A stretch of DNA of 64,000 bases, taken from the IMG/VR virus record IMGVR_UViG_3300045988_054118, positions 1-64,000 of that record; one strand, written 5' to 3'. This DNA comes from a virus. The notes under the pieces are model-generated. The model was not told the origin of the DNA, did not search any database, and saw only the letters and a list, made by a program, of their open reading frames with translations. How positions within the stretch are numbered: the stretch's first letter is position 1; each line of letters starts with the position of its first letter. This document shows positions 1-64,000 of the stretch, piece by piece. The translations under genes were made by a program, and so were the position numbers.

Positions 1-12
1 CTCTTCCGATCT
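1..12. other. Residual Illumina adapter (CTCTTCCGATCT) at contig start; marks an assembly edge, not biology
   Basis: Exact match to the 3' end of the TruSeq universal adapter, read directly from positions 1-12. Confidence 0.7.
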
Positions 13-177
13 GTTCCTAAATATTCTCCAACTAGAGCATCTACGTGTTTCTTTAATAAAGGCGTAAACTCTACCGAAGTGGGGCTACCTATTCCGAAGT
101 TTTCTTCCAGATAACGGAACTATTCAGGATCTCTTTTACCATTATAATAATTATAAGCTTTCTGTAACTCATACTTA

Positions 178-459
178 TCATATACAAGTTCCGCAATAGC
201 CTCGTTTGTCTTGTCTATCAATTCCTTCTCTTTCATAACATAAATTATGTTGTTCTGGAGGAAGTTTAGTAGCGTTATAATACTTAACTCTTTGTAACTT
301 CCTACTTCTTAATTCTTCCTTAATAAATGGCAGAAATTCTTCGTCTGGTAAATCTGCTATTATTACTAATGGCATTTCTGACCTATCAAAGTTAAAAGAG
401 ACTTTATACCCAACTGGGTCTAAACTCTCAATATCTAGTCCGCCTATATACTCCATTTT
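178..459 (-). CDS. Hypothetical protein downstream of TerL (start uncertain; the upstream part of track ORF 178..639 overlaps the TerL 3' end in another frame)
   Basis: ORF ending in TGA at 178-180; the TerL frame continues to TGA at 428-430, so the ORF's N-terminal ~60 codons are probably not translated. Confidence 0.35.
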   Translation of the reverse strand, partial: KMEYIGGLDIESLDPVGYKVSFNFDRSEMPLVIIADLPDEEFLPFIKEELRSRKLQRVKYYNATKLPPEQHNLCYEREGIDRQDKRGYCGTCI

Positions 460-2791
460 GTACAAGTCCCTCATATATTCTAGGATCACTTGTTTCAACT
501 CTGTATGGGTCATCATATTCGTTTCTTTGCATATTAAGTTCAGGAGTTTTCTTAGTTGGAATAACTCCAAATCTTTTAATTCCTCTCTCGTCGTAATAGT
601 AACCAAAATCTTGGAACTATTCAACTTCTTTCTCCACAAGTACGGGCTGTCTTCCTGATAGCTCTTGGTCTGCCAACTCAGTCATACCTACAGCGGCTAC
701 AATATCATACTTACCCTTATTTTCATCATTATATGCAGTAAACTATTCTAGCATTTCTTCGAACCATATAGTATGGCAATAGTCTTCTATAAAGGCGGCT
801 GTTAAATCAGTATGCTATTCGATTATAGTTTTTGTAGCAGGAGTTCCATACTATTTAGTAGTTCCATTTCTAACGTCAGTTAGAGTAGCTCTTGGGCGCT
901 TCATAAAATAGTTAAGGCATCCTTTTTCTCTAGCCCAAGTAACCATACCCATACGAGTAGCTTCTATATTTATTTTACAATTATAATAGCGAGCTAAACA
1001 CATAGCTATTTTATAGGCTTCTCTGATGTCTCCAGGTCTATCCTTGTACATAGCAACATACTGAGGGTCATTCATACCAAACGCACGTTTCTTAATCGTT
1101 ATGCAGAAATCAGACGGGTCTCTGGTTTCCTTAGAAGTCTAATTCGCTCCAATATCAATACCGTCTATACCTGCTACATATAAGTCTCGCATCTCTTTAT
1201 AAACTGGAACTTCAAAATCCTAGCCATTATCTTCTGCCTCCTATCTAAGCTTTTCCATTTGTTCTTTATATAAGTCAGACCATATTGGATGCTCTAGAAT
1301 TTTTACTTTGCCATTGCTGTTAGGAATCCATTTAAAACCATCAATATTATCCTAAGTATGTTTATTATTTTTGTAAAAATAATCAATATAACCACATTCG
1401 GGTCTTGGGCCAATTTGTTTAAGTCTTATATTAGCTATCTATTCGGCAACTAAAATTTTATTAAACTTATTAACACCTTCTAGATTAAATGCTTCTTCTG
1501 CATTCCAACAACGTTCAGCGCATTTCTTTAGGTAGTCTTCTGGTACAACTAACAGATTATCTCGCTCCTCCTATAAGAATTTCTTATATTCCACAGTATT
1601 ACATACTCCTCTGTGGTCCATAAATTCTGGATTCAAAGATTGTATAAAGTATGGAATAAAGAATCCACTCTCTATAGTAGTCCCATCCTAAGTCCAATTA
1701 TGTCTAAATGGAAGAATCTTATATGCTCTTGGATTATAGTAAATCTTTTTTAAGCCCTCTAGAGGAGCACCCATATCACCGCCAGTACCTCCAAACAACA
1801 TTGTTCCACGAGGCATACCTTGAACTTCACAAAGTTCTTGACCTTGTACCACAGCGGTATCAAGTCCAGGCCAGGAACCAGCTTCATCATATATTAATAA
1901 ATCTACACGGTCTCCACGAATGTTAGATGGTTTAGCTCCGTTAATTGCTACAACCTCAGATTTAAATCCTACGTCTTCAAACTAACCATTTATTTTGATT
2001 TGTTTACCTGATTTCTTTCTCAAATCCTGGTCAATAAGTCGCAATTTAAAAAATCCTCCTCCAGTACAGGTATTTAAGAATGTAAGAGCATTGTCAAACT
2101 TACTAAAGGTACCCTTAAGGAAGGTATCATTAAAGCAAGTAATCATAACCCTACTTCTTCTAATAACAGAGTACATACGAGCAGAAAGAGAGGCGTTTAT
2201 TTCAGAGAATCCAATAGAACGAGCTTTCATTAAAGCTGCGTGCTTGTGTAGCACCCTAGCCATCTATAGATAATGAAAGAACATATAATGTGATGCAAAG
2301 AATATTGGGAAGTCATTATCAGTACCCTCACCAGAGGCTTTCTACTAGTCAATAGTAGGTAACTAATAGAAATTTAAGAAGAAGTAATTATCTCCAGTAA
2401 TGGTGTATCCATTAACTGTCATTCCATACTTACATCTTCTATATTGCTCTTTCCAAAATTCGTTGTACCGCTTACTATCTCTAAGGTAGGGACAGTATTG
2501 ACCAGTTCGTTTATATACTTCCCTAGTCTCGGTAAACCAATCTGGATTAAAGTCCAATCCATGAGTTTCGTCAATAGGTCTGTATCCAGTTATTTCATAA
2601 GATAAGGTAGGGTCAAATACTTCTATTTTATCTCCTATTTTAACATCCCAATAGTCAGAATTTCTGACCCTTTCCTCTCTTATTTTCTATACTAGTTCTC
2701 TAGCTTCTTTAGCATCCTCTTTCTATTCTTTTTCTCTTACCTAATCTACAATATTCTATATTTCTTCAGGTAATATCTTTTTTCTTGGCAT
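428..2791 (-). CDS. terL: Terminase large subunit (TerL), translated with TAG read as a sense codon (probably Gln); ~787 aa
   Basis: Continuous frame from ATG at 2789-2791 to TGA at 428-430 once TAG is read through (>15 in-frame TAG). Track fragments 2363..2557 and 851..1075 lie in the same frame. The N-terminus reads like a TerL ATPase (…NPDWFTETREVYKRTGQYCPYLRDSK…) and the C-terminus like an RNase H-like nuclease (AGIDGIDIGANQ…MYKDRPGDIREAYKIAMCLARYYNCKINIEATRMG). Confidence 0.75.
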
Positions 2792-2793
2792 AA

Positions 2794-3354
2794 TTAAAAG
2801 TCTCCTGGGTCAAAACCATCCACAGCTCCAGCTCTAACAGTAGATTGTTCAGTAAGTTCTTTCTTAACCTAGTCTTCTAGTGTTATGAGTTCTTCATGAA
2901 CTTTGTGAAGGGTAGCCATTTCCTTCATTACTTTTTCAGCCTGGAATACTGGCTTGCCGTTATTATCACGCTCATTTAAATCTACAATAGTTTCGAAATA
3001 ATCAATAAACTAGTCTGCAGCTCTTTTAGCTGCTTCTAGTAATTTTATTGACTTGTTTGAATCTTGTAACGCTCTGTATTTCCTACAAGCTTCTCTAAAT
3101 ATAGGGTCATTAAATTCTGACTCTGTCAATCCAGAATCACTAATAGCTTCGTCATGTCGTTCATGTTCCGAATACTAACTGTACGGACTTTTCCAGTCTA
3201 TAGCTAAATAAATGTAAGATAGTTCTCTAGTAGCTCTATCCTTTTCTGCAGATTTATCCCTCTAGATTAAAGCCTTAAATTCCTTAACTAGCAATATCTC
3301 TGGTTCATTTATTTCTAGCTATTTAGTTAAAGTGTTATAGTTAAATACATTCAT
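2794..3354 (-). CDS. Hypothetical protein upstream of TerL, recoded with in-frame TAG (small terminase subunit would fit by position only)
   Basis: ATG at 3352-3354, TAA at 2794-2796; several in-frame TAG codons; protein-like translation (MNVFNYNTLTKQLEINEPEILLVKEF…). Confidence 0.5.
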
Positions 3355-3391
3355 AATCATTAATCATTATCATACACATTAGATAATCTTA

Positions 3392-3970
3392 TTATTTCTT
3401 TTTCATTTTGGAACCGCACTTATTGACTTTCATTTTGGAACCACAAGCGTCTTTCTTAGCATATTGTTTTCTGTCAGGAACCCATTTTCCTTCCTGGAAA
3501 TTACCCTTATGTCCCTTATTGGCCATAGTTTCCTAATCATTGTATTTATTGATTGATATAGAATCTCTTGAGGCTTCGTCTCTAGCAGATTTCATATCTT
3601 TCTTATACTAAGCTCTTCCAGCCTTAAATTTATCAACTTCATTAGCTTTCTTAGTAACTTTAGTTCCTTTTTGTGCTTTCTGGCAAGCTTTACAGATTCT
3701 ACCGCCTTGCTTAAAATATACAAGCTCTTCTCCTTCTGGACATACTCCTTTTAGCTTCTTATAATACTCAAGCTTAGCTCCAAGCCTAGCCATTACTCCT
3801 CCTTGCATTTTCTGCATAAATTCCTGATACTTAGCTTTAATGCCGTCTTCTCCTAATTGTTCAGCATAAGCTTGTAAATCCTATTCAGATTGTACTTGTA
3901 TTCCCTACGCAGCGGCATCTTGTATTAGATATGCCATAAATGCTTTTTGTAATTCTTCCTAGTTAGCCAT
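3392..3970 (-). CDS. Hypothetical Lys/Cys-rich protein, recoded (in-frame TAG); includes track ORF 3608..3817
   Basis: ATG at 3968-3970 (overlaps the upstream TAA as TAATG), TAA at 3392-3394. Track ORF 3608..3817 ends at a TAG and the reading continues protein-like through it (…KFKAGRA-Q-YKKDMKSARDE…CGSKMKVNKCGSKMKKK). Confidence 0.55.
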
Positions 3971-4194
3971 TACTCTTCTACTTTAATTAAATCCTTAGTA
4001 TTAAACACTGCTTCCTACATAAGTCCGGAATCAGTAAACCATCTACATCTTAATCCTCGTAATCCTTGGTTATCTTTAAATAAAGCTGCTTCTCTTCTTA
4101 GAACAAGCATAACTGGAGAATGCATTACTTTACACTACCGTAAAGTAACACAATCCCCAGGCTTAAAATAAACTTTTTCATCAATTGTTTCCAT
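3970..4194 (-). CDS. Hypothetical small protein, recoded (2 in-frame TAG)
   Basis: ATG 4192-4194 to TAA 3970-3972; METIDEKVYFKPGDCVTLRQCKVMHSPVML…. Confidence 0.45.
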
Positions 4195-4783
4195 ACTTCA
4201 ATTCGTTTCTTCTTTCAGTTAGCTTTTCGTTAACTACAGCCATAATTCTGTTCTCATTAACTACAACAAATCCAAACTTGTAGAACGGAACCATGCACTC
4301 GCTAGCTATTGTATAGAATACTATATCTCCAGGTTTTAGGAACTCACACTTGTGCCCGACCTCAATAACAGTACCCACTTTAATAAATTGTTGTTCTTCT
4401 TCTATTTCTCCTGTTTCATTAGATTTATATGTTGGAGCAAATCCACCTAAGTCTGTAATTAATCCACTCTTAGTAGTTTTAATTTTTTGAAACGGATTTT
4501 GTTCGAAAGGTTTAATTAATGCATACCCATACATAGGCATAATTTCTACACCATTCATATCCTCAGATAATGATTTGGCGTAAGATTCTAAAGCTGCATT
4601 ATGTTTAGAGAATTTATCTTCTAATTCATCTACTGCTGTATTGAATCTTTCCTGTTTTTCTCTTAATAAAGTTTTATCTGCAGCTTCTCCATTTACTATA
4701 AGGTGCTGTCCTGTACCTTCCATACCAGTTATAGCTAGTGCTAGTTTCTCATTACTGTTTAATTCTGTTCTTAAAGTTTCCAT
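4181..4783 (-). CDS. Hypothetical protein; the C-terminal half resembles a GroES / gp31-like co-chaperonin fold (inference)
   Basis: Standard-code ORF of 200 aa. C-terminal pattern IKP…K…SGLI…(mobile-loop-like)…KVGTVIEVG…LKPGDIVFY resembles Cpn10. Confidence 0.4.
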   Translation of the reverse strand: METLRTELNSNEKLALAITGMEGTGQHLIVNGEAADKTLLREKQERFNTAVDELEDKFSKHNAALESYAKSLSEDMNGVEIMPMYGYALIKPFEQNPFQKIKTTKSGLITDLGGFAPTYKSNETGEIEEEQQFIKVGTVIEVGHKCEFLKPGDIVFYTIASECMVPFYKFGFVVVNENRIMAVVNEKLTERRNELKYGNN

Positions 4784-4791
4784 AATTCATT

Positions 4792-5130
4792 TTACCATTT
4801 ACATAAATCACAATGTTCATCTTCTATTCTAGTTTTGTTCTCTAGTATACAACCACATTCCTCACATACTTCCCCAAATGAAGTCTGTAATTTATGAGGA
4901 CAAGTATTACAAATATTTAATCTTGTGGTTGCTAAATCTTGATTAATTCCAAATATATGGAAATATATACTCTTCAATATTACTAAAGGTTTAGTAAATA
5001 TTGCTTTAATCCATTTCTTTGACATCTTTTCAGTAGGTTCTTGAGTCATAAGTATATAAGCCTTAGTAGGGTTAGCCATTACTGGAGTCCCATATAGTAA
5101 TAAATTATTTACCATTTCTTCGCAGGACAA
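4792..5130 (-). CDS. Cys-rich small protein (paralog of 5109..5324), putative Zn-binding
   Basis: C-terminus CNTCPHK…CEECGCILE…HCDLCKW shares its pattern with the neighbouring ORF. Confidence 0.5.
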   Translation of the reverse strand: MSCEEMVNNLLLYGTPVMANPTKAYILMTQEPTEKMSKKWIKAIFTKPLVILKSIYFHIFGINQDLATTRLNICNTCPHKLQTSFGEVCEECGCILENKTRIEDEHCDLCKW

Positions 5131-5324
5131 TGCTTCTTCTCATTAGGTATCTTTAATTCCAGTAGACATCCGCATCCTTTTATATATCCTTCTTTTGGAC
5201 CAATACTTATGTCATTGTTTTCTGGATTTAAATACAACTGTCCATTACATATTGCATCTTCTTGATTACATATTGGACAGCGTCTACATATTTTCCATCT
5301 TTCTTCTATTTCCTCTAGTGTCAT
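5109..5324 (-). CDS. Cys-rich small protein (paralog of 4792..5130), putative Zn-binding
   Basis: CRRCPICNQ…CGCLLE…HCPAKKW; same motif order as the neighbour. Confidence 0.5.
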   Translation of the reverse strand: MTLEEIEERWKICRRCPICNQEDAICNGQLYLNPENNDISIGPKEGYIKGCGCLLELKIPNEKKHCPAKKW

Positions 5325-5326
5325 AA

Positions 5327-6241
5327 TTAATATTCAATGCGTTGACGTTTCTTTTTATTTTCTGCCAATATAGATTCTTTCTTGTAAAAAGAAAGCATTC
5401 TTATTACTTCATCTTTTAAATATGGTAAGTGATATACTGTCATGTTATCACTGTGGTCGAAGTGTACTAAAACTAAGTCTTCAATTTCAAATTCTGGGTT
5501 TTTCTTCTGAATCATCCAGGCGTAAGTACTTAGCTGAAGGGCATAATGCCAATAATTAACATCATCTAAATTATTTAGAGGATACTTCATCTTAACTGAT
5601 GTCTTAGTTTTAGAATTAAAGAAGCTCTTTGTTTCTATTTTTTTATTAGTCTTCCAGTCACCAATAATTATCTTATTACCTCTTTTAACTAATAAGTCAA
5701 TTTGTCCAGCTATTCTTAGTTTTCCGTCCTCAGATACTCTAGAGATTAGATACTCAGGATATACCCCATTCTCCAAATCTAGATTGTTATAGTCTTTTAT
5801 ACACTCAAACTTACCACCTATTTGATATTTACTTAGATCTATATCCTTCTTCTTTTTGTAAAAAGAGTTTTCCAAATCTGCATGGATTCTAGTTCCTCTC
5901 TCGCAAGAGTTTCTGTTCTCCATATCCCATGCATCTAAGATAGCTTGTTGTTCTTTATTAAACTCGTCTTCTGTAATGTTATGAAGTTCAAGTAGAACTT
6001 TGTCAAATTTCTTAGTATTCAGCAGAGATTTTTTCTCGATAGCCCAATCTTCTTTAGGTAGAAGTTTCTCTAGTGCTTTATAAGCTGACCAGAACTCTTT
6101 ATCAAAGGGTTGGGTGAAAGAATGAATTAAAGTCGTTACAGATATAAATTTCTGTTCTGGCTTTGTAACATCATAATAAATATGAGCTTCCTCTTCGAAA
6201 GCTATGTTCCCATTTTGTTTTGTAATTTTACTTTTGTCCAT
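5327..6241 (-). CDS. PD-(D/E)XK nuclease of the RecB/Cas4-like family (no Fe-S Cys cluster)
   Basis: Motifs IAGQIDLL…IIIGDWKT (D…D/E-x-K) and ALQLSTYAWM (QxxxY) are typical of RecB-family nuclease domains. Confidence 0.6.
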   Translation of the reverse strand: MDKSKITKQNGNIAFEEEAHIYYDVTKPEQKFISVTTLIHSFTQPFDKEFWSAYKALEKLLPKEDWAIEKKSLLNTKKFDKVLLELHNITEDEFNKEQQAILDAWDMENRNSCERGTRIHADLENSFYKKKKDIDLSKYQIGGKFECIKDYNNLDLENGVYPEYLISRVSEDGKLRIAGQIDLLVKRGNKIIIGDWKTNKKIETKSFFNSKTKTSVKMKYPLNNLDDVNYWHYALQLSTYAWMIQKKNPEFEIEDLVLVHFDHSDNMTVYHLPYLKDEVIRMLSFYKKESILAENKKKRQRIEY

Positions 6242-6355
6242 TAGTCATAATTCATTTAATCATTTATCACATTTATCTATATTTATTTGATACTTTTCAA
6301 GTATATTAATATTCTTTGTAAGATACAAATCAATAAATAATACATTATATTAAAA

Positions 6356-6697
6356 ATGTCTAATATGACAAAAATGGTAACATTTGGATGTCCAATTTTT
6401 AAAAACGGGTCAGGCATTCATATTAAAGAGAAAAACAAAGGTAAATTTACTGCCTCTGCTAAGGCTGCAGGATAGTCTGTACAGGAACATGCTAAATCTG
6501 TACTAAACAATCCTAATGCTACTCCTCTTCAGAAGAAGCGTGCTAACTTTGCTAGAAACGCGGCTAAATGGAAACACGAAGATGGAGCTAAGATACATAA
6601 ACCAAGTGGACATAGATCTATTCTAGATAATGGATGGATTCCTACTACTAGATTAAAGAAAGGAAATTATGGATTAATTAAAACAAGAAAGCAATGA
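6356..6697 (+). CDS. Hypothetical basic protein on the plus strand inside the late module, with an in-frame TAG at 6473-6475
   Basis: ATG 6356 to TGA 6695-6697. The translation stays protein-like across the TAG (…SAKAAG-Q-SVQEHAKSVLNNPNATPLQKKRANF…). Confidence 0.5.
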
Positions 6698-6772
6698 ACG
6701 CTGTAGTTAAATTAATTAAAGAATTTATACTTAAGATATATCTTTATTTACTATTTATATTTAATAAGTAAT

Positions 6773-6964
6773 ATGGACTATAATAGAGCAACTCTTTATG
6801 CGGCTACTGGTCGTACTTTATTACTCCCTGGCTGGAAAGGGTATTTTTATTGGGACTATACTAAGAATGAATTAAATTTTAGAAATGGAGACTATCATTT
6901 AGATAACAAATAGCTCAAGGAGAAAGGGGTTATGGAACGTAATGATTGGTATTATATAATATGA
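6773..6964 (+). CDS. Hypothetical small protein with an in-frame TAG at 6911-6913
   Basis: ATG 6773 to TGA 6962-6964, which overlaps the next ATG as ATGA. Confidence 0.4.
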
Positions 6965-7353
6965 TAATTAAAAATAATATTATACCGTTTGGAGGTTATA
7001 AAGTAATTAATCTGTTTGGATTAATATTTACTAAGTCGGATTTGACTGATGAGGATAAGAATCACGAGAATATCCATTCAGTATAGATTTTGGAATGTGC
7101 AATAGCGTTTGCAATACTTATATCTATATTATTTGGATTAGAGTGGGTATGGTTAGCTATTCCATCTTTCTATATCTGGTATGGATTAGAGTATTTAATT
7201 ATACGACTATTAAGACTTAAAGATTCTCAAAATGATTGCTACAGAGATGTAAGCTTTGAAGAAGAAGCTTATATGAATGAAGACAATTTACAGTATCTAG
7301 AAGGATAGAGAAAGATGTTTTCATGGATAAAATATCTAAAAGTTAATGCATAA
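6961..7353 (+). CDS. Membrane protein with two TM helices and a holin-like topology; in-frame TAG at 7084-7086 and 7306-7308; includes track ORF 7090..7308
   Basis: ATG 6961 to TAA 7351-7353. Hydrophobic stretches AIAFAILISILFGLEWVWLAIPSFYIWYGLEYLII. The track ORF is exactly the TAG-to-TAG segment. Confidence 0.5.
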
Positions 7354-7356
7354 CAA

Positions 7357-7401
7357 AATAGGCGAACTTAGACAATTAAGTCTAGGCTCGCCTATTTTTA
7401 T
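7357..7401. terminator. Bidirectional hairpin between convergent genes (nested stems AATAGGCGA…TCGCCTATT, then T-tract)
   Basis: 9-bp outer stem with an inner TAGAC/GTCTA stem, followed by TTTTTATTT; lies between the plus gene ending at 7353 and the minus gene ending at 7398. Confidence 0.6.
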
Positions 7402-7601
7402 TTACTATTATACGTACAAGTGATTCTGTTTGGCTCTTCCCACCAAGGTTTATCTGAAAGTGGAGTTCTGATGCTATTGGGCCAATTTATAATTGGAGTA
7501 GTTTCTTCTACTATAGCCTCCATTATTTTAAATAATGTATCCAAGTCTAGCTCTGGAAGCAGCTCATGAATATTAGTTATTGTTTTCTTATAATTTATCA
7601 T
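7398..7601 (-). CDS. Hypothetical protein
   Basis: Standard-code ORF with a TAA stop. Confidence 0.45.
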   Translation of the reverse strand: MINYKKTITNIHELLPELDLDTLFKIMEAIVEETTPIINWPNSIRTPLSDKPWWEEPNRITCTYNSK

Positions 7602-7808
7602 ATCCTTAAAGTGTTGTTAATAATTACGTAGTATCTACTGACATATTAGTACGATACACTTAGCTTATTTAAGTTGTCTAGATAATCTAAGAACCATTGT
7701 TCGTTTTGTTTTCCTTCTTCTACAATAGTATTAATTAAAGATTCTATAGCTAATAGTGTTATTTCTGCTAGTTCCTCTAATTCCGATTTAGTAAGTTCGT
7801 TATATTTT

Positions 7809-8123
7809 TCAATCAAGTTTAACATAATCCATCCAGTCTTTTATATATGATTTACATTCTTCCAAATCTGGATAGATACTTGTTATAGAGCATCCAGTTT
7901 TCGGATTTTTAAAGTGGTGCATCTTAGCCTCTTCTTTTTTCTCCTCTTCTGTATTTCTATTTAATGTTCTATTCCAATAGTTGTACTTTTCATCTAACAT
8001 TTCCATATCACATTCCTCTAATATTTTCATATTAGGGTTATTCATTATCTTGTCGTATTTTCTCTTTAAATTAGAGACTTTGACAACATCATTTCCATTT
8101 AATACAACTGCACACTGTTTCAT
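7809..8123 (-). CDS. Hypothetical protein
   Basis: ORF with a TGA stop. Confidence 0.45.
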   Translation of the reverse strand: MKQCAVVLNGNDVVKVSNLKRKYDKIMNNPNMKILEECDMEMLDEKYNYWNRTLNRNTEEEKKEEAKMHHFKNPKTGCSITSIYPDLEECKSYIKDWMDYVKLD

Positions 8124-8347
8124 TTCAATACCTTATAAGTACATATCTTGCCTATCTGTTTTCCTTGAATTGTTATTTGCGGAAGAAAATAGCAGGCTTG
8201 ATTTTCAAATTCTTGAGGTACAAAGATATAATCAAACTTACTTCCAACTACCTTCTCACAAACTTTATTCCAATCGTCTCCCTCTTCTATAATAAGAGTT
8301 TTAGCTCCTGTTGGAGTTACTACATAATTCTCATTTAATTTTATCAT
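8120..8347 (-). CDS. Hypothetical protein (start moved to the internal Met so it does not overlap the tRNA)
   Basis: The track ORF 8120..8422 N-terminus overlaps the tRNA at 8365..8436; internal start MIKLNENYVV…. Confidence 0.4.
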   Translation of the reverse strand: MIKLNENYVVTPTGAKTLIIEEGDDWNKVCEKVVGSKFDYIFVPQEFENQACYFLPQITIQGKQIGKICTYKVLK

Positions 8348-8364
8348 AACTATTAATTTTGGCG

Positions 8365-8436
8365 TTGCCCTACTAGGATTCGAACCCAGACTAAATGATT
8401 TAGAGTCATCTGTGCTGACCATTACACCATAGGGCA
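8365..8436 (-). tRNA. Suppressor tRNA, anticodon CUA (reads UAG); Gln-tRNA-derived
   Basis: Cloverleaf read on the minus strand: acceptor TGCCCTA/TAGGGCA, D-stem GTGT/GCAC, anticodon stem GATGA/TCATT with loop CTCTAAA (anticodon CTA), T-arm CTGGG-TTCGAAT-CCTAG. The architecture is nearly identical to the tRNA-Gln(TTG) at 23373..23444. Confidence 0.8.
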
Positions 8437-8441
8437 GTAAC

Positions 8442-8561
8442 TTATTTCTCTTTTAGAGATTTATTTTCTGCTGCCAATTTCTCTAGTTCTTTTCTTAATT
8501 GTTCATTTTCGTGAAATAAAGCCTGCATAGTAGCGTTGATATTAGCTAATAGTATTCTCAT
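8442..8561 (-). CDS. Small coiled-coil protein (39 aa)
   Basis: MRILLANINATMQALFHENEQLRKELEKLAAENKSLKEK; ATG 8559-8561 to TAA 8442-8444. Confidence 0.3.
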   Translation of the reverse strand: MRILLANINATMQALFHENEQLRKELEKLAAENKSLKEK

Positions 8562-8574
8562 TTGAGCAACCTAT

Positions 8575-8976
8575 TCATACATAAGCTTTCAGTTGTTCAA
8601 TTCTCTTTTTAGCTATATCTGACAATGCCATTTTGAATTTAGCAATACCAGCTCTTACTGTTTCTAACTTGCCGCTTTCTAAGCATTCTTGTATTTTATG
8701 AACTTCAAGCTCTCCTAGATATTCGCATACATCTATAAATAAATCATCATCTAAAGATTCTAAATATTTCTGGAATTGGTCTACCTCTTCATTAGCTAGA
8801 CAGCTTTCTTCCTTCTATCTTTCATAAGATATTAATAAGAACAAAGAATCGTCGGCAGATTCGGACTTAATAGTTAGCCCATTACCAGACATATAATATT
8901 CTTGATTCGTATTAATTGCCTCAACTAGCTATTTAAACTAGTCCTAATTTAACAATGTTTCTAAGTCTGTAATCAT
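8575..8976 (-). CDS. Hypothetical acidic protein, recoded (4 in-frame TAG); first gene of the leftward late operon
   Basis: ATG 8974-8976 to TGA 8575-8577; MITDLETLLN-Q-D-Q-FK-Q-LVEAINTNQEYY…. Confidence 0.5.
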
Positions 8977-8999
8977 AATTGTTTTCTTTTTAGTTATAT

Positions 9000-9294
9000 A
9001 CAACAATAACCTCCGAAAAGTTAAACGCAAAGTTAAAAAATTCTAATTCAAATATTATACATATTTTATATATTAAGGGGAAAGCCGGTACAGGTACTTT
9101 ATATAAATAGCCCCCTGGGGTTATTATAAATTCCGACTTTTATATTTGGAGGGTAATTACCTAGATTCCAAAAATTCATAGAGTGAGTGTAGTGGCGGTC
9201 CACAACCCCTTTAGTCCCCCCCTGTATATTGATATAAAACTAAAACAAAAACAAAAATCAATTTCCAGTATTAACATTCTAAAATTTTAAGATT
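9000..9294. promoter_or_regulatory. Divergent intergenic region separating the recoded leftward module from the rightward module; candidate Bacteroidales -7 box TATATTTG at 9141-9148
   Basis: No ORF on either side; TAnnTTTG motif present; genes diverge from here. Confidence 0.45.
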
Positions 9295-9741
9295 ATGACA
9301 CTCGAAGAATTGAAAGACCAGAACGTAAACGCAGTAGAAAGAGCTAAGGCAGTAGTATCAGCATTGGGACTGAAAGGTGATGAACGCTCAGTTGTTGTCG
9401 GCTTGTCAAAGGGCGATAAGTTTAAGTTGGTAGCAATGAACAAGGTAGATTTACCTGCAAATGCCAACCAACCAAATCAAAGCAACTTTACTCCAATCAC
9501 ATTCAGCACTGACACAGGTGCAACCATTGGTGCAAAACACTTTGCGGGCGTAGAAATCGACGACGATGCTCCGGCAATCGGTTCAACTCCGTTGGAAAAT
9601 GCCGTTTTCCTTGTTTATTGCATTGACCACAATGTAACATTTAAGGTAGACAAAAAGGTAACGGAAGACATCGAAGCTACCGCAGACCGCCAAGCCTACA
9701 AGAAAAATACTTACAAGCTGGTAGTGGAAGACTATGATTAA
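9295..9741 (+). CDS. Hypothetical protein (locally GC-richer)
   Basis: ORF of 148 aa, TAA stop. Confidence 0.5.
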   Translation: MTLEELKDQNVNAVERAKAVVSALGLKGDERSVVVGLSKGDKFKLVAMNKVDLPANANQPNQSNFTPITFSTDTGATIGAKHFAGVEIDDDAPAIGSTPLENAVFLVYCIDHNVTFKVDKKVTEDIEATADRQAYKKNTYKLVVEDYD

Positions 9742-10704
9742 AAGATTGGGGAGAAATCCCCTTTCTTTTACATACAAATAAGCTTTGTAGAAATGGACAT
9801 AAGAAAAAAGTTTAAGACTATAAAGTGTTTGTATAATTGGGGCATAATCTATGACCCAAAGACTAATGAAAAGTTAAATTTCAAAGCCAAACGTGTTTAT
9901 TGCGTAACTTCTTGGGCTTGGATTATGACCTATCAAAAGTCAGAAGAAGATATCCCTGAGATAATTAGGATAGTCTTTGTAGATTAACTCTAAGGTACTA
10001 TGAGTTTTAAATAAAGTGCCCAACATGAACCCCATCATCGGAACGTTGGTTAACGGGGAAAACAACAAATCAAATCAAAGTTTTTGTTTAGTTTTAGGAT
10101 TATATCTGGCAGCTTGGAAAGACAAGCAAAATCTTTATACCTATCTGCTAATAGGTTTAGTGTTCAACGCGAAAATTCGGTAAAGGAGAGAAATTGTCCA
10201 CTAAAAAGACCCTCAATTTCCGGACTTTTTCCGATTTTCAAAAAATCCGCCAGAGTAGGAGTTATATAGCTCACACTCTCTATGGACATTATTTAGTATT
10301 TAGCCTATAAAAAGGCAACAAAAAGCGAGGCTACGCAGAAGAGCCTAACACCAAAAATAACTGCTACAAATTCTATGTGCATATTCGCAAACTTGAGCAC
10401 TATAGGATTTAGGTTGAGCTGTAAGGATTGGTCACTTATAGCAATATTATGAGTACTGCTGATATGTCAGTGACCGTACATATCACATATAAAATATGTT
10501 ATACAATTATGTTAGAAGTTGCCAGGTCTAAGAAGCCTGATTAAAATCTCTAGATAGTAAGAGAGAACCTCATAAGGGTTCATTTTCCATCTCGAATCTA
10601 TTCGCAAGTTTTGAGATTAGCTACCTCAGAATTTAGTGAACGTTGTATGTCTGGAAAACATACTAAATAATCTCCTATCTTATACTAGTTGTCAAGATAG
10701 GATT

Positions 10705-10775
10705 TCCCCATTAGTATAATGCTATTGCGCCTTCCTCTAAAGAAGGAGATTCTGGTTCGAGTCCAGAATGGGGGA
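10705..10775 (+). tRNA. Second tRNA-like gene with anticodon CUA (anticodon loop CTCTAAA); D-arm non-canonical
   Basis: Acceptor TCCCCAT/ATGGGGG (one G·U pair), anticodon stem CCTTC/GAAGG with loop CTCTAAA, T-arm TCTGG-TTCGAGT-CCAGA, discriminator A. Confidence 0.55.
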
Positions 10776-11192
10776 ACTTGGTATTTGAAGACTACAACTA
10801 CTTGTAGACTCTGTTGCAGTTAAAGATTATAATGGGTACGCCCTGAGACTAATGCAGAGCATCTCTTATGAATAGAGGTGTCTTATCGTGAGATAAGGCA
10901 AAGTATTGTGAGATTGAGAGAATTACTAGCTAAAATGTTAGAAGAAGACCCAGATTCAAGTAGCAATATCTACAAAGAAATATGGGGAGCTTATACTGCT
11001 GGGATGAACTCCTTGCTCGAGTAGCAACAATTCCAAGCTTGGTGAATTAAAACTAGCTAACCTAATTACTCTTTATAAGGTTGAGAATGTAAAAAGAGAA
11101 TTGGAATGGTAAGCCCATCTCCCTTCGTCCTTTGCTGGTTTAGAAGTGAAACAGAAACCAGCACTTTTTAGTAACTTATAAACTTTTATAAT

Positions 11193-11672
11193 ATGAATAC
11201 ATTAGCATTAGATCATGTAAACAAGCGCGCAGAATTCGTAATGTCGTTTACTATTCCTTTCAAAGCAGTTGAAGATCCAACGTCGCAGGCCAAGTGCTAC
11301 AGTCCGCATGAAGTAATTATGGCATGGCGAGAGGTGTGCATCAAAGCATTACGAATGAGAATCGATGCCTGTATGGAAATGTTGTTCCGCAACAAGGACA
11401 GAGTGATAGGCTCGGACGAACGTGGCGTTTTGTTTAAGAAGAAGAATGGAAACATTCACCACTTTTCTCATGCTAGCTGTTTTGCTATGGAGGCTTTCAT
11501 AGAGATATTGGAAGAAGCAGAGAGTGCCGGGGACATAACTTTCGATGCTCTTCAAATACAGCAACTGATAAAGGCTTTGTACTGGATTCCAGACGAACTG
11601 AAGAACGATCATCAGGGAATAGGTTTCGGAGAACTAATTGACTGCCTGCTCTGCATTTTAGCAACTCTCTGA
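11193..11672 (+). CDS. Hypothetical protein
   Basis: ORF of 159 aa. Confidence 0.5.
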   Translation: MNTLALDHVNKRAEFVMSFTIPFKAVEDPTSQAKCYSPHEVIMAWREVCIKALRMRIDACMEMLFRNKDRVIGSDERGVLFKKKNGNIHHFSHASCFAMEAFIEILEEAESAGDITFDALQIQQLIKALYWIPDELKNDHQGIGFGELIDCLLCILATL

Positions 11673-12186
11673 TAAACGAGTAGGAACTATCGTAATGATA
11701 GCTCTAATAGTTTCATCATTTAATTAGCATATGAAATATAAGATTGAATTTAACTATCGTTACGGTAAAGACTATGTATACTGTAATGAGTACCATGAAG
11801 ATGAGCGGTTCATACAGCCACTTAATTCTAATGGTAAACCCTTATGTACTATTGCAAAGACTAATATATTATCTATTAGAGAATGCAAATAACGCCAATG
11901 CTATAAAGATTGGCAAATTTAAGATTGCACATGGAGATCGAACGCTGAAACATGTGGTAACTAAATAGGAGAGGTCTGGTAGGTTCAAGGTAGTTCCGCT
12001 TAGTGTTTGCCTACTAAGTATCACTACACAGTCAGTTGGAAGACTGACATTTAAAAACTTAATAACTTCCCAAGACATTGAGGGCACCAGTTTCTTTACT
12101 ATAAAATGCGCGCAAACTACCAAAAGGTGTGAGTTGCTGCTTGTAAAGTTTTAGGTGTAAAATGCGATTAATAAAAGAAAAAGATT

Positions 12187-12780
12187 ATGGAACAGTATTT
12201 AGATGCAAAAATTAAGAGATTTACTCAAAAGCAATTATTCAAGAAAATAACTAAAGTTAAAACTATGCTAGGTTTAGGAGGATTACATCCTGAGAAATAC
12301 CTAGAAGTTGTACCCGAACATAAAAATTGTGTCCTAGTTGACTTCAATCCAGCAGATGCATTAGTAAGAAGAAATTCTCTTATTGGAGAGTTTGATTTAC
12401 TTACTAATTCTCCAGCGGAGAGAAGTCCGCTTAACTTCGTTGATTGTGATTTCTGCAAGTCTATTATAAATAATGGAGCAGATTTACTATATATTTATAC
12501 GAAGATGCAGCTTTCTCCAATTAGAAACAAGTATATCACATTTACTTTTAGTTGTAGAACTGCGGGAGACGAGAGAACAATTGAGTGGTTGGCAAAGAAT
12601 TTCCCAGAACTTGATATTCCAAGAAATTACGTGTTTATAAATGATACAAGATGTAAGGAGATTGGATATCGTCAGTATGTTAAACGTATGTATGATCCAA
12701 CTAGAGACAGATTCTTAGACATATACAAATACAGAGATTCTGGAGATAACATGATTACCGGACTAATTAAAATCCTCTGA
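12187..12780 (+). CDS. Hypothetical protein
   Basis: ORF of 197 aa. Confidence 0.5.
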   Translation: MEQYLDAKIKRFTQKQLFKKITKVKTMLGLGGLHPEKYLEVVPEHKNCVLVDFNPADALVRRNSLIGEFDLLTNSPAERSPLNFVDCDFCKSIINNGADLLYIYTKMQLSPIRNKYITFTFSCRTAGDERTIEWLAKNFPELDIPRNYVFINDTRCKEIGYRQYVKRMYDPTRDRFLDIYKYRDSGDNMITGLIKIL

Positions 12781-12845
12781 TGAGTCTTTGAAAATTAAGA
12801 CGAAACTACCCATCTTTGGGTAGTCAGGATTAAAAAGAAAAAGAA

Positions 12846-13046
12846 ATGAGAAAGTACAACAGATTAAATTGCGATTCAACTGTTCGCGCAAGATTTATAG
12901 ATACTTGGGGACGAGTAATAACTTTAGTCGGAACCCATGCCTTCGAATATGCCATTCACATAGAAGGAGTAAGAACAGTTACTGAAACATTTGAGAATGG
13001 AATATTAGCAAGAAAAAGATTTAACGAATTAAAAAAGAAACCATGA
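12846..13046 (+). CDS. Hypothetical small protein
   Basis: ORF; overlaps the next start as ATGA. Confidence 0.4.
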   Translation: MRKYNRLNCDSTVRARFIDTWGRVITLVGTHAFEYAIHIEGVRTVTETFENGILARKRFNELKKKP

Positions 13047-13276
13047 GAAAGAGATTTAAGATGAGCAGAATTGCTTCATCAGACAACTATGAGTTGTCAA
13101 GAAAGATTCACGCAATGTACCTCCAAAGATTTCACGAGGAGAACATAGAAGTGATTACAGAGATTTCATCTACATTAGTAATTAAAGAACAAAAGTATAT
13201 TCGGGTATTTGGGAAGTTAATTCCTGTTTCCGAAGAAGAATTGAGAATACATAACACTTTAATATCTGTGAAATGA
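13043..13276 (+). CDS. Hypothetical small protein
   Basis: ORF; overlaps the next start as ATGA. Confidence 0.4.
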   Translation: MRKRFKMSRIASSDNYELSRKIHAMYLQRFHEENIEVITEISSTLVIKEQKYIRVFGKLIPVSEEELRIHNTLISVK

Positions 13277-13515
13277 TGGAAGATTTGTTAACAATAGTAA
13301 GATGGGCAATAACATTGCCTGTTTGGTTGCTAGAACATATACTTAAGGCTATGACCTTGATAGTTCTGGTATTGGTAATCATCGTCATGGCGGTATTATA
13401 TCCGCTATTTCGGTCTATCTGGCGTAAGACAGGACAGTCTGTGATTTTTAAGTATGCAACAAAATGGAGAGGAAACTATCCGCTAACCAAAAAAGTATTT
13501 GACTTATGGCAATGA
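13273..13515 (+). CDS. Small membrane protein
   Basis: Hydrophobic stretch WAITLPVWLLEHILKAMTLIVLVLVIIVMAVLYPLF. Confidence 0.4.
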   Translation: MMEDLLTIVRWAITLPVWLLEHILKAMTLIVLVLVIIVMAVLYPLFRSIWRKTGQSVIFKYATKWRGNYPLTKKVFDLWQ

Positions 13516-13792
13516 TGAGAAGAATTACCGAAATAAACGGTGAGATAATTGTGGTAGAAACTATGATTATCGTAGGAGAAATAGTATTAATTACAGTACA
13601 AATAAATGGAGAACTAGTTCGCTATGAAATATTATCTGTTAGACAGTTATGGGAAGGTCGTTAGGGCCTTCTCAAGCTGGTCTGAGGCTAACAAATTTCG
13701 TATAACTAGAAATAGACCAGATTGGAGGATTGTATGACATACATCGTTGTATTTATAATATTAATCATCATGTGGAAAATGATTGAAGACGA

Positions 13793-14752
13793 ATGAAAAC
13801 AGTATTAACCCATACAGGAAAAATCTATGTTGATACAGAACATAGACTAGAGTTCTTAACTGTAGGAGACTATGGTAAGGAGAACAACATCAAGGCTGAT
13901 TTCTTAGGTCTAACTAAGGAAATCAATGGAGTAGAGAATACAGCAGTAGACCTAAGCAAGAAATGGGTAGCAACTATTTCAACTCAGAAAGGCTGTCCTA
14001 TGCATTGTAAATTCTGTGATGTTCCCAAGTTTGGATTCTATGGAAATGCTTCTATAGAAGATATGGATAGACAAATCCGAACTATTATAGAAGGCGAAAG
14101 TGTCAGAGAAACAGACAGGTTTAATGTACACTTTGCTAGAATGGGAGAACCAACATGGAATGATAATGTATTAGCATTTGGACTTGCTCTCAGAGGTGTG
14201 GTTAAGTCTGCAGGGTTAATAGCTAAAACTGTTCATCCAGTAGTTTCCACGATGCTTCCGAAAGCAAATAATAAGCTTGGAAACTTCTTACAGGTTTGGT
14301 GTAGCATAAAAAATGAGTTCTACAATGGAGAAGCAGGCTTACAGTTTTCAATCAATTCTACAGACGATGAACAGAGAAACGAGCTGTTTGACTCTAAGAG
14401 TTTGTCACTAGCACAAATTTCCCGGTTGGCTGACGAGTTACCAATGCCAGTAGGCAGAAAGTATACTCTAAATTTTCCAGTAACCTCACAAACTATTCTC
14501 GATGCGAAGGAATTGTCAAAGCTATTTGATAGGGAGAAATTTATTGTTAAAATCACTCCTATACATGAAACAGCTTCTGCTATAGAGAATGGTTTCCAGG
14601 TAACTGGATACTCTGATTATGACGTTTATCGTCGCTTCGAACAACCTTTATTGAAAGAAGGTTGGGATGTTATAGTGTTTGTTCCATCTAAGGAGGAAGA
14701 TTCTGACCGAATTACTTGTGGGAACGCACTAATCTCTGAAGAAAAGATTTAA
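13793..14752 (+). CDS. Radical SAM enzyme, function unknown
   Basis: CX3CX2C motif (GCPMHCKFCDVP) about 70 aa from the N-terminus; 319 aa. Confidence 0.6.
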   Translation: MKTVLTHTGKIYVDTEHRLEFLTVGDYGKENNIKADFLGLTKEINGVENTAVDLSKKWVATISTQKGCPMHCKFCDVPKFGFYGNASIEDMDRQIRTIIEGESVRETDRFNVHFARMGEPTWNDNVLAFGLALRGVVKSAGLIAKTVHPVVSTMLPKANNKLGNFLQVWCSIKNEFYNGEAGLQFSINSTDDEQRNELFDSKSLSLAQISRLADELPMPVGRKYTLNFPVTSQTILDAKELSKLFDREKFIVKITPIHETASAIENGFQVTGYSDYDVYRRFEQPLLKEGWDVIVFVPSKEEDSDRITCGNALISEEKI

Positions 14753-14814
14753 CAATTCTTAACTAAGAGAAATCTAGATTATACTATATAATAGTAGGCA
14801 AACTCTTAGTTATC

Positions 14815-14886
14815 CTTTCCTTAGTTCAATGGATAGAACCTCTGTCTTCTAAACAGATAATTCCAGTTCGAATCTGGAAGGAAAGA
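14815..14886 (+). tRNA. tRNA-Arg (anticodon TCT)
   Basis: Acceptor CTTTCCT/AGGAAAG, anticodon loop CTTCTAA, T-arm TCCAG-TTCGAAT-CTGGA. Confidence 0.75.
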
Positions 14887-14893
14887 CTATTAT

Positions 14894-14967
14894 TCTCCCT
14901 TAGCTCAACGGTAGAGCTTTCGACTTTTAATCGAAAGACAAGAGTTCGACTCTCTTAGGGAGAACCA
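14894..14967 (+). tRNA. tRNA-Lys (anticodon TTT), CCA encoded
   Basis: Acceptor TCTCCCT/AGGGAGA, D-stem GCTC/GAGC, anticodon loop CTTTTAA, T-arm AAGAG-TTCGACT-CTCTT, then ACCA. Confidence 0.8.
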
Positions 14968-15519
14968 ACTTTAAATAATTAAGCTATGATAAATGTAGAC
15001 GAATTAAGAAACAAAAAGTAGCTCGGAGAAATAGGAGAGCGTATAGCCATTGGTGAATTATCAAAATATGGATTAGATATTTTATTACCAATGTCTGACA
15101 ATCTACCATTTGATTTTGTTATATATTATAATAACAAGTTTTACAGAACTTAGGTGAAAACTACTGCGAGTAAAACTGTAAATAACTCGTTGAACTTTAG
15201 TTTAACAAGTAATAATTATAACAAAGGGACCGTTCACAAATACAACGAGGATGAAATAGATATTATGATATGTTGCGACCTTCATAACATCTATATATTT
15301 CCAGAATGTGATGTTGCTAATAGAAATTCTATTACTATTAGGGAGGAACCTCCAGCTAATAATTAGACAAAAGGTATAAACTTTGCAAAAGATTGCATCA
15401 TATCTATAGAAAGATTAAATTATACTTTCTCTAAGATAGAGAAATAATTCCCTATTAATAGGGAAGTCTTTTTCTTTTATTCCGCTAGTAAACATTTGTT
15501 GTGAAACACGTGTTTGCAT

Positions 15520-15592
15520 CTGGGTATAGTCGAGTTGGTAAGATGCTACATTTGGGATGTAGAGACCGCAGGTTCGAGTCCTGCTATCCAGA
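15520..15592 (+). tRNA. tRNA-Pro (anticodon TGG)
   Basis: Acceptor CTGGGTA/TATCCAG, anticodon stem CTACA/TGTAG with loop TTTGGGA, T-arm GCAGG-TTCGAGT-CCTGC. Confidence 0.75.
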
Positions 15593-15797
15593 CAAGAAGT
15601 AATCAACATTCACTATTAGTACAGCAATTAGGACTGTAGGGTGCCTTTTAGATGAATCCCTGATTACTCCGATTAACAGAGGCAATGTCCTTAATATCGT
15701 TACCACGCACTGCGGCTATTAGCTGTTAGATGATTTGGGGTGCCAAATGGAAGAACGGTAACAGCTATGTTAATTAGAACGAATCTGTTAATTGTAT

Positions 15798-15880
15798 GGG
15801 AGTGCGCCAACGTTGGAGAGTTGGGCTTGACTGTAAATCAAGTGCCTATGGCTTAGAAGGTTCGAATCCTTCCACTCCCA
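15798..15880 (+). tRNA. tRNA-Tyr (anticodon GTA), class II
   Basis: Acceptor GGGAGTG/CACTCCC, anticodon stem CTTGA/TCAAG with loop CTGTAAA, long variable arm, T-arm GAAGG-TTCGAAT-CCTTC. Confidence 0.75.
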
Positions 15881-15973
15881 CAAATTTAATGAATATGTTA
15901 ATAGGATTTTTAGTATTTATTACTCTAGAAATAGCTATAATAGCTACTATAGGGTTTACTTATTTTCACGAAG

Positions 15974-16345
15974 ATGATAAGAATTTCAAGAATTATCGCA
16001 AAGGAAAGAATAGCTGATTTGTTAGACTTAAATTTCGTGTCTAAGATAGAATTAAGACAGGGAAAACAAGGATTTAATAATCCTGCTATTTGTAGAGTAG
16101 AAATCTATTTACTACTTGAAAACGACAAAGAGTACTTTAACTCCAAAATGACTGATATTATGTCATGGGCACAAAAGAACAAATGTAACATTGCTTTTAC
16201 TACTGCTAGTATGGCTCTCAAAGACGGATTTATTAAAGAATCTGCTTTTGATGACTTTAACTATCCAGTTCCTAAAAAGTATAAGGCATTATGTGATATT
16301 TATTCAGCAAGTTACTTTAATCTATTTAATAGAAGAAAGCTATAA
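15974..16345 (+). CDS. Hypothetical protein
   Basis: ORF of 123 aa. Confidence 0.45.
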   Translation: MIRISRIIAKERIADLLDLNFVSKIELRQGKQGFNNPAICRVEIYLLLENDKEYFNSKMTDIMSWAQKNKCNIAFTTASMALKDGFIKESAFDDFNYPVPKKYKALCDIYSASYFNLFNRRKL

Positions 16346-16502
16346 TGGAAGACAAGTACGAAGGATTATCTGATGAAGAACTTAAAGAGATTTTCGAAGA
16401 TATGGAAGCAGACTATTGGATAGACTACTATCAGTCTCTTTGCGAATGAAACGCAGCAGTTGGCTTTCGGAATCTCTGTCTTAACAAAATGAGTCCGTAA
16501 TT

Positions 16503-16586
16503 GGGATTGTAACCGGTAATTGGTAGCCGCGCAGACTGTAAATCTGCTCTCTTTTGAGACTGGAGGTTCGAGTCCTCCCAATCCCA
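16503..16586 (+). tRNA. tRNA-Tyr (anticodon GTA), second copy, class II
   Basis: Acceptor GGGATTG/CAATCCC, anticodon arm GCAGA-CTGTAAA-TCTGC (identical to E. coli tRNA-Tyr), variable-arm hairpin TCTC-TTTT-GAGA, T-arm GGAGG-TTCGAGT-CCTCC. Confidence 0.7.
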
Positions 16587-17077
16587 CACATTTTAATTAA
16601 TTAGATTATGACAAAAGAAGAAGCAATTAGAGCTATGTCTGAAGGGAAGAAAGTAAGGCATAGATACTTTAGTAAAGACGAATGGGTAACTATAAATTCC
16701 AGCGGACTATATGAGTTCGAGGATGGTATAAAAGTTGACTCATCGTTATTCTGGATGGACAGACAGGATTCCTATTGGAATGATGGATGGAGCTTAGTTT
16801 AACTTTAAATAAGAATAAAAATGACAACGTATGAATACGGAAAAGGATACTTGCCAGAAATCTGGTACTAGTGTAATATTCCAAAAAGAAATTACGCAGT
16901 GTAGGAATGTCCCCATTGTAGAATCGCTCCTGACCCAGACCCTGATGACTGGTTCAATGACGATGATGAAAAAGCGCTTTGTAAAGAAGCTGGAAATAAA
17001 CTAATTGAGGGAATGTTAAGACCTTACGAAAGGGTATTAATTCCAGATTGGTGTCCATTAAAAACTAATAAACAAAA

Positions 17078-17542
17078 ATGAATAGAATTAAGACAAAAGC
17101 CTATCTTGAGGTAACTTTAGAGCAGGCACGCGAATGGTATGAAAGCGGTAATGAAGACTTGAAGAAATTAGCTCTTACTGCATTTAGTGAGGAAATGCTA
17201 ATTCCTTCCTTTAAAGAGATAGTAGAGTCTGAAGAAGATTATGGTTTTTGGAATACATTAGTATGTCCTCCAAGCATGGCAGAACAACTCAGTTCTCTAG
17301 CTAGTTTACAAATAGTTGCTAACTATCTAAATAAAGGATGGATCAAAGCAGAAGGTAATACTGGCTATTTTCTTGGAAAAGGTTCTTCTCTGTCTGGAAA
17401 GACGGAAACTGATATAAAAGGAGTGTACGTCGCCATGCATCAAAATGTAAAGTATCCAGGTGTTGTTTATTTCAGAACTGTAGCTGATGCACAGAAAGCA
17501 GTAAAGATTCTTGGTAAAAAGTTATTGCCATTACTTAAATAA
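17078..17542 (+). CDS. Hypothetical protein
   Basis: ORF of 154 aa. Confidence 0.5.
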   Translation: MNRIKTKAYLEVTLEQAREWYESGNEDLKKLALTAFSEEMLIPSFKEIVESEEDYGFWNTLVCPPSMAEQLSSLASLQIVANYLNKGWIKAEGNTGYFLGKGSSLSGKTETDIKGVYVAMHQNVKYPGVVYFRTVADAQKAVKILGKKLLPLLK

Positions 17543-17548
17543 TTTGAT

Positions 17549-17622
17549 GGTGTTATTAGTTCAGTTGGCAGAACGCTACATTGTGGCTGTAGAGGTCAGC
17601 GGTTCGAGTCCGCTATAACACC
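17549..17622 (+). tRNA. tRNA-His (anticodon GTG) with an encoded G-1
   Basis: An extra 5' G opposite discriminator C; acceptor GTGTTAT/ATAACAC, D-stem GTTC/GAAC, anticodon loop TTGTGGC, T-arm AGCGG-TTCGAGT-CCGCT. Confidence 0.8.
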
Positions 17623-17652
17623 CTAATCATGTTTTATTAAATATTATAACGA

Positions 17653-18213
17653 ATGAAAAAGACAATTGAAATTGAATGTCCAGATGGTTATAAACCCATC
17701 TATAATGCCGAAACTGGCAATGTTGAAATCGTTCCAGAAAACATTATGGGACGGATAAGAACCTATGAGGATGCTGTAAACTATCTAGGGTGTGTTACTA
17801 GAGATACTATTTACTATAATAGATCTGTAAATTCTCTAGCTAAGTTGCAGACAGTCTTGGATGCGCTAAATGAAGGTCACAAGTTCAATCTGTTAACTGG
17901 TACTATATGGTATCCCTGGGTTCGCTTCTTTAGAATGAAATCAGTTCCGAAGGATGCAGAGGTCATTGGTCACTTCCGTTATCAGGGCGAGAAATTCGCG
18001 TTGGTAGGCGGCCGCGCGGATCTTGGCGGCATTGCGGGTCTCGGCTATTTCGTTTCTCGCTTTGGCGTCGGCTTTGCCGCTTCCTATGTCGGGATGCTAG
18101 CGTGCAAATCTGAAGAAATTGCAAAATATGTGTCAACTCAGTTTGGAAAGCTAGTGTTTGATGCTTGTTTTGCAAGACATTTTGAAGGTAGAGAATTTGA
18201 ATGGCTTGACTAA
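17653..18213 (+). CDS. Hypothetical protein containing a ~100-nt GC-rich island (17990-18090)
   Basis: ORF of 186 aa; abrupt local shift in GC content and codon usage, including a GCGGCCGC (NotI) site. Confidence 0.5.
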   Translation: MKKTIEIECPDGYKPIYNAETGNVEIVPENIMGRIRTYEDAVNYLGCVTRDTIYYNRSVNSLAKLQTVLDALNEGHKFNLLTGTIWYPWVRFFRMKSVPKDAEVIGHFRYQGEKFALVGGRADLGGIAGLGYFVSRFGVGFAASYVGMLACKSEEIAKYVSTQFGKLVFDACFARHFEGREFEWLD

Positions 18214-18692
18214 TGAAAAAGTTCCTTGTATTTATGCTTGCTATGCTCTGGATGAGCGTAGCAGCTTTTTCTCAGATAACTATATCACAAGAAGACTATG
18301 ATAAGTTGCCAAGCGATACTAGAACTCAAATTGAGAAGATAACAACAGAGAAAGCTATAAAGGGTGAAATCAAGGAAGTTTCTGAGTATGCAAGTCTCGG
18401 AAAGGAGATTGGAGTTGCAGTAAATGAGACACTAAAAGCAGTTGAAGATTCGGCTATAAGAATATCTGAATCTAATCTAGGACAAACAGCGATAACTATT
18501 GTAGTATGGAAATTACTATATAAGGAGATAGCTGGAGTCGTAATAGGTATACTACTGTTAGGAATATCTCTATTTTTACTAATAACTGGAAGAGGAAAAC
18601 TATCTAAAGACGATGAAGATGCTGGCGGATGGATAAGTGTAGTCGGTGGCGCAGTATTCTTTATTTCTTCTATGATTTGTGTATTTGGCTGA
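18213..18692 (+). CDS. Secreted or membrane-anchored protein (signal peptide plus two C-terminal TM helices)
   Basis: N-terminus MKKFLVFMLAMLWMSVAAFSQ (Bacteroidetes-type SPase I site); C-terminal hydrophobic segments. Confidence 0.55.
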   Translation: MKKFLVFMLAMLWMSVAAFSQITISQEDYDKLPSDTRTQIEKITTEKAIKGEIKEVSEYASLGKEIGVAVNETLKAVEDSAIRISESNLGQTAITIVVWKLLYKEIAGVVIGILLLGISLFLLITGRGKLSKDDEDAGGWISVVGGAVFFISSMICVFG

Positions 18693-18765
18693 GGAGCAGT
18701 CCAGGCTATAGGCTGGTGTATTCTAGCTATATTCTGTGTAATATTGCTTCTTGGTATGATTTTTG

Positions 18766-18788
18766 GCTAGTCATAAGACTAGCTTTTG
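18766..18788 (+). terminator. Rho-independent terminator (GCTAGTC-ATAA-GACTAGC, then TTTT)
   Basis: 7-bp perfect stem, tetraloop, T-tract. Confidence 0.6.
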
Positions 18789-18888
18789 GAAGGGTGGCAG
18801 AGTCAGGTTTAATGTAATCGTAAAGATGAAAATCTAATACAAATTTTGTAAAAATGAACGCTTGGGAAAGTTAGTATAAATCTCATCA

Positions 18889-18959
18889 AGGGAATTTAGG
18901 ACTAGGAAGAGCTATAGCATACTATACTGCTCATTGCATTCCGGTCCTAATTCCCTTGA
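18889..18959 (+). other. Long-range inverted repeat (AAGGGAATTTAGGAC … GTCCTAATTCCCTT) enclosing ~40 nt; candidate structured RNA or regulatory element
   Basis: ~15-bp complementary arms with one bulge, in an intergenic region. Confidence 0.4.
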
Positions 18960-19247
18960 ATGATACATAGAAATATGACATTGTAGTAGATAAAGAGGGT
19001 TTGAAGAGAGTATCAGTTAAAACTACTCAACATTAGGTAAAGAGTGGAAATTATGAAGTCTTGTTGAAGAATTGCGGAGGTTCATCTGGAGATTCTAAGA
19101 TTAGACATTTTGATAATTCTACTTGTGATGTAGTATTTGTAGTAGTTATAACTGGGGACATGTATGAGATTCCCTCAAGTGAAATAAATGTTAAAGGGGC
19201 CTTGACATTAACCAGTGATTGGGATAAATATAAGGTTTCATTATAAT

Positions 19248-19339
19248 GGAGGTATAAGCCTAATTGCTAAGGCAGCAGTCTTGAAAACTGCCAGTAATCG
19301 TGTAACAGCGATGTGTGGGTTGGAGTCCCACTGCCTCCT
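19248..19339 (+). tRNA. tRNA-Ser (anticodon TGA, reads UCA), class II
   Basis: Acceptor GGAGGTA/TGCCTCC, anticodon stem GCAGT/ACTGC with loop CTTGAAA, long variable arm (ATCG…CGAT), T-arm GTGGG-TTGGAGT-CCCAC. Confidence 0.7.
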
Positions 19340-19345
19340 CAATCT

Positions 19346-27451: not shown

Positions 27452-27532
27452 TCCGATTTAGCTCAGTCTGGTTAGAGCGTCCGCATCCAAAACATCAGCG
27501 GGAGGTCAGGGGTTCAAATCCTTTAATCGGAA
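27452..27532 (+). tRNA. Aberrant tRNA: canonical acceptor, D and T arms but a 13-nt anticodon loop (TCCGC-ATCCAAAACATCA-GCGGG)
   Basis: Acceptor TCCGATT/AATCGGA, D-arm GCTC-AGTCTGGTTA-GAGC, T-arm AGGGG-TTCAAAT-CCTTT. The only anticodon stem that can form leaves a 13-nt loop. Confidence 0.45.
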
Positions 27533-27536
27533 CAAT

Positions 27537-27610
27537 CTCGGTGTACCAGAGTGGTTTAATGGCTAGGACTGCAAATCCTTAGTTCGTCAGTTCGAATCTG
27601 ACCACCGAGT
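27537..27610 (+). tRNA. tRNA-Cys (anticodon GCA), second copy
   Basis: Acceptor CTCGGTG/CACCGAG, anticodon stem (T)AGGA/TCCT(T) with loop CTGCAAA, T-arm GTCAG-TTCGAAT-CTGAC. Confidence 0.6.
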
Positions 27611-27616
27611 CAATAT

Positions 27617-27693
27617 AGTGGAGTAGAGAAGTTGGTCATCTCGCTAGGCTCATAACCTAGAAATCGTCATAAACGGTTCGAATCCGAGTGGGG
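27617..27693 (+). tRNA. tRNA-Met-like pseudo-tRNA: intact D-arm and CAT anticodon arm, defective acceptor and T stems
   Basis: D-arm GAGA-AGTTGGTCA-TCTC and anticodon arm CTAGG-CTCATAA-CCTAG are perfect. The 5' AGTGGAG and 3' AGTGGGG are same-sense rather than complementary, and the T stem has only 3 bp. Confidence 0.35.
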
Positions 27694-27723
27694 GATCTTA
27701 ACCATTAAATTAGATTAATTTTT

Positions 27724-28398
27724 ATGACTAGATTAGAAAAGTATTTAGTAGCAACTGCTACTGAGATTATCGAAGCGGAAACAACTGTTTCTCGCTACTT
27801 TGTCATTGGAAACGTCAAAGTTAGAGTATCAGACCATTTAAGTAAAATGAGTGATGCAGACTTACAAGTGATTATTCCATTGAACGGAGGGACTAAGTAT
27901 ATAGTTACTGTTAAGGATAGTCCTGGAAAATTTCTTGTATGGAATGCAACTCAAATAAAAGACTTTATTCCTTCATTGCAGATTATTAAGGGCTTGAAGG
28001 AAGGAGTGCAACTTAAGCCAAAACCTAAAGACTCTGCAGTTCAGAAGATTCAGCTAGCATTAAATAATAGTAATACCGATGGAGGTTCGTTAACGTTTGA
28101 TGGTACTATTATTGAGTCTAGATTGAAAGAAAAGCAACTTACTTCCAAACAGCGGGAAGTTTTCAGGAGAACTAAATCTACTTGGGATATTTCTCAGATT
28201 GGGACATTACCCAGTATGATTAAAGTAGATTTAGGATTGTCAAATGGTTCTGTAAACGAAGATGTGCAGATATTTCTAACTTGTACATCTTTAACCTACA
28301 AAGAAATTCTGAACATTTATAAAATAATAGTTGTTGATAACCGTATGGTTCCAACTATTAAACTGTTGCAAGAAGCTTATAGCTTGATTGTGCAGTAG
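27724..28398 (+). CDS. Hypothetical protein; the only plus-strand gene here that ends in TAG (read-through would add 6 aa before TAA)
   Basis: ORF of 224 aa ending …LIVQ-TAG; a TAA follows 18 nt later, inside the 5' edge of tRNA-Glu. Confidence 0.5.
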   Translation: MTRLEKYLVATATEIIEAETTVSRYFVIGNVKVRVSDHLSKMSDADLQVIIPLNGGTKYIVTVKDSPGKFLVWNATQIKDFIPSLQIIKGLKEGVQLKPKPKDSAVQKIQLALNNSNTDGGSLTFDGTIIESRLKEKQLTSKQREVFRRTKSTWDISQIGTLPSMIKVDLGLSNGSVNEDVQIFLTCTSLTYKEILNIYKIIVVDNRMVPTIKLLQEAYSLIVQ

Positions 28399-28401
28399 GA
28401 T

Positions 28402-28473
28402 AGCGCCATCATCTAATGGTTAGGATTCAGGCTTTTCACGCCTGCCATACGGGTTCGAATCCCGTTGGCGTTA
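28402..28473 (+). tRNA. tRNA-Glu (anticodon TTC)
   Basis: Acceptor AGCGCCA/TGGCGTT (one G·U), anticodon stem CAGGC/GCCTG with loop TTTTCAC, T-arm ACGGG-TTCGAAT-CCCGT. Confidence 0.7.
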
Positions 28474-28480
28474 CTATGTA

Positions 28481-28514
28481 CCCCAGCAGCGAAAGTTGTT
28501 GGGGTATTTTTTGT
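28481..28514 (+). terminator. Rho-independent terminator (CCCCAGC…GTTGGGG, then TATTTTTTG)
   Basis: 7-bp GC-rich stem followed by a 6-T tract; closes the tRNA cluster. Confidence 0.7.
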
Positions 28515-28524
28515 TTAATTTAAT

Positions 28525-28851
28525 TTGTGTTTAATGCGAAAAACATTTGAATTTGTAAAAGTGGGAGGAGTCTGGTTTTATTGGTGGCCAGACTTCGATG
28601 GAGACCCAGGAGAGTTGGCTATGGTTGGCGGGGCTGACGATCTTCTTGATTCTCTTGATGATAGATTTGTTAGGTTGCAGATGGTTGACCCTTCTGTAGC
28701 TAAGATTGTTCTATCTAAGATTGAAGAAGATGAGAATGGAGCTACTTACTTGTGTAAAAGTAAGAATTATAACGATAGAGTTTGGATTTGTCCAGTAACT
28801 CTACTAGTATTTAACGAATATCCTCAAAACATTTATTTGTCTGAATTATAA
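28525..28851 (+). CDS. Hypothetical protein
   Basis: ORF of 108 aa. Confidence 0.45.
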   Translation: MCLMRKTFEFVKVGGVWFYWWPDFDGDPGELAMVGGADDLLDSLDDRFVRLQMVDPSVAKIVLSKIEEDENGATYLCKSKNYNDRVWICPVTLLVFNEYPQNIYLSEL

Positions 28852-29300
28852 TGAAAACATTAGATGAAATCGTAAACAATTACGAAGAATGGTCTGTATT
28901 TCTTGACGATAGATTTGGAGTTAGATTAGCTCAATTTCTGACACAGGAACAGTTAGAGAAAATAGGTTTTAAGTGGAATAGTGATGAACCTTATCCTGAA
29001 CCCAAAGAGTGGACTAGAGAGAATATTCTTTCCCAACTTAAAGAAGATGTAGAGTTCGGATTTGAAAAAGCCCTTGACAAGAGAGGTATTTCTGCAAGTC
29101 TGATGTTTGCTGTAGTTCTTAGATGGAATAGAGTTCTTGAGGAAGGCTTGGAGGATTATCCAGAGGATAACTATGCTATGTATTTGCCATTATTTAAGGC
29201 TACTGCGGAAAAGTATGGCTGGGAGAATCCTATCGGAGATGATAGTGGAAGCGAGGACTATTATAACGAAGAGTATGATGAAGGATTGTACTGCGATTAA
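28851..29300 (+). CDS. Hypothetical acidic protein
   Basis: ORF of 149 aa. Confidence 0.5.
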   Translation: MKTLDEIVNNYEEWSVFLDDRFGVRLAQFLTQEQLEKIGFKWNSDEPYPEPKEWTRENILSQLKEDVEFGFEKALDKRGISASLMFAVVLRWNRVLEEGLEDYPEDNYAMYLPLFKATAEKYGWENPIGDDSGSEDYYNEEYDEGLYCD

Positions 29301-29466
29301 AGTCATTGCCGAAGCTCTGGAAGAATATGAAAATAATTTCAACCATAAGATAAATATCTTAGAAAGCAAGATTATTCTCTATGAAAAGGAGAGAAAAGCT
29401 ATTATAAGACATCTTAAGGAAGGGAATATAGAATTATTAAAGAGTTATTTTGGAATTGAAAAATGA
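29275..29466 (+). CDS. Small coiled-coil protein (start placed at an internal Met of track ORF 29137..29466)
   Basis: The 5' half of the track ORF overlaps the previous gene in another frame; the downstream part is protein-like (…IKVIAEALEEYENNFNHKINILESKIILYEKERKAIIRHLKEG…). Confidence 0.3.
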   Translation: MMKDCTAIKVIAEALEEYENNFNHKINILESKIILYEKERKAIIRHLKEGNIELLKSYFGIEK

Positions 29467-29623
29467 AGGAATACTACCTGATTAAGTGCAGAAATAATAT
29501 CCCATTCATTATAGGTCAGTATGATACCGAAGAAGATGCCAGGAAGGCGAAGAATCGTGAGAATCCTAATTCCGAGCTTATGATAGTAGTTAACATAGAA
29601 AAGGATAAGCCTGAGAAAACATC

Positions 29624-29920
29624 ATGATTACTGAGATTTCATACGATAAGGACTTATTAGGAAAGGAAGTTAGGGGTACAAATACTTCCTACTGGGGTAT
29701 ATCAGCTTTACAGGCAGGCCACGATGACATCCGCCAAGATATTTCAAAATATTTATTTAGAGACTGTGTGGTAGATAGTGGACATAAAGGGATAATTATA
29801 GGGTTCGAAGATAATAACCAATTCTTTGATTACTATTATATAGTCTATGTCCCAGAACTTGATAAAGTTGTTTATCAACTATGTAATGATGCAAGATTTA
29901 TTAATTCTATTGAGATATGA
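29624..29920 (+). CDS. Hypothetical protein
   Basis: ORF of 98 aa. Confidence 0.45.
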   Translation: MITEISYDKDLLGKEVRGTNTSYWGISALQAGHDDIRQDISKYLFRDCVVDSGHKGIIIGFEDNNQFFDYYYIVYVPELDKVVYQLCNDARFINSIEI

Positions 29921-30414
29921 AAAAGAGAGTTTTAATTATTTTAATGATTAGTATTGTATTCGGATTTGCAACTGGTTATTCCTTGCACCACTGGATACAT
30001 TCTGCGAGGTTTCCAGAGGAGAAAATTATGCTGATGCCGGAACATCCATTCTATTTGATGGAGGAGGTGAATGAGGAAGTATTGTATAATACTCTTAAAC
30101 ACTATGATTTCCCAAGTCCTGCTATCATAACAGCTCAGGCTATTCTAGAATCTGGTAACTTCAAGTCTAAACTTTGTAAGGACAACAATAATTTGTTCGG
30201 ATTGTATAATTCAAGAACGATGTCCTATTTCAAGTTTGACAGTTGGATAAGCTGTGTATTTGCTTATAAGCAATTTATTCTAAGTAGGTACGATCCAGAA
30301 GAGGACTATTATAGGTTCCTAGATAGGATTGGATATGCTGAAGATTCTCTATATGAGAGTAAAGTTAAAGAATTAGAGTTAGATATTATTAACAAGTATG
30401 GAAGCCCAGATTGA
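29917..30414 (+). CDS. Membrane-anchored peptidoglycan hydrolase (GH73 / FlgJ-type N-acetylglucosaminidase domain); endolysin candidate
   Basis: N-terminal TM or signal anchor MKKRVLIILMISIVFGFATGYS; motif AQAILESGNF…NNLFGL typical of the glucosaminidase (PF01832) family. Confidence 0.6.
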   Translation: MKKRVLIILMISIVFGFATGYSLHHWIHSARFPEEKIMLMPEHPFYLMEEVNEEVLYNTLKHYDFPSPAIITAQAILESGNFKSKLCKDNNNLFGLYNSRTMSYFKFDSWISCVFAYKQFILSRYDPEEDYYRFLDRIGYAEDSLYESKVKELELDIINKYGSPD

Positions 30415-30619
30415 AAAGGCTATTAAGCTTAGAAAACAAGCTAACTTTAAGATTTTAACTAGACTAGCTCAAATCATAGAATGCAGTCCGCATTTGCGAT
30501 TCCAGCAAATATTATCCAATTACAAAGTCTGTGAATTAGGTAAGGATAAGTTCTATGAAGAGAGTATAGAAACTCTTAGGAATTTAGAAGGAGAAATGAA
30601 CAAAAAGTTGAACACTTAA
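30398..30619 (+). CDS. Hypothetical small protein
   Basis: ORF of 73 aa. Confidence 0.4.
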   Translation: MEAQIEKAIKLRKQANFKILTRLAQIIECSPHLRFQQILSNYKVCELGKDKFYEESIETLRNLEGEMNKKLNT

Positions 30620-30629
30620 TAGATTTAAA

Positions 30630-31121
30630 ATGGAATTTAAGAATTTTAAGAAAGATGTAGAAGCTGCTTTCAATAATATGATTGCAGAAAATCTGTTTGT
30701 TGCTAATGTTGATAAAGACCTCCTTTGGATGGGCTATCTTCTGTCGTTTGAGGACGAAACTATTAGACAAGACCATAACTGCAATGCCTGTAAATCTTTT
30801 ATCCGGCATTAGATTGACCCTCAAACGTATAAGGTTAAAACATTCTGGGATGATGTGCACACTCCTGGATATGAGAAAACAGCACAGGCTTTAGCTAAAT
30901 TAGTTAAGGCAGCTGGAATAGGAGACGTCTTTATTCAAGATGTGAACGAATTTCATGGTTGTGACCATAATGTTCAACTACTTCCTGATGGAACAACTAG
31001 GACTTGGACGCATCTGTATGTAACTATTCCGAATAACTTCAAGTTCAACAAACGAGTTCATGGTTTCGACTCTGCTGCTGGTTACAGAGGAGATGTTAGA
31101 GCAAGAGCCGGGGGTATTTGA
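30630..31121 (+). CDS. Hypothetical protein with a single in-frame TAG at 30810-30812; track ORFs 30630..30812 and 30855..31121 are one frame
   Basis: Both track ORFs are in frame 0. The 42 nt between them translate protein-like (IDPQTYKVKTFWDDV), and the second ORF's apparent M is a GTG codon within the continuous frame. Confidence 0.5.
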
Positions 31122-32631
31122 ACGCTCCATCAGCGAGCTTAAGCTAGAGGCAGTTGAAACTGTTATTGAGCTTATAGAAGGAAATAATCTCTATAGAGGT
31201 GCAGAGTTCTTGAAGAGTTTGGAGGAATTTAGAAGAACACTAGTTACTGCTCAAACTCTGAGTCCAGAAGTAAGAACTAACTATTGCTGGTTAAACTTTA
31301 AGTCTCCTATAGCTAAGATTAGAAATACGGCTATGGGAACTTTACTTATTGACCTAAGTAATGGTGTAGATTTGGAGAGAGCCGTAAGAGCATATGAAAA
31401 CATCATGGCTCCTGCTAACTATAAGAGACCTACTGCTCTTATTACTAAGAAGCAAATTGAAGCTGCTCAGAAGAAGGTAGAAGAGCTGGGTCTTACTGAT
31501 GCACTTCCTCGTCGTCACGCTCACGTAGAAGATATTTCTGTGAATGATGTTCTATTCGTAAATAGAGATACTAGAGCAAAGATGAAGGGAGGAATGTTTG
31601 ATATGCTCTCTGAGACTTCTACAGTAAATCCAAAAGAGTTTACCAAAGCCCAAGAAGTTTCTGCTGATGCCTTTGTCAAGAATGTACTTCCAGGAGCTAA
31701 GGAGGTTTCTATCTTGGTAGAGAACAGACATATTCCCAACTTTGTTACTCTGACTGCTCCTGAAAATCCGGATGCTGGACAGTTGTTTAAGTGGAATAAC
31801 AACTTTGCTTGGGTTTATAATGGTTCTGTAGCCGATTCCTTCAAGGAGAAGGTAAAGGCTGCTGGTGGAAATGTAGACGGTTTCATGAGATGCTCTCTTC
31901 ACTGGTTTAACTATGATGACCTTGACCTTCATGTAACCGAACCTGGTGGAAGAGAAATCTATTATGGAAGCAAAACTGGTTATACTGGAGGAACTCTTGA
32001 TGTTGACATGAATGCAGGTTCCGGAAAAACTAGAGATGCTGTTGAGAACATCATATGGACAGACCCTAGCAGACTAAGACCGGGAGATTATGTGGTAAGA
32101 GTGCATAACTTCTATAAGAGGGAAAGTATTGATTTTGGTTTCGAAATGGAAATCGAGATTAATGGAGAACTTCACAAATTCCAGTATGGAAAAGTAGTTC
32201 TGAGCAAGGAATACATTGAAGTTGCTCGTATCCATGTTGATGGACAAAGAAACATTTCCATGACTCCTACTATTAAAGAGGGTTCTACATCGTTCAAATC
32301 TACTAACGAGTGGGGAATTGATACAATGAAATTCCAGAAGGTTTCTTGTATTATGTTCTCTCCTAATCATTGGGAAGGCAACGCTATAGGAAACAAGCAT
32401 CTGTTCTTTATGATAGATGGATGCAAGAATCCAGACCCTGTTAGAGGTTTCTTTAATGAATATCTGAGAGCTGACCTTGAAAAGGAGCATAGAAGAGTGT
32501 TTGAAGCTCTTGGTTCTAGAGCAAAAGCTGAGTACAGTGATGACCAGTTGAGTGGATTGGGATTTTCTAGCACATCACACAATGATGTTGTTGTAAAAGT
32601 TGATAATAAATCATTTAAAATCATTTTCTAA
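31060..32631 (+). CDS. Large hypothetical protein (523 aa); its 5' end overlaps the previous gene by 62 nt in the +1 frame
   Basis: Long ORF; no confident family assignment from motifs. Confidence 0.55.
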   Translation: MVSTLLLVTEEMLEQEPGVFERSISELKLEAVETVIELIEGNNLYRGAEFLKSLEEFRRTLVTAQTLSPEVRTNYCWLNFKSPIAKIRNTAMGTLLIDLSNGVDLERAVRAYENIMAPANYKRPTALITKKQIEAAQKKVEELGLTDALPRRHAHVEDISVNDVLFVNRDTRAKMKGGMFDMLSETSTVNPKEFTKAQEVSADAFVKNVLPGAKEVSILVENRHIPNFVTLTAPENPDAGQLFKWNNNFAWVYNGSVADSFKEKVKAAGGNVDGFMRCSLHWFNYDDLDLHVTEPGGREIYYGSKTGYTGGTLDVDMNAGSGKTRDAVENIIWTDPSRLRPGDYVVRVHNFYKRESIDFGFEMEIEINGELHKFQYGKVVLSKEYIEVARIHVDGQRNISMTPTIKEGSTSFKSTNEWGIDTMKFQKVSCIMFSPNHWEGNAIGNKHLFFMIDGCKNPDPVRGFFNEYLRADLEKEHRRVFEALGSRAKAEYSDDQLSGLGFSSTSHNDVVVKVDNKSFKIIF

Positions 32632-32633
32632 TT

Positions 32634-33008
32634 ATGTTTAAACAAGCGTCAAAAATGAAGTTGCGTTTCGCAACTAGTAAAGGTAATCTGAGTGTAGAAG
32701 ATTTGTGGGACTTGAGCCTGCCAGTATTGGATAAATTAGCCGTTTCTTACGATGAGGAACTAGCTAAAAGTCCAAGAAAGTCTTTCATAACTAATGATAC
32801 TCCCAGCAATACCGAACTTGAATTGAAGTTCAATATTGTGAAGGAGATTATAACGGATAAGCTAAAAGAGAAGGCTGATAGAGAGACAGCTAAGAATAAG
32901 GCTGCTGAAAAGGCTCGCCTGACGGAACTGTTAGCTAAGAAACAATCTGAGAAGTTAGAAAGCTTGTCCGAAGATGAAATCAAACGGAGACTCGCCGAAC
33001 TCGGATAA
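32634..33008 (+). CDS. Hypothetical protein
   Basis: ORF of 124 aa. Confidence 0.45.
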   Translation: MFKQASKMKLRFATSKGNLSVEDLWDLSLPVLDKLAVSYDEELAKSPRKSFITNDTPSNTELELKFNIVKEIITDKLKEKADRETAKNKAAEKARLTELLAKKQSEKLESLSEDEIKRRLAELG

Positions 33009-33288
33009 TTGTGTCGTATTGAAAACAGTTAGTCCACAAATCTTAGATAAACTAAGAGAAAGTGGATTGACTGTTTGTACGTGTTGTGAATTTCCTGGTA
33101 CAGCCTGGTTAGTATTCAGACCAAATATGCCTACATCGGATATTCACGGTGAGGGGTATGACTTCGAAGAGATAGGACTTTTTGGAACAGAGGCCGTTCT
33201 CAAATACTTCGAAGCTAACACTCCGAATTATGTAGATTGCGGAACTGATGTCGATAAATTTATTAACATTTGTTTGCAGTTTAAATAA
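32974..33288 (+). CDS. Hypothetical protein
   Basis: ORF of 104 aa. Confidence 0.4.
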   Translation: MKSNGDSPNSDNCVVLKTVSPQILDKLRESGLTVCTCCEFPGTAWLVFRPNMPTSDIHGEGYDFEEIGLFGTEAVLKYFEANTPNYVDCGTDVDKFINICLQFK

Positions 33289-33374
33289 GTTAACGGTTTT
33301 TAACTTTGAATTTAACACTTGTACTGTTATTATAGTAAGTTGATTAGCGGTACGTGAGTATAGCTAATCACTAT

Positions 33375-33460
33375 GCCCGAATGGTGGAATTGGTAGACAC
33401 GTCAGATTTAAGCTCTGATGCCCAGTAATGGGCGTGTGGGTTCGAGTCCCACTTCGGGTA
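33375..33460 (+). tRNA. tRNA-Leu (anticodon TAA), class II
   Basis: Acceptor GCCCGAA/TTCGGGT, anticodon stem TCAGA/TCTGA with loop TTTAAGC, long variable arm, T-arm GTGGG-TTCGAGT-CCCAC. Confidence 0.7.
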
Positions 33461-33651
33461 CTAATTTAATATCAATAATATGGAAAGATATATAGAAGAA
33501 CTTATTGAAATATATAGAAAAAATACTCTAAAGTCAGATGAAGAATTAGAATCTCTGAAGAGTTTACTTAGAAATGTTCATCGTGATGGATTTATAGCAG
33601 GAGAAGAATCAATAATTAATGTTGTGGATAAACTAACAAAACGTAACTAAT

Positions 33652-34563
33652 ATGAACAGTGTATTTTTTGGAAATGAAGGGTTGACTTCTACGTCAGCAA
33701 ACTTCTATGCGAACATCGCACAAGAAATGATTCAAGCAGCACAGGAACGCTTGAATAATGTGAAATTCTTTCAAGTATCTGTAGCCTCTATCGGTGGAGG
33801 AGAAAAGCAGTTAATGACAGTAGGACAAAAGTCCCTTGACTTTATAAAAGATGATTTGGAAAAGGTCGCTGCCATGAATAGTTTTTGTGCTTGGGTACGA
33901 GAAGCTATCAAAGAGAAAGAAGGAATGATTGGCAAAGTATCTGCTACTATGCTTGATGATTGGGCAGAAAGTCAGGGAATAGGACTGCCAGAGCAGCCTA
34001 AGTATCCAGAAGCTCTACCTTCTCCGACTGAAGAGACTATCATAAAGTCGTGGGATATTAACAAGAGAAATAAATTCCTAAGATTAGAGGCGTTTGCTTC
34101 TACCTATGGAAAGTATATTCATCCAAAAGGAGCCTTTAGTAAGGCACGAAAAGAAGTTCATGCAGCTGAGAATTGTCCTATCTATAAGGAAGGCTCTGGA
34201 AGAGATTTAATTCTCTACTACCAAGACCCTACCATCGAAGTAGAAAAAGTGGACAATATGTTCATGTCTCTTCAAGATACCTATCGTTCTTACGAGAAGG
34301 AGTTAAATGCTCTTAAAGCTGAGCTTAAGGAGGAGGTTAATAAACTTTCTAACACTCAAGAACAAGAGTATCGTGAGAAAATGGCTGAATTTAAAGCAAA
34401 CTACGACAAATATACCTCCGAATTAGGAGAGTTGAGAAGTCGTTTCAATAGTTGGAAAACTTCTGAAATGGAACGTATTTCCAAACTAAAAATCGCTTTG
34501 CCTAAGAATCTTTTAGATATTTTCGAAGAGATTAGGAGACAAGGCGACTCTTCCTCTAAGTAA
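33652..34563 (+). CDS. Hypothetical protein with a coiled-coil C-terminus
   Basis: ORF of 303 aa. Confidence 0.5.
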   Translation: MNSVFFGNEGLTSTSANFYANIAQEMIQAAQERLNNVKFFQVSVASIGGGEKQLMTVGQKSLDFIKDDLEKVAAMNSFCAWVREAIKEKEGMIGKVSATMLDDWAESQGIGLPEQPKYPEALPSPTEETIIKSWDINKRNKFLRLEAFASTYGKYIHPKGAFSKARKEVHAAENCPIYKEGSGRDLILYYQDPTIEVEKVDNMFMSLQDTYRSYEKELNALKAELKEEVNKLSNTQEQEYREKMAEFKANYDKYTSELGELRSRFNSWKTSEMERISKLKIALPKNLLDIFEEIRRQGDSSSK

Positions 34564-35037
34564 TTAGAGGACTTCCGTAGGAAGCTAACATAACATACTT
34601 AACAGGAATAATTATGAACAGTATATTTTTAAATCCGCATGGATTTAATCTTTATTCGCTGGCTACACAAAAATTTACAACCCACTCTCTAATTGAGAGT
34701 CTTTGTCTTAGTCTTTGTTAGTGTAGCTAGGTCTTTGACTACGGCTTCATCTTTGCCTGCGCGTTAGCTTCCTACATAGCTCGTCAACCACGTGTTGAAG
34801 GAGTTACGGAATCCCTTCGGGATTCTAGCCTTTTGCTTCAGTTACAAGTAATCTTTAAACTTGGTGACTATTATCCCAAATTCTCAACAAGATGAAGAGG
34901 GAGGTTGACCAACCTAATAATGGTACAAGCTCTTCGGAGTGATAGGAGTGGGGAAAGTATCTGGTGAAGCACAGATACTGGAACCACTCTTTTTTTTGAT
35001 AGATAAAATGATTATTAACTAATTTAAATTAAGAAAA
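34564..35037 (+). ncRNA. Candidate structured non-coding RNA (~470 nt intergenic): multiple hairpins including UUCG tetraloops, ending in a terminator-like hairpin plus T8 tract
   Basis: No ORF. Hairpins: GCTACAC…GTGTAGC, CTCTC-TAATT-GAGAG, TCAAC-CACGT-GTTGA, GAATCCC-TTCG-GGGATTC, CTC-TTCG-GAG, and AGTATCTG-GTGAAGCA-CAGATACT followed by GAACCACTC-TTTTTTTT (34976-34998). Confidence 0.45.
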
Positions 35038-35211
35038 ATGAAGAAAGTACTATTGCTTTTCGGAATGGTTGCACTGATGTCTGCTTGTGCAGGTAATACA
35101 AAAACTCAGGCTCCAGAAAACGATTCTATCGCAATCGTTAAAGAAGTTGCTGACACAATGAGTGTAGACACTCTAGGTGTGGATAGTCTTGTAATTGATA
35201 GTATTCAGTAA
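35038..35211 (+). CDS. Small lipoprotein (57 aa); not in the ORF track
   Basis: MKKVLLLFGMVALMSAC-AGNTKTQAP… : signal peptide with a lipobox-like …MSAC cysteine. Confidence 0.5.
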   Translation: MKKVLLLFGMVALMSACAGNTKTQAPENDSIAIVKEVADTMSVDTLGVDSLVIDSIQ

Positions 35212-35536
35212 TATGGATTTTATCGCAACCAGAGTCAATGAACTCTTAAGTAGGGTATCTCCTATTAAGCGATGGCTTATTTCTGATGTTGCGAATGAAT
35301 ATTATCGAGCAGGATATCAAGATGGTCAGAAACTAGTCTACAGAAATGTGTTAAAGGGAAGCGCATTGAGAGAGTTTATCGAAATTCTAAATCATTGCGG
35401 AATTAAACTTAGTTACAACTTACGTAAGGGTGGGCTACTGGTCAGTGTAAGAACTGATAAGTTGTCCAACTTACAGAATCTTGTTAATTGTTACAAAAAT
35501 GAGCAAAACAAAGAGAACAGTCCTGACAAGGGATGA
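35195..35536 (+). CDS. Hypothetical protein
   Basis: ORF of 113 aa. Confidence 0.45.
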   Translation: MIVFSNMDFIATRVNELLSRVSPIKRWLISDVANEYYRAGYQDGQKLVYRNVLKGSALREFIEILNHCGIKLSYNLRKGGLLVSVRTDKLSNLQNLVNCYKNEQNKENSPDKG

Positions 35537-35879
35537 TTGTCCCCCATTGGAGGAACAATACAAAAGCATTATGGAGAACTTTGATTTTGATAAGGTTCTG
35601 GAGTATATGCAGTGGAACAAGAGTCATAGAGAGTATGATGACGAGGGTCGCTGTATAGGCAAAAGTACATGGAAAATGTATGTAGGTCCGAACGAACACA
35701 GAGTTCCCACTCTTTACGAACTATCCAGAAATGCTAGTATACTACTAAGAGAAGTAATGAAGCTGTACAATGACAACAAAAGTCCTTATCTTTCTATAGC
35801 TACTGGACCATTCAAGGTTATTTGCAGATATGGGATGCTGGAACTTATAGCTTGCCTAGAAACTTGGAGTTATGATTGA
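35499..35879 (+). CDS. Hypothetical protein (start moved to an internal Met so it does not overlap the upstream gene)
   Basis: Track ORF 35481..35879; MSKTKRTVLTRDDCPPLEEQYK…. Confidence 0.45.
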   Translation: MSKTKRTVLTRDDCPPLEEQYKSIMENFDFDKVLEYMQWNKSHREYDDEGRCIGKSTWKMYVGPNEHRVPTLYELSRNASILLREVMKLYNDNKSPYLSIATGPFKVICRYGMLELIACLETWSYD

Positions 35880-36285
35880 ATTTAATCAGATTTTTTGTGA
35901 GGATTTGAAAGATGATTTCGAGGAAGCTGGTAGGCATGAGAGAAATTTCGAGTTAGACGAGTTTATTCAGAAGGATTTAAGTAGAGCATTTGCGTTTGGT
36001 TATTGTCATTTAGACTGGATAAAGGAGAAAATGTGGTTTCCTGTTCCTATTAGGAAGGCTTTACGGCATTTAGGAGACGACCTAGAAGATTTTGCTCCTC
36101 AGCTTAAATGGCTTAACGAAAAATATGGTGCTATAGGAAAGAGAGTTAGAATTGTTGATTACGCAAACTATATTTTAGATAATATATTTTGTGACAATCA
36201 AGACGATTTGCTAAAGATAGCAATATTACTCGGAACTAACATGAGAGTAAATACTGCTGATGAGCAGGCTAGAAGTGTTCACTGA
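35872..36285 (+). CDS. Hypothetical protein
   Basis: ORF of 137 aa. Confidence 0.45.
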   Translation: MIEFNQIFCEDLKDDFEEAGRHERNFELDEFIQKDLSRAFAFGYCHLDWIKEKMWFPVPIRKALRHLGDDLEDFAPQLKWLNEKYGAIGKRVRIVDYANYILDNIFCDNQDDLLKIAILLGTNMRVNTADEQARSVH

Positions 36286-36703
36286 TGGAGCTTTTAGCTC
36301 GTCTAGAGACACAGGAGGAGTAGGAGTTGTATTCGTAATTGATGGGGAAAAAGCCTATGAATTTAGTAAGATGATTCCTAATACTACTAATAATAAATGT
36401 GAGTTGTTAGCAGTAATTTATGCTCTAAATGCAGTAAGTCGTAAAATCGAATCTCTGACTATTTACTCAGATTCTCAGTACGTCATAGGATGTGCTACTA
36501 AAGGATGGAAAAGAAAGAAGAATATAGAGTTATGGAATTTATACGACAAGGTCTTAAATAAGGCAAAGCAATTTTGTCCTAATATAGATTTTTGTTGGGT
36601 GAAAGGACATACTTCAAGTTCAGACTTCTTTTCTCAGATGAATAATCTCGCAGATAAATTAGCAGTTGAAGCAAGTCAGGAATATGAAACTAAGAAAGAA
36701 TAA
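36260..36703 (+). CDS. rnhA: Ribonuclease H (RNase HI-like)
   Basis: Catalytic pattern TDGAF…ELLAVIYAL…YSDSQYVI…WVKGHTSS…NNLADKLA. Confidence 0.75.
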   Translation: MSRLEVFTDGAFSSSRDTGGVGVVFVIDGEKAYEFSKMIPNTTNNKCELLAVIYALNAVSRKIESLTIYSDSQYVIGCATKGWKRKKNIELWNLYDKVLNKAKQFCPNIDFCWVKGHTSSSDFFSQMNNLADKLAVEASQEYETKKE

Positions 36704-37100
36704 GAATAAGAAACTTATCAAAGAAGCTATGAAGTTTTATCCATTCGATTATGGATTTGTTCTCTCTTTAGAGAAACAAGCCCTAATTAGAATGTATGAA
36801 TACTTTAAGGTATCTAGAATTGCGGAAGGCAATGAACGTGTCGAAAAAGAGCTAAATCTAGCACTAAAGCTATTAGATATTGTGCTAGAAATAGATTCTG
36901 CGTATCACCATGACTTTAGACCTGGGTCAAAGGGATTTGTAGATAGACACATAAATACTAAAAATTGGAATCGATTCCACCCTAAGGCTGCTGATCTCGA
37001 TTGGAATACCCCAATCCTTAAAGATTATCTGAGAAGAGAAAAAGCCTGGTACTTATACAACAAACTAAAGTTTGAACGTATGAGGTCTTGGTGGGATTAA
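36666..37100 (+). CDS. Hypothetical protein
   Basis: ORF of 144 aa. Confidence 0.45.
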   Translation: MKQVRNMKLRKNKNKKLIKEAMKFYPFDYGFVLSLEKQALIRMYEYFKVSRIAEGNERVEKELNLALKLLDIVLEIDSAYHHDFRPGSKGFVDRHINTKNWNRFHPKAADLDWNTPILKDYLRREKAWYLYNKLKFERMRSWWD

Positions 37101-37116
37101 TTTAATTAATAGAATT

Positions 37117-38133
37117 ATGAAGAAAATTTTTAGTATTATTTGTTTGTGTTTAATGTGCGTGTTTGCTAGCGCACAAGTTGTTGAAACTGGAAGTTTGAAA
37201 GATAACTGGTATGTTTCTGGTAATGTAAGTACTACAATTTGGGACAACTCAAGAAGTTGGGCTGAACCTCATGATGTATTAGTAAATATTGCGGTGGGTA
37301 AAGAAATTACTCCTATCTTCGGACTAGAGTTAGATATGATGGCAGGTATGAATCAAGGCAGTAAAACGTTCTTCGATTCCCATAACCTTACAGCTAATGT
37401 AACTACTAATCTAACTAATCTTATTTGTGGATACGAAGGCTCTAGACGTTTATTTGAGCCTGTATTACTGATAGGTGCTGGTTGGTATCATACTTATGGT
37501 GATGTTTATAATAATGTATCTGCAAGAGGTGCAATTAGATGCAACTTTAATATTACTGATAGTTGGGCACTAAATGTTACTCCAGAGTATATGCTACTTC
37601 CAAAGACTACTCCTCTAAATCATGAAGTAAATGTTTATGTAGGAGCTACTTACCGATTTAAGTCTAATAAAGGAAACTTTCCTATGATGAAACTATATAG
37701 TGACGCTGAAGTAGAAAGTCTTAATGCTGCCATTAACGAGTTGAGGGCTAAGAATAGCGAATTGGAATCTCGTAAACCAGTAGAAATAATTAAGACTGAT
37801 ACTATAGTAGTTACTAAGGTAGAACTTCTTACACCTAAAATTCAGTTTTTACAGAACTCTTCTGAAATCTCTACAACTTCTAATGTTGCAGTATCGGAGT
37901 TAGCAGCTTATATTTCAAATAGTGGTAAGTCATATATGATTGAGGGATATGCTTCTGAAGAAGGTCCAGTAGATTTTAATGACAACTTAGCTGTAGCTAG
38001 AGCAGAATCTATGAAGAAGGCCCTTATCAGTTATGGCGCTCCAGAGGATAAGCTTATAGTTAAAGGCTGCGGAAGCACTACTGAGTTTGGAGATAGAGAA
38101 TTTAACAGAATCGTAATCGTAACAGAACAATGA
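37117..38133 (+). CDS. OmpA-family outer-membrane protein (signal peptide, beta-barrel-like N-domain, C-terminal OmpA peptidoglycan-binding domain)
   Basis: Signal peptide MKKIFSIICLCLMCVFASAQ; C-terminus …EGYASEEGPVDFNDNLAVARAESMKKALISYG… matches the OmpA_C fold. Confidence 0.65.
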   Translation: MKKIFSIICLCLMCVFASAQVVETGSLKDNWYVSGNVSTTIWDNSRSWAEPHDVLVNIAVGKEITPIFGLELDMMAGMNQGSKTFFDSHNLTANVTTNLTNLICGYEGSRRLFEPVLLIGAGWYHTYGDVYNNVSARGAIRCNFNITDSWALNVTPEYMLLPKTTPLNHEVNVYVGATYRFKSNKGNFPMMKLYSDAEVESLNAAINELRAKNSELESRKPVEIIKTDTIVVTKVELLTPKIQFLQNSSEISTTSNVAVSELAAYISNSGKSYMIEGYASEEGPVDFNDNLAVARAESMKKALISYGAPEDKLIVKGCGSTTEFGDREFNRIVIVTEQ

Positions 38134-38380
38134 AATACAAGAAAAAAGTAAAATGGTTAAAGGATAAACAGGGAAAAGATTTCCAAGCTGCAACCACTAG
38201 ACCTGGTTCCGTTAAAACTCGATAATCTATGTTAGCTATTATACTAGCAATAGTCTTGATAATCGCCTTTATTTATTACGACCCATATGTAGATATTACA
38301 GAGGATAATGTCTTATTATGGTATAATGGTAAGGGATATAGGGAATACATTATTCTGTGGTCCAGAAATACTAATTAAGT

Positions 38381-38695
38381 ATGGACGTAAAGATTATGTT
38401 GATAAGTGATTGTATAGGAGTTGTGCTCTATGCGCTCCTATACTATACACTTTATCATACCTATGAACTAGATTATTTAGGTTCTGGAAGGTGGAGAAGG
38501 TGGAGAAGAATATCTGTGCCTGGTTGGGCTGTAGTTATAGCCCTAGTGAGCCTATGTCTTCCTCCTGTAGCTGTCTCGCTTTCTATAGTAAGCTGGATTA
38601 TATATATGCTTAAGTTTCTCGGCGATAAATATTACGAGGTAGACGTTTCTTTTATTAAGTTTTTATCAAACTCAATACATGACACGAATATTTAA
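38381..38695 (+). CDS. Small membrane protein; contains a tandem 9-bp repeat (GGTGGAGAA x2) encoding RWRRWRR
   Basis: Two TM segments. Confidence 0.4.
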   Translation: MDVKIMLISDCIGVVLYALLYYTLYHTYELDYLGSGRWRRWRRISVPGWAVVIALVSLCLPPVAVSLSIVSWIIYMLKFLGDKYYEVDVSFIKFLSNSIHDTNI

Positions 38696-39191
38696 ACATC
38701 TAATTAGGATTATTAAGCATAAATACTGGGTAGCACACTATTGTTTCCAGTTAGGTCTTTATTGGCAGGGAATAGTACATGACTGGTCTAAGTTTAGCTA
38801 TACTGAATTTAGTAGGTCAATAAAGTACTGGGACGATACTATTAGTCCTCTAGCTAATGAGAAAAACATACACGGATATTCTGAAACCTTCCTACATCAT
38901 CGAGGAAGAAATCCACATCACTATGAATATTGGGTTCATAGTTTAGATGAAGGAGGAGTTCCAGCGAAAATGCCAAGAAAATATGCTTTGGAATTAGTCT
39001 GTGATTATCTGGCTGCTGGGAGAACCTATAATAAAGATTTTACCTATGGGAGTGAGTACAACTGGTGGATTAAATTTCTAAGTTCACCTAGAGCTATACA
39101 CTCAGAAACCAAGGACTTCGTAACTAAATGCTTTAGGCATTTGAGTGCCGGAGGTAATATTAAATATTTATTGAAAATTGACTATGAGTAA
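38679..39191 (+). CDS. Hypothetical His-rich protein (possible metal-dependent hydrolase)
   Basis: H-rich motifs VHDWSK and HHRGRNPHHYEYWVH. Confidence 0.4.
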   Translation: MTRIFKHLIRIIKHKYWVAHYCFQLGLYWQGIVHDWSKFSYTEFSRSIKYWDDTISPLANEKNIHGYSETFLHHRGRNPHHYEYWVHSLDEGGVPAKMPRKYALELVCDYLAAGRTYNKDFTYGSEYNWWIKFLSSPRAIHSETKDFVTKCFRHLSAGGNIKYLLKIDYE

Positions 39192-40002
39192 GATAATAGG
39201 GCAAGACAAGTTAATTAAGGAAGTTAATAGAATATTTCAGGTATTTGTAAATAGTAATTGCAAGATGAGACCGCACTTTATTCTTACAGGCGAGAGCGGG
39301 TCTGGTAAGAGCTTTACTATTAAACAGTTGTGTGATATGAATGAACTTAACTTTCTAGAAGTTAATGCAGCTCAAATAACTAAAGAGGGTATTTCTGGAA
39401 ATAGTTTAAGCAAAATTCTATCTCCACTTATTAACTATAGTCACACACCTATTGTAGTCTTCGTAGACGAGTTTGATAAACTTTTCATCAACGGAAACAC
39501 TAATAGCCAACTGGCTAATGAATCTACTGCCAGTGTACAGAATGAGTTTCTCAAACTTTTAGAGTCTGATACTACTAGTGTTTTTGGCGATTATGGGAAG
39601 TATATATCAGTCCCTATTGATAATGTACTATTTGTGTTTGCCGGAGCCTTCAATAATGAGCCTCACATTACATTAGATAGACTAAGAGACTTTGGAGTTA
39701 AAACAGAGTTTCTTGGAAGAGTAGGATTAATCTACAATACTAAACCTCTCACTCTAGAGGATTTGTATTCTATTTTGGAGTGTTCAGACTTGTTGCAGAA
39801 TTATCTTGACTTATTCTTTAATGTAAATAGAGAACAAGTCATTAGTGATTTGAAAGGGTATCTCGAAAGTTCTTTTCGCAATAATACTCTTGGAGCAAGA
39901 ACAATTAATACTCTTATTCACCAATACTTTATCAAAGGTGGAAAACTTGAAACTGAAGAAGTAAAAGAAATAACTTTTAACAAAAAATTAGAATGGAAAT
40001 AA
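39178..40002 (+). CDS. ClpX/HslU-like AAA+ ATPase domain protein (no zinc finger)
   Basis: Walker A GESGSGKS, Walker B VVFVDEFDKLF, and ClpX-like segments VQNEFLKLLE and VLFVFAGAF. Confidence 0.6.
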   Translation: MTMSKIIGQDKLIKEVNRIFQVFVNSNCKMRPHFILTGESGSGKSFTIKQLCDMNELNFLEVNAAQITKEGISGNSLSKILSPLINYSHTPIVVFVDEFDKLFINGNTNSQLANESTASVQNEFLKLLESDTTSVFGDYGKYISVPIDNVLFVFAGAFNNEPHITLDRLRDFGVKTEFLGRVGLIYNTKPLTLEDLYSILECSDLLQNYLDLFFNVNREQVISDLKGYLESSFRNNTLGARTINTLIHQYFIKGGKLETEEVKEITFNKKLEWK

Positions 40003-41543
40003 TTAATGCTACAGATGGTTACAAATTGGGCCATCACAGAATGTACCCCGAAGGTACTGAACAAGTTTATAGTAACTGGACTCCTAGAAGTAACAAGTAC
40101 TTTCCAGAAGCTACCGAAGGTTCTGTAGTATTCGGAATCCAATATTTAATTAAAAAGTATTTGATCGACGAATTTAATAAGAATTTCTTTGTATTGCCTA
40201 AAGAGAAAGCTATAGAAATGTTTTATCGGAGAGTCCACAACTTCGTTGGAATTGAGTCCGTGGGATATAGACATATTGAGGCTTTGTATGATTTAGGATA
40301 TCTCCCTATTCGTATTAAAGCGTTGCCAGAAGGTTCAGTATGTCCTATTAGAGTTCCTATGATGACTATTACTAATACGAAACCAGAGTTCTTTTGGTTA
40401 ACTAATTATCTAGAGACTTTGATTAGTTGTACTTTGTGGATGCCTTGTACCTCTGCCACTAGAGCAAGACTCTATAAGAAAGAACTCAAAAGACACTCAG
40501 TACACACTGGATTTCCGGAGGATGTAAACCTGGATTTCTTGTGTCATGACTTCTCTATGAGAGGAATGGCTGGTTTGGAAGCGTCTGTTATTTCTGGTAT
40601 GGCTCATATGACTTCATTTGTAGGAAGTGAAACTATTCCTGCTATTGCAGCTCTTGAAGAGTATTATGGAGCTAATTCGGATAGTGAATTAATTGCTGCT
40701 ACTGTTCCGGCTACTGAACATTCGGTAATGTGTGCAGGAGGAGAAGAGGACGAGTTAGGAACATATAAACGTCTTATTAATGAGTTATATCCTACTGGGT
40801 TTGTTTCTATTGTATCTGATACTTGGGATTTCTGGAATGTAATTGAAAATTTCTTGCCTAAGCTGAAGAAAGACATTATGGCTCGTGATGGTAGAGTAGT
40901 AATCCGTCCTGATAGTGGAGACCCAGTAGATATAATCTGCGGGTTGAGAACTAATCCTCACTTCAATACCAGAATGAAAGAAGGTAAGTATTATTGCTGC
41001 TATGCTCCGTTTAACGACGATGCAGAGTATGTTGAAGTGTCCGAAGGTCAATATTATGGGGCATATTATATGCTTGGTAAAATCTTCGGATGGAATACTA
41101 CTTCAAAGGATTACCGCTATCCTAGCACTAAGGTTGGTCTGCTTTATGGAGATTCTATTACTCTAGAACGTCAAAAGCAAATCTACTTGAGATTAGAAAA
41201 CGCTCATATGGCGGCTTGTAATCTCGTTCTGGGAGTAGGTTCATATTCCTATCAGTATGCAAGTAGAGATAGTCTTGGGTTTGCTATTAAGGCTACTGCT
41301 TGCGTAGTAAATGGCGAGTTGAAAGAAATCTTCAAACATCCTAAAACTGATGATGGTACTAAGAACTCTTTGAAAGGTTTGATTGCTGTCTATAAAGGTC
41401 TGGATGGGAAGTATACTGCTACCGACCAGGTCTCAATCGAGGAAGAAAAAGAGGGATGCTTAGAGACTGTCTTTGAAGATGGTATCTTGAAGAAAGAATA
41501 TTCTCTTGAAGAAATCAGACAAAGAATTGACCATGGACTTTAA
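39993..41543 (+). CDS. nadV: Nicotinamide phosphoribosyltransferase family protein (Nampt/NadV-like; may instead be the nicotinamide-ADP-ribose transferase Namat of NARP1)
   Basis: 516 aa; N-terminus INATDGYKLGHHRMYPEGTEQVYS and overall length typical of NadV/Nampt. Confidence 0.65.
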   Translation: MEIINATDGYKLGHHRMYPEGTEQVYSNWTPRSNKYFPEATEGSVVFGIQYLIKKYLIDEFNKNFFVLPKEKAIEMFYRRVHNFVGIESVGYRHIEALYDLGYLPIRIKALPEGSVCPIRVPMMTITNTKPEFFWLTNYLETLISCTLWMPCTSATRARLYKKELKRHSVHTGFPEDVNLDFLCHDFSMRGMAGLEASVISGMAHMTSFVGSETIPAIAALEEYYGANSDSELIAATVPATEHSVMCAGGEEDELGTYKRLINELYPTGFVSIVSDTWDFWNVIENFLPKLKKDIMARDGRVVIRPDSGDPVDIICGLRTNPHFNTRMKEGKYYCCYAPFNDDAEYVEVSEGQYYGAYYMLGKIFGWNTTSKDYRYPSTKVGLLYGDSITLERQKQIYLRLENAHMAACNLVLGVGSYSYQYASRDSLGFAIKATACVVNGELKEIFKHPKTDDGTKNSLKGLIAVYKGLDGKYTATDQVSIEEEKEGCLETVFEDGILKKEYSLEEIRQRIDHGL

Positions 41544-41970
41544 TCATCCTTTTGGGAAAGAAGCTTGCAAGAAACGACTATTAGAAGAGTATCATAAATA
41601 CAGAAAGCTAATAGTCGCTTTCGATTTTGATAATACTATTTTCGATTACCATAATACTGGCGGAGATTATAGTTGCGTTATAGAACTACTTAAAGAATGC
41701 TCACTTCTAGGTTTTGAAATGATTTTATTCACCACTGATGAAGATGATTATAAAATTATGGCAAAGCAGACAATTTGTATGCGATTAGGAATAGCAAATA
41801 TTACTTCTAATACTTTATCTGCTCCAAACATTAGTAGTTCTATATTCTCTAAATCTAAGAAACCTTATTACAATATCCTCCTAGATGATAGGGCAGGTCT
41901 AGAAGAAAGTTATGAAATCTTAAAATATGTAGTAGATGAAATTAAACTTAATCAACAAGGAAATCAGTGA
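41506..41970 (+). CDS. HAD-superfamily hydrolase-like protein
   Basis: DxDxT motif (VAFDFDNTIFDY) near the N-terminus. Confidence 0.45.
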   Translation: MKKSDKELTMDFNHPFGKEACKKRLLEEYHKYRKLIVAFDFDNTIFDYHNTGGDYSCVIELLKECSLLGFEMILFTTDEDDYKIMAKQTICMRLGIANITSNTLSAPNISSSIFSKSKKPYYNILLDDRAGLEESYEILKYVVDEIKLNQQGNQ

Positions 41971-42745
41971 AATTAAGTACGATGTTACTAGATTTCCTGA
42001 TGGAGAGCCTCAGTTTTTCCTTACTGAGGAATTAAACAGAAAGGAATCTATTGATGTCATTTGTAGAATATCTAATACTGAGGATTTATTTCTCTTAATG
42101 CAAGTAGGAGATATTTTAGATAGACAAGAAGTAGAATGGGATTTACACATTACTTATTTAATGTCTATGCGTATGGATAGAGTAATGAGTTTTAATCGTC
42201 CATTCTCCTTGAAAGTAGTATGTAATATGTTAAATAGCTTAGGCTATAGAAACATATATGTTCTTGAGGCACATTCTAGTAGAACTTTTCATCTTCTTGG
42301 TGACAGATGTTTACCTTGGGAATTTGGACACCATTCTTGGATTCCAGCCCAAAGTAATATCGTGTTCCCAGACCATGGGGCGAAGGACAGATATGGAAGT
42401 AACTATTCTCACTATGGTTATTTAGTCTTCAAAAAGGAAAGAAATCTAGAGACTGGAAGAATTGAGTCCTTTGAAATAGAGGAGTCTAAGAATTGCTACT
42501 ATTCTACATTTGTGTTCATTGATGACTTGTGTGATGCTGGAGGAACTTTCCTAGGAGAGCTTAAGGTTCTCAAAGAGAGATATCCAAATAGCAAGTTTAT
42601 CATAATCGTATGTCATGCAGTTAATGATAAAGGCCTGGTTAATATGTGTAATAATTTTGACCAGGTTATTGTATCTAATTCTCATAGGGATATTAATTAT
42701 CGTCCCAGCAACGAGAACTTAACTGTAATAGACGTTTGTAAATAA
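41936..42745 (+). CDS. prs: Ribose-phosphate pyrophosphokinase family protein (Prs-like; may instead be the ADP-ribose pyrophosphokinase Adps of NARP1)
   Basis: PRPP-binding motif FVFIDDLCDAGGT (compare VIIVDDIIDTGGT); 269 aa. Confidence 0.55.
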   Translation: MKLNLINKEISEIKYDVTRFPDGEPQFFLTEELNRKESIDVICRISNTEDLFLLMQVGDILDRQEVEWDLHITYLMSMRMDRVMSFNRPFSLKVVCNMLNSLGYRNIYVLEAHSSRTFHLLGDRCLPWEFGHHSWIPAQSNIVFPDHGAKDRYGSNYSHYGYLVFKKERNLETGRIESFEIEESKNCYYSTFVFIDDLCDAGGTFLGELKVLKERYPNSKFIIIVCHAVNDKGLVNMCNNFDQVIVSNSHRDINYRPSNENLTVIDVCK

Positions 42746-42754
42746 CAAAATAAA

Positions 42755-43057
42755 ATGGTAATTGAAGGTCCTTTTTACAGACTTACTCCCATTAGTGAAT
42801 CTTCTCCGAGGTTTGACTTGGAATTGTTGTATGATATTGGTGGGAAAAATCCGAGAAAAGAATTTAAAGTGGAGGGCTATGGCTATCCCCTAGAAGCTGC
42901 TATAGAGCGATGTCGCCATTATGCAGTAAGAAAAAAGTTCGGAAAAGATGAAGTTATAACTTTAGGTAGGTACTTAGATGAGTTTAAAAAGGCAAAGGAG
43001 GAAATTAAACTCGAAGTCTCAGGAGATTCAGGAGATTCTAGCGGAGAGGCTGAATAA
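42755..43057 (+). CDS. Hypothetical protein
   Basis: ORF of 100 aa. Confidence 0.4.
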   Translation: MVIEGPFYRLTPISESSPRFDLELLYDIGGKNPRKEFKVEGYGYPLEAAIERCRHYAVRKKFGKDEVITLGRYLDEFKKAKEEIKLEVSGDSGDSSGEAE

Positions 43058-43451
43058 GCTTTGTAGATTCTTAGATGAGGAATATGACGTTAATTGTGGA
43101 GGGTGTTGCTATATAGCATACTGTCTAGCCAGGCTACTAAGTAGAGATAAATTCAAGTTCAAAGTCATTATTTACGAGGATTATGAACTAGAAGAAAAGT
43201 TTAGCGAAGTAGCGAGAAGTCATTATCATTATGCGATTTCTATTGGAAAGTACACCATAAACGCAGCAGATTGTGATGATGACGATAGCTTTTGCAGAAA
43301 TGTGTATACTGGTGTAAAAGCTTCCGAACTACTATCTCACTATCAGAAATGTAGCTGGAATGACTGTTATAATACTCAAAAGAATCAATTCATTTTTAAG
43401 ACTATAAAGGTATTTTATGACGACCTCACGGAGGACTTACGAGAAGGATAA
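42978..43451 (+). CDS. Hypothetical protein (N-terminal start uncertain; overlaps the upstream ORF)
   Basis: ORF of 157 aa. Confidence 0.4.
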   Translation: MSLKRQRRKLNSKSQEIQEILAERLNKLCRFLDEEYDVNCGGCCYIAYCLARLLSRDKFKFKVIIYEDYELEEKFSEVARSHYHYAISIGKYTINAADCDDDDSFCRNVYTGVKASELLSHYQKCSWNDCYNTQKNQFIFKTIKVFYDDLTEDLREG

Positions 43452-43681
43452 ACAGATTGTGCATACGCATGATAAGTTTATCTACTGTAGTTCAGTATAT
43501 CAAATATGGAGCTGGGGAGCTGCTCTAATGGAAGAAAAATACTACTCTTCTAATAAACCCATTGTATTGAAAAAGAATCAACTATGCTGTAAGAGGAAGA
43601 AATACTCTCTGCATAGGTTCTTTGAATTACAATTTGCTCCCGAAGAATATTTAATTAATAACGGTTTTAAAATTGTAGAAA

Positions 43682-44266
43682 ATGAAACAGGATGTGATTG
43701 AGTACATGGTAGACTCATTTGTAGACTTTAAGGGTGAAGAACGTAAAATTGTAGCTTGTGCTTTAAGTCAGGCTGCTGAAGTAAGTGAGGATGATTGTGT
43801 CTTAGCAGTAGGTTGGGTGGCTCCCGATGAATACATATGCACAAATGATCCGGACTATGCTAGAATCTGTAGAGTAGTAACCGTTGGTATTGCAGTATGT
43901 AATCCTAGTGATACCTTCGATTTGGCTAAGGGACAGAAGAAGGCTTACGATAAGGCTCTTCATGATCCAAAGTGTCCAGCTATTTATACTACATCTAGAG
44001 GTGTAGCAGGTAAAGTGCTGGTAAAAGCATTCTTGGAACAGGAGCTTACTTTCTTGAAAGAAAATCCAGAGCGTATCATTAAGGGATATAACCAAATGAA
44101 AGCTCGGTTTGAAAGAAAAGAAGCCCTCAAAAATGAAATCAAAAATCTCTCTGATAAAGAGAAGCAAGCTTTGAATCTAGCTAAAGAAGGTATAGATGTA
44201 GTTAAATGCGCTGAACTGGTAACTAAAGCCAAAGCAATAGGCGTTGATCTGAATGAACAGGACTAA
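43682..44266 (+). CDS. Hypothetical protein
   Basis: ORF of 194 aa. Confidence 0.45.
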   Translation: MKQDVIEYMVDSFVDFKGEERKIVACALSQAAEVSEDDCVLAVGWVAPDEYICTNDPDYARICRVVTVGIAVCNPSDTFDLAKGQKKAYDKALHDPKCPAIYTTSRGVAGKVLVKAFLEQELTFLKENPERIIKGYNQMKARFERKEALKNEIKNLSDKEKQALNLAKEGIDVVKCAELVTKAKAIGVDLNEQD

Positions 44267-44558
44267 GTTTTGCTATATCTTAATAGCCTTGATGGGATTG
44301 TTAATTATTTATTTGCTAATACCTAAGAAGGAAACCACAGTTTCTCCACCTAATGTGCAGGAAATAGTAAGGGATTCTATAATTAGAGATAGCATCTATA
44401 TAGTTAACGATTCCATCGTGGAGAAAATTAAGTATATAGACAAAGAGTATGATGAGAAAGTATCTACTATTATGTCTAGTTCTGATAGCATCAATTTGTG
44501 CTTTTTCTCAGAATACATCGACCGTTACAATAACCAGCGAGCAACTAAAAACAACTAA
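44253..44558 (+). CDS. Membrane-anchored hypothetical protein
   Basis: N-terminal TM helix FCYILIALMGLLIIYLLI. Confidence 0.4.
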   Translation: MNRTKFCYILIALMGLLIIYLLIPKKETTVSPPNVQEIVRDSIIRDSIYIVNDSIVEKIKYIDKEYDEKVSTIMSSSDSINLCFFSEYIDRYNNQRATKNN

Positions 44559-44823
44559 TCTGATATTTGCTGAGCATCAGAAGTTGTCTGAAACTGTTCC
44601 GTTATTGAATAAGCGAATAACTAATCTAGAACTAATAAATAAGAGTTGGGAAAAAACGGATTCTCTTCGTAGAGTTCAGTTACTGTATTATGGAAACATA
44701 ATTGAAGATAAAAATAGATCTATTGAAGGTCTTAATAAGTCTTTAAAAAAGAAGCAGAATGTCATTAAATATGGCGCTGCTGGTTCATGTGTATTAATAT
44801 TATTATGCCTATTACTGAAGTAA
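44449..44823 (+). CDS. Secreted coiled-coil protein with a C-terminal TM anchor
   Basis: Signal peptide MMRKYLLLCLVLIASICAFSQ; C-terminus AAGSCVLILLCLLLK. Confidence 0.5.
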   Translation: MMRKYLLLCLVLIASICAFSQNTSTVTITSEQLKTTNLIFAEHQKLSETVPLLNKRITNLELINKSWEKTDSLRRVQLLYYGNIIEDKNRSIEGLNKSLKKKQNVIKYGAAGSCVLILLCLLLK

Positions 44824-44996
44824 TGTTTAAGGACAAAGATGGTTTTCACTACAAACATCCTGAACGTAGCTGCACTAGGTGTAAGAATTACCCTTGCTTG
44901 CCTAACATGGATAAGCTGCAAGGAGACTTCGCTTCTTATGGTTGTAGGAAGTTCGAGGATATTAATACATTTGAAGTGTGGAAACCAAAGAAGTAA
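44787..44996 (+). CDS. Small Cys-rich protein
   Basis: CTRCKNYPC…YGCRKFE. Confidence 0.35.
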   Translation: MCINIIMPITEVMFKDKDGFHYKHPERSCTRCKNYPCLPNMDKLQGDFASYGCRKFEDINTFEVWKPKK

Positions 44997-45301
44997 CTTA
45001 CCATGTCAAATTTGTTGCTGAATGTGAGGACGGGATGGGATACGCTAATTATGTCTTTGAAAGGCTAGAATATGATAATCTAGATTACAAGGATATAATG
45101 TGTGTTCGATTCCCGAATTGGAACCAGTGTTCTATGAAATTAGGAGATGTCGGCTATGTTTCACTAAGATACGTAGAAGAAGGCATCGATAAATGGTACG
45201 ATGGTAAAGATTTTGTTCCATACAAGGATAGTAATATAATTTTCTTGAAATTTATTCATGAAAAGCCTATCATTGAAGATAGACAAATATTATTAGATTA
45301 A
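44978..45301 (+). CDS. Hypothetical protein
   Basis: ORF of 107 aa. Confidence 0.45.
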   Translation: METKEVTYHVKFVAECEDGMGYANYVFERLEYDNLDYKDIMCVRFPNWNQCSMKLGDVGYVSLRYVEEGIDKWYDGKDFVPYKDSNIIFLKFIHEKPIIEDRQILLD

Positions 45302-45346
45302 CATTAAAAAGGAGATAAACTATAAAGTATTTTTAAAGAATAATTT

Positions 45347-46210
45347 ATGACTGTATTAGGAGATAAGCTGAGAGAGGCTTTGAGCGATAAAGCAAACGAC
45401 GTTAATAGCTATGTATGGAAAGGACCTAAGGTAAATGGGGTCCAGGAGGAAATTAAATTGGTAGACGCAGGTTATGACCAGCTGAGACGATTCTACAATC
45501 ATTGTGAACAAATGTTGTACAACTCTGATACCAAGAATCCGGGTCGTGTAACATTACTCGGAATTGTGTCCGACCAAATACAAAGATGTCGTGCAGAGCT
45601 TCTTATTAGATGGCTTAGAGCTGAAAAGCAATACACAAACACACGTTGTTTGGAAGACTTGAAAGCTGTTATCAAAAACAATAAGGAAGTGTTAACTAAT
45701 GAGGCTATTAAGGTCTATCCAATTGGAGAAATTCTTAATGGAATCCCTGTAGAGTTTAGAGAAGTACCAGTAAGTTTAGTTATGGATGCTTGTTTAGATT
45801 CCTTGGGATTGTTTGACAACTCTCATTTGACGCTTAACTTCATTGTAAAAATGGGACTGTGGTTTACACAGCAAGAAATGCAGAAAGACTTGTATCGTAA
45901 AGACCCAGTGACAGGTAAAGCTGTTAACAGACTGTTAGTAGTAAGTAAGGAACTTCGTTTGAATCCTTCTATAGCTCTGAAAATCTGTGATACTGGATTA
46001 AGTTATGCTGAGTTTAGATCTATGTGTAGATTGAAACGAGATAAATATGCTAACTTAACTAGTGATCAGCTCAGACTGCTATCAAACAAAGTTCTTTATC
46101 GCTTCCAAAATCAATGCGAGAACCAGGCTAAACAATGGAAGGATAAGATGGAAGAAATCAAGAAAGTTGCAGAACTTAAAGGATGGGACATCACTAGGAA
46201 TATAGATTGA
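45347..46210 (+). CDS. Hypothetical protein
   Basis: ORF of 287 aa. Confidence 0.5.
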   Translation: MTVLGDKLREALSDKANDVNSYVWKGPKVNGVQEEIKLVDAGYDQLRRFYNHCEQMLYNSDTKNPGRVTLLGIVSDQIQRCRAELLIRWLRAEKQYTNTRCLEDLKAVIKNNKEVLTNEAIKVYPIGEILNGIPVEFREVPVSLVMDACLDSLGLFDNSHLTLNFIVKMGLWFTQQEMQKDLYRKDPVTGKAVNRLLVVSKELRLNPSIALKICDTGLSYAEFRSMCRLKRDKYANLTSDQLRLLSNKVLYRFQNQCENQAKQWKDKMEEIKKVAELKGWDITRNID

Positions 46211-47484
46211 TGAAAGACCTCTTTACTCCTGTTACTCGTGATGAGCGACAGGAGCAATGTAAGAGAGCCTGGTTATTACATAAAGGAAGAGGCACCATAG
46301 AAGCCTGTACAGGCTTTGGTAAAACACGATGTGCTATTAATTGTTTAAAGGCTGTTCTATCTAAATATCCTACTATTAGAGCATTGGTAGTAGTCCCCAC
46401 GGAACTTTTAAAGAATCAGTGGATAGATATATTAGATAAGGAAGGTCTAGGGTTAAATACAGAGGTGCAAGTTGTAAATACTACAGCAAAGAATGGATAC
46501 GAATGTGACTTTTTAATCATTGATGAAATCCATAGAACTGCTGCTGAGACTTTACAATTTGTATTTAGTAAGGTTAAATACAAGTTAATTCTTGGACTAA
46601 CTGCTACTCTGGAAAGACTTGACGGTAGACATACTATAGTCGAGAAATATTGCCCTGTAGTTGATAGCGTAACTATTGAAGTAGCCAAAGCCAATGGTTG
46701 GGTATCTGATTTTACTGAATATCAAGTAATTATCACAGCAGAAGACATCGAAAGCTATCGAGAGCAAAATAGGGAATTTATAAGACATTTTGAATTCTTT
46801 AACTTTGATTTTGGACTCGCAATGAGTATGGTTGGTAAAGACGGCCTCAGAAATAGGCTTAATTACAGAAACCAGATTTGTAGTAGTTCGGATAAAGCTG
46901 AGCTGTCTAATGCTTTGAAGCAGATTACCTTTCATTCTACGGCTTTTATGAGAGCTTTACAAGCTAGAAAAAAGTTTATCCATAATCATCCGGCTAAATT
47001 AGAAGTGGCTAGGGAGATTATTGCTCATAGAGCAGACAAGAAAATTATTACATTCTCTGCTAACACTGCAATGGCAGAGAAGATAGGAGTAGGATATGTT
47101 TACACTGGCAAAGAAAGTAAAAAACAAAACAGAATTACACTTGAGGAGTTCGCCCTACTAGACAAGGGCGTGATTAATAGCTGTAAATTGGCTATTGAAG
47201 GTTTTGATTGTCCCGGTCTATCGGTCGGGATAATGCTTGGAGTTGACTCTAGTAGCACAAAAAGCACTCAAGCCGCTGGTAGGGTCATTAGAAAAGAAGG
47301 TTCTAAATACTCTGAAATATTCACATTAGTGCTAGAAGATACCGTTGAACAAGAATGGTTTAAGAAGTCTCATCAAAAGAGCGAGTATGTTACTATTGAT
47401 GTAGATAACTTACGAAAGTTACTTAATGGAGAGCCTTGGGAACCTTACAAGAAAAAATTGCAGAATTTTACCTATCGTTTTTAA
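46207..47484 (+). CDS. SF2 (DEAD/DEAH-box) helicase
   Basis: Motif I TGFGKTR, motif II DEIH, motif VI-like QAAGRVIR. Confidence 0.65.
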   Translation: MMKDLFTPVTRDERQEQCKRAWLLHKGRGTIEACTGFGKTRCAINCLKAVLSKYPTIRALVVVPTELLKNQWIDILDKEGLGLNTEVQVVNTTAKNGYECDFLIIDEIHRTAAETLQFVFSKVKYKLILGLTATLERLDGRHTIVEKYCPVVDSVTIEVAKANGWVSDFTEYQVIITAEDIESYREQNREFIRHFEFFNFDFGLAMSMVGKDGLRNRLNYRNQICSSSDKAELSNALKQITFHSTAFMRALQARKKFIHNHPAKLEVAREIIAHRADKKIITFSANTAMAEKIGVGYVYTGKESKKQNRITLEEFALLDKGVINSCKLAIEGFDCPGLSVGIMLGVDSSSTKSTQAAGRVIRKEGSKYSEIFTLVLEDTVEQEWFKKSHQKSEYVTIDVDNLRKLLNGEPWEPYKKKLQNFTYRF

Positions 47485-47741
47485 TTATGGAAACTTATTA
47501 CACTAAAAAAGAGTTTAATGAGATGAAGTCTGCTTTGACTAAGAAGTGCAAAGCATTGGAAACTAAAGTTAGTAAGCTTACCGCTGAATTGAAGGAATTA
47601 AAGAAGGACTATGCAGTACTTCTTGAAACTGCCAGCGAAAAAGTTGAGGACTAAAGTTTATCACGTAACCAAGTTTTAACGCTTTAACAAGTAAACTAGA
47701 CTTGGTGTATAGATTAGTAGAAAATCTATTAATTTGTACAC

Positions 47742-48347
47742 GTGAAAAATCTTGAACTGAAACAGCAACTTTTGTTTTGTGAAAAATATAGCATAAACCC
47801 AAGTGAGCTGTTGTTGTTAGAAATTCTTCTTATCGCCCAAGAGGGTGATGAACCCGAAATTGTCCACGAGTATTTCTCTTCTAGAGTATGCGCTCGTGGT
47901 TTTACAATAGAACTATTAACTGGACTTCGCGATGCTGGAGTTATTCATAAATCCTATAAGATTCCTGAGAAAGGGTCTGTATTTAACCCACTAGATGTTC
48001 CTCTAAATAAGTTAGTTGTGAAAGACTTTTATAAGTGTTCATTCGACTTAGGTAAGGAATTGTGGGATACTTATCCATTATTTGGAATAGTTAATAATAC
48101 ACAAGTGGGTCTGAAAAGCGTATCTAAGAAATTTGATACAATTGAAGACTTCTATAGGTTTTATGGTAAAACTATCAGATGGAAGCCAGAAACTCATAAC
48201 CATATTATAGAGTTAGTTAAGTGGGCTAATGAACACAATATATTGTGTACCACAATAGCTAATTTTGTAATAGACCATAAGTGGGAAGAACTAGAGGCAT
48301 TAAAGAATGAAGGCGGAGTTAATTATGATTCTATGAGATTACTATGA
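47742..48347 (+). CDS. Hypothetical protein
   Basis: ORF of 201 aa. Confidence 0.45.
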   Translation: MKNLELKQQLLFCEKYSINPSELLLLEILLIAQEGDEPEIVHEYFSSRVCARGFTIELLTGLRDAGVIHKSYKIPEKGSVFNPLDVPLNKLVVKDFYKCSFDLGKELWDTYPLFGIVNNTQVGLKSVSKKFDTIEDFYRFYGKTIRWKPETHNHIIELVKWANEHNILCTTIANFVIDHKWEELEALKNEGGVNYDSMRLL

Positions 48348-49438
48348 TTTCTGATAAACTTCTCAATGAAATTGATAGAGGTAGACAGGGACTAAATCAT
48401 GGTATTTCTATGAAACTTCCTAAGCTAGAGAGTATTATTGATGGAGTTACTAGGGAAACCTATACTTTAATTCTATCAAACTCTGGTGCAGGTAAGACTT
48501 CGTTTGCCTTATATGCTTATGTATATCGACCACTAATGGAACATCTTGATGATGATGATTTTAAGGTATTGTATTTCAGTCTTGAAATGGGAGAAGTAGC
48601 TTTGTATATTAAGCTGTTATCCATATATATATTTGAGACCTATGGAATCCAACTATCTTTTAAGAAGATATTGTCAAGAGAAAAAGAATATATTTTATCT
48701 GATGAGCATTATGACTTAGTTAAGCAATGTATGCCTTGGATAGATAAGATTAGTAAGAAGTTAGAAATCTATGACAAGAAGGTAACTCCGAAGAAGGTAT
48801 ATGCCATCTTGAAAACTAGGTTGGAGGAAATGGGAACCTTTTCTGAAAGCGAAACCCGCCTCGTCTATACTCCAAATAATCCTAATCTTATTTATAATGT
48901 AGTTGTAGACCATATTGGTCTTGTTGGTACAAAGCCTGATATTGATTTGTTGTCTAGCTATCTTCTTTTTCTTAGAGATAAGTGTTTTATTAGTCCTGTA
49001 GTAATACAGCAAGCTAATAGAGAGCAAGGAAATATTGAGAGGTTTAAACAAGGCAAAAGTGCGTTTACTATTCACGATGCTAAGGATTCAGGTAATACTG
49101 TGCAAGATTGTAATATCATGATTGCATTGTATAATCCTCACAGAGATGGATTGAAGACTTATAAACATTACAATATTGAGTATCTAGGCTCTTATTATAG
49201 GAGTATTATGGTACTTAAGAACCGATATGGGGATTGCGATGTTGAGGTTGGAGTAAACTTCTTTGGATGGATTAATATGTTCTACGAGCTGCCGAAGCCC
49301 GATGAAATTTATGATTATGAGAGATATACAAGTCCAAACTATATATTAGAAGATAATAGTTCTATTGTAGAACAGGAGCTAGATGATATTACAGAATTAG
49401 ATAATTCAAATTCGAATTTTAATTTTGCATTAGAATAA
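48344..49438 (+). CDS. DnaB-like replicative helicase (RecA-fold C-terminal domain)
   Basis: Walker A LSNSGAGKTSFAL and a DnaB_C-like architecture; 364 aa. Confidence 0.55.
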   Translation: MISDKLLNEIDRGRQGLNHGISMKLPKLESIIDGVTRETYTLILSNSGAGKTSFALYAYVYRPLMEHLDDDDFKVLYFSLEMGEVALYIKLLSIYIFETYGIQLSFKKILSREKEYILSDEHYDLVKQCMPWIDKISKKLEIYDKKVTPKKVYAILKTRLEEMGTFSESETRLVYTPNNPNLIYNVVVDHIGLVGTKPDIDLLSSYLLFLRDKCFISPVVIQQANREQGNIERFKQGKSAFTIHDAKDSGNTVQDCNIMIALYNPHRDGLKTYKHYNIEYLGSYYRSIMVLKNRYGDCDVEVGVNFFGWINMFYELPKPDEIYDYERYTSPNYILEDNSSIVEQELDDITELDNSNSNFNFALE

Positions 49439-50133
49439 TGGCTGCTGAAACAATTGCTATCGTAGGTGAATCAGGTACTGGAAAAAGTACAAGTTTAAGA
49501 AATCTTAATCCCGAAACTACTTTTATTATAAGTACTACGGGTAAACCCCTTCCCTTCCGTGCATGGAAGAAGAAGTATATTCCCATCAAAATCGAAGGAA
49601 AGAACGTGAGTGGTAACTACTATGTAAGTTCAAAGTGGGACCAAATACTGAAAATTCTTCAAATTATTGATAAGATGATGCCGCACATTAAGCAGGTAAT
49701 CATTGATGACTTCCAATATGTTCTCTCTTATGAGTTCGTTGATAGAGCAACTGAAGTTGGTTATACTAAGTTTAGTGAATTAGCTCAACACGCTATGGAA
49801 ATTCTGAGATATTCAGAAAAGATGAGGGAGGATTGCAAAATGATCTTCTTGACTCACTCAGAAAATGTTGGAGACAACGTTAATCCTAAGTATGTTATCA
49901 AGACTGTTGGTAAGTTGCTGTCTGAAAAAGTAACCTTGGAAGGTTTGTTTACATATATCTTCTTTACTAAAGTAAACGAAGGAGACTCCGGTAGAATGGA
50001 GTATAAGCTTATCACTAACAATGATGGTAGCTGTGTAGCAAAGACTTCTTTGGGAATGTTTGAAGACTTAGAAATTGATAATGATTTGGATGAGATTATT
50101 AAAGTTATTGACGCTTATAACGAAGGGGAATAA
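49438..50133 (+). CDS. P-loop ATPase (Sak4 / RecA-like recombination or loader ATPase candidate)
   Basis: Walker A IVGESGTGKST; ~230 aa; sits between the helicase and the SSB-like gene. Confidence 0.5.
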   Translation: MAAETIAIVGESGTGKSTSLRNLNPETTFIISTTGKPLPFRAWKKKYIPIKIEGKNVSGNYYVSSKWDQILKILQIIDKMMPHIKQVIIDDFQYVLSYEFVDRATEVGYTKFSELAQHAMEILRYSEKMREDCKMIFLTHSENVGDNVNPKYVIKTVGKLLSEKVTLEGLFTYIFFTKVNEGDSGRMEYKLITNNDGSCVAKTSLGMFEDLEIDNDLDEIIKVIDAYNEGE

Positions 50134-50708
50134 TGAAATTAGACATACTGTTTCACTATGATGTGAATGAGCAAACGGGTGAAATCACCTATATTGGTAA
50201 AGAAGAAATCCATGTTGACACCGTAGCTACTAAGAAAGCTGCAAGTAGTAAATCTTCATCTGCTAAGGTAGATGAAAATCCTGAACCTATTATTACGCTT
50301 GATTCTAACAAGTTGATTTTGACCCAAGGGGCAGTAGACTTGTTACAAGTCTGTGCAGATTGTCGTGTAGACATCAAGTATAAGAAAAAGGATAAGAAGG
50401 CAGTTCCTATTATTGGAACCGATGCTGCTTTCGGTACTAAGGCTGGAAACAAGCTGACTAAAAGTAATACTGTAAGTTATAGAGGAGCTGCTAACGAAAA
50501 GCTTTCTGCTTACGGTACTGTCTTTAAGTTGGAACCTACAGAGGATAAAGGAATTTATTATCTGATAGGAGACAAGGTACAGGAGTCAAATCCTGTGCCG
50601 GAAGAGATAATTGATATCGAAAAAGAACTCGATATAGAAGCATTAGATAATTTAAACATAGACGAAGATGACAAAAACTTAGAAAAATTTGATTTTAATT
50701 TGAATTAA
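50133..50708 (+). CDS. Hypothetical protein
   Basis: ORF of 191 aa. Confidence 0.45.
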   Translation: MKLDILFHYDVNEQTGEITYIGKEEIHVDTVATKKAASSKSSSAKVDENPEPIITLDSNKLILTQGAVDLLQVCADCRVDIKYKKKDKKAVPIIGTDAAFGTKAGNKLTKSNTVSYRGAANEKLSAYGTVFKLEPTEDKGIYYLIGDKVQESNPVPEEIIDIEKELDIEALDNLNIDEDDKNLEKFDFNLN

Positions 50709-50710
50709 TT

Positions 50711-51406
50711 ATGGCATTTAATTTTGGTATATCAGCAGACTCAGCAGTAAGAAACACACGTCGTCCTTTAACCCCTTGGAATATCCATGATGTAAAATTC
50801 ATGGGTTGCGAAATCAAGGAATTTGATGGGAAGAAGGACCCAACAGCCCACTATAAAGTTTTGTCTATCAATTTTGAGAACGAAGATGGTTACTTCTCAG
50901 TAACTCAATTCTTCCCGAAAGCTGGTGATGATGAGAGACGAGAATTTGATAGTAAGAATGGTGGAAAGGTAGTGATGCCCTCCAACTTCGAAACTTTGAT
51001 GGCTGTAGTTAAACAGACTGCGCAGGTTCTTAACCCTGCAGGATTCGAAAAGATGCAAGCAGCTAGCTCTAAGTTTAAGAGCTTCGACGATGTAGCTAAG
51101 GCTTTGATTACAATCACTGAGAAGGTGAAGGGAACAGAGACTAAGTTGAAGTTGATTGGTAGAAACCGTGACGGTAAGGTAGTTGCTGATATACCGCGTA
51201 TTGTTGGTATTAACAAACAGGGTGAGTCGTTCATTTCTGATAACTATATTGGCGATAAGCTGTTCTTCTCTGACTATGAGGAAGGAGAACGTCAGAAATA
51301 TCTGAAGGCTAAGCCTACTGAAATGAAGTCAGAAGATCCAATTGCAGATGTAGCAGGAGTAGACCAAGCTCCAGCAGATGATTTGGACATCACTGACTTA
51401 CTCTAA
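50711..51406 (+). CDS. Putative single-stranded DNA-binding protein
   Basis: Acidic C-terminal tail (…PADDLDITDLL) typical of SSB; within the replication-module context. Confidence 0.4.
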   Translation: MAFNFGISADSAVRNTRRPLTPWNIHDVKFMGCEIKEFDGKKDPTAHYKVLSINFENEDGYFSVTQFFPKAGDDERREFDSKNGGKVVMPSNFETLMAVVKQTAQVLNPAGFEKMQAASSKFKSFDDVAKALITITEKVKGTETKLKLIGRNRDGKVVADIPRIVGINKQGESFISDNYIGDKLFFSDYEEGERQKYLKAKPTEMKSEDPIADVAGVDQAPADDLDITDLL

Positions 51407-51440
51407 TGATTTGTTAGTAGAGTAATTCATAAATTCCTTA

Positions 51441-52454
51441 GTGACCATGTTTGATTATACTTTTGAACCAAAAATTACTAAGGAATTTCTTCTATCTAAA
51501 AACAATGAGGAGACTTACATGACTTATTATCTGGGCATCCCAGTTAAGAAAGGATTGTTTAAGTCTCCTTTGCGCAGTGACAGTCATGTCACTTGCAGTT
51601 TCTTTAGAGGAAAATCTGGAAACTTGTATTTTAAAGACTTTGCTTCTGGAAAATGTCTCACATTCGAAGGAGTAGTTATGGAAAAGTATAATTGTAACTA
51701 CCACACTGCTTTAAGGATTATAGCTAAAGACTTTGGATATACGAAAGATTCTTCCGTAAAGAAAGTTGCAGTGAAAATCCAGCCTAAGTTTGAAGAAGAG
51801 AAACAAACTTTTATTCAGATAGAGGCTAAGGATTTTTCAGAACCTGAGTTGAAGTGGTGGGGAAGTTTTGGTATAACTAAAGACATCCTATATAAGTTCA
51901 AAGTATACAGTTGTAGTACTGTATTTTTGAATGGGAACATATATGCACAATCTGCCCAGCATAGTCCTATATATGGCTATTATTTTGGAAAGAAAGAGAA
52001 CATCGAGCAATGGCGAATTTATATGCCAAAACGAAAGGAGTTTAGATTCATAGGAAATGTTTCAACCAAGACTATTCAAGGCTATAAGCAATTAGCTAAG
52101 AGTGGAAAACTAGTTGTTATAACTAAATCTATGAAAGATGTAATGTGTTTATACTCTTTAGGAATACCAGCTATAGCTCCCAACTCTGAAACTCAGTTTG
52201 TTTCTGATAAGATTTTAGAAGAATTAAAGCAGAGATTCAAATACGTTGTGTTGCTATATGATAATGATTTGACTGGAGTACGTTTTACTAATAAGATTAG
52301 GAAAGAGCATCCAGAACTAATTGTATCAATGATTCCCAGAAGCACAGGAGCTAAGGATATAAGTGATTATTACCATATGTATGGAAGAAAAGGTACACAA
52401 GAATTTATTACTAATTACATAAAGAAACTTAAGAAGAATGAAAAAGTAGACTAA
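51441..52454 (+). CDS. DNA primase (TOPRIM domain)
   Basis: TOPRIM-like segment VVITKSMKDVMCLYSLGIPAIA…VVLLYDNDLTG. Confidence 0.6.
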   Translation: MTMFDYTFEPKITKEFLLSKNNEETYMTYYLGIPVKKGLFKSPLRSDSHVTCSFFRGKSGNLYFKDFASGKCLTFEGVVMEKYNCNYHTALRIIAKDFGYTKDSSVKKVAVKIQPKFEEEKQTFIQIEAKDFSEPELKWWGSFGITKDILYKFKVYSCSTVFLNGNIYAQSAQHSPIYGYYFGKKENIEQWRIYMPKRKEFRFIGNVSTKTIQGYKQLAKSGKLVVITKSMKDVMCLYSLGIPAIAPNSETQFVSDKILEELKQRFKYVVLLYDNDLTGVRFTNKIRKEHPELIVSMIPRSTGAKDISDYYHMYGRKGTQEFITNYIKKLKKNEKVD

Positions 52455-52533
52455 TACAAGTGTTACAGCCATCTTTAAGGACGGTAGTAGAAAAACTTTT
52501 GAATCTGTTGAATTAGCCTCCGAAGGAACTGGT

Positions 52534-53028
52534 TTGGAGATAAACTCAATCAAAGCTAGAGCTAATAAGCCTGGCTCTGGAGCAAAATCAAAAGACGGAA
52601 TTACCTTTGAATGGGCAGACCCCGCAGTTAGAAGAAGTAAGCAGGCAAAGAAGAGTAAACAAAAAGGCTCTCAGTATGAGTTAGAAATAATTCACAAACT
52701 TAGAGATATAGGATACGAAGGATGTGTGTCTAGCAGAAGTCAAAACAAATTGGCTGATGCTGACAAAATAGATATTGTTGACATGAACAATGAACTTCCA
52801 GTTAATATCCAAGCTAAATTTACTCAGAATATGCCTAACTATTTTGATATTAGAGATGCTTGCAGTGATAAGTCAAAGCCGTTCTGTATATGCTGGAAAA
52901 AGGCAGGAAAGAATGGAGAGTCAGCTAGAGGGCAAGTTGCTGTAATCCCAATCAGCTTTTTTTATGAGCTACTAGAAATGTGCAAGAATGGAGGAATGGA
53001 AGGTATATCCAGAGTTTCCGACGTATGA
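52534..53028 (+). CDS. Hypothetical protein, possible PD-(D/E)XK nuclease or resolvase
   Basis: DKIDIVDM…IQAKF pattern. Confidence 0.3.
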   Translation: MEINSIKARANKPGSGAKSKDGITFEWADPAVRRSKQAKKSKQKGSQYELEIIHKLRDIGYEGCVSSRSQNKLADADKIDIVDMNNELPVNIQAKFTQNMPNYFDIRDACSDKSKPFCICWKKAGKNGESARGQVAVIPISFFYELLEMCKNGGMEGISRVSDV

Positions 53029-53455
53029 AGTGTCTAATAATGGACAAGTACGAAATAGGAAAAGAGGAAATATATTAAAGCCTCATGAGGATAAGGATGG
53101 ATATTTAGGAGTATGCCTATGCTTTGAGGGTAGGAAGTACCATAGAAGAATAAATAGGATAGTTGCTATTACTTTTATTCCTAATCCCGACAATCTGGAG
53201 ATAGCTGACCATATTGATAAGGATAGAAAGAATAATTGTGTTTCTAATCTTAGATGGGTTGATACTATTGGAAATAATAGAAATAAAATTTCTAACTCCA
53301 AAGTTGATATTTGTGACAAAGATGGGAACATATTGAAGTCTTTTGATTCTATATCTGAGGCAGCAGAATATTATAATGTACCAGATGATAAGATGTGCGC
53401 AGCGGTAGTAGTTAATAAGAAAATTGGAGGTTATGTTAAATACTCTGAGAAATAA
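52988..53455 (+). mobile_element. HNH homing endonuclease
   Basis: N-terminus EEWKVYPEFPTYEVSNNGQVRN and …RINRIVAITFIPNPDNLEIADHIDKDRKNNCVSNLRW… (HNH_3-type). Confidence 0.7.
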
Positions 53456-53500
53456 AGTTGCTGTAATACCTATAGAATATTTTTATGAATTGCTTAGAAA

Positions 53501-53749
53501 ATGAAAAAGTTAGTAGTTAAAGGTCCAGTTCCTACGATTAAAAATTGTATAGTTAATGACTTTGATGATGAATATGCTCTTTATTTAAGGACAGCTAAAA
53601 AGAATTGGAGAACAATGGAAGCATTCTCTCTTGAGTTTGATTCCACTTTATCTGATTTGAAGAAAAGTCATTTCATCTACGTAGATAGAGAAGACCTAGA
53701 GCTATTAATAAAGAAGCGATTGAACGTTATTGAAGTAATCGAGTTATGA
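53501..53749 (+). CDS. Hypothetical protein
   Basis: ORF of 82 aa. Confidence 0.4.
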   Translation: MKKLVVKGPVPTIKNCIVNDFDDEYALYLRTAKKNWRTMEAFSLEFDSTLSDLKKSHFIYVDREDLELLIKKRLNVIEVIEL

Positions 53750-53967
53750 ACATATATTTATTTCCATGGCATACAGACGAAGTCTGTACTATTAGCAAAG
53801 TAGTAGCAAGAAGCTATGAGGATTGCGAAGAGAAGATAAAGAGTATGTATATAAATAAATACGACGATTTAGATGATCTTCTGGATTATGATGATTTCTG
53901 TATAGAACTTGCTGAAAAACATGGAATATATTTAGGAGACGTATCTGAGATAAATGAATTTATGTAA
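53746..53967 (+). CDS. Hypothetical acidic protein
   Basis: ORF of 73 aa. Confidence 0.4.
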   Translation: MNIYLFPWHTDEVCTISKVVARSYEDCEEKIKSMYINKYDDLDDLLDYDDFCIELAEKHGIYLGDVSEINEFM

Positions 53968-54472
53968 TCCATTAAGGATAGCGTTAGACTTGGATGACAC
54001 AATCTTCGATTTCTGGGGAGCATATAAAACACTATTCCCTAGAGAATCAGATTTAGTTGAGCACGTAATTACACGAAACGTAGTAAGTCTTCGCTACAAC
54101 AAGGAGTTTTGGGAAAATTTACCCTTGCTAGAAAAGCCAAATTTCGAGCCGCATATTTATGCAACCAAAAGAATTAACAGTAAAACTTATACTCGAAATT
54201 GTCTAGCTAAATACAATTTACCCATAAGACCTATTTATCAAATGTATTATCAGCACGGAAACAAGGCTGACTTGATAAAAGGCAAATGCGATGTATTAAT
54301 CGACGACAGTATTAGTAATGTGACTATGGCAATAAACTCTGAACTTCCAGCATTGCTAATAGATAGGCCACATAACCAGAATGGAGATCCTTTATTCCGC
54401 ATTTATAGTTTAGATATTGACGAAATTAGATTTGCATATGAATTAGAATTAGCAACTTTAGGATGGAATTAA
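53954..54472 (+). CDS. HAD-family 5'(3')-deoxyribonucleotidase-like protein (NT5C-like)
   Basis: DxDxT motif IALDLDDTIFDF; ~170 aa; common in phage nucleotide-metabolism modules. Confidence 0.55.
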   Translation: MNLCNPLRIALDLDDTIFDFWGAYKTLFPRESDLVEHVITRNVVSLRYNKEFWENLPLLEKPNFEPHIYATKRINSKTYTRNCLAKYNLPIRPIYQMYYQHGNKADLIKGKCDVLIDDSISNVTMAINSELPALLIDRPHNQNGDPLFRIYSLDIDEIRFAYELELATLGWN

Positions 54473-55512
54473 AAGATATCAAGCTTAGGCCGCTGCTAGA
54501 CACACTAAGATTGGAGAAGATAAGTGATAAGGTATATTTTTCTGAACAGTACAGTGGATACGTTAGTAATTCCCGTTTAGGATTAATTAATCCTCGGCAG
54601 GATGGTAATCCAGATAAATTCTTTACTGGGTTTAAAAATACTTTCTCTTCTGCTCTGGAACTTGGAAGTGCTGTACACGAATTGGTGCTACAGCCAGATA
54701 GTTTTGAACTGTCAGAAGACATTGGTAAACCTACTGCAAAGTTAGGAGCAATGGCTAATGAACTCTATCCCGTTTTTCTGAAAGGAGAAGTAAAATTCGA
54801 TGATGTGAAGAAAGCATCGGACAAAGTCGAATATTACAAGGGAAAGCTTACCAAGGAACTAGCTAAATCTGTGATTGAAGCTTCTACTAACTATTGGAAG
54901 AATAGACAGCTAAAAGAATTTGATTTAACACAAGATAAGGAAATTATATATCTTGACAACAAATCACTAGAAATCGTAAAGTCTTGTGTATCAGCATTAA
55001 ATAGCAATAAGCAAGTGCAGAAACTTTTACATCCTGAAGGGATAACTAAAACACCTATTTCTGAAAATGAGCAAGCTATTTTATTGGACGTGGAGGCGAC
55101 CTGCCCTAATGGAAAAAAGTTTATCTTACACCTGAAGTCCAAACTAGATAATTATACAATAGATACAGAAACTAACACTATTGTAGTGAATGATATTAAG
55201 ACGATTGGAAAAATCGTTAGTGAAATTGATACCAATATCAATAAGTATCACTATAGTAGGGAGTTTGCGATGTATTTATACCTTCTGAAGTTGTGTGCTG
55301 AAAAGTTCTATAACTTGGAGAATCCAAAATTGCAAGCTAATTACTTAGTAGTTTCTACCATTCCGAACTTTTATAGTAAGGTTAGGCCAGTTACTTATTT
55401 GGAATTGCGACAAGGATTTCATGAGTTCAAGACTCTTTTGAAGTATGTAGCCTATCAGATAGGTTATAGAGACTATTCTCTTGATGAACGACCTTCAAAA
55501 TATCAGCTTTGA
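54463..55512 (+). CDS. Hypothetical protein
   Basis: ORF of 349 aa. Confidence 0.5.
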   Translation: MELKDIKLRPLLDTLRLEKISDKVYFSEQYSGYVSNSRLGLINPRQDGNPDKFFTGFKNTFSSALELGSAVHELVLQPDSFELSEDIGKPTAKLGAMANELYPVFLKGEVKFDDVKKASDKVEYYKGKLTKELAKSVIEASTNYWKNRQLKEFDLTQDKEIIYLDNKSLEIVKSCVSALNSNKQVQKLLHPEGITKTPISENEQAILLDVEATCPNGKKFILHLKSKLDNYTIDTETNTIVVNDIKTIGKIVSEIDTNINKYHYSREFAMYLYLLKLCAEKFYNLENPKLQANYLVVSTIPNFYSKVRPVTYLELRQGFHEFKTLLKYVAYQIGYRDYSLDERPSKYQL

Positions 55513-55834
55513 ACAATTGTCATCAATTTACTCAAAATACTTTACCTTAAACTACCTAGGGAGCAATATGGGTGATAAACTAGCCTGTATTGCTCTTACT
55601 TGTTATATAACTAATGAGTTAAAGAAAAAAGGTCAAAAGGTAACGTGTTATGATGTTTTATTGAAAGTCGGAAAAGATTTTAGGGAAGGAGAGAAAAATA
55701 CCTTTCTGAAGTCTTTAGGGGCTATCTGTGAGGATTTAATGTACGGGTGTACCACTTTTCTTGACTTTGGTATTAAGCCGAAAGATATGCCCAAACAGCT
55801 CCAGATTTTGCTCGACAATTATGTACCATTTTAA
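55481..55834 (+). CDS. Hypothetical protein
   Basis: ORF of 117 aa. Confidence 0.4.
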   Translation: MMNDLQNISFEQLSSIYSKYFTLNYLGSNMGDKLACIALTCYITNELKKKGQKVTCYDVLLKVGKDFREGEKNTFLKSLGAICEDLMYGCTTFLDFGIKPKDMPKQLQILLDNYVPF

Positions 55835-56015
55835 GAGATTTTTAGTTAAGAGGATTTTAACGTCCTTTAACATAAAATTAACATTTGAAGATTAGGGTTT
55901 CTATGTATGATGTAGTATAATTGATTACATCAGTAAGGGAAACAATACTGATTAGATACGGAAAAATAATTTCAGATTATATGTTAATGATTTATGTTTA
56001 AAAATTTTATTTATT

Positions 56016-56573
56016 ATGAGTACAACGATTTTGAATTTTAAGAAAGTAGAAGTAGTAGCAGAAAGCAAAGAAGCAGCAATCGCACAAGTTGAAAGCACAT
56101 TATTCCATGTAAATGGTGATGCAACTCAGGCTTACAAAAATTGGAAAGCTAAACAGACTAAGGGTATTACTGAGCGTGATGTAAAAGAGTTTATGCTTGA
56201 ATATCTCGCTAAGAAAGGCAAGAACTGCCCCGGTGCTGGTTATCTGATTACTATCGAATCGTCTGTTGCAGATACTCGTGAGCGTCCGTACAAGATTGAC
56301 GATGTTAAAGGTGATGGAAAGCGTAAGTTTAAGACTTTCTACAAGTGGATTGACAAAGAAACTAAGACTGTTGTTTGCCAAGTTGATACTAACAAAGCTG
56401 ACGCTAAGAACGCAATCAAAGAATTGTATAAGAGCGGTAAGTATAAAGGAAATGCTGAGTTGGTGAAAACTAAGGATGTTGTTGAAGGACAGGCAGTAGT
56501 AGCAACTGCACAATATACTCCTTCTAAGAATACCAAGAATGGTACTTGGTTAGCTTTCGGTATCGAAGCCTAA
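56016..56573 (+). CDS. Hypothetical Lys-rich protein, probably highly expressed (long AT-rich upstream region and a strong terminator)
   Basis: ORF of 185 aa, preceded by a 180-nt AT-rich intergenic region containing an inverted repeat TGATGTA…TACATCA. Confidence 0.5.
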   Translation: MSTTILNFKKVEVVAESKEAAIAQVESTLFHVNGDATQAYKNWKAKQTKGITERDVKEFMLEYLAKKGKNCPGAGYLITIESSVADTRERPYKIDDVKGDGKRKFKTFYKWIDKETKTVVCQVDTNKADAKNAIKELYKSGKYKGNAELVKTKDVVEGQAVVATAQYTPSKNTKNGTWLAFGIEA

Positions 56574-56594
56574 TTTCTTGAAAGATATACGTTT

Positions 56595-56636
56595 AAAAGG
56601 AAGATTGCCTAAGGGTGGTCTTCCTTTTTTATTTTG
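56595..56636 (+). terminator. Strong rho-independent terminator (AAAAGGAAGA…TCTTCCTTTT, then TATTTTG)
   Basis: 10-bp stem followed by a T-rich tract. Confidence 0.7.
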
Positions 56637-56706
56637 AGATAAGCAATATTTAATAGATATTAAACGTAATTTAATTATGGAAGTGTAACAACTAATTAAC
56701 AATTAA

Positions 56707-57297
56707 ATGGAATTTACTCCTATAACAGGACTTCAGATTAGAATTAATTTCTATACAAACAGAGGTTGTGTGCTTGAAGATGTAATAGAAAATCATTTCT
56801 ATAACTATTTTAGCTTAGTTAATCCTCTAATAATCGGAAGAAAAGAATCCATCGCGGGAAAACCTACAGATGGAATAGTTAGGTTCTATGATGAAAACCG
56901 GAATGTCAAGTTCTGGATTCTTCAAGAAACTAAAAGAGATATAGGTATTAACTCTGTTTTCGTACATAGGTCTTTATTACAGGCTATGATGTATTTAGGA
57001 AACGTGTATTATGATACTAGTACTCATTTAGGAGTAGATAATTTCAATGGAGTATTTCTCGATTCGGCAAGGTATTTTTGCTACATTCCGAGAAGAGAAA
57101 TAGATACTCTAATGGAAAAATTTGAACCTTTATGGCGCAAACATTTTCGAGTTTCACCTTCCAAAGCATACAAAGAACCAGAATTAGAGAGTTTTGCAGA
57201 ATTAGCTATGTATTCTCTAAGGCATAGAGTTAAAGCATTGGATGAACACTTTAGATTAGACCTCCTATTAAAGGAGATTTACTATAATAATGTTTAA
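56707..57297 (+). CDS. Hypothetical protein
   Basis: ORF of 196 aa. Confidence 0.45.
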   Translation: MEFTPITGLQIRINFYTNRGCVLEDVIENHFYNYFSLVNPLIIGRKESIAGKPTDGIVRFYDENRNVKFWILQETKRDIGINSVFVHRSLLQAMMYLGNVYYDTSTHLGVDNFNGVFLDSARYFCYIPRREIDTLMEKFEPLWRKHFRVSPSKAYKEPELESFAELAMYSLRHRVKALDEHFRLDLLLKEIYYNNV

Positions 57298-57299
57298 AT

Positions 57300-58067
57300 A
57301 TGGAATTGACGATTGAACAATTGATGCAAGGGAAAGCAACTAGAATTAAGGATAAAGAGTATTTTACTACTGAAGCCTATGTAACTCCGTTTATAGACAG
57401 AGTATCTAAAATGACTGATAATTTTATCATTAATGCTAAGCCTGCTGACCAAATATCGCTTACTAAAGATGGGGAGATTAATTTTGATGATGTAATATAC
57501 AATAGAGTTTGGATTCAAGGTGTTTTGCCGGACGAATATGCTTGGGATAATCATAAAAGAGTAATTAGTATGATTTATGCCCTTGACACTCGTAAACCAT
57601 TAGTTAAGTTCTATGTAGGAGCTTTAAATATGGCTTGTCTAAACTTGTGTGTATTTAATCCAGAAATGTTAAATGTTTCTGAGCTAGAGCCAGAATCTGC
57701 TATTAACTATAGCTTCTTAAGAAATGCTATGTCGATGACAGATGAAACCAACTTAATGCTTAAGAAACTTTCAGAGATGGAGTATAAGAAAGATGATATA
57801 TATGCTGACCTAGGTCACTGGGTTGACAACTGCATCAATTCTAAAATCAACATGGGATTTGGTTCTGTAAAATTAGCTGAATCTGCTCCGATTGATGTTT
57901 ATAAAGATTTGTTTTATGATGAAAAATCTAAGTATTATACAACAGACAATGTTGTAGATGGATTTACCGTGTATAACGCATTTACTGACTTGATTACCCA
58001 GGATAAGAGAGACTTAGTAAATAAATTCGAGAAGACATTGTTAATTAAGGACGTAATGGGTATTTGA
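57300..58067 (+). CDS. Hypothetical protein
   Basis: ORF of 255 aa. Confidence 0.45.
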   Translation: MELTIEQLMQGKATRIKDKEYFTTEAYVTPFIDRVSKMTDNFIINAKPADQISLTKDGEINFDDVIYNRVWIQGVLPDEYAWDNHKRVISMIYALDTRKPLVKFYVGALNMACLNLCVFNPEMLNVSELEPESAINYSFLRNAMSMTDETNLMLKKLSEMEYKKDDIYADLGHWVDNCINSKINMGFGSVKLAESAPIDVYKDLFYDEKSKYYTTDNVVDGFTVYNAFTDLITQDKRDLVNKFEKTLLIKDVMGI

Positions 58068-58068
58068 T

Positions 58069-60237
58069 ATGCAAGTAGTAAAGAGAGACGGAAGTTTACA
58101 GGAATTTGACGGTAATAAGATAGTAGAAGCAATATCTAAAGCATTTAATGCTTGCTGTCCTGAAGAAAATAAAGAAGTCATTACAGCTATGGTGGCTGAT
58201 ATGCATTTATGGGACGGCATTACTATAGAAGAGATTCAGGACGTAGTAATAGAAACCTTGAGGGACTATGGTTACGATGATGTAGCCTCAGCATATTCTC
58301 AGTATAGAAGTGAACAATCTAGACTTAGAGAAATCATAGCTAAGATTAGTTATCAAGATAACTATATTAATAGTTCCGAAAATGCAGCTACTTCATCTGA
58401 AACAGATGGAAATGCTAACGTTGTATCTAAGAACGTTGCTACATTAGAGAGTGAGGATAGAAAGCGCGAGAACAGAGAAATTCAGCGCTATCGTATGAAG
58501 AAGAAATTAAAGCTTCTTTATCCCGAACTCTCTTCTCAATATTCTAGAGACCTAGACAGTCATATTATTTATACTCACGATGAGGCTTCTACGTCAGTAC
58601 TTAAACAGTATTGTATGGCAGTCTCGTTATATCCTCTAATGTTAGAGGGAGTAGGTAATATTGATGGAGTTACTCCTGGCCCTCCTAATGATTTGCAGTC
58701 ATTTAGTGGGCAGGTTACTAACTTAGTATTTCTATTGTCTTCTCAATGTAAAGGAGCAGTTGCTGTAGGTAGCTATTTTATTGCACTTAACTATTATATT
58801 ATTGCTGAATACGGAGAAAAGTGGTACGAGAAGCTCGACTGTATATGTACTTCGGAACATTCTCTTATTAAGAGAACTATAGAAGACTCTATCCTTAAAG
58901 CTTTTAAACAGTTTGTTTGGGGAATTAATCAACCTGCTGGAAACAGAAGTTATCAATCTCCCTTCACTAATGTTTCGTACTATGATAAGACCTATTTTGA
59001 ATCTCTATTTGGAGAATTTTACTATCCAGATGGAACTAAGCCGGAATGGGTAGCAATTGATACTTTACAAAGATTGTTCATGTCTTGGTTTAATAAGCTT
59101 CGCTTGAAACAAGTTCTGACATTTCCAGTAGAAACCTTTGCTATGGTGCATGACGGTAAAGACATTATAGATAAGAACTATAAAGACTTATGTGCAGAAA
59201 TGTATTCTCAAGGTCATAGTTTCTTTACCTATATCTCAGACAGTGCAGATAGTCTTGCATCTTGTTGTCGTCTTCGTAATGAATTAGCTGAAAATACATT
59301 TAGTCCTACTTCTGGTATGACTGGTGTAAAGACAGGTTCTTGTAATGTTATTACTCTGAATATTAACAGAATTGTCCAAGATTGGGCTAGACAAGAAACT
59401 ACTTGGTGGAGTGAAGATGGAGACAAAAATCTCTTGCATTGTAAAGATAATGTTGCCCTACTCAAAAAATATCTAATAGATATTCTAGAGAGAGTATACA
59501 AGTATCACATTACCTATAAGACCATGCTCTATGAGTGGGAGGATAAGAAGATGTTTGCTTCTTCAAATGGAGGTTACATAAACATCAAAGACCTATATAG
59601 CACTATTGGGCTAAATGGTCTGAATGAAGCTGCTGAGTTCTTAGGAATGAAGGTATCTAATAATCCAGAATATTTTGAGTTTTTACAGCTCATACTTGGA
59701 ACAATAAAAGAGCAGAATAAACTTCATTCTATCCATGACAAAAAGCGTCCCTTCTTATTTAATTCTGAGGTAGTACCTGCAGAAGGTCTAGGAGGTAAGA
59801 ATTATAAATGGGATAAAGCAGATGGCTATTGGGTTCCTGAAGATAGGAATCTATACAATAGTTACTTCTATAATGCCCATGATGATACATCAGTATTAGA
59901 TAAGTTTATACTTCATGGAAGGCAGACTTATCAGTATACAGATGGAGGTAGTGCGGCTCACATTAACTTGGAAGAACATCTGTCTAAGGAGCAATACTTG
60001 AAGCTTATAGACTTTGCTATTCAGCAAGGAACTAATTACTTCACGTTCAATATTCCTAATAGTAAGTGCGAGGATTGTAAACATATTGTGAAAGCCCCCA
60101 TTAAGGTATGTCCTAAATGTGGAAGTGAACATATTACTCAATATACCAGAATTATTGGCTATCTAAGACCCATCACTGCTTTTGGTAAGGATAGAAGAAT
60201 AGAAGCTGAAAGAAGAACATATTCAAAAAATGTATAA
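58069..60237 (+). CDS. nrdD: Anaerobic ribonucleoside-triphosphate reductase (class III RNR large subunit)
   Basis: N-terminal ATP-cone (MQVVKRDGSLQEFDGNKIVEAISKAF); C-terminal Zn-ribbon CEDCKH…CPKCGSEH and glycyl-radical motif RIIGYL; 722 aa. Confidence 0.8.
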   Translation: MQVVKRDGSLQEFDGNKIVEAISKAFNACCPEENKEVITAMVADMHLWDGITIEEIQDVVIETLRDYGYDDVASAYSQYRSEQSRLREIIAKISYQDNYINSSENAATSSETDGNANVVSKNVATLESEDRKRENREIQRYRMKKKLKLLYPELSSQYSRDLDSHIIYTHDEASTSVLKQYCMAVSLYPLMLEGVGNIDGVTPGPPNDLQSFSGQVTNLVFLLSSQCKGAVAVGSYFIALNYYIIAEYGEKWYEKLDCICTSEHSLIKRTIEDSILKAFKQFVWGINQPAGNRSYQSPFTNVSYYDKTYFESLFGEFYYPDGTKPEWVAIDTLQRLFMSWFNKLRLKQVLTFPVETFAMVHDGKDIIDKNYKDLCAEMYSQGHSFFTYISDSADSLASCCRLRNELAENTFSPTSGMTGVKTGSCNVITLNINRIVQDWARQETTWWSEDGDKNLLHCKDNVALLKKYLIDILERVYKYHITYKTMLYEWEDKKMFASSNGGYINIKDLYSTIGLNGLNEAAEFLGMKVSNNPEYFEFLQLILGTIKEQNKLHSIHDKKRPFLFNSEVVPAEGLGGKNYKWDKADGYWVPEDRNLYNSYFYNAHDDTSVLDKFILHGRQTYQYTDGGSAAHINLEEHLSKEQYLKLIDFAIQQGTNYFTFNIPNSKCEDCKHIVKAPIKVCPKCGSEHITQYTRIIGYLRPITAFGKDRRIEAERRTYSKNV

Positions 60238-60574
60238 AATAGAAGAGTTTGTAGGAACAGCTGCTGAGCTGGAGAAGTTCCTTAATGAAATGCAAGTTAT
60301 TAAACATTTTAATCTATCTCATATAGTATCTAGACCAGCTAAAACTTTTGTAGGACCTGGATGCTCAGTTGATAGAACCGTTTATACCTTAGTATTTTCT
60401 GGGAATGACGAGGAAAAGAAGAGACAAATATATCTTGAATATGCCAAAGAAAACTTATGTAAAGATTGCTTGACTTGTGCAGACTTCGGGTATTATTGTA
60501 GAGGAAATAAAGAAAGATGTAATGCGTGGAAATACGATGAAAAAGCACATTATAGAATTGATAAAGTTGTATGA
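60230..60574 (+). CDS. Cys-rich hypothetical protein
   Basis: CKDCLTCADFGYYCRGNKERC. Confidence 0.4.
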   Translation: MYKIEEFVGTAAELEKFLNEMQVIKHFNLSHIVSRPAKTFVGPGCSVDRTVYTLVFSGNDEEKKRQIYLEYAKENLCKDCLTCADFGYYCRGNKERCNAWKYDEKAHYRIDKVV

Positions 60575-61236
60575 GTAAAGTTTTAATTATTCCAGATGTT
60601 CACGGTAGACCATTCTGGAGAAAAGCAAAAGAGAAGATTAATAGTGTGGATAAGGTAGTCTTTTTAGGGGACTACCTCGACCCATATGGTTATGAAGGTA
60701 TTACTAGAGAGAATGCGATAGAGGAGTTTAAAGAGATTATCCAATTCAAAGTTGATAATCCCGATAAGGTAATACTACTCCTTGGAAATCACGACTGTGC
60801 TTATTGCTATGATTTCGGAAGTGCTTCTAGGTATGATTACGCTAATGCAGAGCTAATTAAGGAAATGTTTGAGAATTTCAAGTCTCTATTCCAACTCAAG
60901 TACTACTCGGAAGGTATTCTATATACTCATGCTGGAGTTACTAATGATTGGTTAAAGAGCATGGATTTTACTATTACTGACCTAATTACTAAGCCTGAGG
61001 ACTTTCTAGTTGGCTTCCTATGGGAAGTATCTCGTATGAGAGGAGGGTGGTCTAATACAGGCAGTATGGTATGGAGCGACGTTAGAGAAGGAGATAGAGA
61101 GTCTACATATTATCAAATATTTGGACATACTCAATTGGAATCAGAACCCATTATTACTGACAAGTTTGCTTGCTTAGACGTAAGAAGACCTTTTATATTA
61201 GATACAGAAACTAAAAAGATTGAAGAGTATGCTTAA
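60571..61236 (+). CDS. Calcineurin-like metallophosphatase
   Basis: Motifs PDVHGR, VFLGDYLD and LLGNHD. Confidence 0.65.
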   Translation: MSKVLIIPDVHGRPFWRKAKEKINSVDKVVFLGDYLDPYGYEGITRENAIEEFKEIIQFKVDNPDKVILLLGNHDCAYCYDFGSASRYDYANAELIKEMFENFKSLFQLKYYSEGILYTHAGVTNDWLKSMDFTITDLITKPEDFLVGFLWEVSRMRGGWSNTGSMVWSDVREGDRESTYYQIFGHTQLESEPIITDKFACLDVRRPFILDTETKKIEEYA

Positions 61237-61723
61237 ATATGTTGATGCCAGAGTAGTCTTTCAGGAAATTCCGGATGAGATTACATTAGCTATAAATATA
61301 TCTAACTGTCCTTGTCATTGTAAAGGATGTCATAGTCAATACCTAGCCGAAGATATAGGTAAACCATTAATTGAATATCCGCAGGGGTTCTCCGATGATT
61401 ACATTATTCATCTAGACGAACTAATTACAGATGGTATTTCGTGTATAGCATTTATGGGAGGGGATTCTGATCCTCACCTAGTAAATGTGTTAGCTAGTTT
61501 TGTTAAAGATTATTATCCGAATTTAAAAGTGGCATGGTACTCAGGTAGACAAGAACTATCTGAGCACGTGAATATGAAGCATTTCGATTATATCAAGCTA
61601 GGTCCATATATTGAAGAAAACGGACCTTTAAATAGTAAGACAACTAATCAAGTTATGCTTCATATAGATAATAGCTGTGGAAAACCCATAGTTAAAGACA
61701 TAACATCACGTTTTTGGAAATGA
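61220..61723 (+). CDS. nrdG: Anaerobic RNR activating protein (radical SAM)
   Basis: CX3CX2C motif (NCPCHCKGCHS) near the N-terminus; ~167 aa; 1 kb downstream of nrdD. Confidence 0.7.
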   Translation: MKSMLKYVDARVVFQEIPDEITLAINISNCPCHCKGCHSQYLAEDIGKPLIEYPQGFSDDYIIHLDELITDGISCIAFMGGDSDPHLVNVLASFVKDYYPNLKVAWYSGRQELSEHVNMKHFDYIKLGPYIEENGPLNSKTTNQVMLHIDNSCGKPIVKDITSRFWK

Positions 61724-62019
61724 TTCTTAAGGTTGCATATGATGATAACAGTCAACATCTGGTTGACGAATTAAAAAAGGTTCTTTCTAAATATCCTTTA
61801 GTAGAATTACAAACTTACCATGAAGGCTTGTTTAAGGAACGTAAAAACGCCTTCAAGCTTAAGGGAGGTTTTAGCGCTAGACATACTCCATTTGCTGTAT
61901 TAATTGATAATGATGCAGCTCCAGTAATGGCATTCTACAGTGAAGCTAATACTTGTACCATAGAAGAGATAATGAAAGCATTAAATAATCCTGTAGTGTA
62001 TGGTAGAATTGAAGGTTAA
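61714..62019 (+). CDS. Hypothetical protein
   Basis: ORF of 101 aa. Confidence 0.4.
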   Translation: MEMILKVAYDDNSQHLVDELKKVLSKYPLVELQTYHEGLFKERKNAFKLKGGFSARHTPFAVLIDNDAAPVMAFYSEANTCTIEEIMKALNNPVVYGRIEG

Positions 62020-62341
62020 AGATATTATTGAAAGGAAGAAACTTCTGATAAAAGGACTTGAAGAGAATATCTTCAAGGACTTTACTGAAGAAGAAGAAAA
62101 TCTCTTGCACTCCAAGCACGGAATGATTAAAGTTAGTCATAGGTCAGGCGCTGGTAAAGTGTACGAAGGGATAACTGGAGCGTTTAAGGTTGGGCTTCCT
62201 CTAATTATTGATAGTGAGCCGACTAAGATAATACAGAGAATTACCATGATAGATTGGGACTCTAGTATGTTCCAGGATGCAGATGGAGAGTGGTTTATAT
62301 TTGAATTTACTCCAATAAGACTCTACGAATTAAGTGTATGA
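62000..62341 (+). CDS. Hypothetical protein
   Basis: ORF of 113 aa. Confidence 0.4.
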   Translation: MVELKVKDIIERKKLLIKGLEENIFKDFTEEEENLLHSKHGMIKVSHRSGAGKVYEGITGAFKVGLPLIIDSEPTKIIQRITMIDWDSSMFQDADGEWFIFEFTPIRLYELSV

Positions 62342-62643
62342 TAAGAAAATTTACTAACATCGTTTGTGTATATTACAACGACAAAAATTATATTCCAGCT
62401 AAGTATAATTGTCCAGACCTAGAGATTGATGATGTAATTCTCAACCTAACTACAAACAAGGAACAGAATTATGAAAAGATTTCTGAGATTATTGTTGATT
62501 ATGCCTTTGCTTTGTTCTGTAACAAATCTGATTTAAAAGATTTTTCACAAGACCTTAAGAAGTATAAGAGGCAGAACTGGAAATTGCTCGACTTTAGGGA
62601 AATAATTAAAACAACAGAGATAAAACCAAAAGATCAGAAATGA
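62338..62643 (+). CDS. Hypothetical protein
   Basis: ORF of 101 aa. Confidence 0.4.
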   Translation: MIRKFTNIVCVYYNDKNYIPAKYNCPDLEIDDVILNLTTNKEQNYEKISEIIVDYAFALFCNKSDLKDFSQDLKKYKRQNWKLLDFREIIKTTEIKPKDQK

Positions 62644-63194
62644 AATATGGAGTTATTTTAGCTAGGTTTCAGCCCATTCACAATGGGCACCTAGCTTTAA
62701 TTAAAAAAGCTTGTTCAGAGAACGATAAGGTTCTTTTGTTAGTTGGTAGTGCTGATAAAGTAAACAAGCGTAATCCTATTCCTATAAAGGTTAGGATAAA
62801 ATTACTAGAAACTGCCTTAGAGGACGAAGGTTTACTTAGTAGATGTATCATTCAACCTCTTAATGATTTGACTGATGAGTCTGATAACTCTCAGGATTGG
62901 GGATTCTATTTATATGCTAACATAGTTAGTATTATAAAAGAGTCCCATTTTAATATCTACTATAGCGATGGATACGAAATTATTACAACATGGTTTCCAA
63001 AGTTTATGCTGAAGGGTTATATATCAATGACTCTCATGGCAAGAGAACAGGTAGAAGAAGGTATATCGGCTACTGTTGTAAGAGATGCCCTAAGATCTAA
63101 TTTAAGCCTAGAAGGACTAGTTCCTAAGTGTGTTATAGATGCAAGATTTTATTTAACTGAATTTATTTTATTACATGAAAGTACTCATAATTAA
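62640..63194 (+). CDS. nadM: Nicotinamide-nucleotide adenylyltransferase (NadM-type NMNAT)
   Basis: N-terminal signature [17 protein letters not shown] (compare GRFQPFHKGH of NadM/NMNAT); 184 aa. Confidence 0.65.
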
Positions 63195-63756
63195 TAAATC
63201 AAGACATCAACTTCCTCAGTATGAAACTCCCTTATCAGCAGGTATGGATATTAGAGGAGACTTTAGTAGAATTAAGTTAGTAGACAATAAGCCTGAGAAA
63301 TTCTTTTTCGATGCTGATGTTGTAGCTATTAGTAAAATTGAAGATCCAAATGGTCCATTTGTGGTAGACAAGGAAGGAAATCCTACTGATAGAAGAGTTC
63401 CCAGTATTCCCGTTGCTTCTACTATTGAAATAAAGCCAGGAGGTAGATGTTTGATTCCGACTGGATTGTTTATAGCTTTACCTAAGGGTTACGAGGCGCA
63501 AGTTCGACCACGAAGCGGTCTTGCACTAAAATTGGGGCTTACTGTTCTTAATTCACCTGGAACCATTGACGCCGACTACAGAGGAGAGATTGGAGTTGTA
63601 TTAGTGAACACTTCCAATGTCCCAGTTAGAATTACTGATGGAGAAAGAATTGCCCAAATAGTTATTGCTAAGCATGAAACTATAGAATGGGAAGTTGTTG
63701 AAGAATTACCTTCTACTGAACGAGGAGAAGGAGGATTTGGACATACTGGAGTATGA
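63175..63756 (+). CDS. dut: dUTP diphosphatase (dUTPase)
   Basis: Motifs [35 protein letters not shown] and a C-terminal [10 protein letters not shown]. Confidence 0.75.
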
Positions 63757-63998
63757 TATGGGTATTAATGGTATTGGGGTTATGTAATTTAGCCCTAATA
63801 CTTTGTCTCATGCGGAGAGTTGAGGACATTAGTAATCAAATCAAAACTAATTATCACTTTATTGATGATACAAGAGACAAAGTCAAGTATCTAACTTCTC
63901 TAATGGATATACGAGTGAATATTCCAGAAGAAATCGAGAAGCAATTTGGTAAGATGAAAAAGGAAATTGTTGTTAAAAATGTATTAAAAGTACCATGA
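63753..63998 (+). CDS. Small membrane protein
   Basis: N-terminal TM helix [20 protein letters not shown]. Confidence 0.4.
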
Positions 63999-64000
63999 CT

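Follow-up and report, generated by a model that had tools for sequence, protein, structure and literature searches.

Yutin 2021 (PMC7886860) described phages of the Zeta group, 145-192 kb in size and equipped with suppressor tRNAs, whose late genes read the amber codon (TAG) as Gln; their replication block comprises a DnaG-family primase, helicases of the DnaB and SNF2 types and an AAA+ ATPase. The group is also characterised by giant genes for a multidomain RNA polymerase that bears a DxDxD motif. The 'Echekviridae' proposal (PMC12386605) likewise lists Zeta phages with amber recoding and CTA suppressors, which measure 176-189 kb and have a GC content of 34.5-35.1%. In crAss-like phages the use of code 15 was proven by proteomics and metaproteomics (Peters 2022, PMC9523058), and a timing model for phage recoding was put forward by Borges et al. 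(2021/22). Code-15 recoding of late genes is already described for crAss-like phages, the Zeta group included, and there is little new in this respect here; public databases already contain the exact TerL analysed below, translated with TAG as Gln.

The window is the whole stretch of DNA that we analysed, 64,000 nucleotides long (positions 1 to 64,000 of IMG/VR record IMGVR_UViG_3300045988_054118). A preliminary description, made from the letters alone, had likened its recoding to that of some crAss-like and other gut phages. The TerL of the window matches a crAss-type profile (see below), but only a distant relationship is seen, the recoded protein being 25-28% identical to crAss-like TerL genes over about 80% of its length (tblastn). 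The phage is a distant relative of crAss, probably belonging to the large-genome Zeta group. Like that group, it has close relatives with large contigs (180-195 kb; the source genome would be about 185-195 kb), TAG-to-Gln recoding in TerL, portal and other late genes, CTA suppressor tRNAs, around 20 or more tRNAs (19-21 in the window), a comparable GC content (35.7%) and inteins or insertions in the TerL of its relatives. In relatives L003-L005, products of 2123-2170 aa start downstream of the structural genes, in a region that lies outside the window. The set of replication genes is also the same:

51441-52454: Toprim_2 gene
48344-49438: DnaB_C gene
46183-47484: ResIII/Helicase_C gene
24467-25879: AAA gene

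With the code-15 phages of Borges et al. and Peters 2022 (PMC9523058), the window shares the change of TAG to Gln, a phage-encoded suppressor tRNA, replication genes in the standard code and recoded structural and packaging genes. Unlike those phages, its lineage is much larger and only distantly related to the classical crAss-like phages, as the TerL identity indicates, and its recoded and TAG-free genes are interleaved instead of forming one contiguous unit. We are highly confident that the window comes from a large crAss-like phage using code 15, in which TAG, read as Gln by the phage's own suppressor tRNAs, would gate late functions. TAG is a Gln codon in TerL, portal, the remaining virion block, several small neighbours and two nuclease-like genes of the tRNA array, with TAA and TGA as the only terminators.

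428..2791, minus strand: TerL, large terminase subunit; 787 codons, ATG start, TGA stop, 20 in-frame TAG

The preliminary description had counted more than 15 in-frame TAG codons in this gene and considered it unreadable in the standard code. We found 20, and the sites it had placed at 815-817, 743-745 and 617-619 are exactly codons 659, 683 and 725, as those at 1139-1141, 1220-1222, 1241-1243 and 1352-1354 are codons 551, 524, 517 and 480. In the standard code the frame falls into pieces of at most 107 codons, and the list of standard open reading frames shows only scraps of 64-93 aa over the region. With TAG read as sense, residues 91-712 of the protein align without a break to phrog_6681, a terminase profile of crAss type (E=1.7e-62); 16 of the 20 TAG positions lie in this part. 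TAG makes up 56% of the Gln-type codons of TerL.

TAG codons of this kind could also be nonsense mutations or assembly or sequencing errors, the genes being pseudogenes in a defective or chimeric contig. The shattered standard-code map fits such an origin, as does a Pfam search of the recoded TerL, which gave no match. However, every one of the 20 interruptions is a TAG and the frame has no internal TAA or TGA, whereas each of the other five frames of 428..2791 contains 19-94 TAA and TGA codons. Moreover, among 47 distinct relatives from independent samples, TAG is retained in 503 of 940 homologous TerL cells, and the length of the frame is constant (786-788 codons in most of the clade, 763-788 overall). 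Homology runs through the TAG codons, whose columns align with sense positions, the PHROG match is unbroken, and the window encodes two cognate suppressor tRNAs. We thus attach virtually no probability to errors or pseudogenes, which the conservation data refute.

Further TAG-bearing genes are found around TerL and, on the plus strand, both within the late region and in the tRNA array.

3..236, minus strand: start of the portal gene, truncated by the edge of the window; a single in-frame TAG (codon 39)
2794..3360, minus strand: 188-aa gene just upstream of TerL; 5 TAG; phrog_16390, unknown function
3392..3970, minus strand: 192-aa gene; 5 TAG; no family match
3970..4194, minus strand: 74-aa gene; 2 TAG; phrog_3261
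8575..8976, minus strand: 133-aa gene; 4 TAG; no family match
6356-6697, plus strand: short opposite-strand gene; 1 TAG
6773-6964, plus strand: short opposite-strand gene; 1 TAG
6946-7353, plus strand: short opposite-strand gene; 2 TAG; phrog_15610 'protease' (E=9e-32)
14986..15447, plus strand: recoded nuclease-like gene in the tRNA array; 3 TAG; phrog_5018 (E=6e-20, residues 9-135)
18854..19246, plus strand: nuclease-like paralogue of the preceding gene; 3 TAG; phrog_5018 (E=3e-18)

The portal assignment rests on the 723-aa gene that follows TerL in relative L012, which gives a faint P22_portal Pfam match and whose N-terminus is that encoded by 3..236, apart from the final few residues next to the edge of the window; the counterpart in L003 is very similar. 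In L012 and L006 this gene contains 28 TAG, and counts of 4-28 TAG per gene are seen for the portal and another five late genes of the closest relatives. The three plus-strand genes of 6356..7353, in which in-frame TAG had already been pointed out, are conserved in 22-52 related loci with their TAG positions retained. The two phrog_5018 genes align as paralogues; the first is conserved in relatives, and its middle TAG aligns with a canonical Gln codon in L068. These recoded genes parallel the homing-endonuclease gene that Borges et al. found, with in-frame stops, inserted in an early gene of a TGA-recoded Agate phage.

Greedy ORF coverage of positions 1-9100 rises from 0.51 in the standard code to 0.90 with TAG as sense, compared with 0.57 and 0.72 in the TGA-sense and TAA-sense controls. 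TGA and TAA had been proposed as the real stops, and indeed the genes between 428 and 8976 end at TAA (9) or TGA (6), as do 64 of the 64 genes counted window-wide. At most three ORFs, all of low confidence (27724-28416, 11744-12160 and 13506-13685), contain a TAG near their end, no more than a few codons away.

The amino acid encoded by TAG was assessed by codon exchange in the same 47 TerL genes. At the 20 TAG columns of the window, the relatives' other codons are mainly CAA (145) and CAG (61), followed by GAA (56) and GAT (38). Since CAA is two mutations away from TAG, this exchange reflects more than mutational proximity. Over all 73 TAG-containing columns, Gln represents 32% of the partners against a background of 2.2%, and TAG and Gln have almost the same partner profile (JSD 0.021), the next best being Glu (0.136) and all other residues lying at 0.136 or above. 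Across some 50 independent assemblies, TerL contains between 11 and 31 TAG codons. L001 (45% identity) and L053 (49%), the most remote of the relatives whose TerL frame is complete, lack TAG in this gene; these standard-code relatives show Gln in 3 of 18 (L001) and 4 of 20 (L053) columns in which the window has TAG. Among the smaller genes, the TAG columns of 3392..3970 have Gln in 56 of 61 sense-codon cells (plus 9 gaps), those of 2794..3360 have Gln 46, Glu 16 and Asp 13 times in 40 distinct homologues, and in 3970..4194 TAG is replaced solely by CAA or CAG. The amber-to-Gln reading of the preliminary description is thus supported.

Two tRNAs with the anticodon CUA are encoded in the window.

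8364..8436, minus strand: supA, amber suppressor tRNA of tRNA-Gln type, anticodon CUA (ARAGORN; Rfam tRNA 66.3 bits), directly downstream of the 133-aa gene on the same strand
23373..23445, plus strand: phage tRNA-Gln(UUG), the closest paralogue of supA
10704..10777, plus strand: supB, second and divergent tRNA with anticodon CUA (ARAGORN; Rfam tRNA 51.7 bits)

By sequence, supA is clearly paralogous to the tRNA-Gln(UUG) that the phage itself encodes: the two are 78% identical, share the D and T arms and U1:A72, and differ in the acceptor pairs 3:70 and 4:69, while supA is at most 64% identical to any other tRNA. Across the clade with a supB-type tRNA, supA is 97-100% identical and its anticodon is always CUA. 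supB, whose D arm is atypical, lacks a close paralogue (64% identity at most); U1:A72 and a homologue with the anticodon CUG in L049 hint at a Gln type.

It is very improbable that TAG is sense but not, or not only, Gln, being read as Glu, Lys or pyrrolysine, or ambiguously through a differently charged supB. ARAGORN labels both tRNAs 'Pyl', a label derived from the anticodon alone; Glu and Lys are the commonest TAG partners after Gln; the TAG columns of 8575..8976 have Glu, Asn and Pro as partners and not Gln (35 distinct homologues); and supB has no clear isotype. Against this stand the strong enrichment of Gln among the partners and its matching profile, the origin of supA as a tRNA-Gln paralogue and the Gln anticodon of the supB homologue. 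In addition, pyl genes were not seen among the genes scanned, and Gln was found by proteomics at TAG in other crAss-like phages (PMC9523058).

In Escherichia coli, supE (glnV) is a tRNA-Gln whose anticodon is changed to CUA; encoded on the chromosome of a cell that uses the standard code, it suppresses weakly, inserting Gln at UAG in competition with RF1. supA resembles this solution and apparently derives from the phage's own tRNA-Gln. Unlike supE, it would be needed for essential phage genes carrying dozens of TAG codons.

The preliminary description had also proposed that TAG usage is specific to the late/packaging module. The bias towards late and packaging genes is real, but no clean module is seen: the two nuclease-like genes lie far outside, on the plus strand, and seven genes inside its limits are TAG-free, as are 49 genes of the plus strand.

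4181-4783, minus strand: GroES-like gene
4792-5130 and 5109-5324, minus strand: two Zn-ribbon proteins
5327-6241, minus strand: PD-(D/E)XK exonuclease
7398-7601, 7646-7825 and 7809-8123, minus strand: three small genes; no family match
9295..63756, plus strand: block for replication, nucleotide metabolism and auxiliary functions; 49 genes of 100 aa or more without in-frame TAG

The seven genes (4181-6241 and 7398-8123) have no TAG in 917 codons (Fisher P=1e-8 versus the TAG-bearing genes). The 49 plus-strand genes (11,248 codons), which stop at TAA (35) or TGA (14), include NrdD, DnaB and SNF2 helicases, Toprim primase, AAA ATPases, Sak4, NAMPT and PRPP synthetase, and their difference from the TAG-bearing genes is stronger still (P=3e-36). 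The distribution of TAG therefore follows gene class and not one contiguous block. A scan of the 20 largest genes of the plus strand revealed neither a release factor nor an aminoacyl-tRNA synthetase.

This distribution also bears on whether the recoding, although real, is a timing device at all. The suppressors might mainly corrupt host translation by TAG read-through, in defence proteins among others; TAG would then have drifted into genes translated while a suppressor is present, with the class bias as a by-product. Such an anti-defence role was proposed by Yutin 2021 (PMC7886860), some Zeta phages retain CTA suppressors although they show no recoding (PMC12386605), and supB varies freely in relatives, including ochre (UUA) forms that are accompanied by no matching TAA recoding. 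However, TAG represents 49% of the Gln-type codons in recoded genes and 0% in the early and middle codons of the plus-strand block, a partition much sharper than drift would predict, and the exonuclease is TAG-free in 39 of 39 distinct homologues while TerL keeps its TAG codons. We consider a mere by-product quite unlikely.

A gate on late functions, which we prefer, could work as follows, the timing model being taken over from Borges et al. TAG would be decoded by supA, on the late strand, and supB, on the early strand, supA presumably being charged by GlnRS. The genes for replication, nucleotide metabolism and host takeover lack TAG and would therefore be translatable by the unmodified host apparatus. 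TAG-bearing genes would give full-length proteins only once suppressor tRNA has accumulated and out-competes the host RF1, so that translation itself would gate packaging and the remaining late functions. supA, however, is encoded on the late strand and follows a TAG-bearing gene, which is at odds with a simple order of suppressor first and late genes second. The interleaving of TAG-free with recoded genes on the same strand also speaks against the gate. A scan for sigma-70 promoters was uninformative.

We saw no substantive difference from the Zeta-group phages. The window has two distinct CTA suppressors, unlike the reports on Zeta phages (PMC7886860, PMC12386605), which describe one per genome and do not mention a RAGATH-14 RNA beside supB.

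10514..10676, plus strand: RAGATH-14 structured RNA (RF03145), full length; 162.4 bits (gathering score 149.1)

RAGATH-14 is an orphan RNA motif with no function reported in the searchable literature. The toggling of the supB anticodon between CUA, UUA and CUG while TerL is near-identical suggests a tunable or diversifying element and not a plain spare copy. The idea that two non-equivalent suppressors run the code switch, RAGATH-14 possibly acting on supB at the level of transcription, processing or stability and thereby setting the onset of TAG reading, is quite unlikely; if true, it would make RAGATH-14 the first RNA element linked to a switch in genetic code.

In near-identical genomes, the supB homologues have the anticodon CTA, TTA or CTG or a malformed anticodon loop. 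The RAGATH-14 RNA of the window lies 28 nt upstream of supB, and such an RNA is found directly upstream of the supB-type tRNA in 31 of the 31 related loci carrying one.

The TerL gene (large terminase subunit, 428..2791, minus strand) had been described as unreadable in the standard code, with more than 15 in-frame TAG codons and with TAA and TGA as the real stops. We observed that its frame runs from ATG to TGA over 787 codons, with 20 in-frame TAG codons and no internal TAA or TGA; the five other frames of the same stretch contain 19-94 TAA and TGA codons. The seven TAG positions previously quoted are all correct and correspond to codons 480, 517, 524, 551, 659, 683 and 725, and every gene in the 428-8976 range indeed terminates with TAA or TGA. 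With the standard code no piece of the TerL frame exceeds 107 codons, and only small fragments appear in this region of the mechanical ORF list, as the preliminary description had stated. When TAG was read as a sense codon, the greedy ORF coverage of positions 1-9100 rose from 0.51 to 0.90, above the values obtained in control reassignments of TGA (0.57) and TAA (0.72). The GC content of the window is 35.7% over 64 kb.

Once translated with TAG as Gln, TerL matches the terminase large-subunit profile phrog_6681 in a single unbroken stretch (residues 91-712, E=1.7e-62), and by tblastn it matches TerL genes of crAss-like phages with 25-28% identity over about 80% of its length. In the annotated phage collection, tblastn with TerL gave no close relative, the best match being the unannotated MT835470 (43% identity). 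Pfam gave no match for the recoded TerL or for three proteins encoded next to it, and the TerL family was found with PHROGs. A TAG-free candidate ORF of 153-167 codons (178-681, minus strand) overlaps the 3' end of TerL in another frame and fills the 191-nt gap preceding the portal gene; relatives have a called gene of 87 aa at the equivalent place (locus L004, 12315-12578).

The protein database contains a sequence (P0001) 100% identical to the Q-substituted TerL, in which TAG has thus already been translated as Q, and the TerL 90%-identity cluster has 2,365 member sequences. Since such protein matches are not independent evidence for Gln, we compared the DNA of relatives codon by codon, using 53 IMG/VR loci together with Logan, ENA and GenBank loci (contigs mostly of 180-195 kb). 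Relatives with a complete TerL frame have 11-31 in-frame TAG codons; only L001 and L053, the most distant ones (45% and 49% TerL identity in the alignment), have none. We aligned the codons of 48 distinct TerL genes: at the 20 TAG columns of the window, 503 of 940 cells keep TAG, and the other cells contain mainly CAA (145) and CAG (61), followed by GAA (56), GAT (38) and then other codons. Mutational proximity does not account by itself for the exchange of TAG with CAA, since the two codons differ by two substitutions. Over the 73 columns with TAG in any sequence, Gln represents 32% of the TAG partners against a background of 2.2%. We also compared partner profiles with the candidate residue removed, and the Jensen-Shannon divergence of the TAG profile is 0.021 to Gln, the next residue being Glu with 0.136. 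Exchange between TAG and CAA or CAG was also observed in genes 2794-3360, 3392-3970 and 3970-4194 of the minus strand and in gene 14986-15447 of the plus strand. These data show that TAG is conserved and, as had been claimed, a sense codon that is equivalent to Gln. Pseudogenes or sequencing errors, the alternative reading of the interrupted frames, are excluded by this comparison of the TerL codons of relatives.

Large insertions are present in the TerL of some relatives (P0003, L049, L054, L036 and MT835539, i.e. locus L002); the TerL of the window has none. The P0003 protein (1131 aa) contains PF05204, PF05203 and PF14528, which we take to be Hint/homing-endonuclease (intein) domains. The TerL match spans 3.5 kb in L049 and L054 (10001-13522/13529), and that of MT835539 consists of three pieces over 4.4 kb. 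Interrupted TerL genes of this kind would agree with the load of inteins and introns that has been reported in Zeta-group phages.

Amber recoding in this DNA is an already known phenomenon, the same TerL being present in public databases under code 15. Yutin et al. (PMC7886860) described TAG read as Gln mostly in late genes of Zeta-group phages, together with encoded suppressor tRNAs, and also noted TTG(Gln) to TTA(Sup) anticodon mutations; code 15 was proven by proteomics in crAss-like phages (Peters et al. 2022, PMC9523058). The amber-recoded Zeta phages listed in PMC12386605 have genomes of 176-189 kb, about 35% GC and CTA suppressors, and the window resembles them in the genome size of its relatives, replication genes, tRNA load, GC content and recoding pattern. 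It is one more clean case of late-gene amber recoding, with unusually good comparative support and in a very prevalent gut phage; the recoding itself adds no new principle. For annotation, table 15 or a per-gene mixed scheme is needed, otherwise TerL, the portal and about 10 further genes are lost.

Around TerL, genes with and without TAG are found side by side:

3-236, minus strand: start of the portal gene, cut by the window edge, 1 in-frame TAG
2794-3360, minus strand: gene with 5 in-frame TAG
3392-3970, minus strand: gene with 5 in-frame TAG
3970-4194, minus strand: gene with 2 in-frame TAG
4181-6241, minus strand: TAG-free block encoding a GroES-like protein, two zinc-ribbon proteins and a PD-(D/E)XK exonuclease
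6356-7353, plus strand: ORFs with 1, 1 and 2 TAG
7398-8123, minus strand: three small TAG-free genes
8575-8976, minus strand: gene with 4 in-frame TAG

The cut gene was recognized as the portal from relatives, in which a 723-aa portal gene follows TerL. The portal gene of the closest relatives contains 28 TAG codons, and the five late genes that come after it 9, 4, 12, 20-21 and 6, so that recoding continues past the window edge through the virion block. The three short plus-strand genes said to carry in-frame TAG do so, and one of them (6946-7353) matches phrog_15610 (E=9e-32). The region from the exonuclease gene to the tRNA supA (6300-8100) is a variable hotspot (compare L003 3988-6248 and L004 1979-5259), in which the opposite-strand genes differ between relatives (644 aa and 379 aa in L004) and the flanking genes are conserved.

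The plus strand from 9.3 to 63.8 kb contains 49 genes of at least 100 aa (11,248 codons) without a single TAG, which end with TAA (35) or TGA (14). Their products include:

9.3-63.8 kb, plus strand: anaerobic ribonucleotide reductase, DnaB-type and SNF2-type helicases, Toprim primase, AAA ATPases
9.3-63.8 kb, plus strand: Sak4 annealing protein, NAMPT, PRPP synthetase, SPFH protein, OmpA-like protein

Of the Gln-type codons, TAG makes up 49% across the recoded genes and 56% in TerL alone, versus 0% in the replication and metabolism genes. Seven TAG-free genes are nevertheless interspersed with the recoded genes on the late (minus) strand (Fisher P=1e-8), and the exonuclease has no TAG across 39 distinct homologues. 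The module-specific distribution proposed earlier is thus roughly right but too tidy, given these seven genes inside the module and two recoded genes on the plus strand; the TAG partition tracks gene class and not one contiguous block. Several auxiliary genes of the plus strand are unusual in a phage (20200-22158, 37117-38133 and 39993-42745): they encode an SPFH/Band-7 protein of 652 aa that contains a long repetitive stretch rich in Ala, Glu and Lys, an OmpA-like beta-barrel protein of the outer membrane whose N-terminus resembles a signal peptide, and a NAD-salvage pair made of nicotinamide phosphoribosyltransferase and PRPP synthetase.

ARAGORN found 19 tRNAs in the window, two of them with the anticodon CUA and both confirmed by the Rfam tRNA model:

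8364-8436, minus strand: supA, anticodon CUA, just downstream of the TAG-bearing gene 8575-8976
10704-10777, plus strand: supB, anticodon CUA, about 1.4 kb into the plus-strand block; divergent, with no clear isotype

supA is 78% identical to the window's tRNA-Gln(UUG) (23373-23445), with which it shares the D and T arms, and at most 64% identical to all other tRNAs. Across the clade carrying a supB-type tRNA it is 97-100% identical and always CUA, and more distant supA-type tRNAs (65-88% identical) have kept CUA too. The supB-type anticodon varies among relatives (loci L006-L054), some of them with near-identical TerL: besides CTA, we observed TTA (ochre) in 9 loci, CTG (ordinary Gln) in L049 and malformed loops in L022, L023 and L031. 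Examples of these homologues are:

L007 69-139, L049 116-186, L022 2174-2243 and L031 2092-2164: supB-type tRNAs

Relatives with a UUA supB show no TAA recoding: their late genes have the same lengths and TAA stops, with no in-frame TAA. Since supA is invariant and supB variable, supA appears to be the main suppressor and under constraint, and supB appears to be dispensable or to have a different use.

The sequence thus shows a Gln-type CUA tRNA adjoining recoded genes, and TAG is avoided as a stop codon as well as within early and middle genes. We infer a switch in which supA would be charged by the host GlnRS and would compete with RF1. TAG-bearing genes would then be fully translated only once the suppressor has accumulated, and packaging and late functions would be gated. 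Such a timing hypothesis for late-gene recoding comes from Borges et al.; its simple version is at odds with the location of supA, which is itself on the late strand and lies downstream from a recoded gene. In an alternative, less probable view, suppressors mainly sabotage host translation (Yutin 2021, PMC7886860), but this accounts for the sharp TAG partition less well than gating does. Among the 20 largest genes of the plus strand, none was recognized as encoding a release factor or an aminoacyl-tRNA synthetase. A scan for sigma-70 promoters and terminators around supA and supB, whose models do not cover Bacteroidota or phage-RNAP promoters, gave nothing better than shuffled sequences.

The two recoded genes of the plus-strand block are nuclease-like paralogues, placed within the tRNA array among TAG-free genes:

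14986-15447, plus strand: nuclease-like gene, phrog_5018 (E=6e-20), 3 TAG
18854-19246, plus strand: nuclease-like paralogue, phrog_5018 (E=3e-18), 3 TAG

Their D...(Q/S)VK motif suggests a PD-(D/E)XK fold, and in L068 a canonical Gln codon stands at the TAG of the catalytic motif. The pair may represent homing endonucleases whose synthesis waits for the suppressor. Borges et al. described an analogous case, in which a recoded homing-endonuclease gene lies inside an early gene. Other TAG-bearing plus-strand ORFs were rejected: 10084-10452 and 11744-12160 have codon scores near zero and no family match, the family match of 16554-16802 begins downstream of its TAG, and in 26629-27258, 35770-36285, 23315-23785, 41927-42745 and others TAG occurs only upstream of the likely start.

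Upstream of supB we found a structured RNA:

10514-10676, plus strand: full-length RAGATH-14 (RF03145), 162.4 bits (gathering score 149.1), 28 nt upstream of supB

Among the related loci (L006-L054), all 31 with a supB-type tRNA have a RAGATH-14-like sequence immediately 5' of it, whatever the anticodon, and in L010 the RNA is present with the tRNA call absent. The matches of pattern scans of IMG/VR all belong to this phage clade, and our literature search returned no paper on RAGATH-14. The RNA may serve the suppressor tRNA as a leader or in its processing. Such side observations might be the only parts of this analysis with new value; the fixed RAGATH-14/supB tandem, a supB anticodon that changes where supA stays invariant, and TAG-free genes intermingled with TAG-rich ones on one strand could together help to test the timing and means of the switch. 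The tRNA lists differ at a few places: the tRNA-Ser(GCU) called by ARAGORN at 22219-22307 is absent from the Rfam list, and two tRNA-like sequences of the plus strand come from Rfam only, 27452-27532 (51.6 bits) and the marginal 24204-24280 (30.4 bits). The latter lies inside a spurious-looking ORF with 4 TAG codons (24138-24467, plus strand), which we rejected as a gene because of this overlap.

Follow-up and report, generated by a model that had tools for sequence, protein, structure and literature searches.

A putative glutamine-lineage amber suppressor tRNA at the edge of the TAG-recoded late genes of a Zeta-group crAss-like phage

The 72-nt tRNA gene at positions 8365..8436 (minus strand) of a 64,000-nt stretch of viral DNA (positions 1 to 64,000 of IMG/VR record IMGVR_UViG_3300045988_054118; this whole stretch is called the window below) very probably encodes a functional amber suppressor of glutamine lineage, with which a Zeta-group crAss-like phage would insert glutamine at the UAG codons of its late genes. 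We refer to this tRNA as Sup1. The window is part of a Zeta-group crAss-like phage of roughly 190 kb. Its large terminase (TerL) matches Crassvirales terminases at about 26–28% identity and, at 44–45%, two human faecal phage records that lack annotation, and has many full-length homologues, 72–97% identical, on contigs of 180–195 kb. Two IMG/VR loci (L052 and L053) are 99.4–99.5% identical to the window over positions 13..9327, and a megablast of window positions 7000..12000 against phage GenBank records returned no match. Phages of the Zeta group have genomes of 145–192 kb with many tRNAs, introns and inteins, and with TAG or TGA recoding mostly in the late genes (Yutin et al. 2021, PMC7886860).

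Sup1 is called by ARAGORN (8364..8436, minus strand, anticodon cta at position 34) as one of 19 tRNAs in the window. The Rfam model RF00005 matches 8365..8436 on the same strand with 66.3 bits (gathering score 29; E = 3.2e-12, calculated over the whole window) over all of its positions (1–71 of 71), i.e. as a full-length cloverleaf, which is the same score as that of the tRNA-Gln(UUG) encoded elsewhere in the window. The original prediction, made by reading the sequence, had described a 72-nt minus-strand tRNA with anticodon CUA and had proposed a run of a tRNA predictor as a check; both programs find the tRNA, and its coordinates, length and loop sequence proved exact. The gene does not encode CCA. 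The acceptor stem begins with U1:A72, and A73 is the discriminator; two linker bases separate the acceptor and D stems, the D-loop is of 8 nt and contains GG, the anticodon stem is of 5 bp, the variable loop of 4 nt, and the T-loop reads UUCGAAU. The 7-nt anticodon loop, read along the minus strand, is C32 U33 C34 U35 A36 A37 A38 (8405..8399), with U33 in place and the anticodon C34 U35 A36 at 8403..8401. ARAGORN labels any tRNA with a CUA anticodon as tRNA-Pyl, and we rejected this label on the basis of structure. In tRNA-Pyl there is a single linker base, the D-loop measures 5 nt and lacks GG, the anticodon stem is 6 bp long and the variable loop 3 nt, whereas Sup1 is a standard cloverleaf and resembles tRNA-Pyl in the CUA anticodon only.

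A pattern scan of IMG/VR found Sup1 in 57 contigs, mostly of 175–192 kb, and it was also present in four of four further loci that had been fetched independently, via TerL homologues of 72–83% identity. With the window, this makes 62 copies (61 related loci) in 11 sequence variants, the commonest of which, identical in 30 loci, is the window's own. We aligned the 11 variants together with the window's tRNA-Gln(UUG). Standard pairs occupy all 252 pair cells of this alignment (the cloverleaf is 100% paired), and 9 of the 21 pairs, in the acceptor, anticodon and T stems, have changed on both sides; none of 500 shuffles reached the observed values, and slid registers gave merely 44–55% pairing. 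The CUA anticodon and the whole anticodon loop are invariant in 62 of 62 copies, the IMG/VR search pattern having itself fixed ACTCTAAATC; the four TerL-anchored loci, which were not chosen by anticodon pattern, likewise carry the CUA loop. Judged by these features, Sup1 is a genuine, conserved and functional-looking tRNA of the suppressor type.

Recoded phages without a detectable suppressor tRNA have been noted by Yutin et al. and by Borges et al., and one could accordingly propose that UAG is read by a host suppressor or by some other mechanism, while Sup1 is a decaying relic or an integration target. This is extremely unlikely, given the perfect pairing of the cloverleaf with compensatory changes in three stems, the anticodon loop shared by the 62 copies (within the pattern-fixed letters above) and by the TerL-anchored loci, and the conserved position of the gene; nor was an integrase seen in the region examined.

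In-frame TAG codons are found in one arm of the window. Both gene orientation and GC skew switch near 9.2 kb. Going leftward from this point, the first gene, on the minus strand (8575..8976), encodes a 133-aa protein without a family match in PHROGs (the left-block proteins were searched with TAG translated as Q) and contains four in-frame TAGs that are conserved in relatives. It is followed by a 39-codon ORF, by Sup1 itself, and by four small TAG-free genes directly downstream of Sup1 (7398..8347, minus strand). Further leftward lies an island of three recoded genes on the plus strand (6356..7353), with one, one and two TAGs; one of these genes encodes a protease-like membrane protein. The TAGs of the island are conserved in relatives with 88–99% protein identity, and recoding is therefore not limited to one strand. 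The minus strand then resumes with four TAG-free genes (4181..6241) for a GroES-like protein, two small Cys-rich proteins and a PDDEXK-type exonuclease, and continues with a recoded run that comprises three small genes (2794..4194; 188 aa with five TAGs, 192 aa with five and 74 aa with two), TerL and the gene downstream of it. TerL (428..2791, minus strand), identified by terminase homology, supplies the main evidence for recoding, with 20 in-frame TAGs in 787 codons; the TerL genes of the window and of four related loci (L001–L004) each have 18–21 TAGs, and homologues keep the reading frame through the window's in-frame TAGs. The gene downstream (3..236, minus strand) runs off the window after its N-terminal 78 codons, which include one in-frame TAG. 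From its position we read it as the start of the portal gene; its counterpart in L001 gave a merely faint match to the Pfam family P22_portal.

The nine TAG-containing genes of the left block have 41 TAG, 32 CAA and 13 CAG among 1758 codons, so that TAG makes up 48% (41 of 86) of their Gln-type codons. The eight minus-strand genes interspersed among them (987 codons) have no TAG, with 20 CAA and 9 CAG, and TAG is also missing from 29 replication and metabolism genes of the plus strand (8758 codons; 149 CAA, 116 CAG). The products of the latter include DnaB-type and SNF2-type helicases, AAA ATPases, a protein with a primase-like Toprim domain, NAMPT and NrdD, the last being an anaerobic ribonucleotide reductase. 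Of the 63 standard-code ORFs on the plus strand that reach 100 aa, 62 terminate with TAA or TGA. Since the replication and metabolism genes lack TAG and nearly all the ORFs end in TAA or TGA, they read the same under either code. The remaining one has TAG as its last codon, 3 nt short of a tRNA-Glu. Judged by codon content, the late genes of the window are very probably read in code 15, and the early and replication genes are readable in the standard code. For annotation this means that the left arm of the window needs translation with TAG as Gln, as otherwise TerL, the portal gene and several of the small genes fragment.

The amino acid encoded by TAG can be approached by comparing related genes at the DNA level. 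We compared the TerL codons of the window and of L001–L004 (L002 and L003 have identical codons at every listed column). In the columns where one genome has TAG, the others have CAA 36 times and CAG 14 times, GAA 22 times and AAA 13 times; CAA and CAG thus account for 50 of about 140 sense codons aligned to TerL TAG columns. Many columns hold TAG together with CAA or CAG alone (for example 144, 271, 369, 408, 452, 552, 648, 684 and 710). Because CAA is two mutations away from TAG, this pattern reflects equivalence of the amino acid rather than mutational proximity. When BLOSUM62 scores were summed over the TAG columns of TerL and of the neighbouring 188-aa gene, glutamine scored highest (228), followed by glutamate (177) and lysine (76). 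TAG thus interchanges mainly with CAA and CAG in related genomes, and we therefore read it as glutamine. That TAG is decoded as Gln had been proposed earlier from the likeness of the tRNA; the codon interchange in TerL and the neighbouring gene leads to the same amino acid independently of that likeness. In the recoded genes TAG is, as judged from these alignments, almost certainly a sense codon, best read as Gln.

Two further comparisons say less. We had also considered the glutamines that 120 TerL homologues from databases show where the window has TAG, and rejected them as evidence: a recoded table had already been used to predict these proteins, and the homologue loci fail to yield them under code 11. 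In distant TerLs (those of an Azobacteroides phage and MT835470, which use the standard code, and of cr52_1 and cr115_1, themselves TAG-recoded), glutamine is modestly enriched, making up 14 of the 142 residues at the TAG columns, against a 3% background, and glutamate is commoner; the columns are mostly variable or gapped, which makes for a weak test.

The body of Sup1 points to the same amino acid. The phage encodes a tRNA-Gln(UUG) at 23373..23444 (plus strand; called by ARAGORN and compared by sequence), to which Sup1 is identical at 57 of 73 positions. In a set of 100 unique tRNAs taken from the window and from related loci, it is the nearest non-suppressor relative of Sup1 (78%), all other classes reaching at most 68%. 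The two tRNAs have in common U1:A72, A73, G10 and the D-arm, which is the same save for one loop base; the T-arms differ at two positions. U1:A72 is present in 11 of the 12 aligned sequences (the Sup1 variants and tRNA-Gln(UUG)), and G10:C25 in all of them. The two tRNAs differ at positions 32, 34, 36 and 38 of the anticodon loop, their anticodon stems are different throughout, and the acceptor pairs 3:70 and 4:69 are swapped. The original prediction that the D-arm and T-arm are near-copies of tRNA-Gln(UUG) is thus borne out. Its wider claim, that Sup1 is derived from tRNA-Gln, is right as to the nearest relative, whereas the differences in the loop, the anticodon stem and the acceptor pairs argue against derivation in one step. 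On sequence grounds, Sup1 is a phage-encoded amber suppressor of the glutamine lineage.

The elements by which a glutaminyl-tRNA synthetase (GlnRS) would recognize Sup1 are partly present. GlnRS of the E. coli type relies on G73, G2:C71 and G3:C70 in the acceptor and on U35, G36, A37 and U38 in the anticodon loop, the anticodon being a major identity element in E. coli. Sup1 has G2:C71, U35 and A37; it has A73 in place of G73, C:G at 3:70, A at position 36 in place of G, as every CUA anticodon must have, and A at position 38 in place of U. The window's tRNA-Gln(UUG) has A73 as well, and the rule set of the host may differ from that of E. coli. A scan of genome contigs with the D-arm and T-arm pattern of tRNA-Gln(UUG) did not find the host tRNA-Gln; it returned two contigs, both phage-like. 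One of the two is deposited as a single-contig "Bacteroides sp." MAG of 186 kb.

The closest classical counterpart of Sup1 is supE (glnV44) of E. coli, an amber suppressor that arose from tRNA-Gln(CUG) and that, as a CUA tRNA-Gln, is still charged with glutamine. Like supE, Sup1 is a glutamine-lineage tRNA with a CUA anticodon in which U35 is kept and position 36 is A in place of G, and it resembles tRNA-Gln generally in having U1:A72 and G10. Unlike Sup1, supE is a point mutant of a host gene that suppresses weakly, in a cell where UAG continues to serve as a stop; Sup1 is encoded by the phage, goes together with frequent use of TAG as a sense codon, and differs from supE also in A73, C3:G70 and the CUCUAAA loop with A38.

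These departures would allow for a different identity, namely that the changed anticodon, A73 and C3:G70 redirect Sup1 to another synthetase and that it inserts, for example, Glu or Lys. The altered position 36 lies in the anticodon and belongs to the major identity elements of E. coli GlnRS; in addition, Glu and Lys rank second and third among the residues that align with TAG in close relatives, and Glu outnumbers Gln at the TAG columns of the distant TerLs. However, Gln is the best fit to the columns of the close relatives, many of the TerL columns contain TAG with CAA or CAG exclusively, and replacements of Q by E and of Q by K are usual substitutions of glutamine anyway. The Gln-like body of the tRNA and the charging of supE with glutamine despite its CUA anticodon also speak for Gln, as does metaproteomics, which shows Gln at TAG in two other crAss-like phages (Peters 2022). 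Insertion of any other amino acid by Sup1 is in our view very unlikely.

A glutamine-inserting Sup1 would act as follows. By analogy with supE, the glutaminyl-tRNA synthetase of the host would charge Sup1, which would compete with release factor 1 at UAG and insert glutamine there, giving full-length late proteins. Translation of the late genes would then depend on the supply of suppressor, as supE and the model of the Borges 2021 preprint (bioRxiv 10.1101/2021.08.26.457843) suggest. The gene for Sup1 is situated about 1 kb into the leftward, structural arm, and Sup1 would probably be cut from a polycistronic late-gene transcript, in which case its supply would rise together with the messages that need suppression.

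Since a suppressor acts on every message in the cell, Sup1 might alternatively serve mainly for offence, with readthrough of host UAG codons damaging the host, including its defence proteins, and with the phage's own TAGs being secondary; this possibility was raised by Yutin et al. (2021, PMC7886860). The share of TAG among the Gln-type codons of the recoded genes, and the 20 TAGs of TerL alone, indicate instead that the phage needs suppression to make essential proteins of its own. No feature of the window addresses damage to the host, and an offensive role and a decoding role are not mutually exclusive. A mainly offensive Sup1 is in our view distinctly improbable, and we return to Sup1 as a decoder of late messages.

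The placement of Sup1 bears on how it might be expressed. In the window Sup1 is on the strand of TerL and the portal gene, about 5.6 kb upstream of TerL. The four TerL-fetched loci all have a TAG-rich TerL with Sup1 on the same strand, 7–9 kb upstream, after a homologue of the 133-aa gene. Among relatives Sup1 is found 5–48 nt after this homologue and about 25–40 nt before the next gene, and such close packing between genes suggests co-transcription with the leftward arm. Scans for sigma-70 promoters, for the Bacteroides-type −33/−7 pattern and for terminators gave hits at chance level, no better than in shuffled sequence.

The original prediction had placed Sup1 inside the recoded module, co-oriented with the recoded late genes, and had seen in it the likely switch of the code change. 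The first of these statements fits the recoded 133-aa gene upstream, with its four TAGs, and fails for the next four genes downstream (8347..7401), which are TAG-free; Sup1 stands at the upstream border of a block in which recoded genes are intermingled with TAG-free ones. Co-orientation is correct for TerL and the portal gene, and was found in four of four loci, whereas the island at 6356..7353 places recoded genes on the plus strand too. Because decoding acts in trans, orientation is uninformative about decoding and bears on co-transcription only. If co-transcribed with the late genes, Sup1 would be a co-expressed enabler of their translation rather than an early switch. Nor is Sup1 the sole candidate for a switch: at a distance of 2.3 kb the opposite strand encodes a second tRNA with a stop anticodon, which has TAG-free genes around it. 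The prediction of a switch within the recoded module is thus supported in part.

This second CUA tRNA, which had gone unmentioned in the earlier reading of the sequence, we call Sup2 (10704..10777, plus strand; called by ARAGORN, 51.7 bits with Rfam and aligned as a family). It is preceded by a RAGATH-14 RNA (RF03145; 10514..10676, plus strand; 162.4 bits, gathering score 149.1), which ends 28 nt upstream of it. RAGATH-14 is followed by a Sup2-type tRNA in 21 of the 23 loci examined; in the other two RAGATH-14 is present and no tRNA was called after it. In the Sup2 family both the acceptor stem and the anticodon stem have undergone compensatory changes, and no class of sense tRNA is closer to Sup2 than 64% (in the set of 100 unique tRNAs used above). 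The anticodon of Sup2 varies among relatives, being CUA in some and UUA in others, with aberrant loops in a few; in one contig that is 99.5% identical to the left arm of the window (L069) it is UUA. We considered whether relatives with a UUA Sup2 use TAA as an additional sense codon and rejected this, as only TAG and never TAA occurs in frame there. Next to its closest relative (L015), the window's own Sup2 shows one additional G in the 3′ acceptor strand; its D-loop lacks GG.

Sup2 opens the possibility that Sup1 decodes UAG without being the switch, the early trigger being Sup2, or the timing being set by late transcription; in either case Sup1 would be a co-expressed helper that raises the suppressor supply once late messages appear. 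Sup2 is encoded on the plus strand among genes without TAG, its family is conserved with compensatory stem changes and mostly stands behind RAGATH-14, and Sup1 and Sup2 flank the switch of gene orientation and GC skew at about 9.2 kb. Furthermore, the very first gene of the arm that carries Sup1 needs suppression at its four TAGs, and a suppressor made from that arm alone cannot pre-exist. On the other hand, Sup1 has the CUA anticodon in 62 of 62 copies, the four TerL-anchored loci among them, whereas Sup2 has CUA, UUA or an aberrant loop; two RAGATH-14 loci have no called tRNA behind the RNA; the window's Sup2 has the extra acceptor-stem G and lacks GG in the D-loop; and its amino acid identity is not assignable, no sense-tRNA class exceeding 64%. 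We regard this division of roles as possible, if somewhat unlikely. Every Sup1 copy has CUA, which the pattern scan demanded but which the four loci found through TerL, chosen without regard to it, share, and the Sup2 anticodon varies; we therefore take Sup1 to be the principal decoder of UAG.

The two tRNAs might also work in succession. Sup2 would be made first, under control of RAGATH-14 as a processing or regulatory leader, and would prime the recoded genes, after which Sup1 would amplify suppression; the switching of Sup2 between CUA and UUA in near-identical relatives would tune the leakiness of the primer. Taken jointly, these proposals are speculative and probably wrong. Were they true, RAGATH-14 would gain a function and the code switch would become a defined RNA circuit.

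The combination of a suppressor tRNA with TAG read as Gln is already known for this very phage group (Yutin 2021, Borges 2021, Peters 2022). Our reading of Sup1, if true, as it very probably is, re-confirms the published picture, in which large crAss-like gut phages encode an amber suppressor of the Gln type and use code 15 for their late genes, and, as both the phenomenon and the group's suppressor have been published, the system as such is of low interest. The Borges preprint also proposed a code-switch model and described a "code change module" in the TGA-recoded Jade phages. These resemble the window in that a suppressor tRNA borne by the phage stands beside recoded late or lysis genes and is proposed to time their translation. 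In contrast to the Jade module, a search of the 20 largest proteins encoded on the plus strand of the window, which covers about one-third of the genome, showed neither a synthetase nor a release-factor domain.

A more distant parallel is cr52_1 (Buchavirus copri, NC_055888; Suoliviridae), whose TerL is TAG-recoded with 11 TAGs and is preceded on the same strand by a CUA tRNA that RefSeq names "tRNA-Gln". The 5′ acceptor strand of this tRNA (UGCCCUA) is the same as in Sup1 and its D-loop is similar; the RefSeq name and the shared acceptor strand add to the case for the glutamine lineage of Sup1. It differs from Sup1 in its encoded CCA and in its anticodon and T stems, and it lies 15 nt before TerL, compared with 5.6 kb in the window; the two TerLs are merely about 28% identical.

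The nearest published system is phage_1 (Ivanova et al. 2014), listed in Supplementary Data 1 of Yutin et al. (PMC7886860) as a zeta_4 phage of 187,597 nt with TAG|q. We compared it by its table listing, in which it agrees with the window in the TAG|q assignment, in a Sup tRNA with anticodon CTA and in the order of the tRNAs, and in size with the window's relatives (175–195 kb); we see no substantial difference between the two systems. The listing gives one Sup, whereas the window has two CUA tRNAs; the second Sup of phage_1 was probably missed or left unclassified in the table. A literature search, the 2017 Weinberg paper included, found no mention of RAGATH-14. The cassette of RAGATH-14 and Sup2, with its switching between CUA and UUA, may thus be the one lead in the window that is possibly new, and it ties an RNA motif of unknown function to the decoding of stop codons.

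The second stop-anticodon tRNA of the window, Sup2 (10704..10777, plus strand; anticodon CUA), begins 28 nt 3′ of a RAGATH-14 RNA (RF03145, 162 bits), the two forming a cassette at 10514..10777 on the plus strand. This adjacency of RAGATH-14 and a stop-anticodon tRNA is present in 21 of the 23 related loci; at locus L001, RAGATH-14 gave no match at the gathering score, although a Sup2-like tRNA is present. Because no mention of RAGATH-14 was found in the literature searched, the association of this orphan RNA motif with a suppressor tRNA may be unreported so far. In relatives, Pistol ribozymes and a RAGATH-1 hammerhead ribozyme lie 1–2 kb or less from the cassette (matches at 11261..11330 and 12240..12308 of L010, 4269..4337 of L029 and 5596..5669 of L039); the window itself has no match to either ribozyme at gathering scores.

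We compared Sup2 of the window with its copies in related loci (L007, 1214..1284; L055, 3661..3731; L069, 981..1051; L013, 1775..1844; L018, 3072..3144; and others). The anticodon varies between close relatives: some carry CUA, others the ochre-type UUA, and the second group includes a contig, L069, that is 99.5% identical to the left arm of the window, the leftward block carrying the TAG-recoded genes. In the relatives with a UUA Sup2 the only in-frame stop codon is TAG, and in-frame TAA is absent. Two further variants have odd anticodon loops, "ta" and "gcag". In the window copy, the 3′ acceptor strand contains an additional G and the D-loop has no GG.

The two stop-anticodon tRNAs flank the divergent junction of the gene arms. 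Two IMG/VR contigs (L052 and L053) are 99.4–99.5% identical to the window across 13..9327, where identity ends; since this breakpoint, at ~9327, coincides exactly with the junction, the alignments suggest that these genomes are mosaics recombined there. The GC skew changes sign within 8000..10000, with the cumulative skew minimum near 10 kb, and may mark a replication origin; gene orientation reverses at the same place, and the switch may merely reflect coding-strand bias. The CUA-anticodon tRNA of tRNA-Gln lineage, Sup1, lies about 1 kb to the left of the skew switch and Sup2 about 1.5 kb to its right. Between Sup1 and the 133-aa recoded gene upstream of it is a 39-codon minus-strand ORF with coiled-coil-like sequence (8445..8561), which stops 5 nt upstream of Sup1; in L001, by contrast, the upstream gene itself reaches to 7 nt before the Sup1-type tRNA.

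On the plus strand, two Rfam tRNA matches were not called by ARAGORN: 24204..24280 (30.4 bits) and 27452..27532 (51.6 bits). The latter spans 81 nt and its anticodon region is too long; it may represent a tRNA that is interrupted or otherwise unusual. Among the plus-strand ORFs encoding 100 aa or more, 27724..28398 alone has TAG as its stop; this TAG lies 3 nt upstream of tRNA-Glu (28402..28474), and read-through would extend the ORF by 5 codons only, into the tRNA.

The TerL homologue P0003 (1131 aa) contains an intein and LAGLIDADG domains, and in L004, another related locus, TerL has a LAGLIDADG ORF on its upstream side and an ORF for a reverse transcriptase (RVT_1) on its downstream side (ORF positions 4813..6747 and 21697..22118). 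Both agree with reports that Zeta-group phages are rich in introns and inteins. Locus L062 (DXLM01000001.1), a single-contig "Bacteroides sp." MAG in a genome collection, carries a Ser-Phe-Gln tRNA run as in the window and, at 186,052 nt, matches these phages in length; the record is probably that of a phage deposited as a bacterial MAG.

The TAG-free arm of the window also encodes, all on the plus strand, an SPFH/Band-7 protein (20200..22158), an OmpA-like outer-membrane beta-barrel protein (37117..38133), a nicotinamide phosphoribosyltransferase (39993..41543) and an anaerobic ribonucleotide reductase (58069..60237).

Follow-up and report, generated by a model that had tools for sequence, protein, structure and literature searches.

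In mitochondrial polycistrons, where tRNAs serve as punctuation, and in the MALAT1/mascRNA system, RNase P acting at a tRNA or tRNA-like fold forms the 3′ end of the RNA that lies upstream. The acronym RAGATH stands for RNAs associated with genes associated with twister and hammerhead ribozymes. No mention of RAGATH-14 was found in the literature searched, the original 2015 description of the RAGATH RNAs excepted, and RAGATH is absent from the main text of the 2017 "224 motifs" paper. tRNA-Pyl is distinguished by a 6-bp anticodon stem, a 3-nt variable loop, a single acceptor-D base and a non-canonical T-loop.

Gut phages using code 15 (TAG-to-Gln), among them crAss-like, zeta crAss-like and Lak phages, encode amber suppressor tRNAs; the papers on these recoded phages make no mention of a linkage between a suppressor and a non-coding RNA (10.1101/2021.08.26.457843; PMC9523058; PMC12386605). 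In published zeta crAss-like genomes, CTA suppressor tRNAs persist although TAG is not recoded (PMC12386605). Theta ribozymes, which are minimal HDV-like ribozymes, adjoin phage tRNAs, one fifth of them suppressors (Kienbeck et al. 2024, PMC10879173). They lie 3′ of the tRNA, and their cut forms the tRNA 3′ end (PMC10879173). Here we describe a gut-phage locus in which a tRNA-Gln(CUA) directly follows a RAGATH-14 RNA, in the slot taken by a hammerhead ribozyme in crAss-like phages.

Results

TAG stands for glutamine in the leftward genes

The window, i.e. the whole stretch of DNA analysed (64,000 nt), corresponds to positions 1 to 64,000 of the IMG/VR virus record IMGVR_UViG_3300045988_054118. 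It belongs to a large gut phage, distant kin of the crAss-like phages, whose relatives come from human-gut assemblies and were compared as loci of about 10 kb. As judged from codon comparisons, TAG encodes glutamine in the leftward packaging and structural genes. TerL (428..2791, minus strand) contains 20 in-frame TAGs and other leftward ORFs 2-5 each; at 30 of the 53 changed positions, the TAG codons of the window stand opposite CAA (19) or CAG (11) in relatives. Conversely, TAG codons of the relatives face CAA (21), CAG (6) or other codons (2) in the window, that is, a Gln codon in 27 of 29 cases. The use of amber read-through put forward in an initial annotation of the window, made from the sequence alone, is thus borne out, since the leftward late genes read TAG as sense. 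The rightward module, with replication, nucleotide-metabolism and tRNA functions, follows the standard code; its genes include DnaB, Toprim, helicase, NrdD and NAMPT. Cumulative GC skew reaches its minimum at about 9.0-9.5 kb, before the tRNA at 10705 and at the gene-strand change; because the two coincide, the minimum is uninformative by itself as to a replication origin.

A genuine tRNA with a CUA anticodon at 10705..10775

The features of the locus are as follows.

8364..8436, minus strand: partner amber suppressor, a canonical tRNA-Gln-like tRNA(CUA) (ARAGORN; Rfam 66.3 bits)
10215..10513, plus strand: block C, conserved and apparently structured non-coding segment 5′ of RAGATH-14 (alignment, RNAalifold)
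10514..10676, plus strand: RAGATH-14 RNA (RF03145), full length (cmscan 162.4 bits)
10673..10702, plus strand: 3′-terminal hairpin of the RAGATH-14 unit, UCCUAUCUU / AAGAUAGGA (fold z=-3.25)
10705..10775, plus strand: predicted amber suppressor derived from tRNA-Gln (ARAGORN, Rfam, covariation, same-slot homologues)
10776..10915, plus strand: block D, conserved structured non-coding segment 3′ of the tRNA (alignment of relatives)
10916..11024, plus strand: 3′ part of a truncated small ORF (window aligned and translated alongside L016, L046, L005 and L029)
11133..11170, plus strand: terminator-like hairpin, GCUGGUUUA..UAAACCAGC, with a 13-nt loop, then UUUUU (fold)

The initial annotation had described a second CUA-anticodon tRNA-like gene at 10705..10775. 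This element is a genuine tRNA. Rfam RF00005 matches it over model positions 1-71 with 51.7 bits (gathering score 29; E=3.4e-8). ARAGORN, which the annotation had recommended as a check, returns a tRNA with anticodon CTA at 10704..10777 on the plus strand and a second one at 8364..8436 on the minus strand; its ends for the former differ by 1-2 nt from those given by Rfam. The acceptor (TCCCCAT/ATGGGGG) and the T-arm (TCTGG-TTCGAGT-CCAGA) are as first described, and so is the identity of the loop CTCTAAA between the 10705 and 8364 tRNAs. Across nine distinct family members, cloverleaf pairing holds in 97.4% of cells, against 41-53% in slid controls, with five compensatory pairs and covariation in the acceptor and anticodon stems.

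The anticodon (10737-10739) sits in a 7-nt loop, C32 U33 C34 U35 A36 A37 A38, with U33 and a purine at 37. The family falls into three diverged subfamilies, across which the anticodon loop is invariant: CUCUAAA is unchanged in at least 14 distinct CUA sequences, while the anticodon stem shows compensatory pairs. Acceptor position 1 forms a U1.G72 wobble, the discriminator is A73, and CCA is not encoded; A73 is followed by ACUU, and +1 is not a G. Compared to its relatives, the window copy has one extra G. The D-arm is indeed non-canonical, as initially noted, with 3 pairs plus, in the window's subfamily, a U.U. Its loop reads AAUGCUA (AAUGCA or AAGUCA in relatives, with a single G). Hence, of the elements of a canonical elbow, the T-loop (TTCGAGT) is present and G18G19 of the D-loop are absent, a departure from the consensus that is no bar to membership in the tRNA family.

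Same-slot homologues, whose bodies are homologous apart from the anticodon, carry CUG in locus L028 and UUG in L256 (51 bits). Because of these homologues, and because in-frame TAGs lie opposite CAA/CAG, we trace the 10705 tRNA to a tRNA-Gln ancestor that turned into an amber suppressor. The tRNA is predicted to decode UAG and would be charged with glutamine by GlnRS. Counting against this are the weak D stem, the missing G18G19 and the departure of C2-G71, C3-G70 and A73 from the identity set of E. coli GlnRS. ARAGORN labels any tRNA with a CUA anticodon as tRNA-Pyl; this identity was rejected on the basis of structure and of the TAG codons found opposite CAA/CAG. No PylS-like protein was found among 20 window ORFs scanned against Pfam or PHROGs.

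The partner suppressor at 8364..8436

The 8364 tRNA lies inside the TAG-recoded leftward module and closely resembles the phage's own tRNA-Gln(UUG) (23373..23445). It is 100% identical in six relatives, with flanks about 77-99% identical, and the position of tRNAs of this type is conserved, on the strand opposite RAGATH-14 and 2-3.5 kb upstream of it. The arrangement of two suppressors on opposite strands, pointed out in the initial annotation, turns out to be a conserved pair: both occur together in the window and in L008, L010, L016, L029, L038 and L067. The two tRNAs have only 39 of 75 aligned columns in common and differ in lineage; thus, a recent duplication of one from the other was rejected.

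The tRNA is locked to a RAGATH-14 RNA and its terminal hairpin

Immediately upstream of the tRNA, cmscan identifies RAGATH-14 with 162.4 bits (gathering score 149.1; model positions 1-190; E=4.6e-30). Homologues of this RNA were found in 34 IMG/VR loci, in 2 MAG contigs and, among the matches listed, in 17 of 120 metagenome loci; the only GenBank phage records that match are cr53_1 and one unannotated contig, over RAGATH-14 alone. A pattern specific for the tRNA family retrieved 20 IMG/VR loci, and in 20/20 the tRNA stands behind RAGATH-14 (one of them, L065, ends at the locus edge). The same pattern gave 0 matches in 185,579 species genomes (one genome per species).

Measured from the Rfam 3′ end of RAGATH-14, the gap to the tRNA is 28 nt in the window, L002 and L005, 29 nt in L006, L051, L059 and L256, and 31 nt in L021; in L048, where it reaches 55 nt, the insert lies in a hairpin loop. 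This hairpin (10673..10702 in the window), which the Rfam model covers incompletely, is found in tRNA-linked, hammerhead-linked and unlinked loci. Its 10 distinct variants retain a stem of 8-11 bp, and 7 positions show Watson-Crick swaps. No U-run follows hairpins of this type. Two nucleotides (UU) separate it from tRNA position +1. Every tRNA-linked locus has U at position -1, the leader base favoured there by bacterial RNase P.

No promoter of the RAGATH-14/tRNA unit was identified. Just 5′ of RAGATH-14, no promoter common to the tRNA-linked and hammerhead-linked lineages is recognisable, and the sequence differs between the two. Long-range pairing of 10284-10299 with 10660-10675, in the 3′ tail of RAGATH-14, was discarded, as the complementarity, read by eye, is lost in relatives. 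Rfam gave no ribozyme match at E<=1 in 10100-11300 and none at gathering scores in the whole window. In particular, a theta or HDV-like ribozyme 3′ of the 10705 tRNA, which would be a nested double pseudoknot cutting within +/-5 nt of the tRNA 3′ end, was dismissed (no HDV-family Rfam match at E<=1); a descriptor of our own for the HDV-like fold, a weak negative as it had no positive control, likewise found none at the 3′ ends of the window tRNAs or in 9985-11190.

A hammerhead ribozyme in the same slot

Relatives carry hammerhead, hatchet and pistol ribozymes. In L001, L047, L062, L055, L049 and L011, Hammerhead_3 matches begin 23-25 nt past RAGATH-14. They score 36-42 bits, under the Rfam gathering score of 48.5, with canonical cores. 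The slot hammerhead reads GCUGUC|GUAUC..GAUAC CUGAUGA GUCUU..AAGAC GAAA CAGC, and its stem III covaries (GCUA/UAGC); direct reading of L001, L055 and L049 identified the CUGAUGA and GAAA cores, three stems and a GUC/AUC triplet, as in type III hammerheads. The hairpin preceding these hammerheads is the one that precedes the tRNA, compensatory changes included. These alignments indicate that the tRNA slot of the window lineage is the hammerhead slot of crAss-like phages.

Among the matches listed, the RAGATH-14 loci collected comprise at least 27 with tRNA-CUA (at least 14 distinct), at least 1 with a CUG tRNA, at least 18 with a hammerhead, at least 1 with a tRNA bearing a 6-nt D-arm deletion (L174) and at least 2 with neither (L022 and L035). 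The UUG tRNA of L256 and the tRNA-like element of L249 were added to the tally later. The latter, known from a single MAG sequence, is a cloverleaf-like fold in which a 4-nt loop replaces the anticodon loop, and it matches no tRNA model. In L022, where identity to the window is 97% as far as 10701, the tRNA and block D have been lost, and RAGATH-14 and its hairpin remain. Neither L022 nor L035 has a recognisable cleavage element; a cutter downstream of RAGATH-14 is therefore not obligatory.

Structured RNAs and a truncated ORF in the surrounding kilobase

The initial annotation had portrayed 10185-11190 as ORF-free, with no ORF above 60 aa. This is essentially correct, except that a 61-aa ORF with a TTG start (10084..10269) overlaps the left edge and that 10935..11024 is the remnant of an ORF intact in relatives. 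The segment is not empty: besides this truncated small ORF, it consists of structured RNAs that are conserved and lined up in an array; the array, the coupling of the tRNA to RAGATH-14 and the hammerhead slot had all been missed.

Block C aligns at 72-77% identity in diverged relatives (about 77% in adjacent protein genes). RNAalifold assigns it 46 pairs, 6 of which show compensatory changes; it matches no Rfam family. A protein gene in 9990-10513 with TAG as sense was rejected: the stop-free frame (133 codons, 10054..10452) has no ATG near its start and the indels of relatives are not multiples of 3. Block D, whose conservation in relatives breaks off sharply at 10915, contains the hairpins CUACA..UGUAG and GGG-UACG-CCC and a GNRA hairpin at 10880-10899. 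The latter includes the CTTATC-GTGA-GATAAG element singled out initially (10882-10897) within a 9-bp stem, and is kept in relatives with GAGA for GUGA, both GNRA loops. The single-sequence fold of the block has a z of only -1.2, with no Rfam match at E<=1. Its motif TATAATGRGTACGCCC occurs in 29 tRNA-linked loci and in 0 hammerhead-linked ones. TATAATGGGTACGCCC travels with the tRNA in 29 loci and may be a promoter or a structural motif; it was rejected as a repeated promoter because the 64-kb window contains a single copy. A sigma-70-like TAGACT-17-TATAAT is also present in block D (10805-10833).

The small-ORF remnant has an ATG at 10935 and a TAG stop at 11022-11024, and would encode 29 aa. 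In relatives the ORF spans 50-74 aa (12855..13079 in L016); the window and L002 lack about 264 nt of this region, the start among them. Further downstream, the terminator-like hairpin precedes the first rightward protein gene, at 11193. L029 keeps the stem with altered bases (ACTGATTT..AAATTAGT). The consensus scan missed this hairpin because its loop exceeds 8 nt.

Discussion

A suppressor that may also form the 3′ end of RAGATH-14

We favour, with a probability of roughly 0.65, the reading that the 10705 element is a functional tRNA-Gln(CUA) co-transcribed with RAGATH-14, and that RNase P cleavage at the tRNA takes the place of hammerhead cleavage. The tRNA would probably have a double role: it would read UAG as glutamine and mark a site of RNA cleavage. 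As it begins 2 nt after the RAGATH-14 terminal hairpin, a separate promoter does not fit in front of it. Going by this geometry, a single precursor would run from RAGATH-14 (possibly from block C) through the hairpin and the tRNA into block D. Host RNase P would cleave at tRNA position +1 and free the suppressor; from the same cut RAGATH-14 would acquire its 3′ terminus, the hairpin followed by UU. In the crAss-like relatives, an equivalent end would be produced by the type III hammerhead, which starts right after the hairpin and would cut 6 nt beyond. Suppressor output, and presumably the timing of its expression, would be coupled to how RAGATH-14, which heads the standard-code module, is transcribed.

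Alternative readings

An unlikely alternative is that the 10705 tRNA is an ordinary, independently expressed second suppressor, two copies being kept for dosage or for early and late supply, with RAGATH-14 a mere neighbour because both lie in non-coding DNA close to where the gene orientations diverge. In favour of this, the layout with two suppressors is conserved, L022 lost the tRNA and kept RAGATH-14, and a sigma-70-like match overlaps 10689-10717. However, this match is 9/12, in a region having 14 matches versus 10.3 +/- 3.0 when shuffled, and the 28-nt gap to RAGATH-14 is filled by a conserved hairpin that leaves no room for a promoter. Nor does independence account for the spacing, which stays at 28-31 nt even though the subfamilies diverge along the whole length of the tRNA, for a linkage seen in 20/20 loci, or for a slot also used by the hammerhead.

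It is also unlikely that the 10705 tRNA is mainly a processing handle, comparable to the mascRNA of MALAT1, or a decoy, suppression being left to the 8364 tRNA. The L249 fold without an anticodon loop occupies the slot, L174 has its D-arm deletion and the 10705 D-arm is non-canonical; the 8364 tRNA is 100% conserved across relatives, and zeta crAss-like genomes retain CTA suppressors without TAG recoding (PMC12386605). Against this, CUCUAAA is invariant in at least 14 distinct sequences despite compensatory changes in the anticodon stem, the T-loop is canonical and TAG is in use as glutamine in the window phage. The CUG and UUG anticodons of the homologues would do harm on a mis-charged tRNA and serve no purpose on one that does not decode. 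Gln anticodons in the same slot make sense only in a decoding tRNA, and the decoy or regulatory RNA considered in the initial annotation is not supported, given them and a loop that is invariant across three diverged subfamilies with compensatory stems.

Very unlikely, in our estimate, is that RAGATH-14 acts as a cis-regulatory leader (riboswitch- or attenuator-like) timing suppressor synthesis, that is, as a controller of the code switch. Its position immediately upstream on the same strand, at fixed spacing and with a hairpin in between, would suit such a leader and would agree with suggestions in the literature that the availability of suppressor sets the timing of late-gene translation. 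RAGATH-14 and its hairpin, however, occur without the tRNA in at least 18 hammerhead-linked loci, in L022 and in L035, and no U-run stands behind the hairpin; RAGATH-14 would thus have a role of its own rather than serve as a dedicated tRNA leader. Finally, a chance anticodon-arm-like hairpin or pseudo-tRNA, for which the weak D stem, the U1.G72 wobble, the extra G and the 1-2-nt disagreement between ARAGORN and Rfam ends could be cited, is refuted by the 51.7-bit score (E=3.4e-8), covariation in the acceptor and anticodon stems and recurrence in at least 27 loci.

Implications

Extending the favoured reading of a co-transcribed suppressor cut by RNase P, we tentatively envisage that the slot 3′ of the RAGATH-14 hairpin is a general site of 3′-end formation, open to a hammerhead, a tRNA-Gln or a bare tRNA-like fold. 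A tRNA-Gln might have been recruited purely as RNase P punctuation, its anticodon changing later to CUA; this could have seeded or reinforced amber-to-Gln recoding, with suppressor supply now one-to-one with RAGATH-14 transcription. If true, this would be a natural ribozyme/tRNA interchange in RNA processing, with a processing element exapted into a genetic-code switch.

The locus bears on the production of suppressor tRNAs in recoded phages and on its timing. It offers a concrete, conserved and testable arrangement: a tRNA-Gln(CUA) lineage and an orphan structured RNA head the standard-code module, and a second, canonical suppressor lies in the recoded module. For RAGATH-14, the 3′ boundary is now defined and a processing model can be put to the test. 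Should the interchange be real, nature would hold a counterpart to the engineered arrays in which guide RNAs are processed by way of flanking ribozymes or tRNAs, and the CUA tRNAs of some crAss-like genomes without visible recoding would be easier to explain.

Comparison with known systems

Like code 15 phages, the window phage has a CUA tRNA, late and structural genes in which TAG corresponds to Gln and replication genes in the standard code, and its suppressor sits amid standard-code genes. Unlike them, it holds two unrelated CUA tRNAs as a conserved pair, one of which is of a lineage found solely in fusion with RAGATH-14. With respect to tRNA-Pyl, the 10705 tRNA shares the CUA anticodon and has a D-loop without G18G19; it differs by its 5-bp anticodon stem, 4-nt variable loop, two acceptor-D bases (U8 A9) and canonical TTCRANY T-loop.

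The theta systems resemble this locus in that a small RNA-processing element is joined to a suppressor tRNA with no encoded CCA in a recoded gut phage. In the window, however, the coupling is on the 5′ side of the tRNA, to a 163-nt structured RNA, and the tRNA appears to take a ribozyme's place instead of being served by one. The parallel with MALAT1/mascRNA is conceptual and is best seen in the L249 element, which lacks an anticodon loop; the mascRNA and mitochondrial systems are eukaryotic or organellar, whereas here a phage tRNA apparently also decodes and sister phages use a self-cleaving ribozyme. As for the RAGATH-14 family itself, crAss-like relatives have hammerhead, RAGATH-6, twister-like, RAGATH-7 and hatchet elements after RAGATH-14, in keeping with the family name; in the window lineage a tRNA stands where the hammerhead-linked relatives have their neighbouring hammerhead.

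A structured RNA directly precedes the second CUA tRNA

The initial annotation pointed to a second tRNA-like gene with a CUA anticodon, lying in a kilobase devoid of open reading frames, and overlooked the RNA found directly 5' of it. This is RAGATH-14, a curated Rfam family (RF03145) without assigned function. The features in question are arranged as follows.

10514..10676, plus strand: full-length RAGATH-14 RNA (RF03145; Rfam 162.4 bits, gathering score 149.1, E=4.6e-30)
10673-10702, plus strand: 9-bp hairpin UCCUAUCUU/AAGAUAGGA (folding z=-3.25)
10705..10775, plus strand: tRNA(CUA)

The hairpin sits between RAGATH-14 and the tRNA, with 2 nt (UU) from its end to tRNA position +1. A stem of 8-11 bp is kept in 10 distinct versions of the hairpin across phage lineages, with Watson-Crick swaps at 7 positions; it therefore belongs to the RAGATH-14 unit as a conserved 3' part, incompletely covered by the Rfam model. 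RAGATH-14 is more than a leader of the tRNA, since many phages have it without the tRNA. Among them is L022, one of the related loci (L numbers) from viral, metagenome or MAG contigs (here 1686..2471, contig IMGVR_UViG_3300045988_069050); this relative is 97% identical to window 9054-10701. L022 retains RAGATH-14 and the hairpin, has lost the tRNA and the sequence 3' of it (block D), and is joined directly to an element that in L016 lies further downstream; it is a natural deletion variant.

ARAGORN, proposed as a check along with a covariance model, identified 19 tRNAs in the window, two of them with anticodon CTA: 8364..8436(-) and 10704..10777(+). Independently of ARAGORN, 10705..10775 matches the full Rfam tRNA model with 51.7 bits (gathering score 29). 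The acceptor (TCCCCAT/ATGGGGG, with a U1.G72 wobble and A73), the anticodon arm (CCTTC-CTCTAAA-GAAGG) and the T-arm (TCTGG-TTCGAGT-CCAGA) are as originally described, and so is the non-canonical D-arm, whose stem comprises G10-C25, U11.G24, A12-U23 and U13.U22 and whose 7-nt loop has no GG. In 9 distinct homologues from public contigs, standard pairs occupy 97.4% of the cloverleaf pair cells and both sides change at 5 pairs (3 in the acceptor stem, 2 in the anticodon stem); shifting the 3' partners by 1-3 columns, as a control, brings pairing down to 41-53%. Together with the ARAGORN call and the Rfam score, this covariation bears out a real second CUA tRNA. The Rfam tRNA model also matches 27452..27532(+) (51.6 bits) and 24204..24280(+) (30.4 bits), neither called by ARAGORN; these may be tRNAs of the tRNA block that are unusual or contain an intron.

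The position following RAGATH-14 usually holds a tRNA or a hammerhead ribozyme

A search of IMG/VR with a conserved RAGATH-14 core pattern yielded 63 loci, 34 of which are true RAGATH-14 by nhmmer. A same-strand CUA tRNA follows in 17 of the 34, and a homologous tRNA-Gln(CUG) in one (L028). In Rfam coordinates, the gap between the two elements is 28 nt in the window, L002 and L005; 29 nt in L006, L051, L059 and the MAG contig L256; 31 nt in L021; and 55 nt in L048, where the hairpin loop carries an insert. In the reverse direction, a pattern specific to the 10705-type tRNA family recovered 20 IMG/VR loci, all with RAGATH-14 upstream (cut by the locus end in one), and gave zero matches across 185,579 bacterial and archaeal species represented by one genome each. 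By these sequence criteria, the linkage is conserved and exclusive. A metagenome scan added at least 17 RAGATH-14 loci.

Occupants of the slot, the position directly 3' of the RAGATH-14 terminal hairpin, in the window, viral and metagenome loci (the metagenome share is a lower bound)
tRNA-CUA: at least 27 loci, 14 distinct sequences
tRNA-CUG: at least 1 locus
tRNA with a 6-nt D-arm deletion (L174): at least 1 locus
Hammerhead: at least 18 loci
Neither tRNA nor hammerhead (L022, L035): at least 2 loci

In the metagenome contig L174, the deletion takes the 3' half of the D-arm of a tRNA(CUA) and the ARAGORN call is lost; the copy may be decaying, or the contig may be misassembled. Two MAG contigs carry other variants. 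L256 (CAZYSQ010000013.1) has a RAGATH-linked homologue with anticodon UUG (Gln) at 3522..3592(-) (51 bits); this tRNA has an unusual C37 and is followed, after about 320 nt, by a pistol ribozyme (65.7 bits). In L249 (CALUTN010000183.1, 7868..7970), the hairpin is followed by UUU and a cloverleaf-like fold of 71 nt, in which the acceptor stem and the T-arm are good but the anticodon-arm position has a 4-bp arm with a 4-nt loop; it is called by neither ARAGORN nor the tRNA model of Rfam. The bins are assigned to Gastranaerophilales (L249) and Acholeplasmataceae (L256), probably artefacts of binning phage contigs.

In crAss-like relatives (L001, which is cr53_1, L047, L062, L055, L049 and L011), the tRNA is absent and Rfam Hammerhead_3 matches start 23-25 nt past RAGATH-14. 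Their scores (36-42 bits) are under the gathering score. Read directly, the element is GCUGUC|GUAUC...GAUAC-CUGAUGA-GUCUU...AAGAC-GAAA-CAGC, with stem III covariation (GCUA/UAGC) and a GUC or AUC cleavage triplet. Judged from these features, the crAss-like elements are canonical type III hammerheads, placed directly after the same hairpin. In two human-gut metagenome loci (L166 and L172) the hammerhead core reads CCGAUGA rather than CUGAUGA (U4 to C), a change expected to weaken cleavage.

Further downstream, crAss-like loci contain an array of structured RNAs punctuated by ribozymes (RAGATH-6, a twister-like match, RAGATH-7, then hatchets); in the window's lineage the tRNA is followed by block D and, further on in L051 and L256, by a pistol ribozyme. 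The twister-P1 matches (L062 1451..1503, L011 456..508, L055 9349..9401) are below threshold (37 bits; gathering score 67) and have zero gap to the RAGATH-6 3' end, with RAGATH-7 within 5 nt, a placement that fits a ribozyme-punctuated array. The crAss-like locus L055 also has a RAGATH-9 RNA and a permuted-tmRNA match at 2160..2415(-) (49.5 bits, gathering score 47).

TAG recoding and the two suppressors

Reading TAG as sense brings out long leftward ORFs that are broken under the standard code; the large terminase, 428..2791(-) (phrog_6681, E=1.7e-62), has 20 in-frame TAGs. With Crassvirales terminases it shares only 25-28% identity, against 43-44% with two unannotated contigs from the human gut; most relatives come from IMG/VR contigs about 100-270 kb long, many measuring 177-193 kb. 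Rightward ORFs, which are intact in the standard code, specify a DnaB-like helicase, a Toprim primase, an SNF2-type helicase, NrdD (anaerobic ribonucleotide reductase), NAMPT and an OmpA-like protein; this module also has most of the tRNAs. Where a window TAG faces a differing codon in relatives, the latter is CAA in 19 cases, CAG in 11 and GAG in 9; TAGs of relatives face window CAA (21), CAG (6) or other codons (2). These alignments indicate that TAG stands for glutamine in this phage. Just ahead of the tRNA block, 13793..14752(+) encodes a protein of 319 aa whose CxxxCxxC motif (GCPMHCKFCDVP) is typical of radical-SAM enzymes; given this location, it may be a tRNA-modification enzyme. It matches phrog_24834 (E=4e-107), which has no assigned function, and no Pfam family at 1e-5.

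The anticodon loop of the RAGATH-linked CUA tRNAs is constant while the stems co-vary, sister copies have both Gln sense anticodons (CUG and UUG), and the phage uses TAG as Gln; the 10705 tRNA is thus of Gln ancestry and would be a real decoder. The same observations speak against the earlier suggestion that the gene might be a decoy, which found no support; that reading is borne out as to a genuine second suppressor belonging to a conserved pair, for which dosage control would be a candidate role.

Both suppressors are present in every relative with enough upstream sequence. They are not duplicates of each other, since only 39 of 75 aligned columns are in common. The upstream tRNA (8364..8436(-)) resembles the phage's own tRNA-Gln(UUG) at 23373 and is located within the recoded module, where an ORF containing 4 TAGs lies just upstream of it. 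Its 73 nt are 100% identical in L008, L010, L016, L029, L038 and L067, with flanking DNA and genes at about 77-99%. L249 and L256 keep an upstream CUA tRNA on the opposite strand (2.1 kb upstream in L249) while their slot holds a non-suppressor, which suggests that the 8364 copy is the core suppressor and the RAGATH-linked copy an additional one, arisen by anticodon change. The listed ORF 8120..8422(-) overlaps the 8364 tRNA and is probably mis-started.

The remainder of the noncoding region

The kilobase 10185-11190 is ORF-free as described: apart from a 61-aa TTG ORF overlapping its left edge, all frames are of 48 aa or less. Noncoding sequence from about 9986 to 10915 shows 72-77% alignment identity to diverged relatives, on par with neighbouring protein genes.

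10215..10513, plus strand (block C): conserved noncoding sequence of about 300 nt with several co-varying hairpins, directly 5' of RAGATH-14
10776-10915, plus strand (block D): hairpins capped by UNCG and GNRA, among them the one initially noticed
11133-11170: terminator-like hairpin and U-run, ahead of the first rightward protein gene at 11193

RNAalifold assigns 46 pairs to block C, 6 of them with changes on both sides. Among its hairpins with compensatory changes is a stem around the invariant loop UUCGCAAACUU. Block C has no match in Rfam; it may represent a structured RNA that is new, or else extend RAGATH-14 on the 5' side in this lineage. Conserved short hairpins in 9985..10135(+) also show compensatory changes (CCCC/GGGG versus CUCC/GGAG; GCUUG-GAAAGA-CAAGC versus GAUAG-GAAAGA-CUAUC); they lie between a 64-aa ORF ending at 9987 and block C, and are separated by a variable A-rich tract. 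The cumulative GC-skew minimum, at about 9000..9500, coincides with the leftward/rightward divergence point about 1 kb upstream of block C and could reflect a replication origin or a mere gene-strand switch.

About 50 nt past the tRNA, block D contains the motif TATAATGRGTACGCCC (TATAATGGGTACGCCC as RNA; 10828..10843(+)), found once in the window and in at least 29 tRNA-linked loci (nearly all), also where the intervening sequence differs; none of the hammerhead-linked loci has it among the matches listed. It could be a -10 element of sigma-70 type (TAGACT-17-TATAAT) or else belong to a hairpin capped by UACG. Position 10915/10916 is a mosaic breakpoint: compared with L005, L016 and L046, about 264 nt are missing from the window and from L002, while L006, L021 and others have part of this stretch. 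Lost with it are additional structured sequence and the beginning of a small ORF that is conserved in relatives; its last 29-36 codons remain at 10916-11024.

A possible role in RNA processing

The tRNA is likely co-transcribed with RAGATH-14, since its placement leaves no room for a promoter of its own. Since one position behind one conserved hairpin is occupied interchangeably by a hammerhead, a tRNA or a tRNA-like fold, we infer that the slot supplies the cut forming the RAGATH-14 3' end. Type III hammerheads cleave just past the 5' strand of stem III, so the upstream product would be RAGATH-14, the hairpin and 6 nt; RNase P cleavage at tRNA +1 would leave RAGATH-14, the hairpin and 2-4 nt. 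Position -1 is U in all tRNA-linked loci, and U at -1 is the leader base favoured by bacterial RNase P.

Comparison with known systems

Zeta crAss-like genomes keep CTA suppressor tRNAs without TAG recoding, in a role called unexplained (PMC12386605); the proposed processing function is a candidate explanation for them. Suppressor tRNAs of gut phages that read TAG as Gln are well described (10.1101/2021.08.26.457843; PMC9523058; PMC12386605), and theta (HDV-like) ribozymes were reported in 2024 to cleave phage tRNAs, often of suppressor type, at the 3' end (PMC10879173). No HDV-like fold was detected 3' of the 10705 tRNA by Rfam or by a non-validated descriptor. Our search of the library literature found no mention of RAGATH-14; the supplement of the original RAGATH description may list tRNA neighbours. 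The window arrangement differs from the TAG=Gln suppressors, from RAGATH-14 as curated and from theta-tRNA coupling: here, a large structured RNA is coupled to the tRNA at its 5' side, and whereas theta ribozymes process the tRNA, the tRNA instead takes a ribozyme's place. The novelty lies in the fixed module of RAGATH-14, hairpin and tRNA, which is equivalent to the hammerhead slot.

Follow-up and report, generated by a model that had tools for sequence, protein, structure and literature searches.

A bipartite structured non-coding RNA predicted downstream of a coiled-coil protein gene in Zeta-group crAss-like phages

Comparison of about 100 related loci indicates that positions ~34552-34997 (+ strand) of the 64-kb stretch of phage DNA analyzed here, referred to below as the window, encode a previously undescribed bipartite structured non-coding RNA (ncRNA) of Zeta-group crAss-like phages. 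The RNA is conserved among phages of a large group that are very abundant in the human gut, and the pattern of substitutions makes it very probable that it represents a genuine, transcribed family of structured ncRNAs. It is composed of a 5′ module (module 1, 34575-34777) and a 3′ module (module 2, 34832-34997), of which the former appears to be old and the latter a more recent domain under extreme sequence constraint. Hardly anything is known of the non-coding RNAs of these phages.

Results

Extent, strand and coding capacity of the element

The features of the element are collected in Table 1. A preliminary description of the window had interpreted the interval 34564-35037 as an ORF-free stretch containing a candidate structured ncRNA. 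The interval is indeed free of substantial ORFs, as the longest found with the standard code is only 35-38 aa, and the structured-RNA reading is borne out by strong covariation among relatives in both modules, as detailed below, and by folding energy. The minimum free energy was -133.3 kcal/mol, versus -106.8 ± 6.2 kcal/mol in 100 shuffles (z = -4.29), none of which equaled it. Since the minus strand gave a similar z score (-4.16), folding energy alone does not allow a choice of strand. The preference for G-U over A-C appositions in helices (81:20), together with the U-tracts that follow H5 or P1, supports an RNA from the + strand. What had been treated as one undifferentiated, hairpin-dense RNA is instead two evolutionarily separable modules accompanied by clade-specific hairpins.

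Table 1. Coordinates of the upstream gene and of the predicted RNA features, given as positions in the 64-kb window.
Feature	Position	Strand	Sequence or remark
Upstream gene	33652..34563	+	303 aa, mostly a long coiled coil; only the last codons belong to the RNA
P0 hairpin	34552..34571	+	TCCTCTAA-GTAA-TTAGAGGA; self inverted repeat in the sequence
P1, 5′ strand	34577..34589	+	GTAGGAAGCTAAC; purine-rich; perfect 13-bp complement of 34763-34775
Pa hairpin	34631..34646	+	AAATCC-GCAT-GGATTT; variable region between P1 and P2, outside the universal core
P2, 5′ strand	34659..34668	+	CTGGCTACAC; conserved AUUSGCUG just before
P2a hairpin	34684..34700	+	ACTCTC-TAATT-GAGAGT; inside P2; clade-dependent length
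Repeats	34699..34717	+	GTCTTTG / GTCTTAG / GTCTTTG; three head-to-tail, hexamer-phased, predicted single-stranded, 3′ side of P2 interior
P2, 3′ strand	34721..34730	+	GTGTAGCTAG; covariation
P2-P1 junction	34731..34762	+	near-invariant GUCUUUG right after P2, more (Y)CUUNG units, GCCUGCGC before P1
P1, 3′ strand	34763..34775	+	GTTAGCTTCCTAC; pyrimidine-rich; complement of 34577-34589
P3	34777..34806	+	TAGCTC-G-TCAAC-CACGT-GTTGA-AG-GAGTTA; clade-specific; compensatory U-A to C-G change
P4	34808..34826	+	GGAATCCC-TTC-GGGATTCT; clade-specific, variable; 3-4 pairs changed on both sides
Pseudoknot, 5′ strand	34834..34839	+	TGCTTC; pairs with 34966-34971; GUGCUUC in most relatives
H1	34841..34868	+	GUUACAAGU-[AAUCUUUAA]-ACUUGGUGAC; conserved CYUUAA loop
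Core	34869..34907	+	UAUUAUCCCAAAUUCUCAACAAGAUGAAGAGGGAGGUUG; almost invariant columns
H3	34908..34924	+	ACCA-[ACCUAAUAA]-UGGU; 4-bp stem, conserved 9-nt loop
H4	34929..34940	+	GCUC-UUCG-GAGU; covaries, e.g. GGUUC/GAAU, GACC/GGU
H5	34945..34997	+	two-tier terminal hairpin; outer stem 34945-51/34984-90, inner stem 34956-62/34973-79

Linkage to the coiled-coil gene

The gene for the coiled-coil protein directly precedes the RNA in nearly every relative examined. A model of the protein contained coiled coil only and no recognisable RNA-binding fold. A total of 469 protein homologues open the way to hundreds of loci. The two are joined by a stop-codon hairpin, P0, which was not in the preliminary description: the final sense codons of the coiled-coil gene supply its 5′ arm, and its loop contains the TAA stop (34561-34563). 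Near clades keep P0 with a compensatory C-G to U-A change, and in the clade at 50-57% identity it takes the form ACCUCU...AGAGGU. No promoter was found; the TAnnTTTG motif is absent just upstream, and a sigma-70-type scan is not meaningful for Bacteroidota.

The 5′ module

With few exceptions among the relatives examined, the most distant of which share about 35% protein identity, module 1 lies 11-87 nt 3′ of the coiled-coil gene. In its alignment 94.7% of cells were paired, and 20 of 25 pairs (89 cells) carried compensatory changes, a level reached in 0 of 500 shuffles; controls in which the structure was slid along the alignment gave 29-44% paired. These cell counts overstate the number of independent events, as the alignments draw on related sequences from about 6-8 clades. 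The long-range closing helix P1, of 13-17 bp, perfect over 13 bp in the window and also new relative to the preliminary description, showed changes on both sides in 13 of 15 pairs. Helices of 10-17 bp with quite different sequences were present at the P1 position in 21 of the 25 sequences scanned, and a 22nd (L131) was located by hand. In relatives that have no 3′ module (L137, L143, L151 and L153), a U-tract follows the 3′ strand of P1.

The 7-bp inverted repeat GCTACAC/GTGTAGC of the preliminary description proved to be the core of P2, a helix of 10-13 bp in which 7 of 10 pairs were changed on both sides and 98.1% of cells were paired. A P2 built on CUG...CAG was found in most scanned clades, including the distant L136, L137, L143, L149 and L158, and in several loci it stood below the top-ranked stem. 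Pa is swapped for GAAATC..GATTTC or CAGATT..AATCTG in other clades.

Tandem repeats, likewise absent from the preliminary description, occupy the segments between the helices. GUCUUWG has 21 matches window-wide, four of them in 34699-34737, and one junction unit, TCTTTG, lies at 34750-34755. All 39 of 39 distinct 5′ modules contain 2-5 copies of YCUUNG in a 6-nt register, and copy number shifts by 6-nt steps among close relatives. The GGTCTT..G columns were invariant in alignments of 17 and of 23 sequences. In the L158 clade, module 1 sits 15 nt upstream of a tRNA gene, an arrangement that is consistent with a processed, stable RNA; an extra ORF-free stretch in L158 gave no Rfam match.

Hairpins between the modules

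The hairpins in 34777-34826 are clade-specific insertions. P3 is missing in the 50-57% clade, where P1 adjoins the 3′ module, and the P4 of L132/L047 hosts an insertion of ~280 nt. All six hairpins that had been listed for the region are present in the sequence, including CTCTC-TAATT-GAGAG (34685-34699), TCAAC-CACGT-GTTGA (34784-34798) and CTC-TTCG-GAG (34930-34939), and two of them need redrawing. The hairpin given as GAATCCC-UUCG-GGGAUUC, with a classic UUCG tetraloop, exists at 34809-34825 but actually reads GAATCCC-TTC-GGGATTC; rather than a canonical 7-bp C(UUCG)G hairpin, it has either a 7-bp stem closing a loop of 3 nt or a 6-bp stem closing CUUCG. Similarly, the T8 tract placed within 34976-34998 is there (34990-34997), whereas the single 8-bp hairpin assigned to it gives way to a two-tier hairpin at 34945-34990.

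The 3′ module

Module 2 is confined to a sub-clade, in which its nucleotide identity is 76-98% versus 63-76% for the adjacent coding sequence. Its alignment had 92.1% of cells paired and compensatory changes in 18 of 38 pairs, the pseudoknot included. The pseudoknot, a further addition to the preliminary description, takes the forms GUAUGUC/GACAUAC in L126 and L130 and GUACGUC/GACGUAC in L128; 5 of its 7 pairs showed compensatory changes and 97.3% of cells were paired. In H1, CAAGU/ACUUG is exchanged for CUAGG/CCUAG, CUAAG/CUUAG or CAGGU/ACCUG in relatives, and the two top pairs of H3 occur as 4 and 3 different standard pair types. Candidate helices in the core (CCC/GGG, UCAAC/GUUGA and UUCA/UGAA) are compatible with the alignment and showed no covariation. 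RNAalifold applied to a first, shallow alignment mispredicted this module, for example with UUGCUU/AAGUAA, and was corrected by deeper sequences.

The loop of H5 holds the 3′ strand of the pseudoknot, GAAGCA (34966-34971), and U8 (34990-34997) follows the hairpin. This G+C-rich hairpin (34945-34990) with its T8, conserved with covariation, has the form of a predicted intrinsic terminator; a simple terminator scanner missed it because the stem is long and two-tier. The inner stem of H5 had both-side changes in 4 of 7 pairs, and the outer stem, poorly aligned by MAFFT, is present in all relatives.

Distribution and database searches

A covariance model of module 1 (R2) gave 49 matches in 60 sources. 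No locus had more than one, and each match lay on the + strand, 11-87 nt past the stop codon of the coiled-coil homologue. The model reached the 35%-identity clade at E ~1e-7 and also matched a 98.6-kb rodent-faeces phage. The corresponding model of module 2 (R1) matched 21 of the 62 sources of the main search plus 4 loci fetched later, all of them in relatives with roughly 50% or more protein identity. In IMG/VR, module 2 occurs once per genome in 47 contigs, and a degenerate pattern for its core retrieved the same 47 contigs as the exact pattern, with no stand-alone or second copies. Within the window itself (the genome is ~190 kb), no part of the region recurs, and nothing shows extended complementarity to it, the best matches being 11-13 nt. 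The downstream gene varies between clades while the upstream gene is constant.

Rfam 15 (4227 models, among them 6S, tmRNA, RNase P, SRP, group I/II introns, ribozymes, GOLLD, ROOL, RAGATH, YrlA and Bacteroides sRNAs) gave no match in 34564-35000 when gathering thresholds were applied. A second scan, at E≤10 and with relaxed filters, again yielded no family match, only two sub-threshold snoRNA noise matches at 35003-35186. Suggestions in the preliminary description of a 6S-like RNA, a degenerate intron or a ribozyme thus found no counterpart among the models, and the same was true of tmRNA. A RAGATH-14 RNA is present elsewhere in the window, and no mention of it was found in papers. We found no published or annotated description of the RNA reported here: it is unmentioned in the crAss-like genomics paper and in the Zeta paper, its core sequences are absent from the searchable supplements (first 200 of 408 files) of a human-microbiome structured-RNA catalogue, and GenBank annotates a hypothetical CDS over one homologue. 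A scan of 185,579 bacterial and archaeal genomes for three copies of GTCTTWG returned 120 matches in unrelated taxa and was not informative. The multi-copy matches are tandem hexamer arrays, which we take to be dipeptide-coding repeats; R2 found only weak matches on them, none in Bacteroidota loci.

Discussion

We consider it probable that the element is a bipartite RNA that most likely serves as a stable, repeat-displaying scaffold or decoy. The RNA would be made by read-through of the upstream gene's transcript, end at U8 and accumulate as a stable species, possibly after processing near P0. P1 and P2 would hold open single-stranded segments carrying two to five hexamer-phased YCUUNG units (GUCUUUG/GUCUUAG), and module 1 would thereby offer phased repeats to an oligomeric single-strand RNA-binding protein, recognized on the principle of TRAP, HutP or CsrB-type systems. 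The partner could be a host factor, with the RNA acting as a decoy or sponge, or the co-encoded coiled-coil protein, with the RNA acting as a ribonucleoprotein scaffold. Module 2, a domain closed by the pseudoknot between its 5′ edge and the terminal-hairpin loop and ending in a U-tract, may provide a compact 3′ end that resists nucleases, as well as a second surface for highly specific interactions. This repeat-platform mechanism is advanced tentatively, as the repeats could equally be base-pairing seeds or a flexible pyrimidine linker with drifting copy number.

Several readings place the function of the element in the expression of other genes. A cis-acting 3′-UTR or attenuator, in which P1 with its U-tract or H5 with U8 is a conditional terminator whose formation is decided by a repeat-binding protein, is unlikely, though its probability is appreciable; it would set read-through into the lipoprotein to RNase H genes, or the stability of the upstream mRNA, in the manner of TRAP, HutP or PyrR. 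The repeats lie directly 5′ of the 3′ strand of P1, their U(U/A)G triplets recur at 6-nt spacing, U-runs follow P1 in stand-alone forms, and through P0 the element is linked to the stop codon of the preceding gene. In addition, internal terminators must be regulated or bypassed here because the genes from 9.3 to 64 kb are all co-oriented, in a block with terminator-like hairpins. A terminator stem around about 170 nt would be atypical, however, and module 2, which is about 165 nt, pseudoknotted and almost invariant, goes far beyond the needs of termination; moreover, it is the upstream rather than the downstream gene that is constant, and in one clade tRNA genes come next. An improbable alternative is a base-pairing riboregulator whose UCUUUG/UCUUAG seeds pair with CAAAGA/CUAAGA in translation-initiation regions of host or phage mRNAs. 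The repeats are conserved and predicted to be single-stranded, P1 itself pairs a purine-rich with a pyrimidine-rich strand, and there is precedent in Bacteroides sRNAs of the GibS/FopS type, which act through single-stranded 5′ seeds on translation-initiation regions (PMC11697453). Nevertheless, six-nucleotide seeds are too short for specificity, the longest complementarity in the window is the 11-13 nt noted above, and 6-nt phasing with copy-number variation suits protein binding better. There is still less to be said for processive antitermination, in which GUCUUUG/GUCUUAG would be BoxA-like sites that recruit NusB/S10 to modify RNA polymerase, or titrate these factors. BoxA reads UGCUCUUUA in rrn operons and CGCUCUUA in lambda; the UCUUU/UCUUA core resembles it, and the element falls within the 55-kb co-oriented transcription block. 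The likeness, to BoxA sequences of rrn and lambda, is a 5-nt, low-complexity match, and the GC of GCUCUU is lost; the repeats also have no BoxB-like partner, and the element stands at a gene 3′ end, far from any identified promoter.

It is very improbable that the element acts at the level of DNA, whether as a set of origin iterons, as a signal for single-strand initiation or as a packaging site. On this view the inverted repeats would form hairpins in DNA, and the hexamers would be iterons bound by a protein. Tandem short direct repeats do lie between inverted repeats, GC and AT skew dip locally at 34.5-34.9 kb, and there is an RNase H gene nearby (36260-36703 in the window; 0-4 genes downstream in several relatives), a possible hint of replication primed by transcripts. 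On the other hand, the 81:20 ratio of G-U (G-T) to A-C argues that only one strand is under pairing constraint, the pseudoknot and U-tract terminators are features of RNA, cumulative GC skew has no extremum here, a pyrimidine-rich RNA is poorly suited to a persistent R-loop, and the RNase H synteny may reflect only collinear genomes. The chance is equally slim that the RNA is a self-splicing intron, degenerate or free-standing, or a ribozyme that cleaves itself. Zeta crAss-like phages are an intron-rich lineage (PMC7886860), there is a RAGATH-14 RNA in the window, the 3′ module is pseudoknotted and highly conserved, and peripheral P4 tolerates a 280-nt insertion. Against this, the element lies outside any gene and without exon continuity, with the upstream stop conserved in all relatives and a clade-variable downstream gene that has its own start, and no group I or group II intron model (P3-P7-P8 or domain V catalytic core) or ribozyme model matched at E≤10. 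Finally, the region could encode a protein read through a reassigned stop (TAG, via CTA tRNAs) or a small conserved peptide. A 93-aa TAG-readthrough ORF (34614-34895, two in-frame TAG) deserves attention because the phage carries two CTA-anticodon tRNAs; TAG ends just 1 of 45 long ORFs, and a 16-codon ORF is present at 34893-34943. The start codon, frame and length of the 93-aa ORF are kept in no other clade, however, and across 12 representatives the longest ORFs differ in start, frame, strand, position and length from clade to clade in the standard, TAG-read and TGA-read codes alike, so that no recoded ORF, named at the outset as the finding that would count against an ncRNA, is conserved. 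The ATG of the 16-codon ORF is ACG in L113/L082, indels are not multiples of 3, helix substitutions are compensatory and neighboring + strand genes use the standard code. We regard the coding reading as essentially refuted already, with a negligible chance of being correct.

Returning to the scaffold or decoy interpretation, a bolder version, which we regard as rather doubtful, would make this RNA the first representative of a class of phage ribonucleoprotein or decoy RNAs not seen before. The hexamer-phased YCUUNG array would capture an oligomeric host factor or the coiled-coil protein, and the nearly invariant, pseudoknotted module 2 would adopt a new fold and have a specific activity of its own, for instance catalysis or the recognition of a ligand or protein. 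If true, this would represent RNA-based takeover or evasion of Bacteroidota hosts by abundant Zeta crAss-like gut phages. Conservation of the RNA extends from human-gut metagenomes to a phage of rodent faeces, and its place beside one gene is kept among relatives with only 35% protein identity. One module exceeds the proteins around it in conservation, a pattern that is usually the mark of an essential interaction. To our knowledge, CsrA, Hfq and ProQ are absent from Bacteroidota, and a phage RNA with phased repeats could therefore point to an unknown host RNA-binding machine. The two covariance models, R1 and R2, now make it possible to annotate an element that public records miscall as a hypothetical CDS.

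Comparison with known systems

Several known classes can be set aside as identities. 6S RNA is a rod of about 180 nt whose large central bubble mimics an open promoter, versus the multi-branched, covarying and pseudoknotted structure described here. A template repeat of a diversity-generating retroelement (DGR) is argued against by the single copy of the region in the 64-kb window and of the 3′ module in each contig. No reverse transcriptase was found among the scanned neighboring proteins, which bears both on that possibility and on a retron msr-msd or DRT-type ncRNA; the only nucleic-acid enzyme found nearby is the RNase H, although P1 resembles the a1/a2 flanking inverted repeat of retrons. 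Mimicry of the tRNA-Lys anticodon loop by the H1 loop or the repeats was rejected, since neither U33 nor the purine at position 37 is conserved.

The arrangement of the 5′ module recalls RNAs that present short motifs to proteins. As in CsrB/RsmZ, a short motif is repeated many times in exposed positions between helices, with a copy number that differs among relatives, and an intrinsic terminator lies at the end. The motif here, YCUUNG, is strictly phased at 6 nt along linear single strands, whereas CsrB/RsmZ present GGA in hairpin loops; the present RNA is also phage-encoded, tied to one protein gene and equipped with an extra pseudoknotted domain. With no match to a Csr/Rsm model, membership in that group of sponges is excluded, and the principle may nonetheless be shared. 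In the trp and hut leaders, phased (G/U)AG triplets are wrapped around the ring proteins TRAP and HutP. The U(U/A)G triplets of the phage RNA recur with a fixed 6-nt period directly 5′ of a terminator-forming strand. They differ in number (2-5 phased units versus 11 for TRAP) and in composition, UUG, which TRAP disfavors, being as common as UAG; they also lie between two long covarying helices at a gene 3′ end instead of in a 5′ leader. No homologue of TRAP or HutP, or other ring-shaped RNA-binding protein, was identified among the locus neighbors.

Other likenesses are of overall form. Stable RNAs are known from phage T4 (species 1 and 2), and GOLLD and ROOL are large phage-associated ncRNAs of unknown function (PMC12286853). 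With these the element shares a phage location, a length of several hundred nucleotides, many covarying helices, pseudoknots and tRNA-rich genome regions. It differs from GOLLD and ROOL in matching neither model, in its smaller size (about 200 + 165 nt), in its modular build, as the 5′ module also occurs alone, and in its strict linkage to a protein gene. The stand-alone 5′ module, with an end-to-end long helix, a pyrimidine-rich interior (UCUU) and a 3′ oligo-U, resembles Y RNA and bacterial YrlA, but a nearby Ro60/Rsr (TROVE) gene, a conserved bulged Ro-binding helix, a tRNA-like module and an Rfam match are all lacking. Both terminal structures, H5 with U8 and, in stand-alone forms, P1 with its U-run, look like Rho-independent terminators. 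H5 departs from this type in that its loop is conserved and pairs in a pseudoknot with a strand 130 nt upstream, and for this reason it would be an integral part of the folded domain, beyond any role as a terminator.

A gene-free region with strong predicted structure

The gap between the genes for a coiled-coil protein and a lipoprotein-like protein had been described in the preliminary description as free of ORFs and dense in hairpins. Both points held, as the standard code gives no ORF longer than 38 aa and every hairpin listed is present in the sequence. Two of the hairpins required redrawing: the presumed UUCG tetraloop hairpin (34809-34825) closes on a UUC triloop or, alternatively, a CUUCG pentaloop, and the 8-bp hairpin with a T8 tract is actually the two-tier hairpin H5, followed by T8. 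The predicted minimum free energy of the gap is -133.3 kcal/mol, as compared with -106.8 ± 6.2 for shuffled sequences (z = -4.29); the minus strand folds comparably (z = -4.16).

Table. Features of the RNA region and its flanks (window coordinates)
Feature	Positions	Strand	Description
Upstream gene	33652-34563	+	303-aa ORF, 5′ flank
Gap	34564-35037		between the flanking ORFs
P0	34552-34571	+	last sense codons of upstream gene paired with first non-coding bases
Module 1	34575-34777	+	5′ module
P1	34577-89 / 34763-75	+	GTAGGAAGCTAAC / GTTAGCTTCCTAC, perfect long-range helix
P2	34659-68 / 34721-30	+	inner 10-13 bp helix, CUG...CAG-based, GUCUUUG directly 3′
Repeats	34699-34717	+	GTCTTTG/GTCTTAG/GTCTTTG
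Repeat	34731-37	+	GTCTTTG
Repeat	34750-55	+	TCTTTG
P3	34777-34806		hairpin
P4	34808-34826		hairpin
Module 2	34832-34997	+	3′ module
H1	34841-49 / 34859-68	+	CYUUAA loop conserved
Core	34869-34907	+	39 nt, almost invariant
H3	34908-24	+	ACCA[ACCUAAUAA]UGGU
H4	34929-40	+	GCUC-UUCG-GAGU
H5	34945-90	+	two-tier terminal hairpin, then U8
Lipoprotein-like gene	35038-35211		57-aa ORF, 3′ flank

Both modules are conserved and covary

Searching the protein collection with the upstream protein gave 469 homologues of widely varying identity; the loci compared here comprised 44 from IMG/VR, 80 from metagenomes (down to 35% protein identity) and a few others. Where the protein is 72-78% identical, nucleotide identity across the intergenic region is 79-84%. 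Segment-wise comparison gave 76-98% identity for the 3′ module vs. 63-76% for adjacent coding sequence, and the 5′ module diverges at about the rate of coding sequence. At 59% protein identity, the related loci L039/L132 retain 92% identity in the 3′ part.

A stem search of 25 sequences recovered the architecture of module 1 independently in 21; P1 was found by hand in a 22nd (L131), and recovery was not clean in L142, L151 and L153. P1 measures 10-17 bp among relatives and differs widely in sequence by clade, reading GGTAAGAAATCAGC, GATGGGAATATTAAC, TAGGAGTAAAAGATAGT or CGTGAGTAGT elsewhere. When 17 natural sequences were aligned with MAFFT (A6), 94.7% of cells were paired and 20 of 25 pairs had changed on both sides, in 89 cells, although cell counts here and below overstate independent events because there are only about 6-8 independent clades. 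None of 500 shuffles reached these values, and sliding the partner by 1-3 columns left only 29-44% pairing. P0, whose loop contains the stop codon of the upstream gene, is likewise kept with compensatory changes. YCUUNG units in strict 6-nt register (2-5 per sequence) occupy single-stranded parts in 39/39 distinct members, and near relatives gain or lose entire 6-nt units.

A covariance model built from A6 (R2) gave 49 matches in 60 sources, with one match per locus, including a single one in the window, located 11-87 nt past the stop codon of the homologue. R2 extends to L158-L172, the clade at 35% identity (E about 1e-7), and also matches L136, L137, L143, L144, L148 and L149. A further match (3425-3628, E = 6e-5) lies 3′ of a 37%-identical homologue in PQ006092.1 (Bajarodcaudo virus 1; L293), showing that the protein-RNA pair also exists in a 98.6-kb rodent-faeces phage. 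The 58-aa "hypothetical protein" CDS annotated over this site (3418-3594) is probably a miscalled gene.

For module 2, an early RNAalifold structure was corrected by a deeper MAFFT alignment of 16 distinct natural sequences (A3). The H5 loop, GAAGCAC, is complementary to GUGCUUC at the module's 5′ edge (in the window UGCUUC, 34834-39), and this pseudoknot covaries in three versions: GUGCUUC/GAAGCAC, GUAUGUC/GACAUAC and GUACGUC/GACGUAC. Pairing, pseudoknot included, covers 92.1% of cells as against 32-45% in slid controls, and 18 of 38 pairs carry changes on both sides; for the pseudoknot alone, 97.3% of cells are paired and 5/7 pairs are compensatory. Three extra candidate helices within the invariant core are compatible with the sequences but unproven. 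All pair counts were taken from A3 and A6, whose sequences also yielded the structures, and not from the R1- or R2-based alignments, which are model-fitted. The module 2 model, R1, matched 21 of 62 main-search sources and 4 later loci, all with roughly at least 50% protein identity. Exact and degenerate core patterns found the same 47 IMG/VR contigs, with one copy per genome. Conservation and covariation in relatives thus support the proposal of a structured ncRNA for both modules.

R1 and R2 matches on the + strand only, an excess of G-U over A-C cells in helices (81 vs. 20) and the U-tract 3′ of the last helix point to an RNA transcribed in the same orientation as the surrounding genes. A scan for sigma-70-type sites yielded no assignable promoter, and sequence reading found no Bacteroides-type TAnnTTTG just upstream.

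The region is a composite

In the 50-57% clade P1 directly adjoins module 2, which identifies P3 and P4 as clade-specific insertions. Distant clades carry module 1 without module 2, and in L137, L143, L151 and L153 the stand-alone module is followed by a U-tract. By this comparison, the 470-nt region combines parts of different age: module 1 is old, P3 and P4 are young hairpins, and module 2 is younger than module 1, highly constrained, and the source of the predicted terminator.

P4 holds a ~280-nt insertion in one lineage (L132 ~3690-3950; = L047, IMGVR_UViG_3300030438_000078). Flanked by a ~30-bp inverted repeat and free of tRNAs according to ARAGORN, it may represent an expanded stem or an element resembling a MITE. 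In L158, of the 35%-identity clade, a tRNA gene lies 15 nt 3′ of module 1; the order is module 1, tRNA-Glu, a ~300-nt gap (3741-4043), tRNA-Asp and tRNA-Thr. The gap, with no ORF and no Rfam match, may hold another RNA in the slot occupied by module 2 in the window. An RNase H gene (PF00075) lies 0-4 small genes 3′ of the RNA in several relatives (window 36260-36703; L294 2740-3240; L295 3165-3584), and its called start in L294 overlaps the end of module 2; this proximity may reflect mere collinearity or a functional link.

Genomic setting

The phage carries 19-20 tRNA genes (ARAGORN 19, Rfam 20), two of them with a CTA anticodon, dispersed over 8.3-33.5 kb among early/middle genes; calls at 24204-24280 and 27452-27532 are from Rfam only and that at 22219-22307 from ARAGORN only. 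TAG serves as stop in 1 of 45 long ORFs on the + strand, as would fit its reassignment in other parts of the genome. Beyond 9.3 kb, every long ORF up to the window end is on the + strand and the standard code reads well. Near-identical contigs in IMG/VR and ENA put the genome of this human-gut phage at ~185-192 kb. Together with the tRNA count, CTA tRNAs and rare TAG stops, this size is in line with the Zeta group that Yutin et al. (PMC7886860) described among crAss-like phages.

GenBank MT836666.1 is 99% identical to the window and differs by clean indels: a 222-nt in-frame deletion in the 303-aa gene (window 34282-34503), deletions of 154 and 171 nt (36009-36162, 36938-37108), and an extra 725 nt 3′ of tRNA-Leu (L001 3162-3886). 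These could be micro-heterogeneity or assembly artefacts. A full-length RAGATH-14 (RF03145; 162 bits, E = 5e-30) occupies 10514-10676 (+), and a TAG-suppressor tRNA with CTA anticodon (10704-10777, +) begins 28 nt 3′ of it; the second CTA tRNA (8364-8436) is on the opposite, - strand. We know of no function for RAGATH-14 and found no mention of it in the literature searched.

Possible functions

Any explanation has to accommodate short phased repeats kept single-stranded by two long helices, near-constant linkage to one coiled-coil gene whose stop codon lies within P0, and, in one sub-clade, a pseudoknotted 3′ domain that is compact and scarcely varies. We tentatively favor a stable RNA that would display its units, phased at 6 nt, to an oligomeric protein that binds single-stranded RNA, with mechanism and partner both conjectural. 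Such an RNA would arise by read-through from the upstream gene, possibly with processing near P0, and could serve either as a host-factor decoy or as a scaffold for the co-encoded protein; module 2 would supply a protected 3′ end plus a second specific surface. A conditional terminator or 3′-UTR regulator is a somewhat unlikely alternative, and an RNA that base-pairs through multiple seeds is distinctly unlikely. BoxA-like recruitment of Nus factors seems improbable, and we give still less credence to a DNA-level element or, equally, to an intron or ribozyme remnant.

A recoded protein gene had to be tested since TAG readthrough gives a 93-aa ORF (34614-34895). Among 12 representatives read in the standard, TAG-read and TGA-read codes no ORF is conserved, in keeping with the preliminary description, and the longest shifts in frame, strand and location. 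Indels between relatives are not multiples of three, and one clade has lost the ATG of a 16-codon ORF located within module 2. Recoding was rejected on these grounds and is hardly credible. The start of the upstream gene (tATGAACAGTGTATTTTT, 33651-33668) recurs with 17/18 matches at 34613-34630, in the variable part of the RNA and in the window's own clade only; this repeat gives rise to the 93-aa ORF and to a spurious 35-aa ORF.

Relation to known RNAs

The RNA classes named at the outset (6S-like and others) found no backing, as an Rfam 15 scan matches no family in the region. Papers on crAss-like and Zeta phages mention no RNA at this locus, and the core sequences are absent from the searched part of a human-microbiome structured-RNA catalogue. 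The loop motifs that define CsrB-type sponge RNAs were also absent, and no GOLLD, ROOL or YrlA model matched; on these results we rate it as a new RNA family relative to Rfam 15, those papers and the searched part of the catalogue. Its architecture is nearest to that of repeat-displaying sponge RNAs, TRAP/HutP leaders, end-paired Y RNA-like RNAs and large phage RNAs without known function (GOLLD, ROOL, T4 species 1/2). In principle, the repeat display proposed for the favored stable RNA would work as in CsrB sponges or at TRAP/HutP sites.
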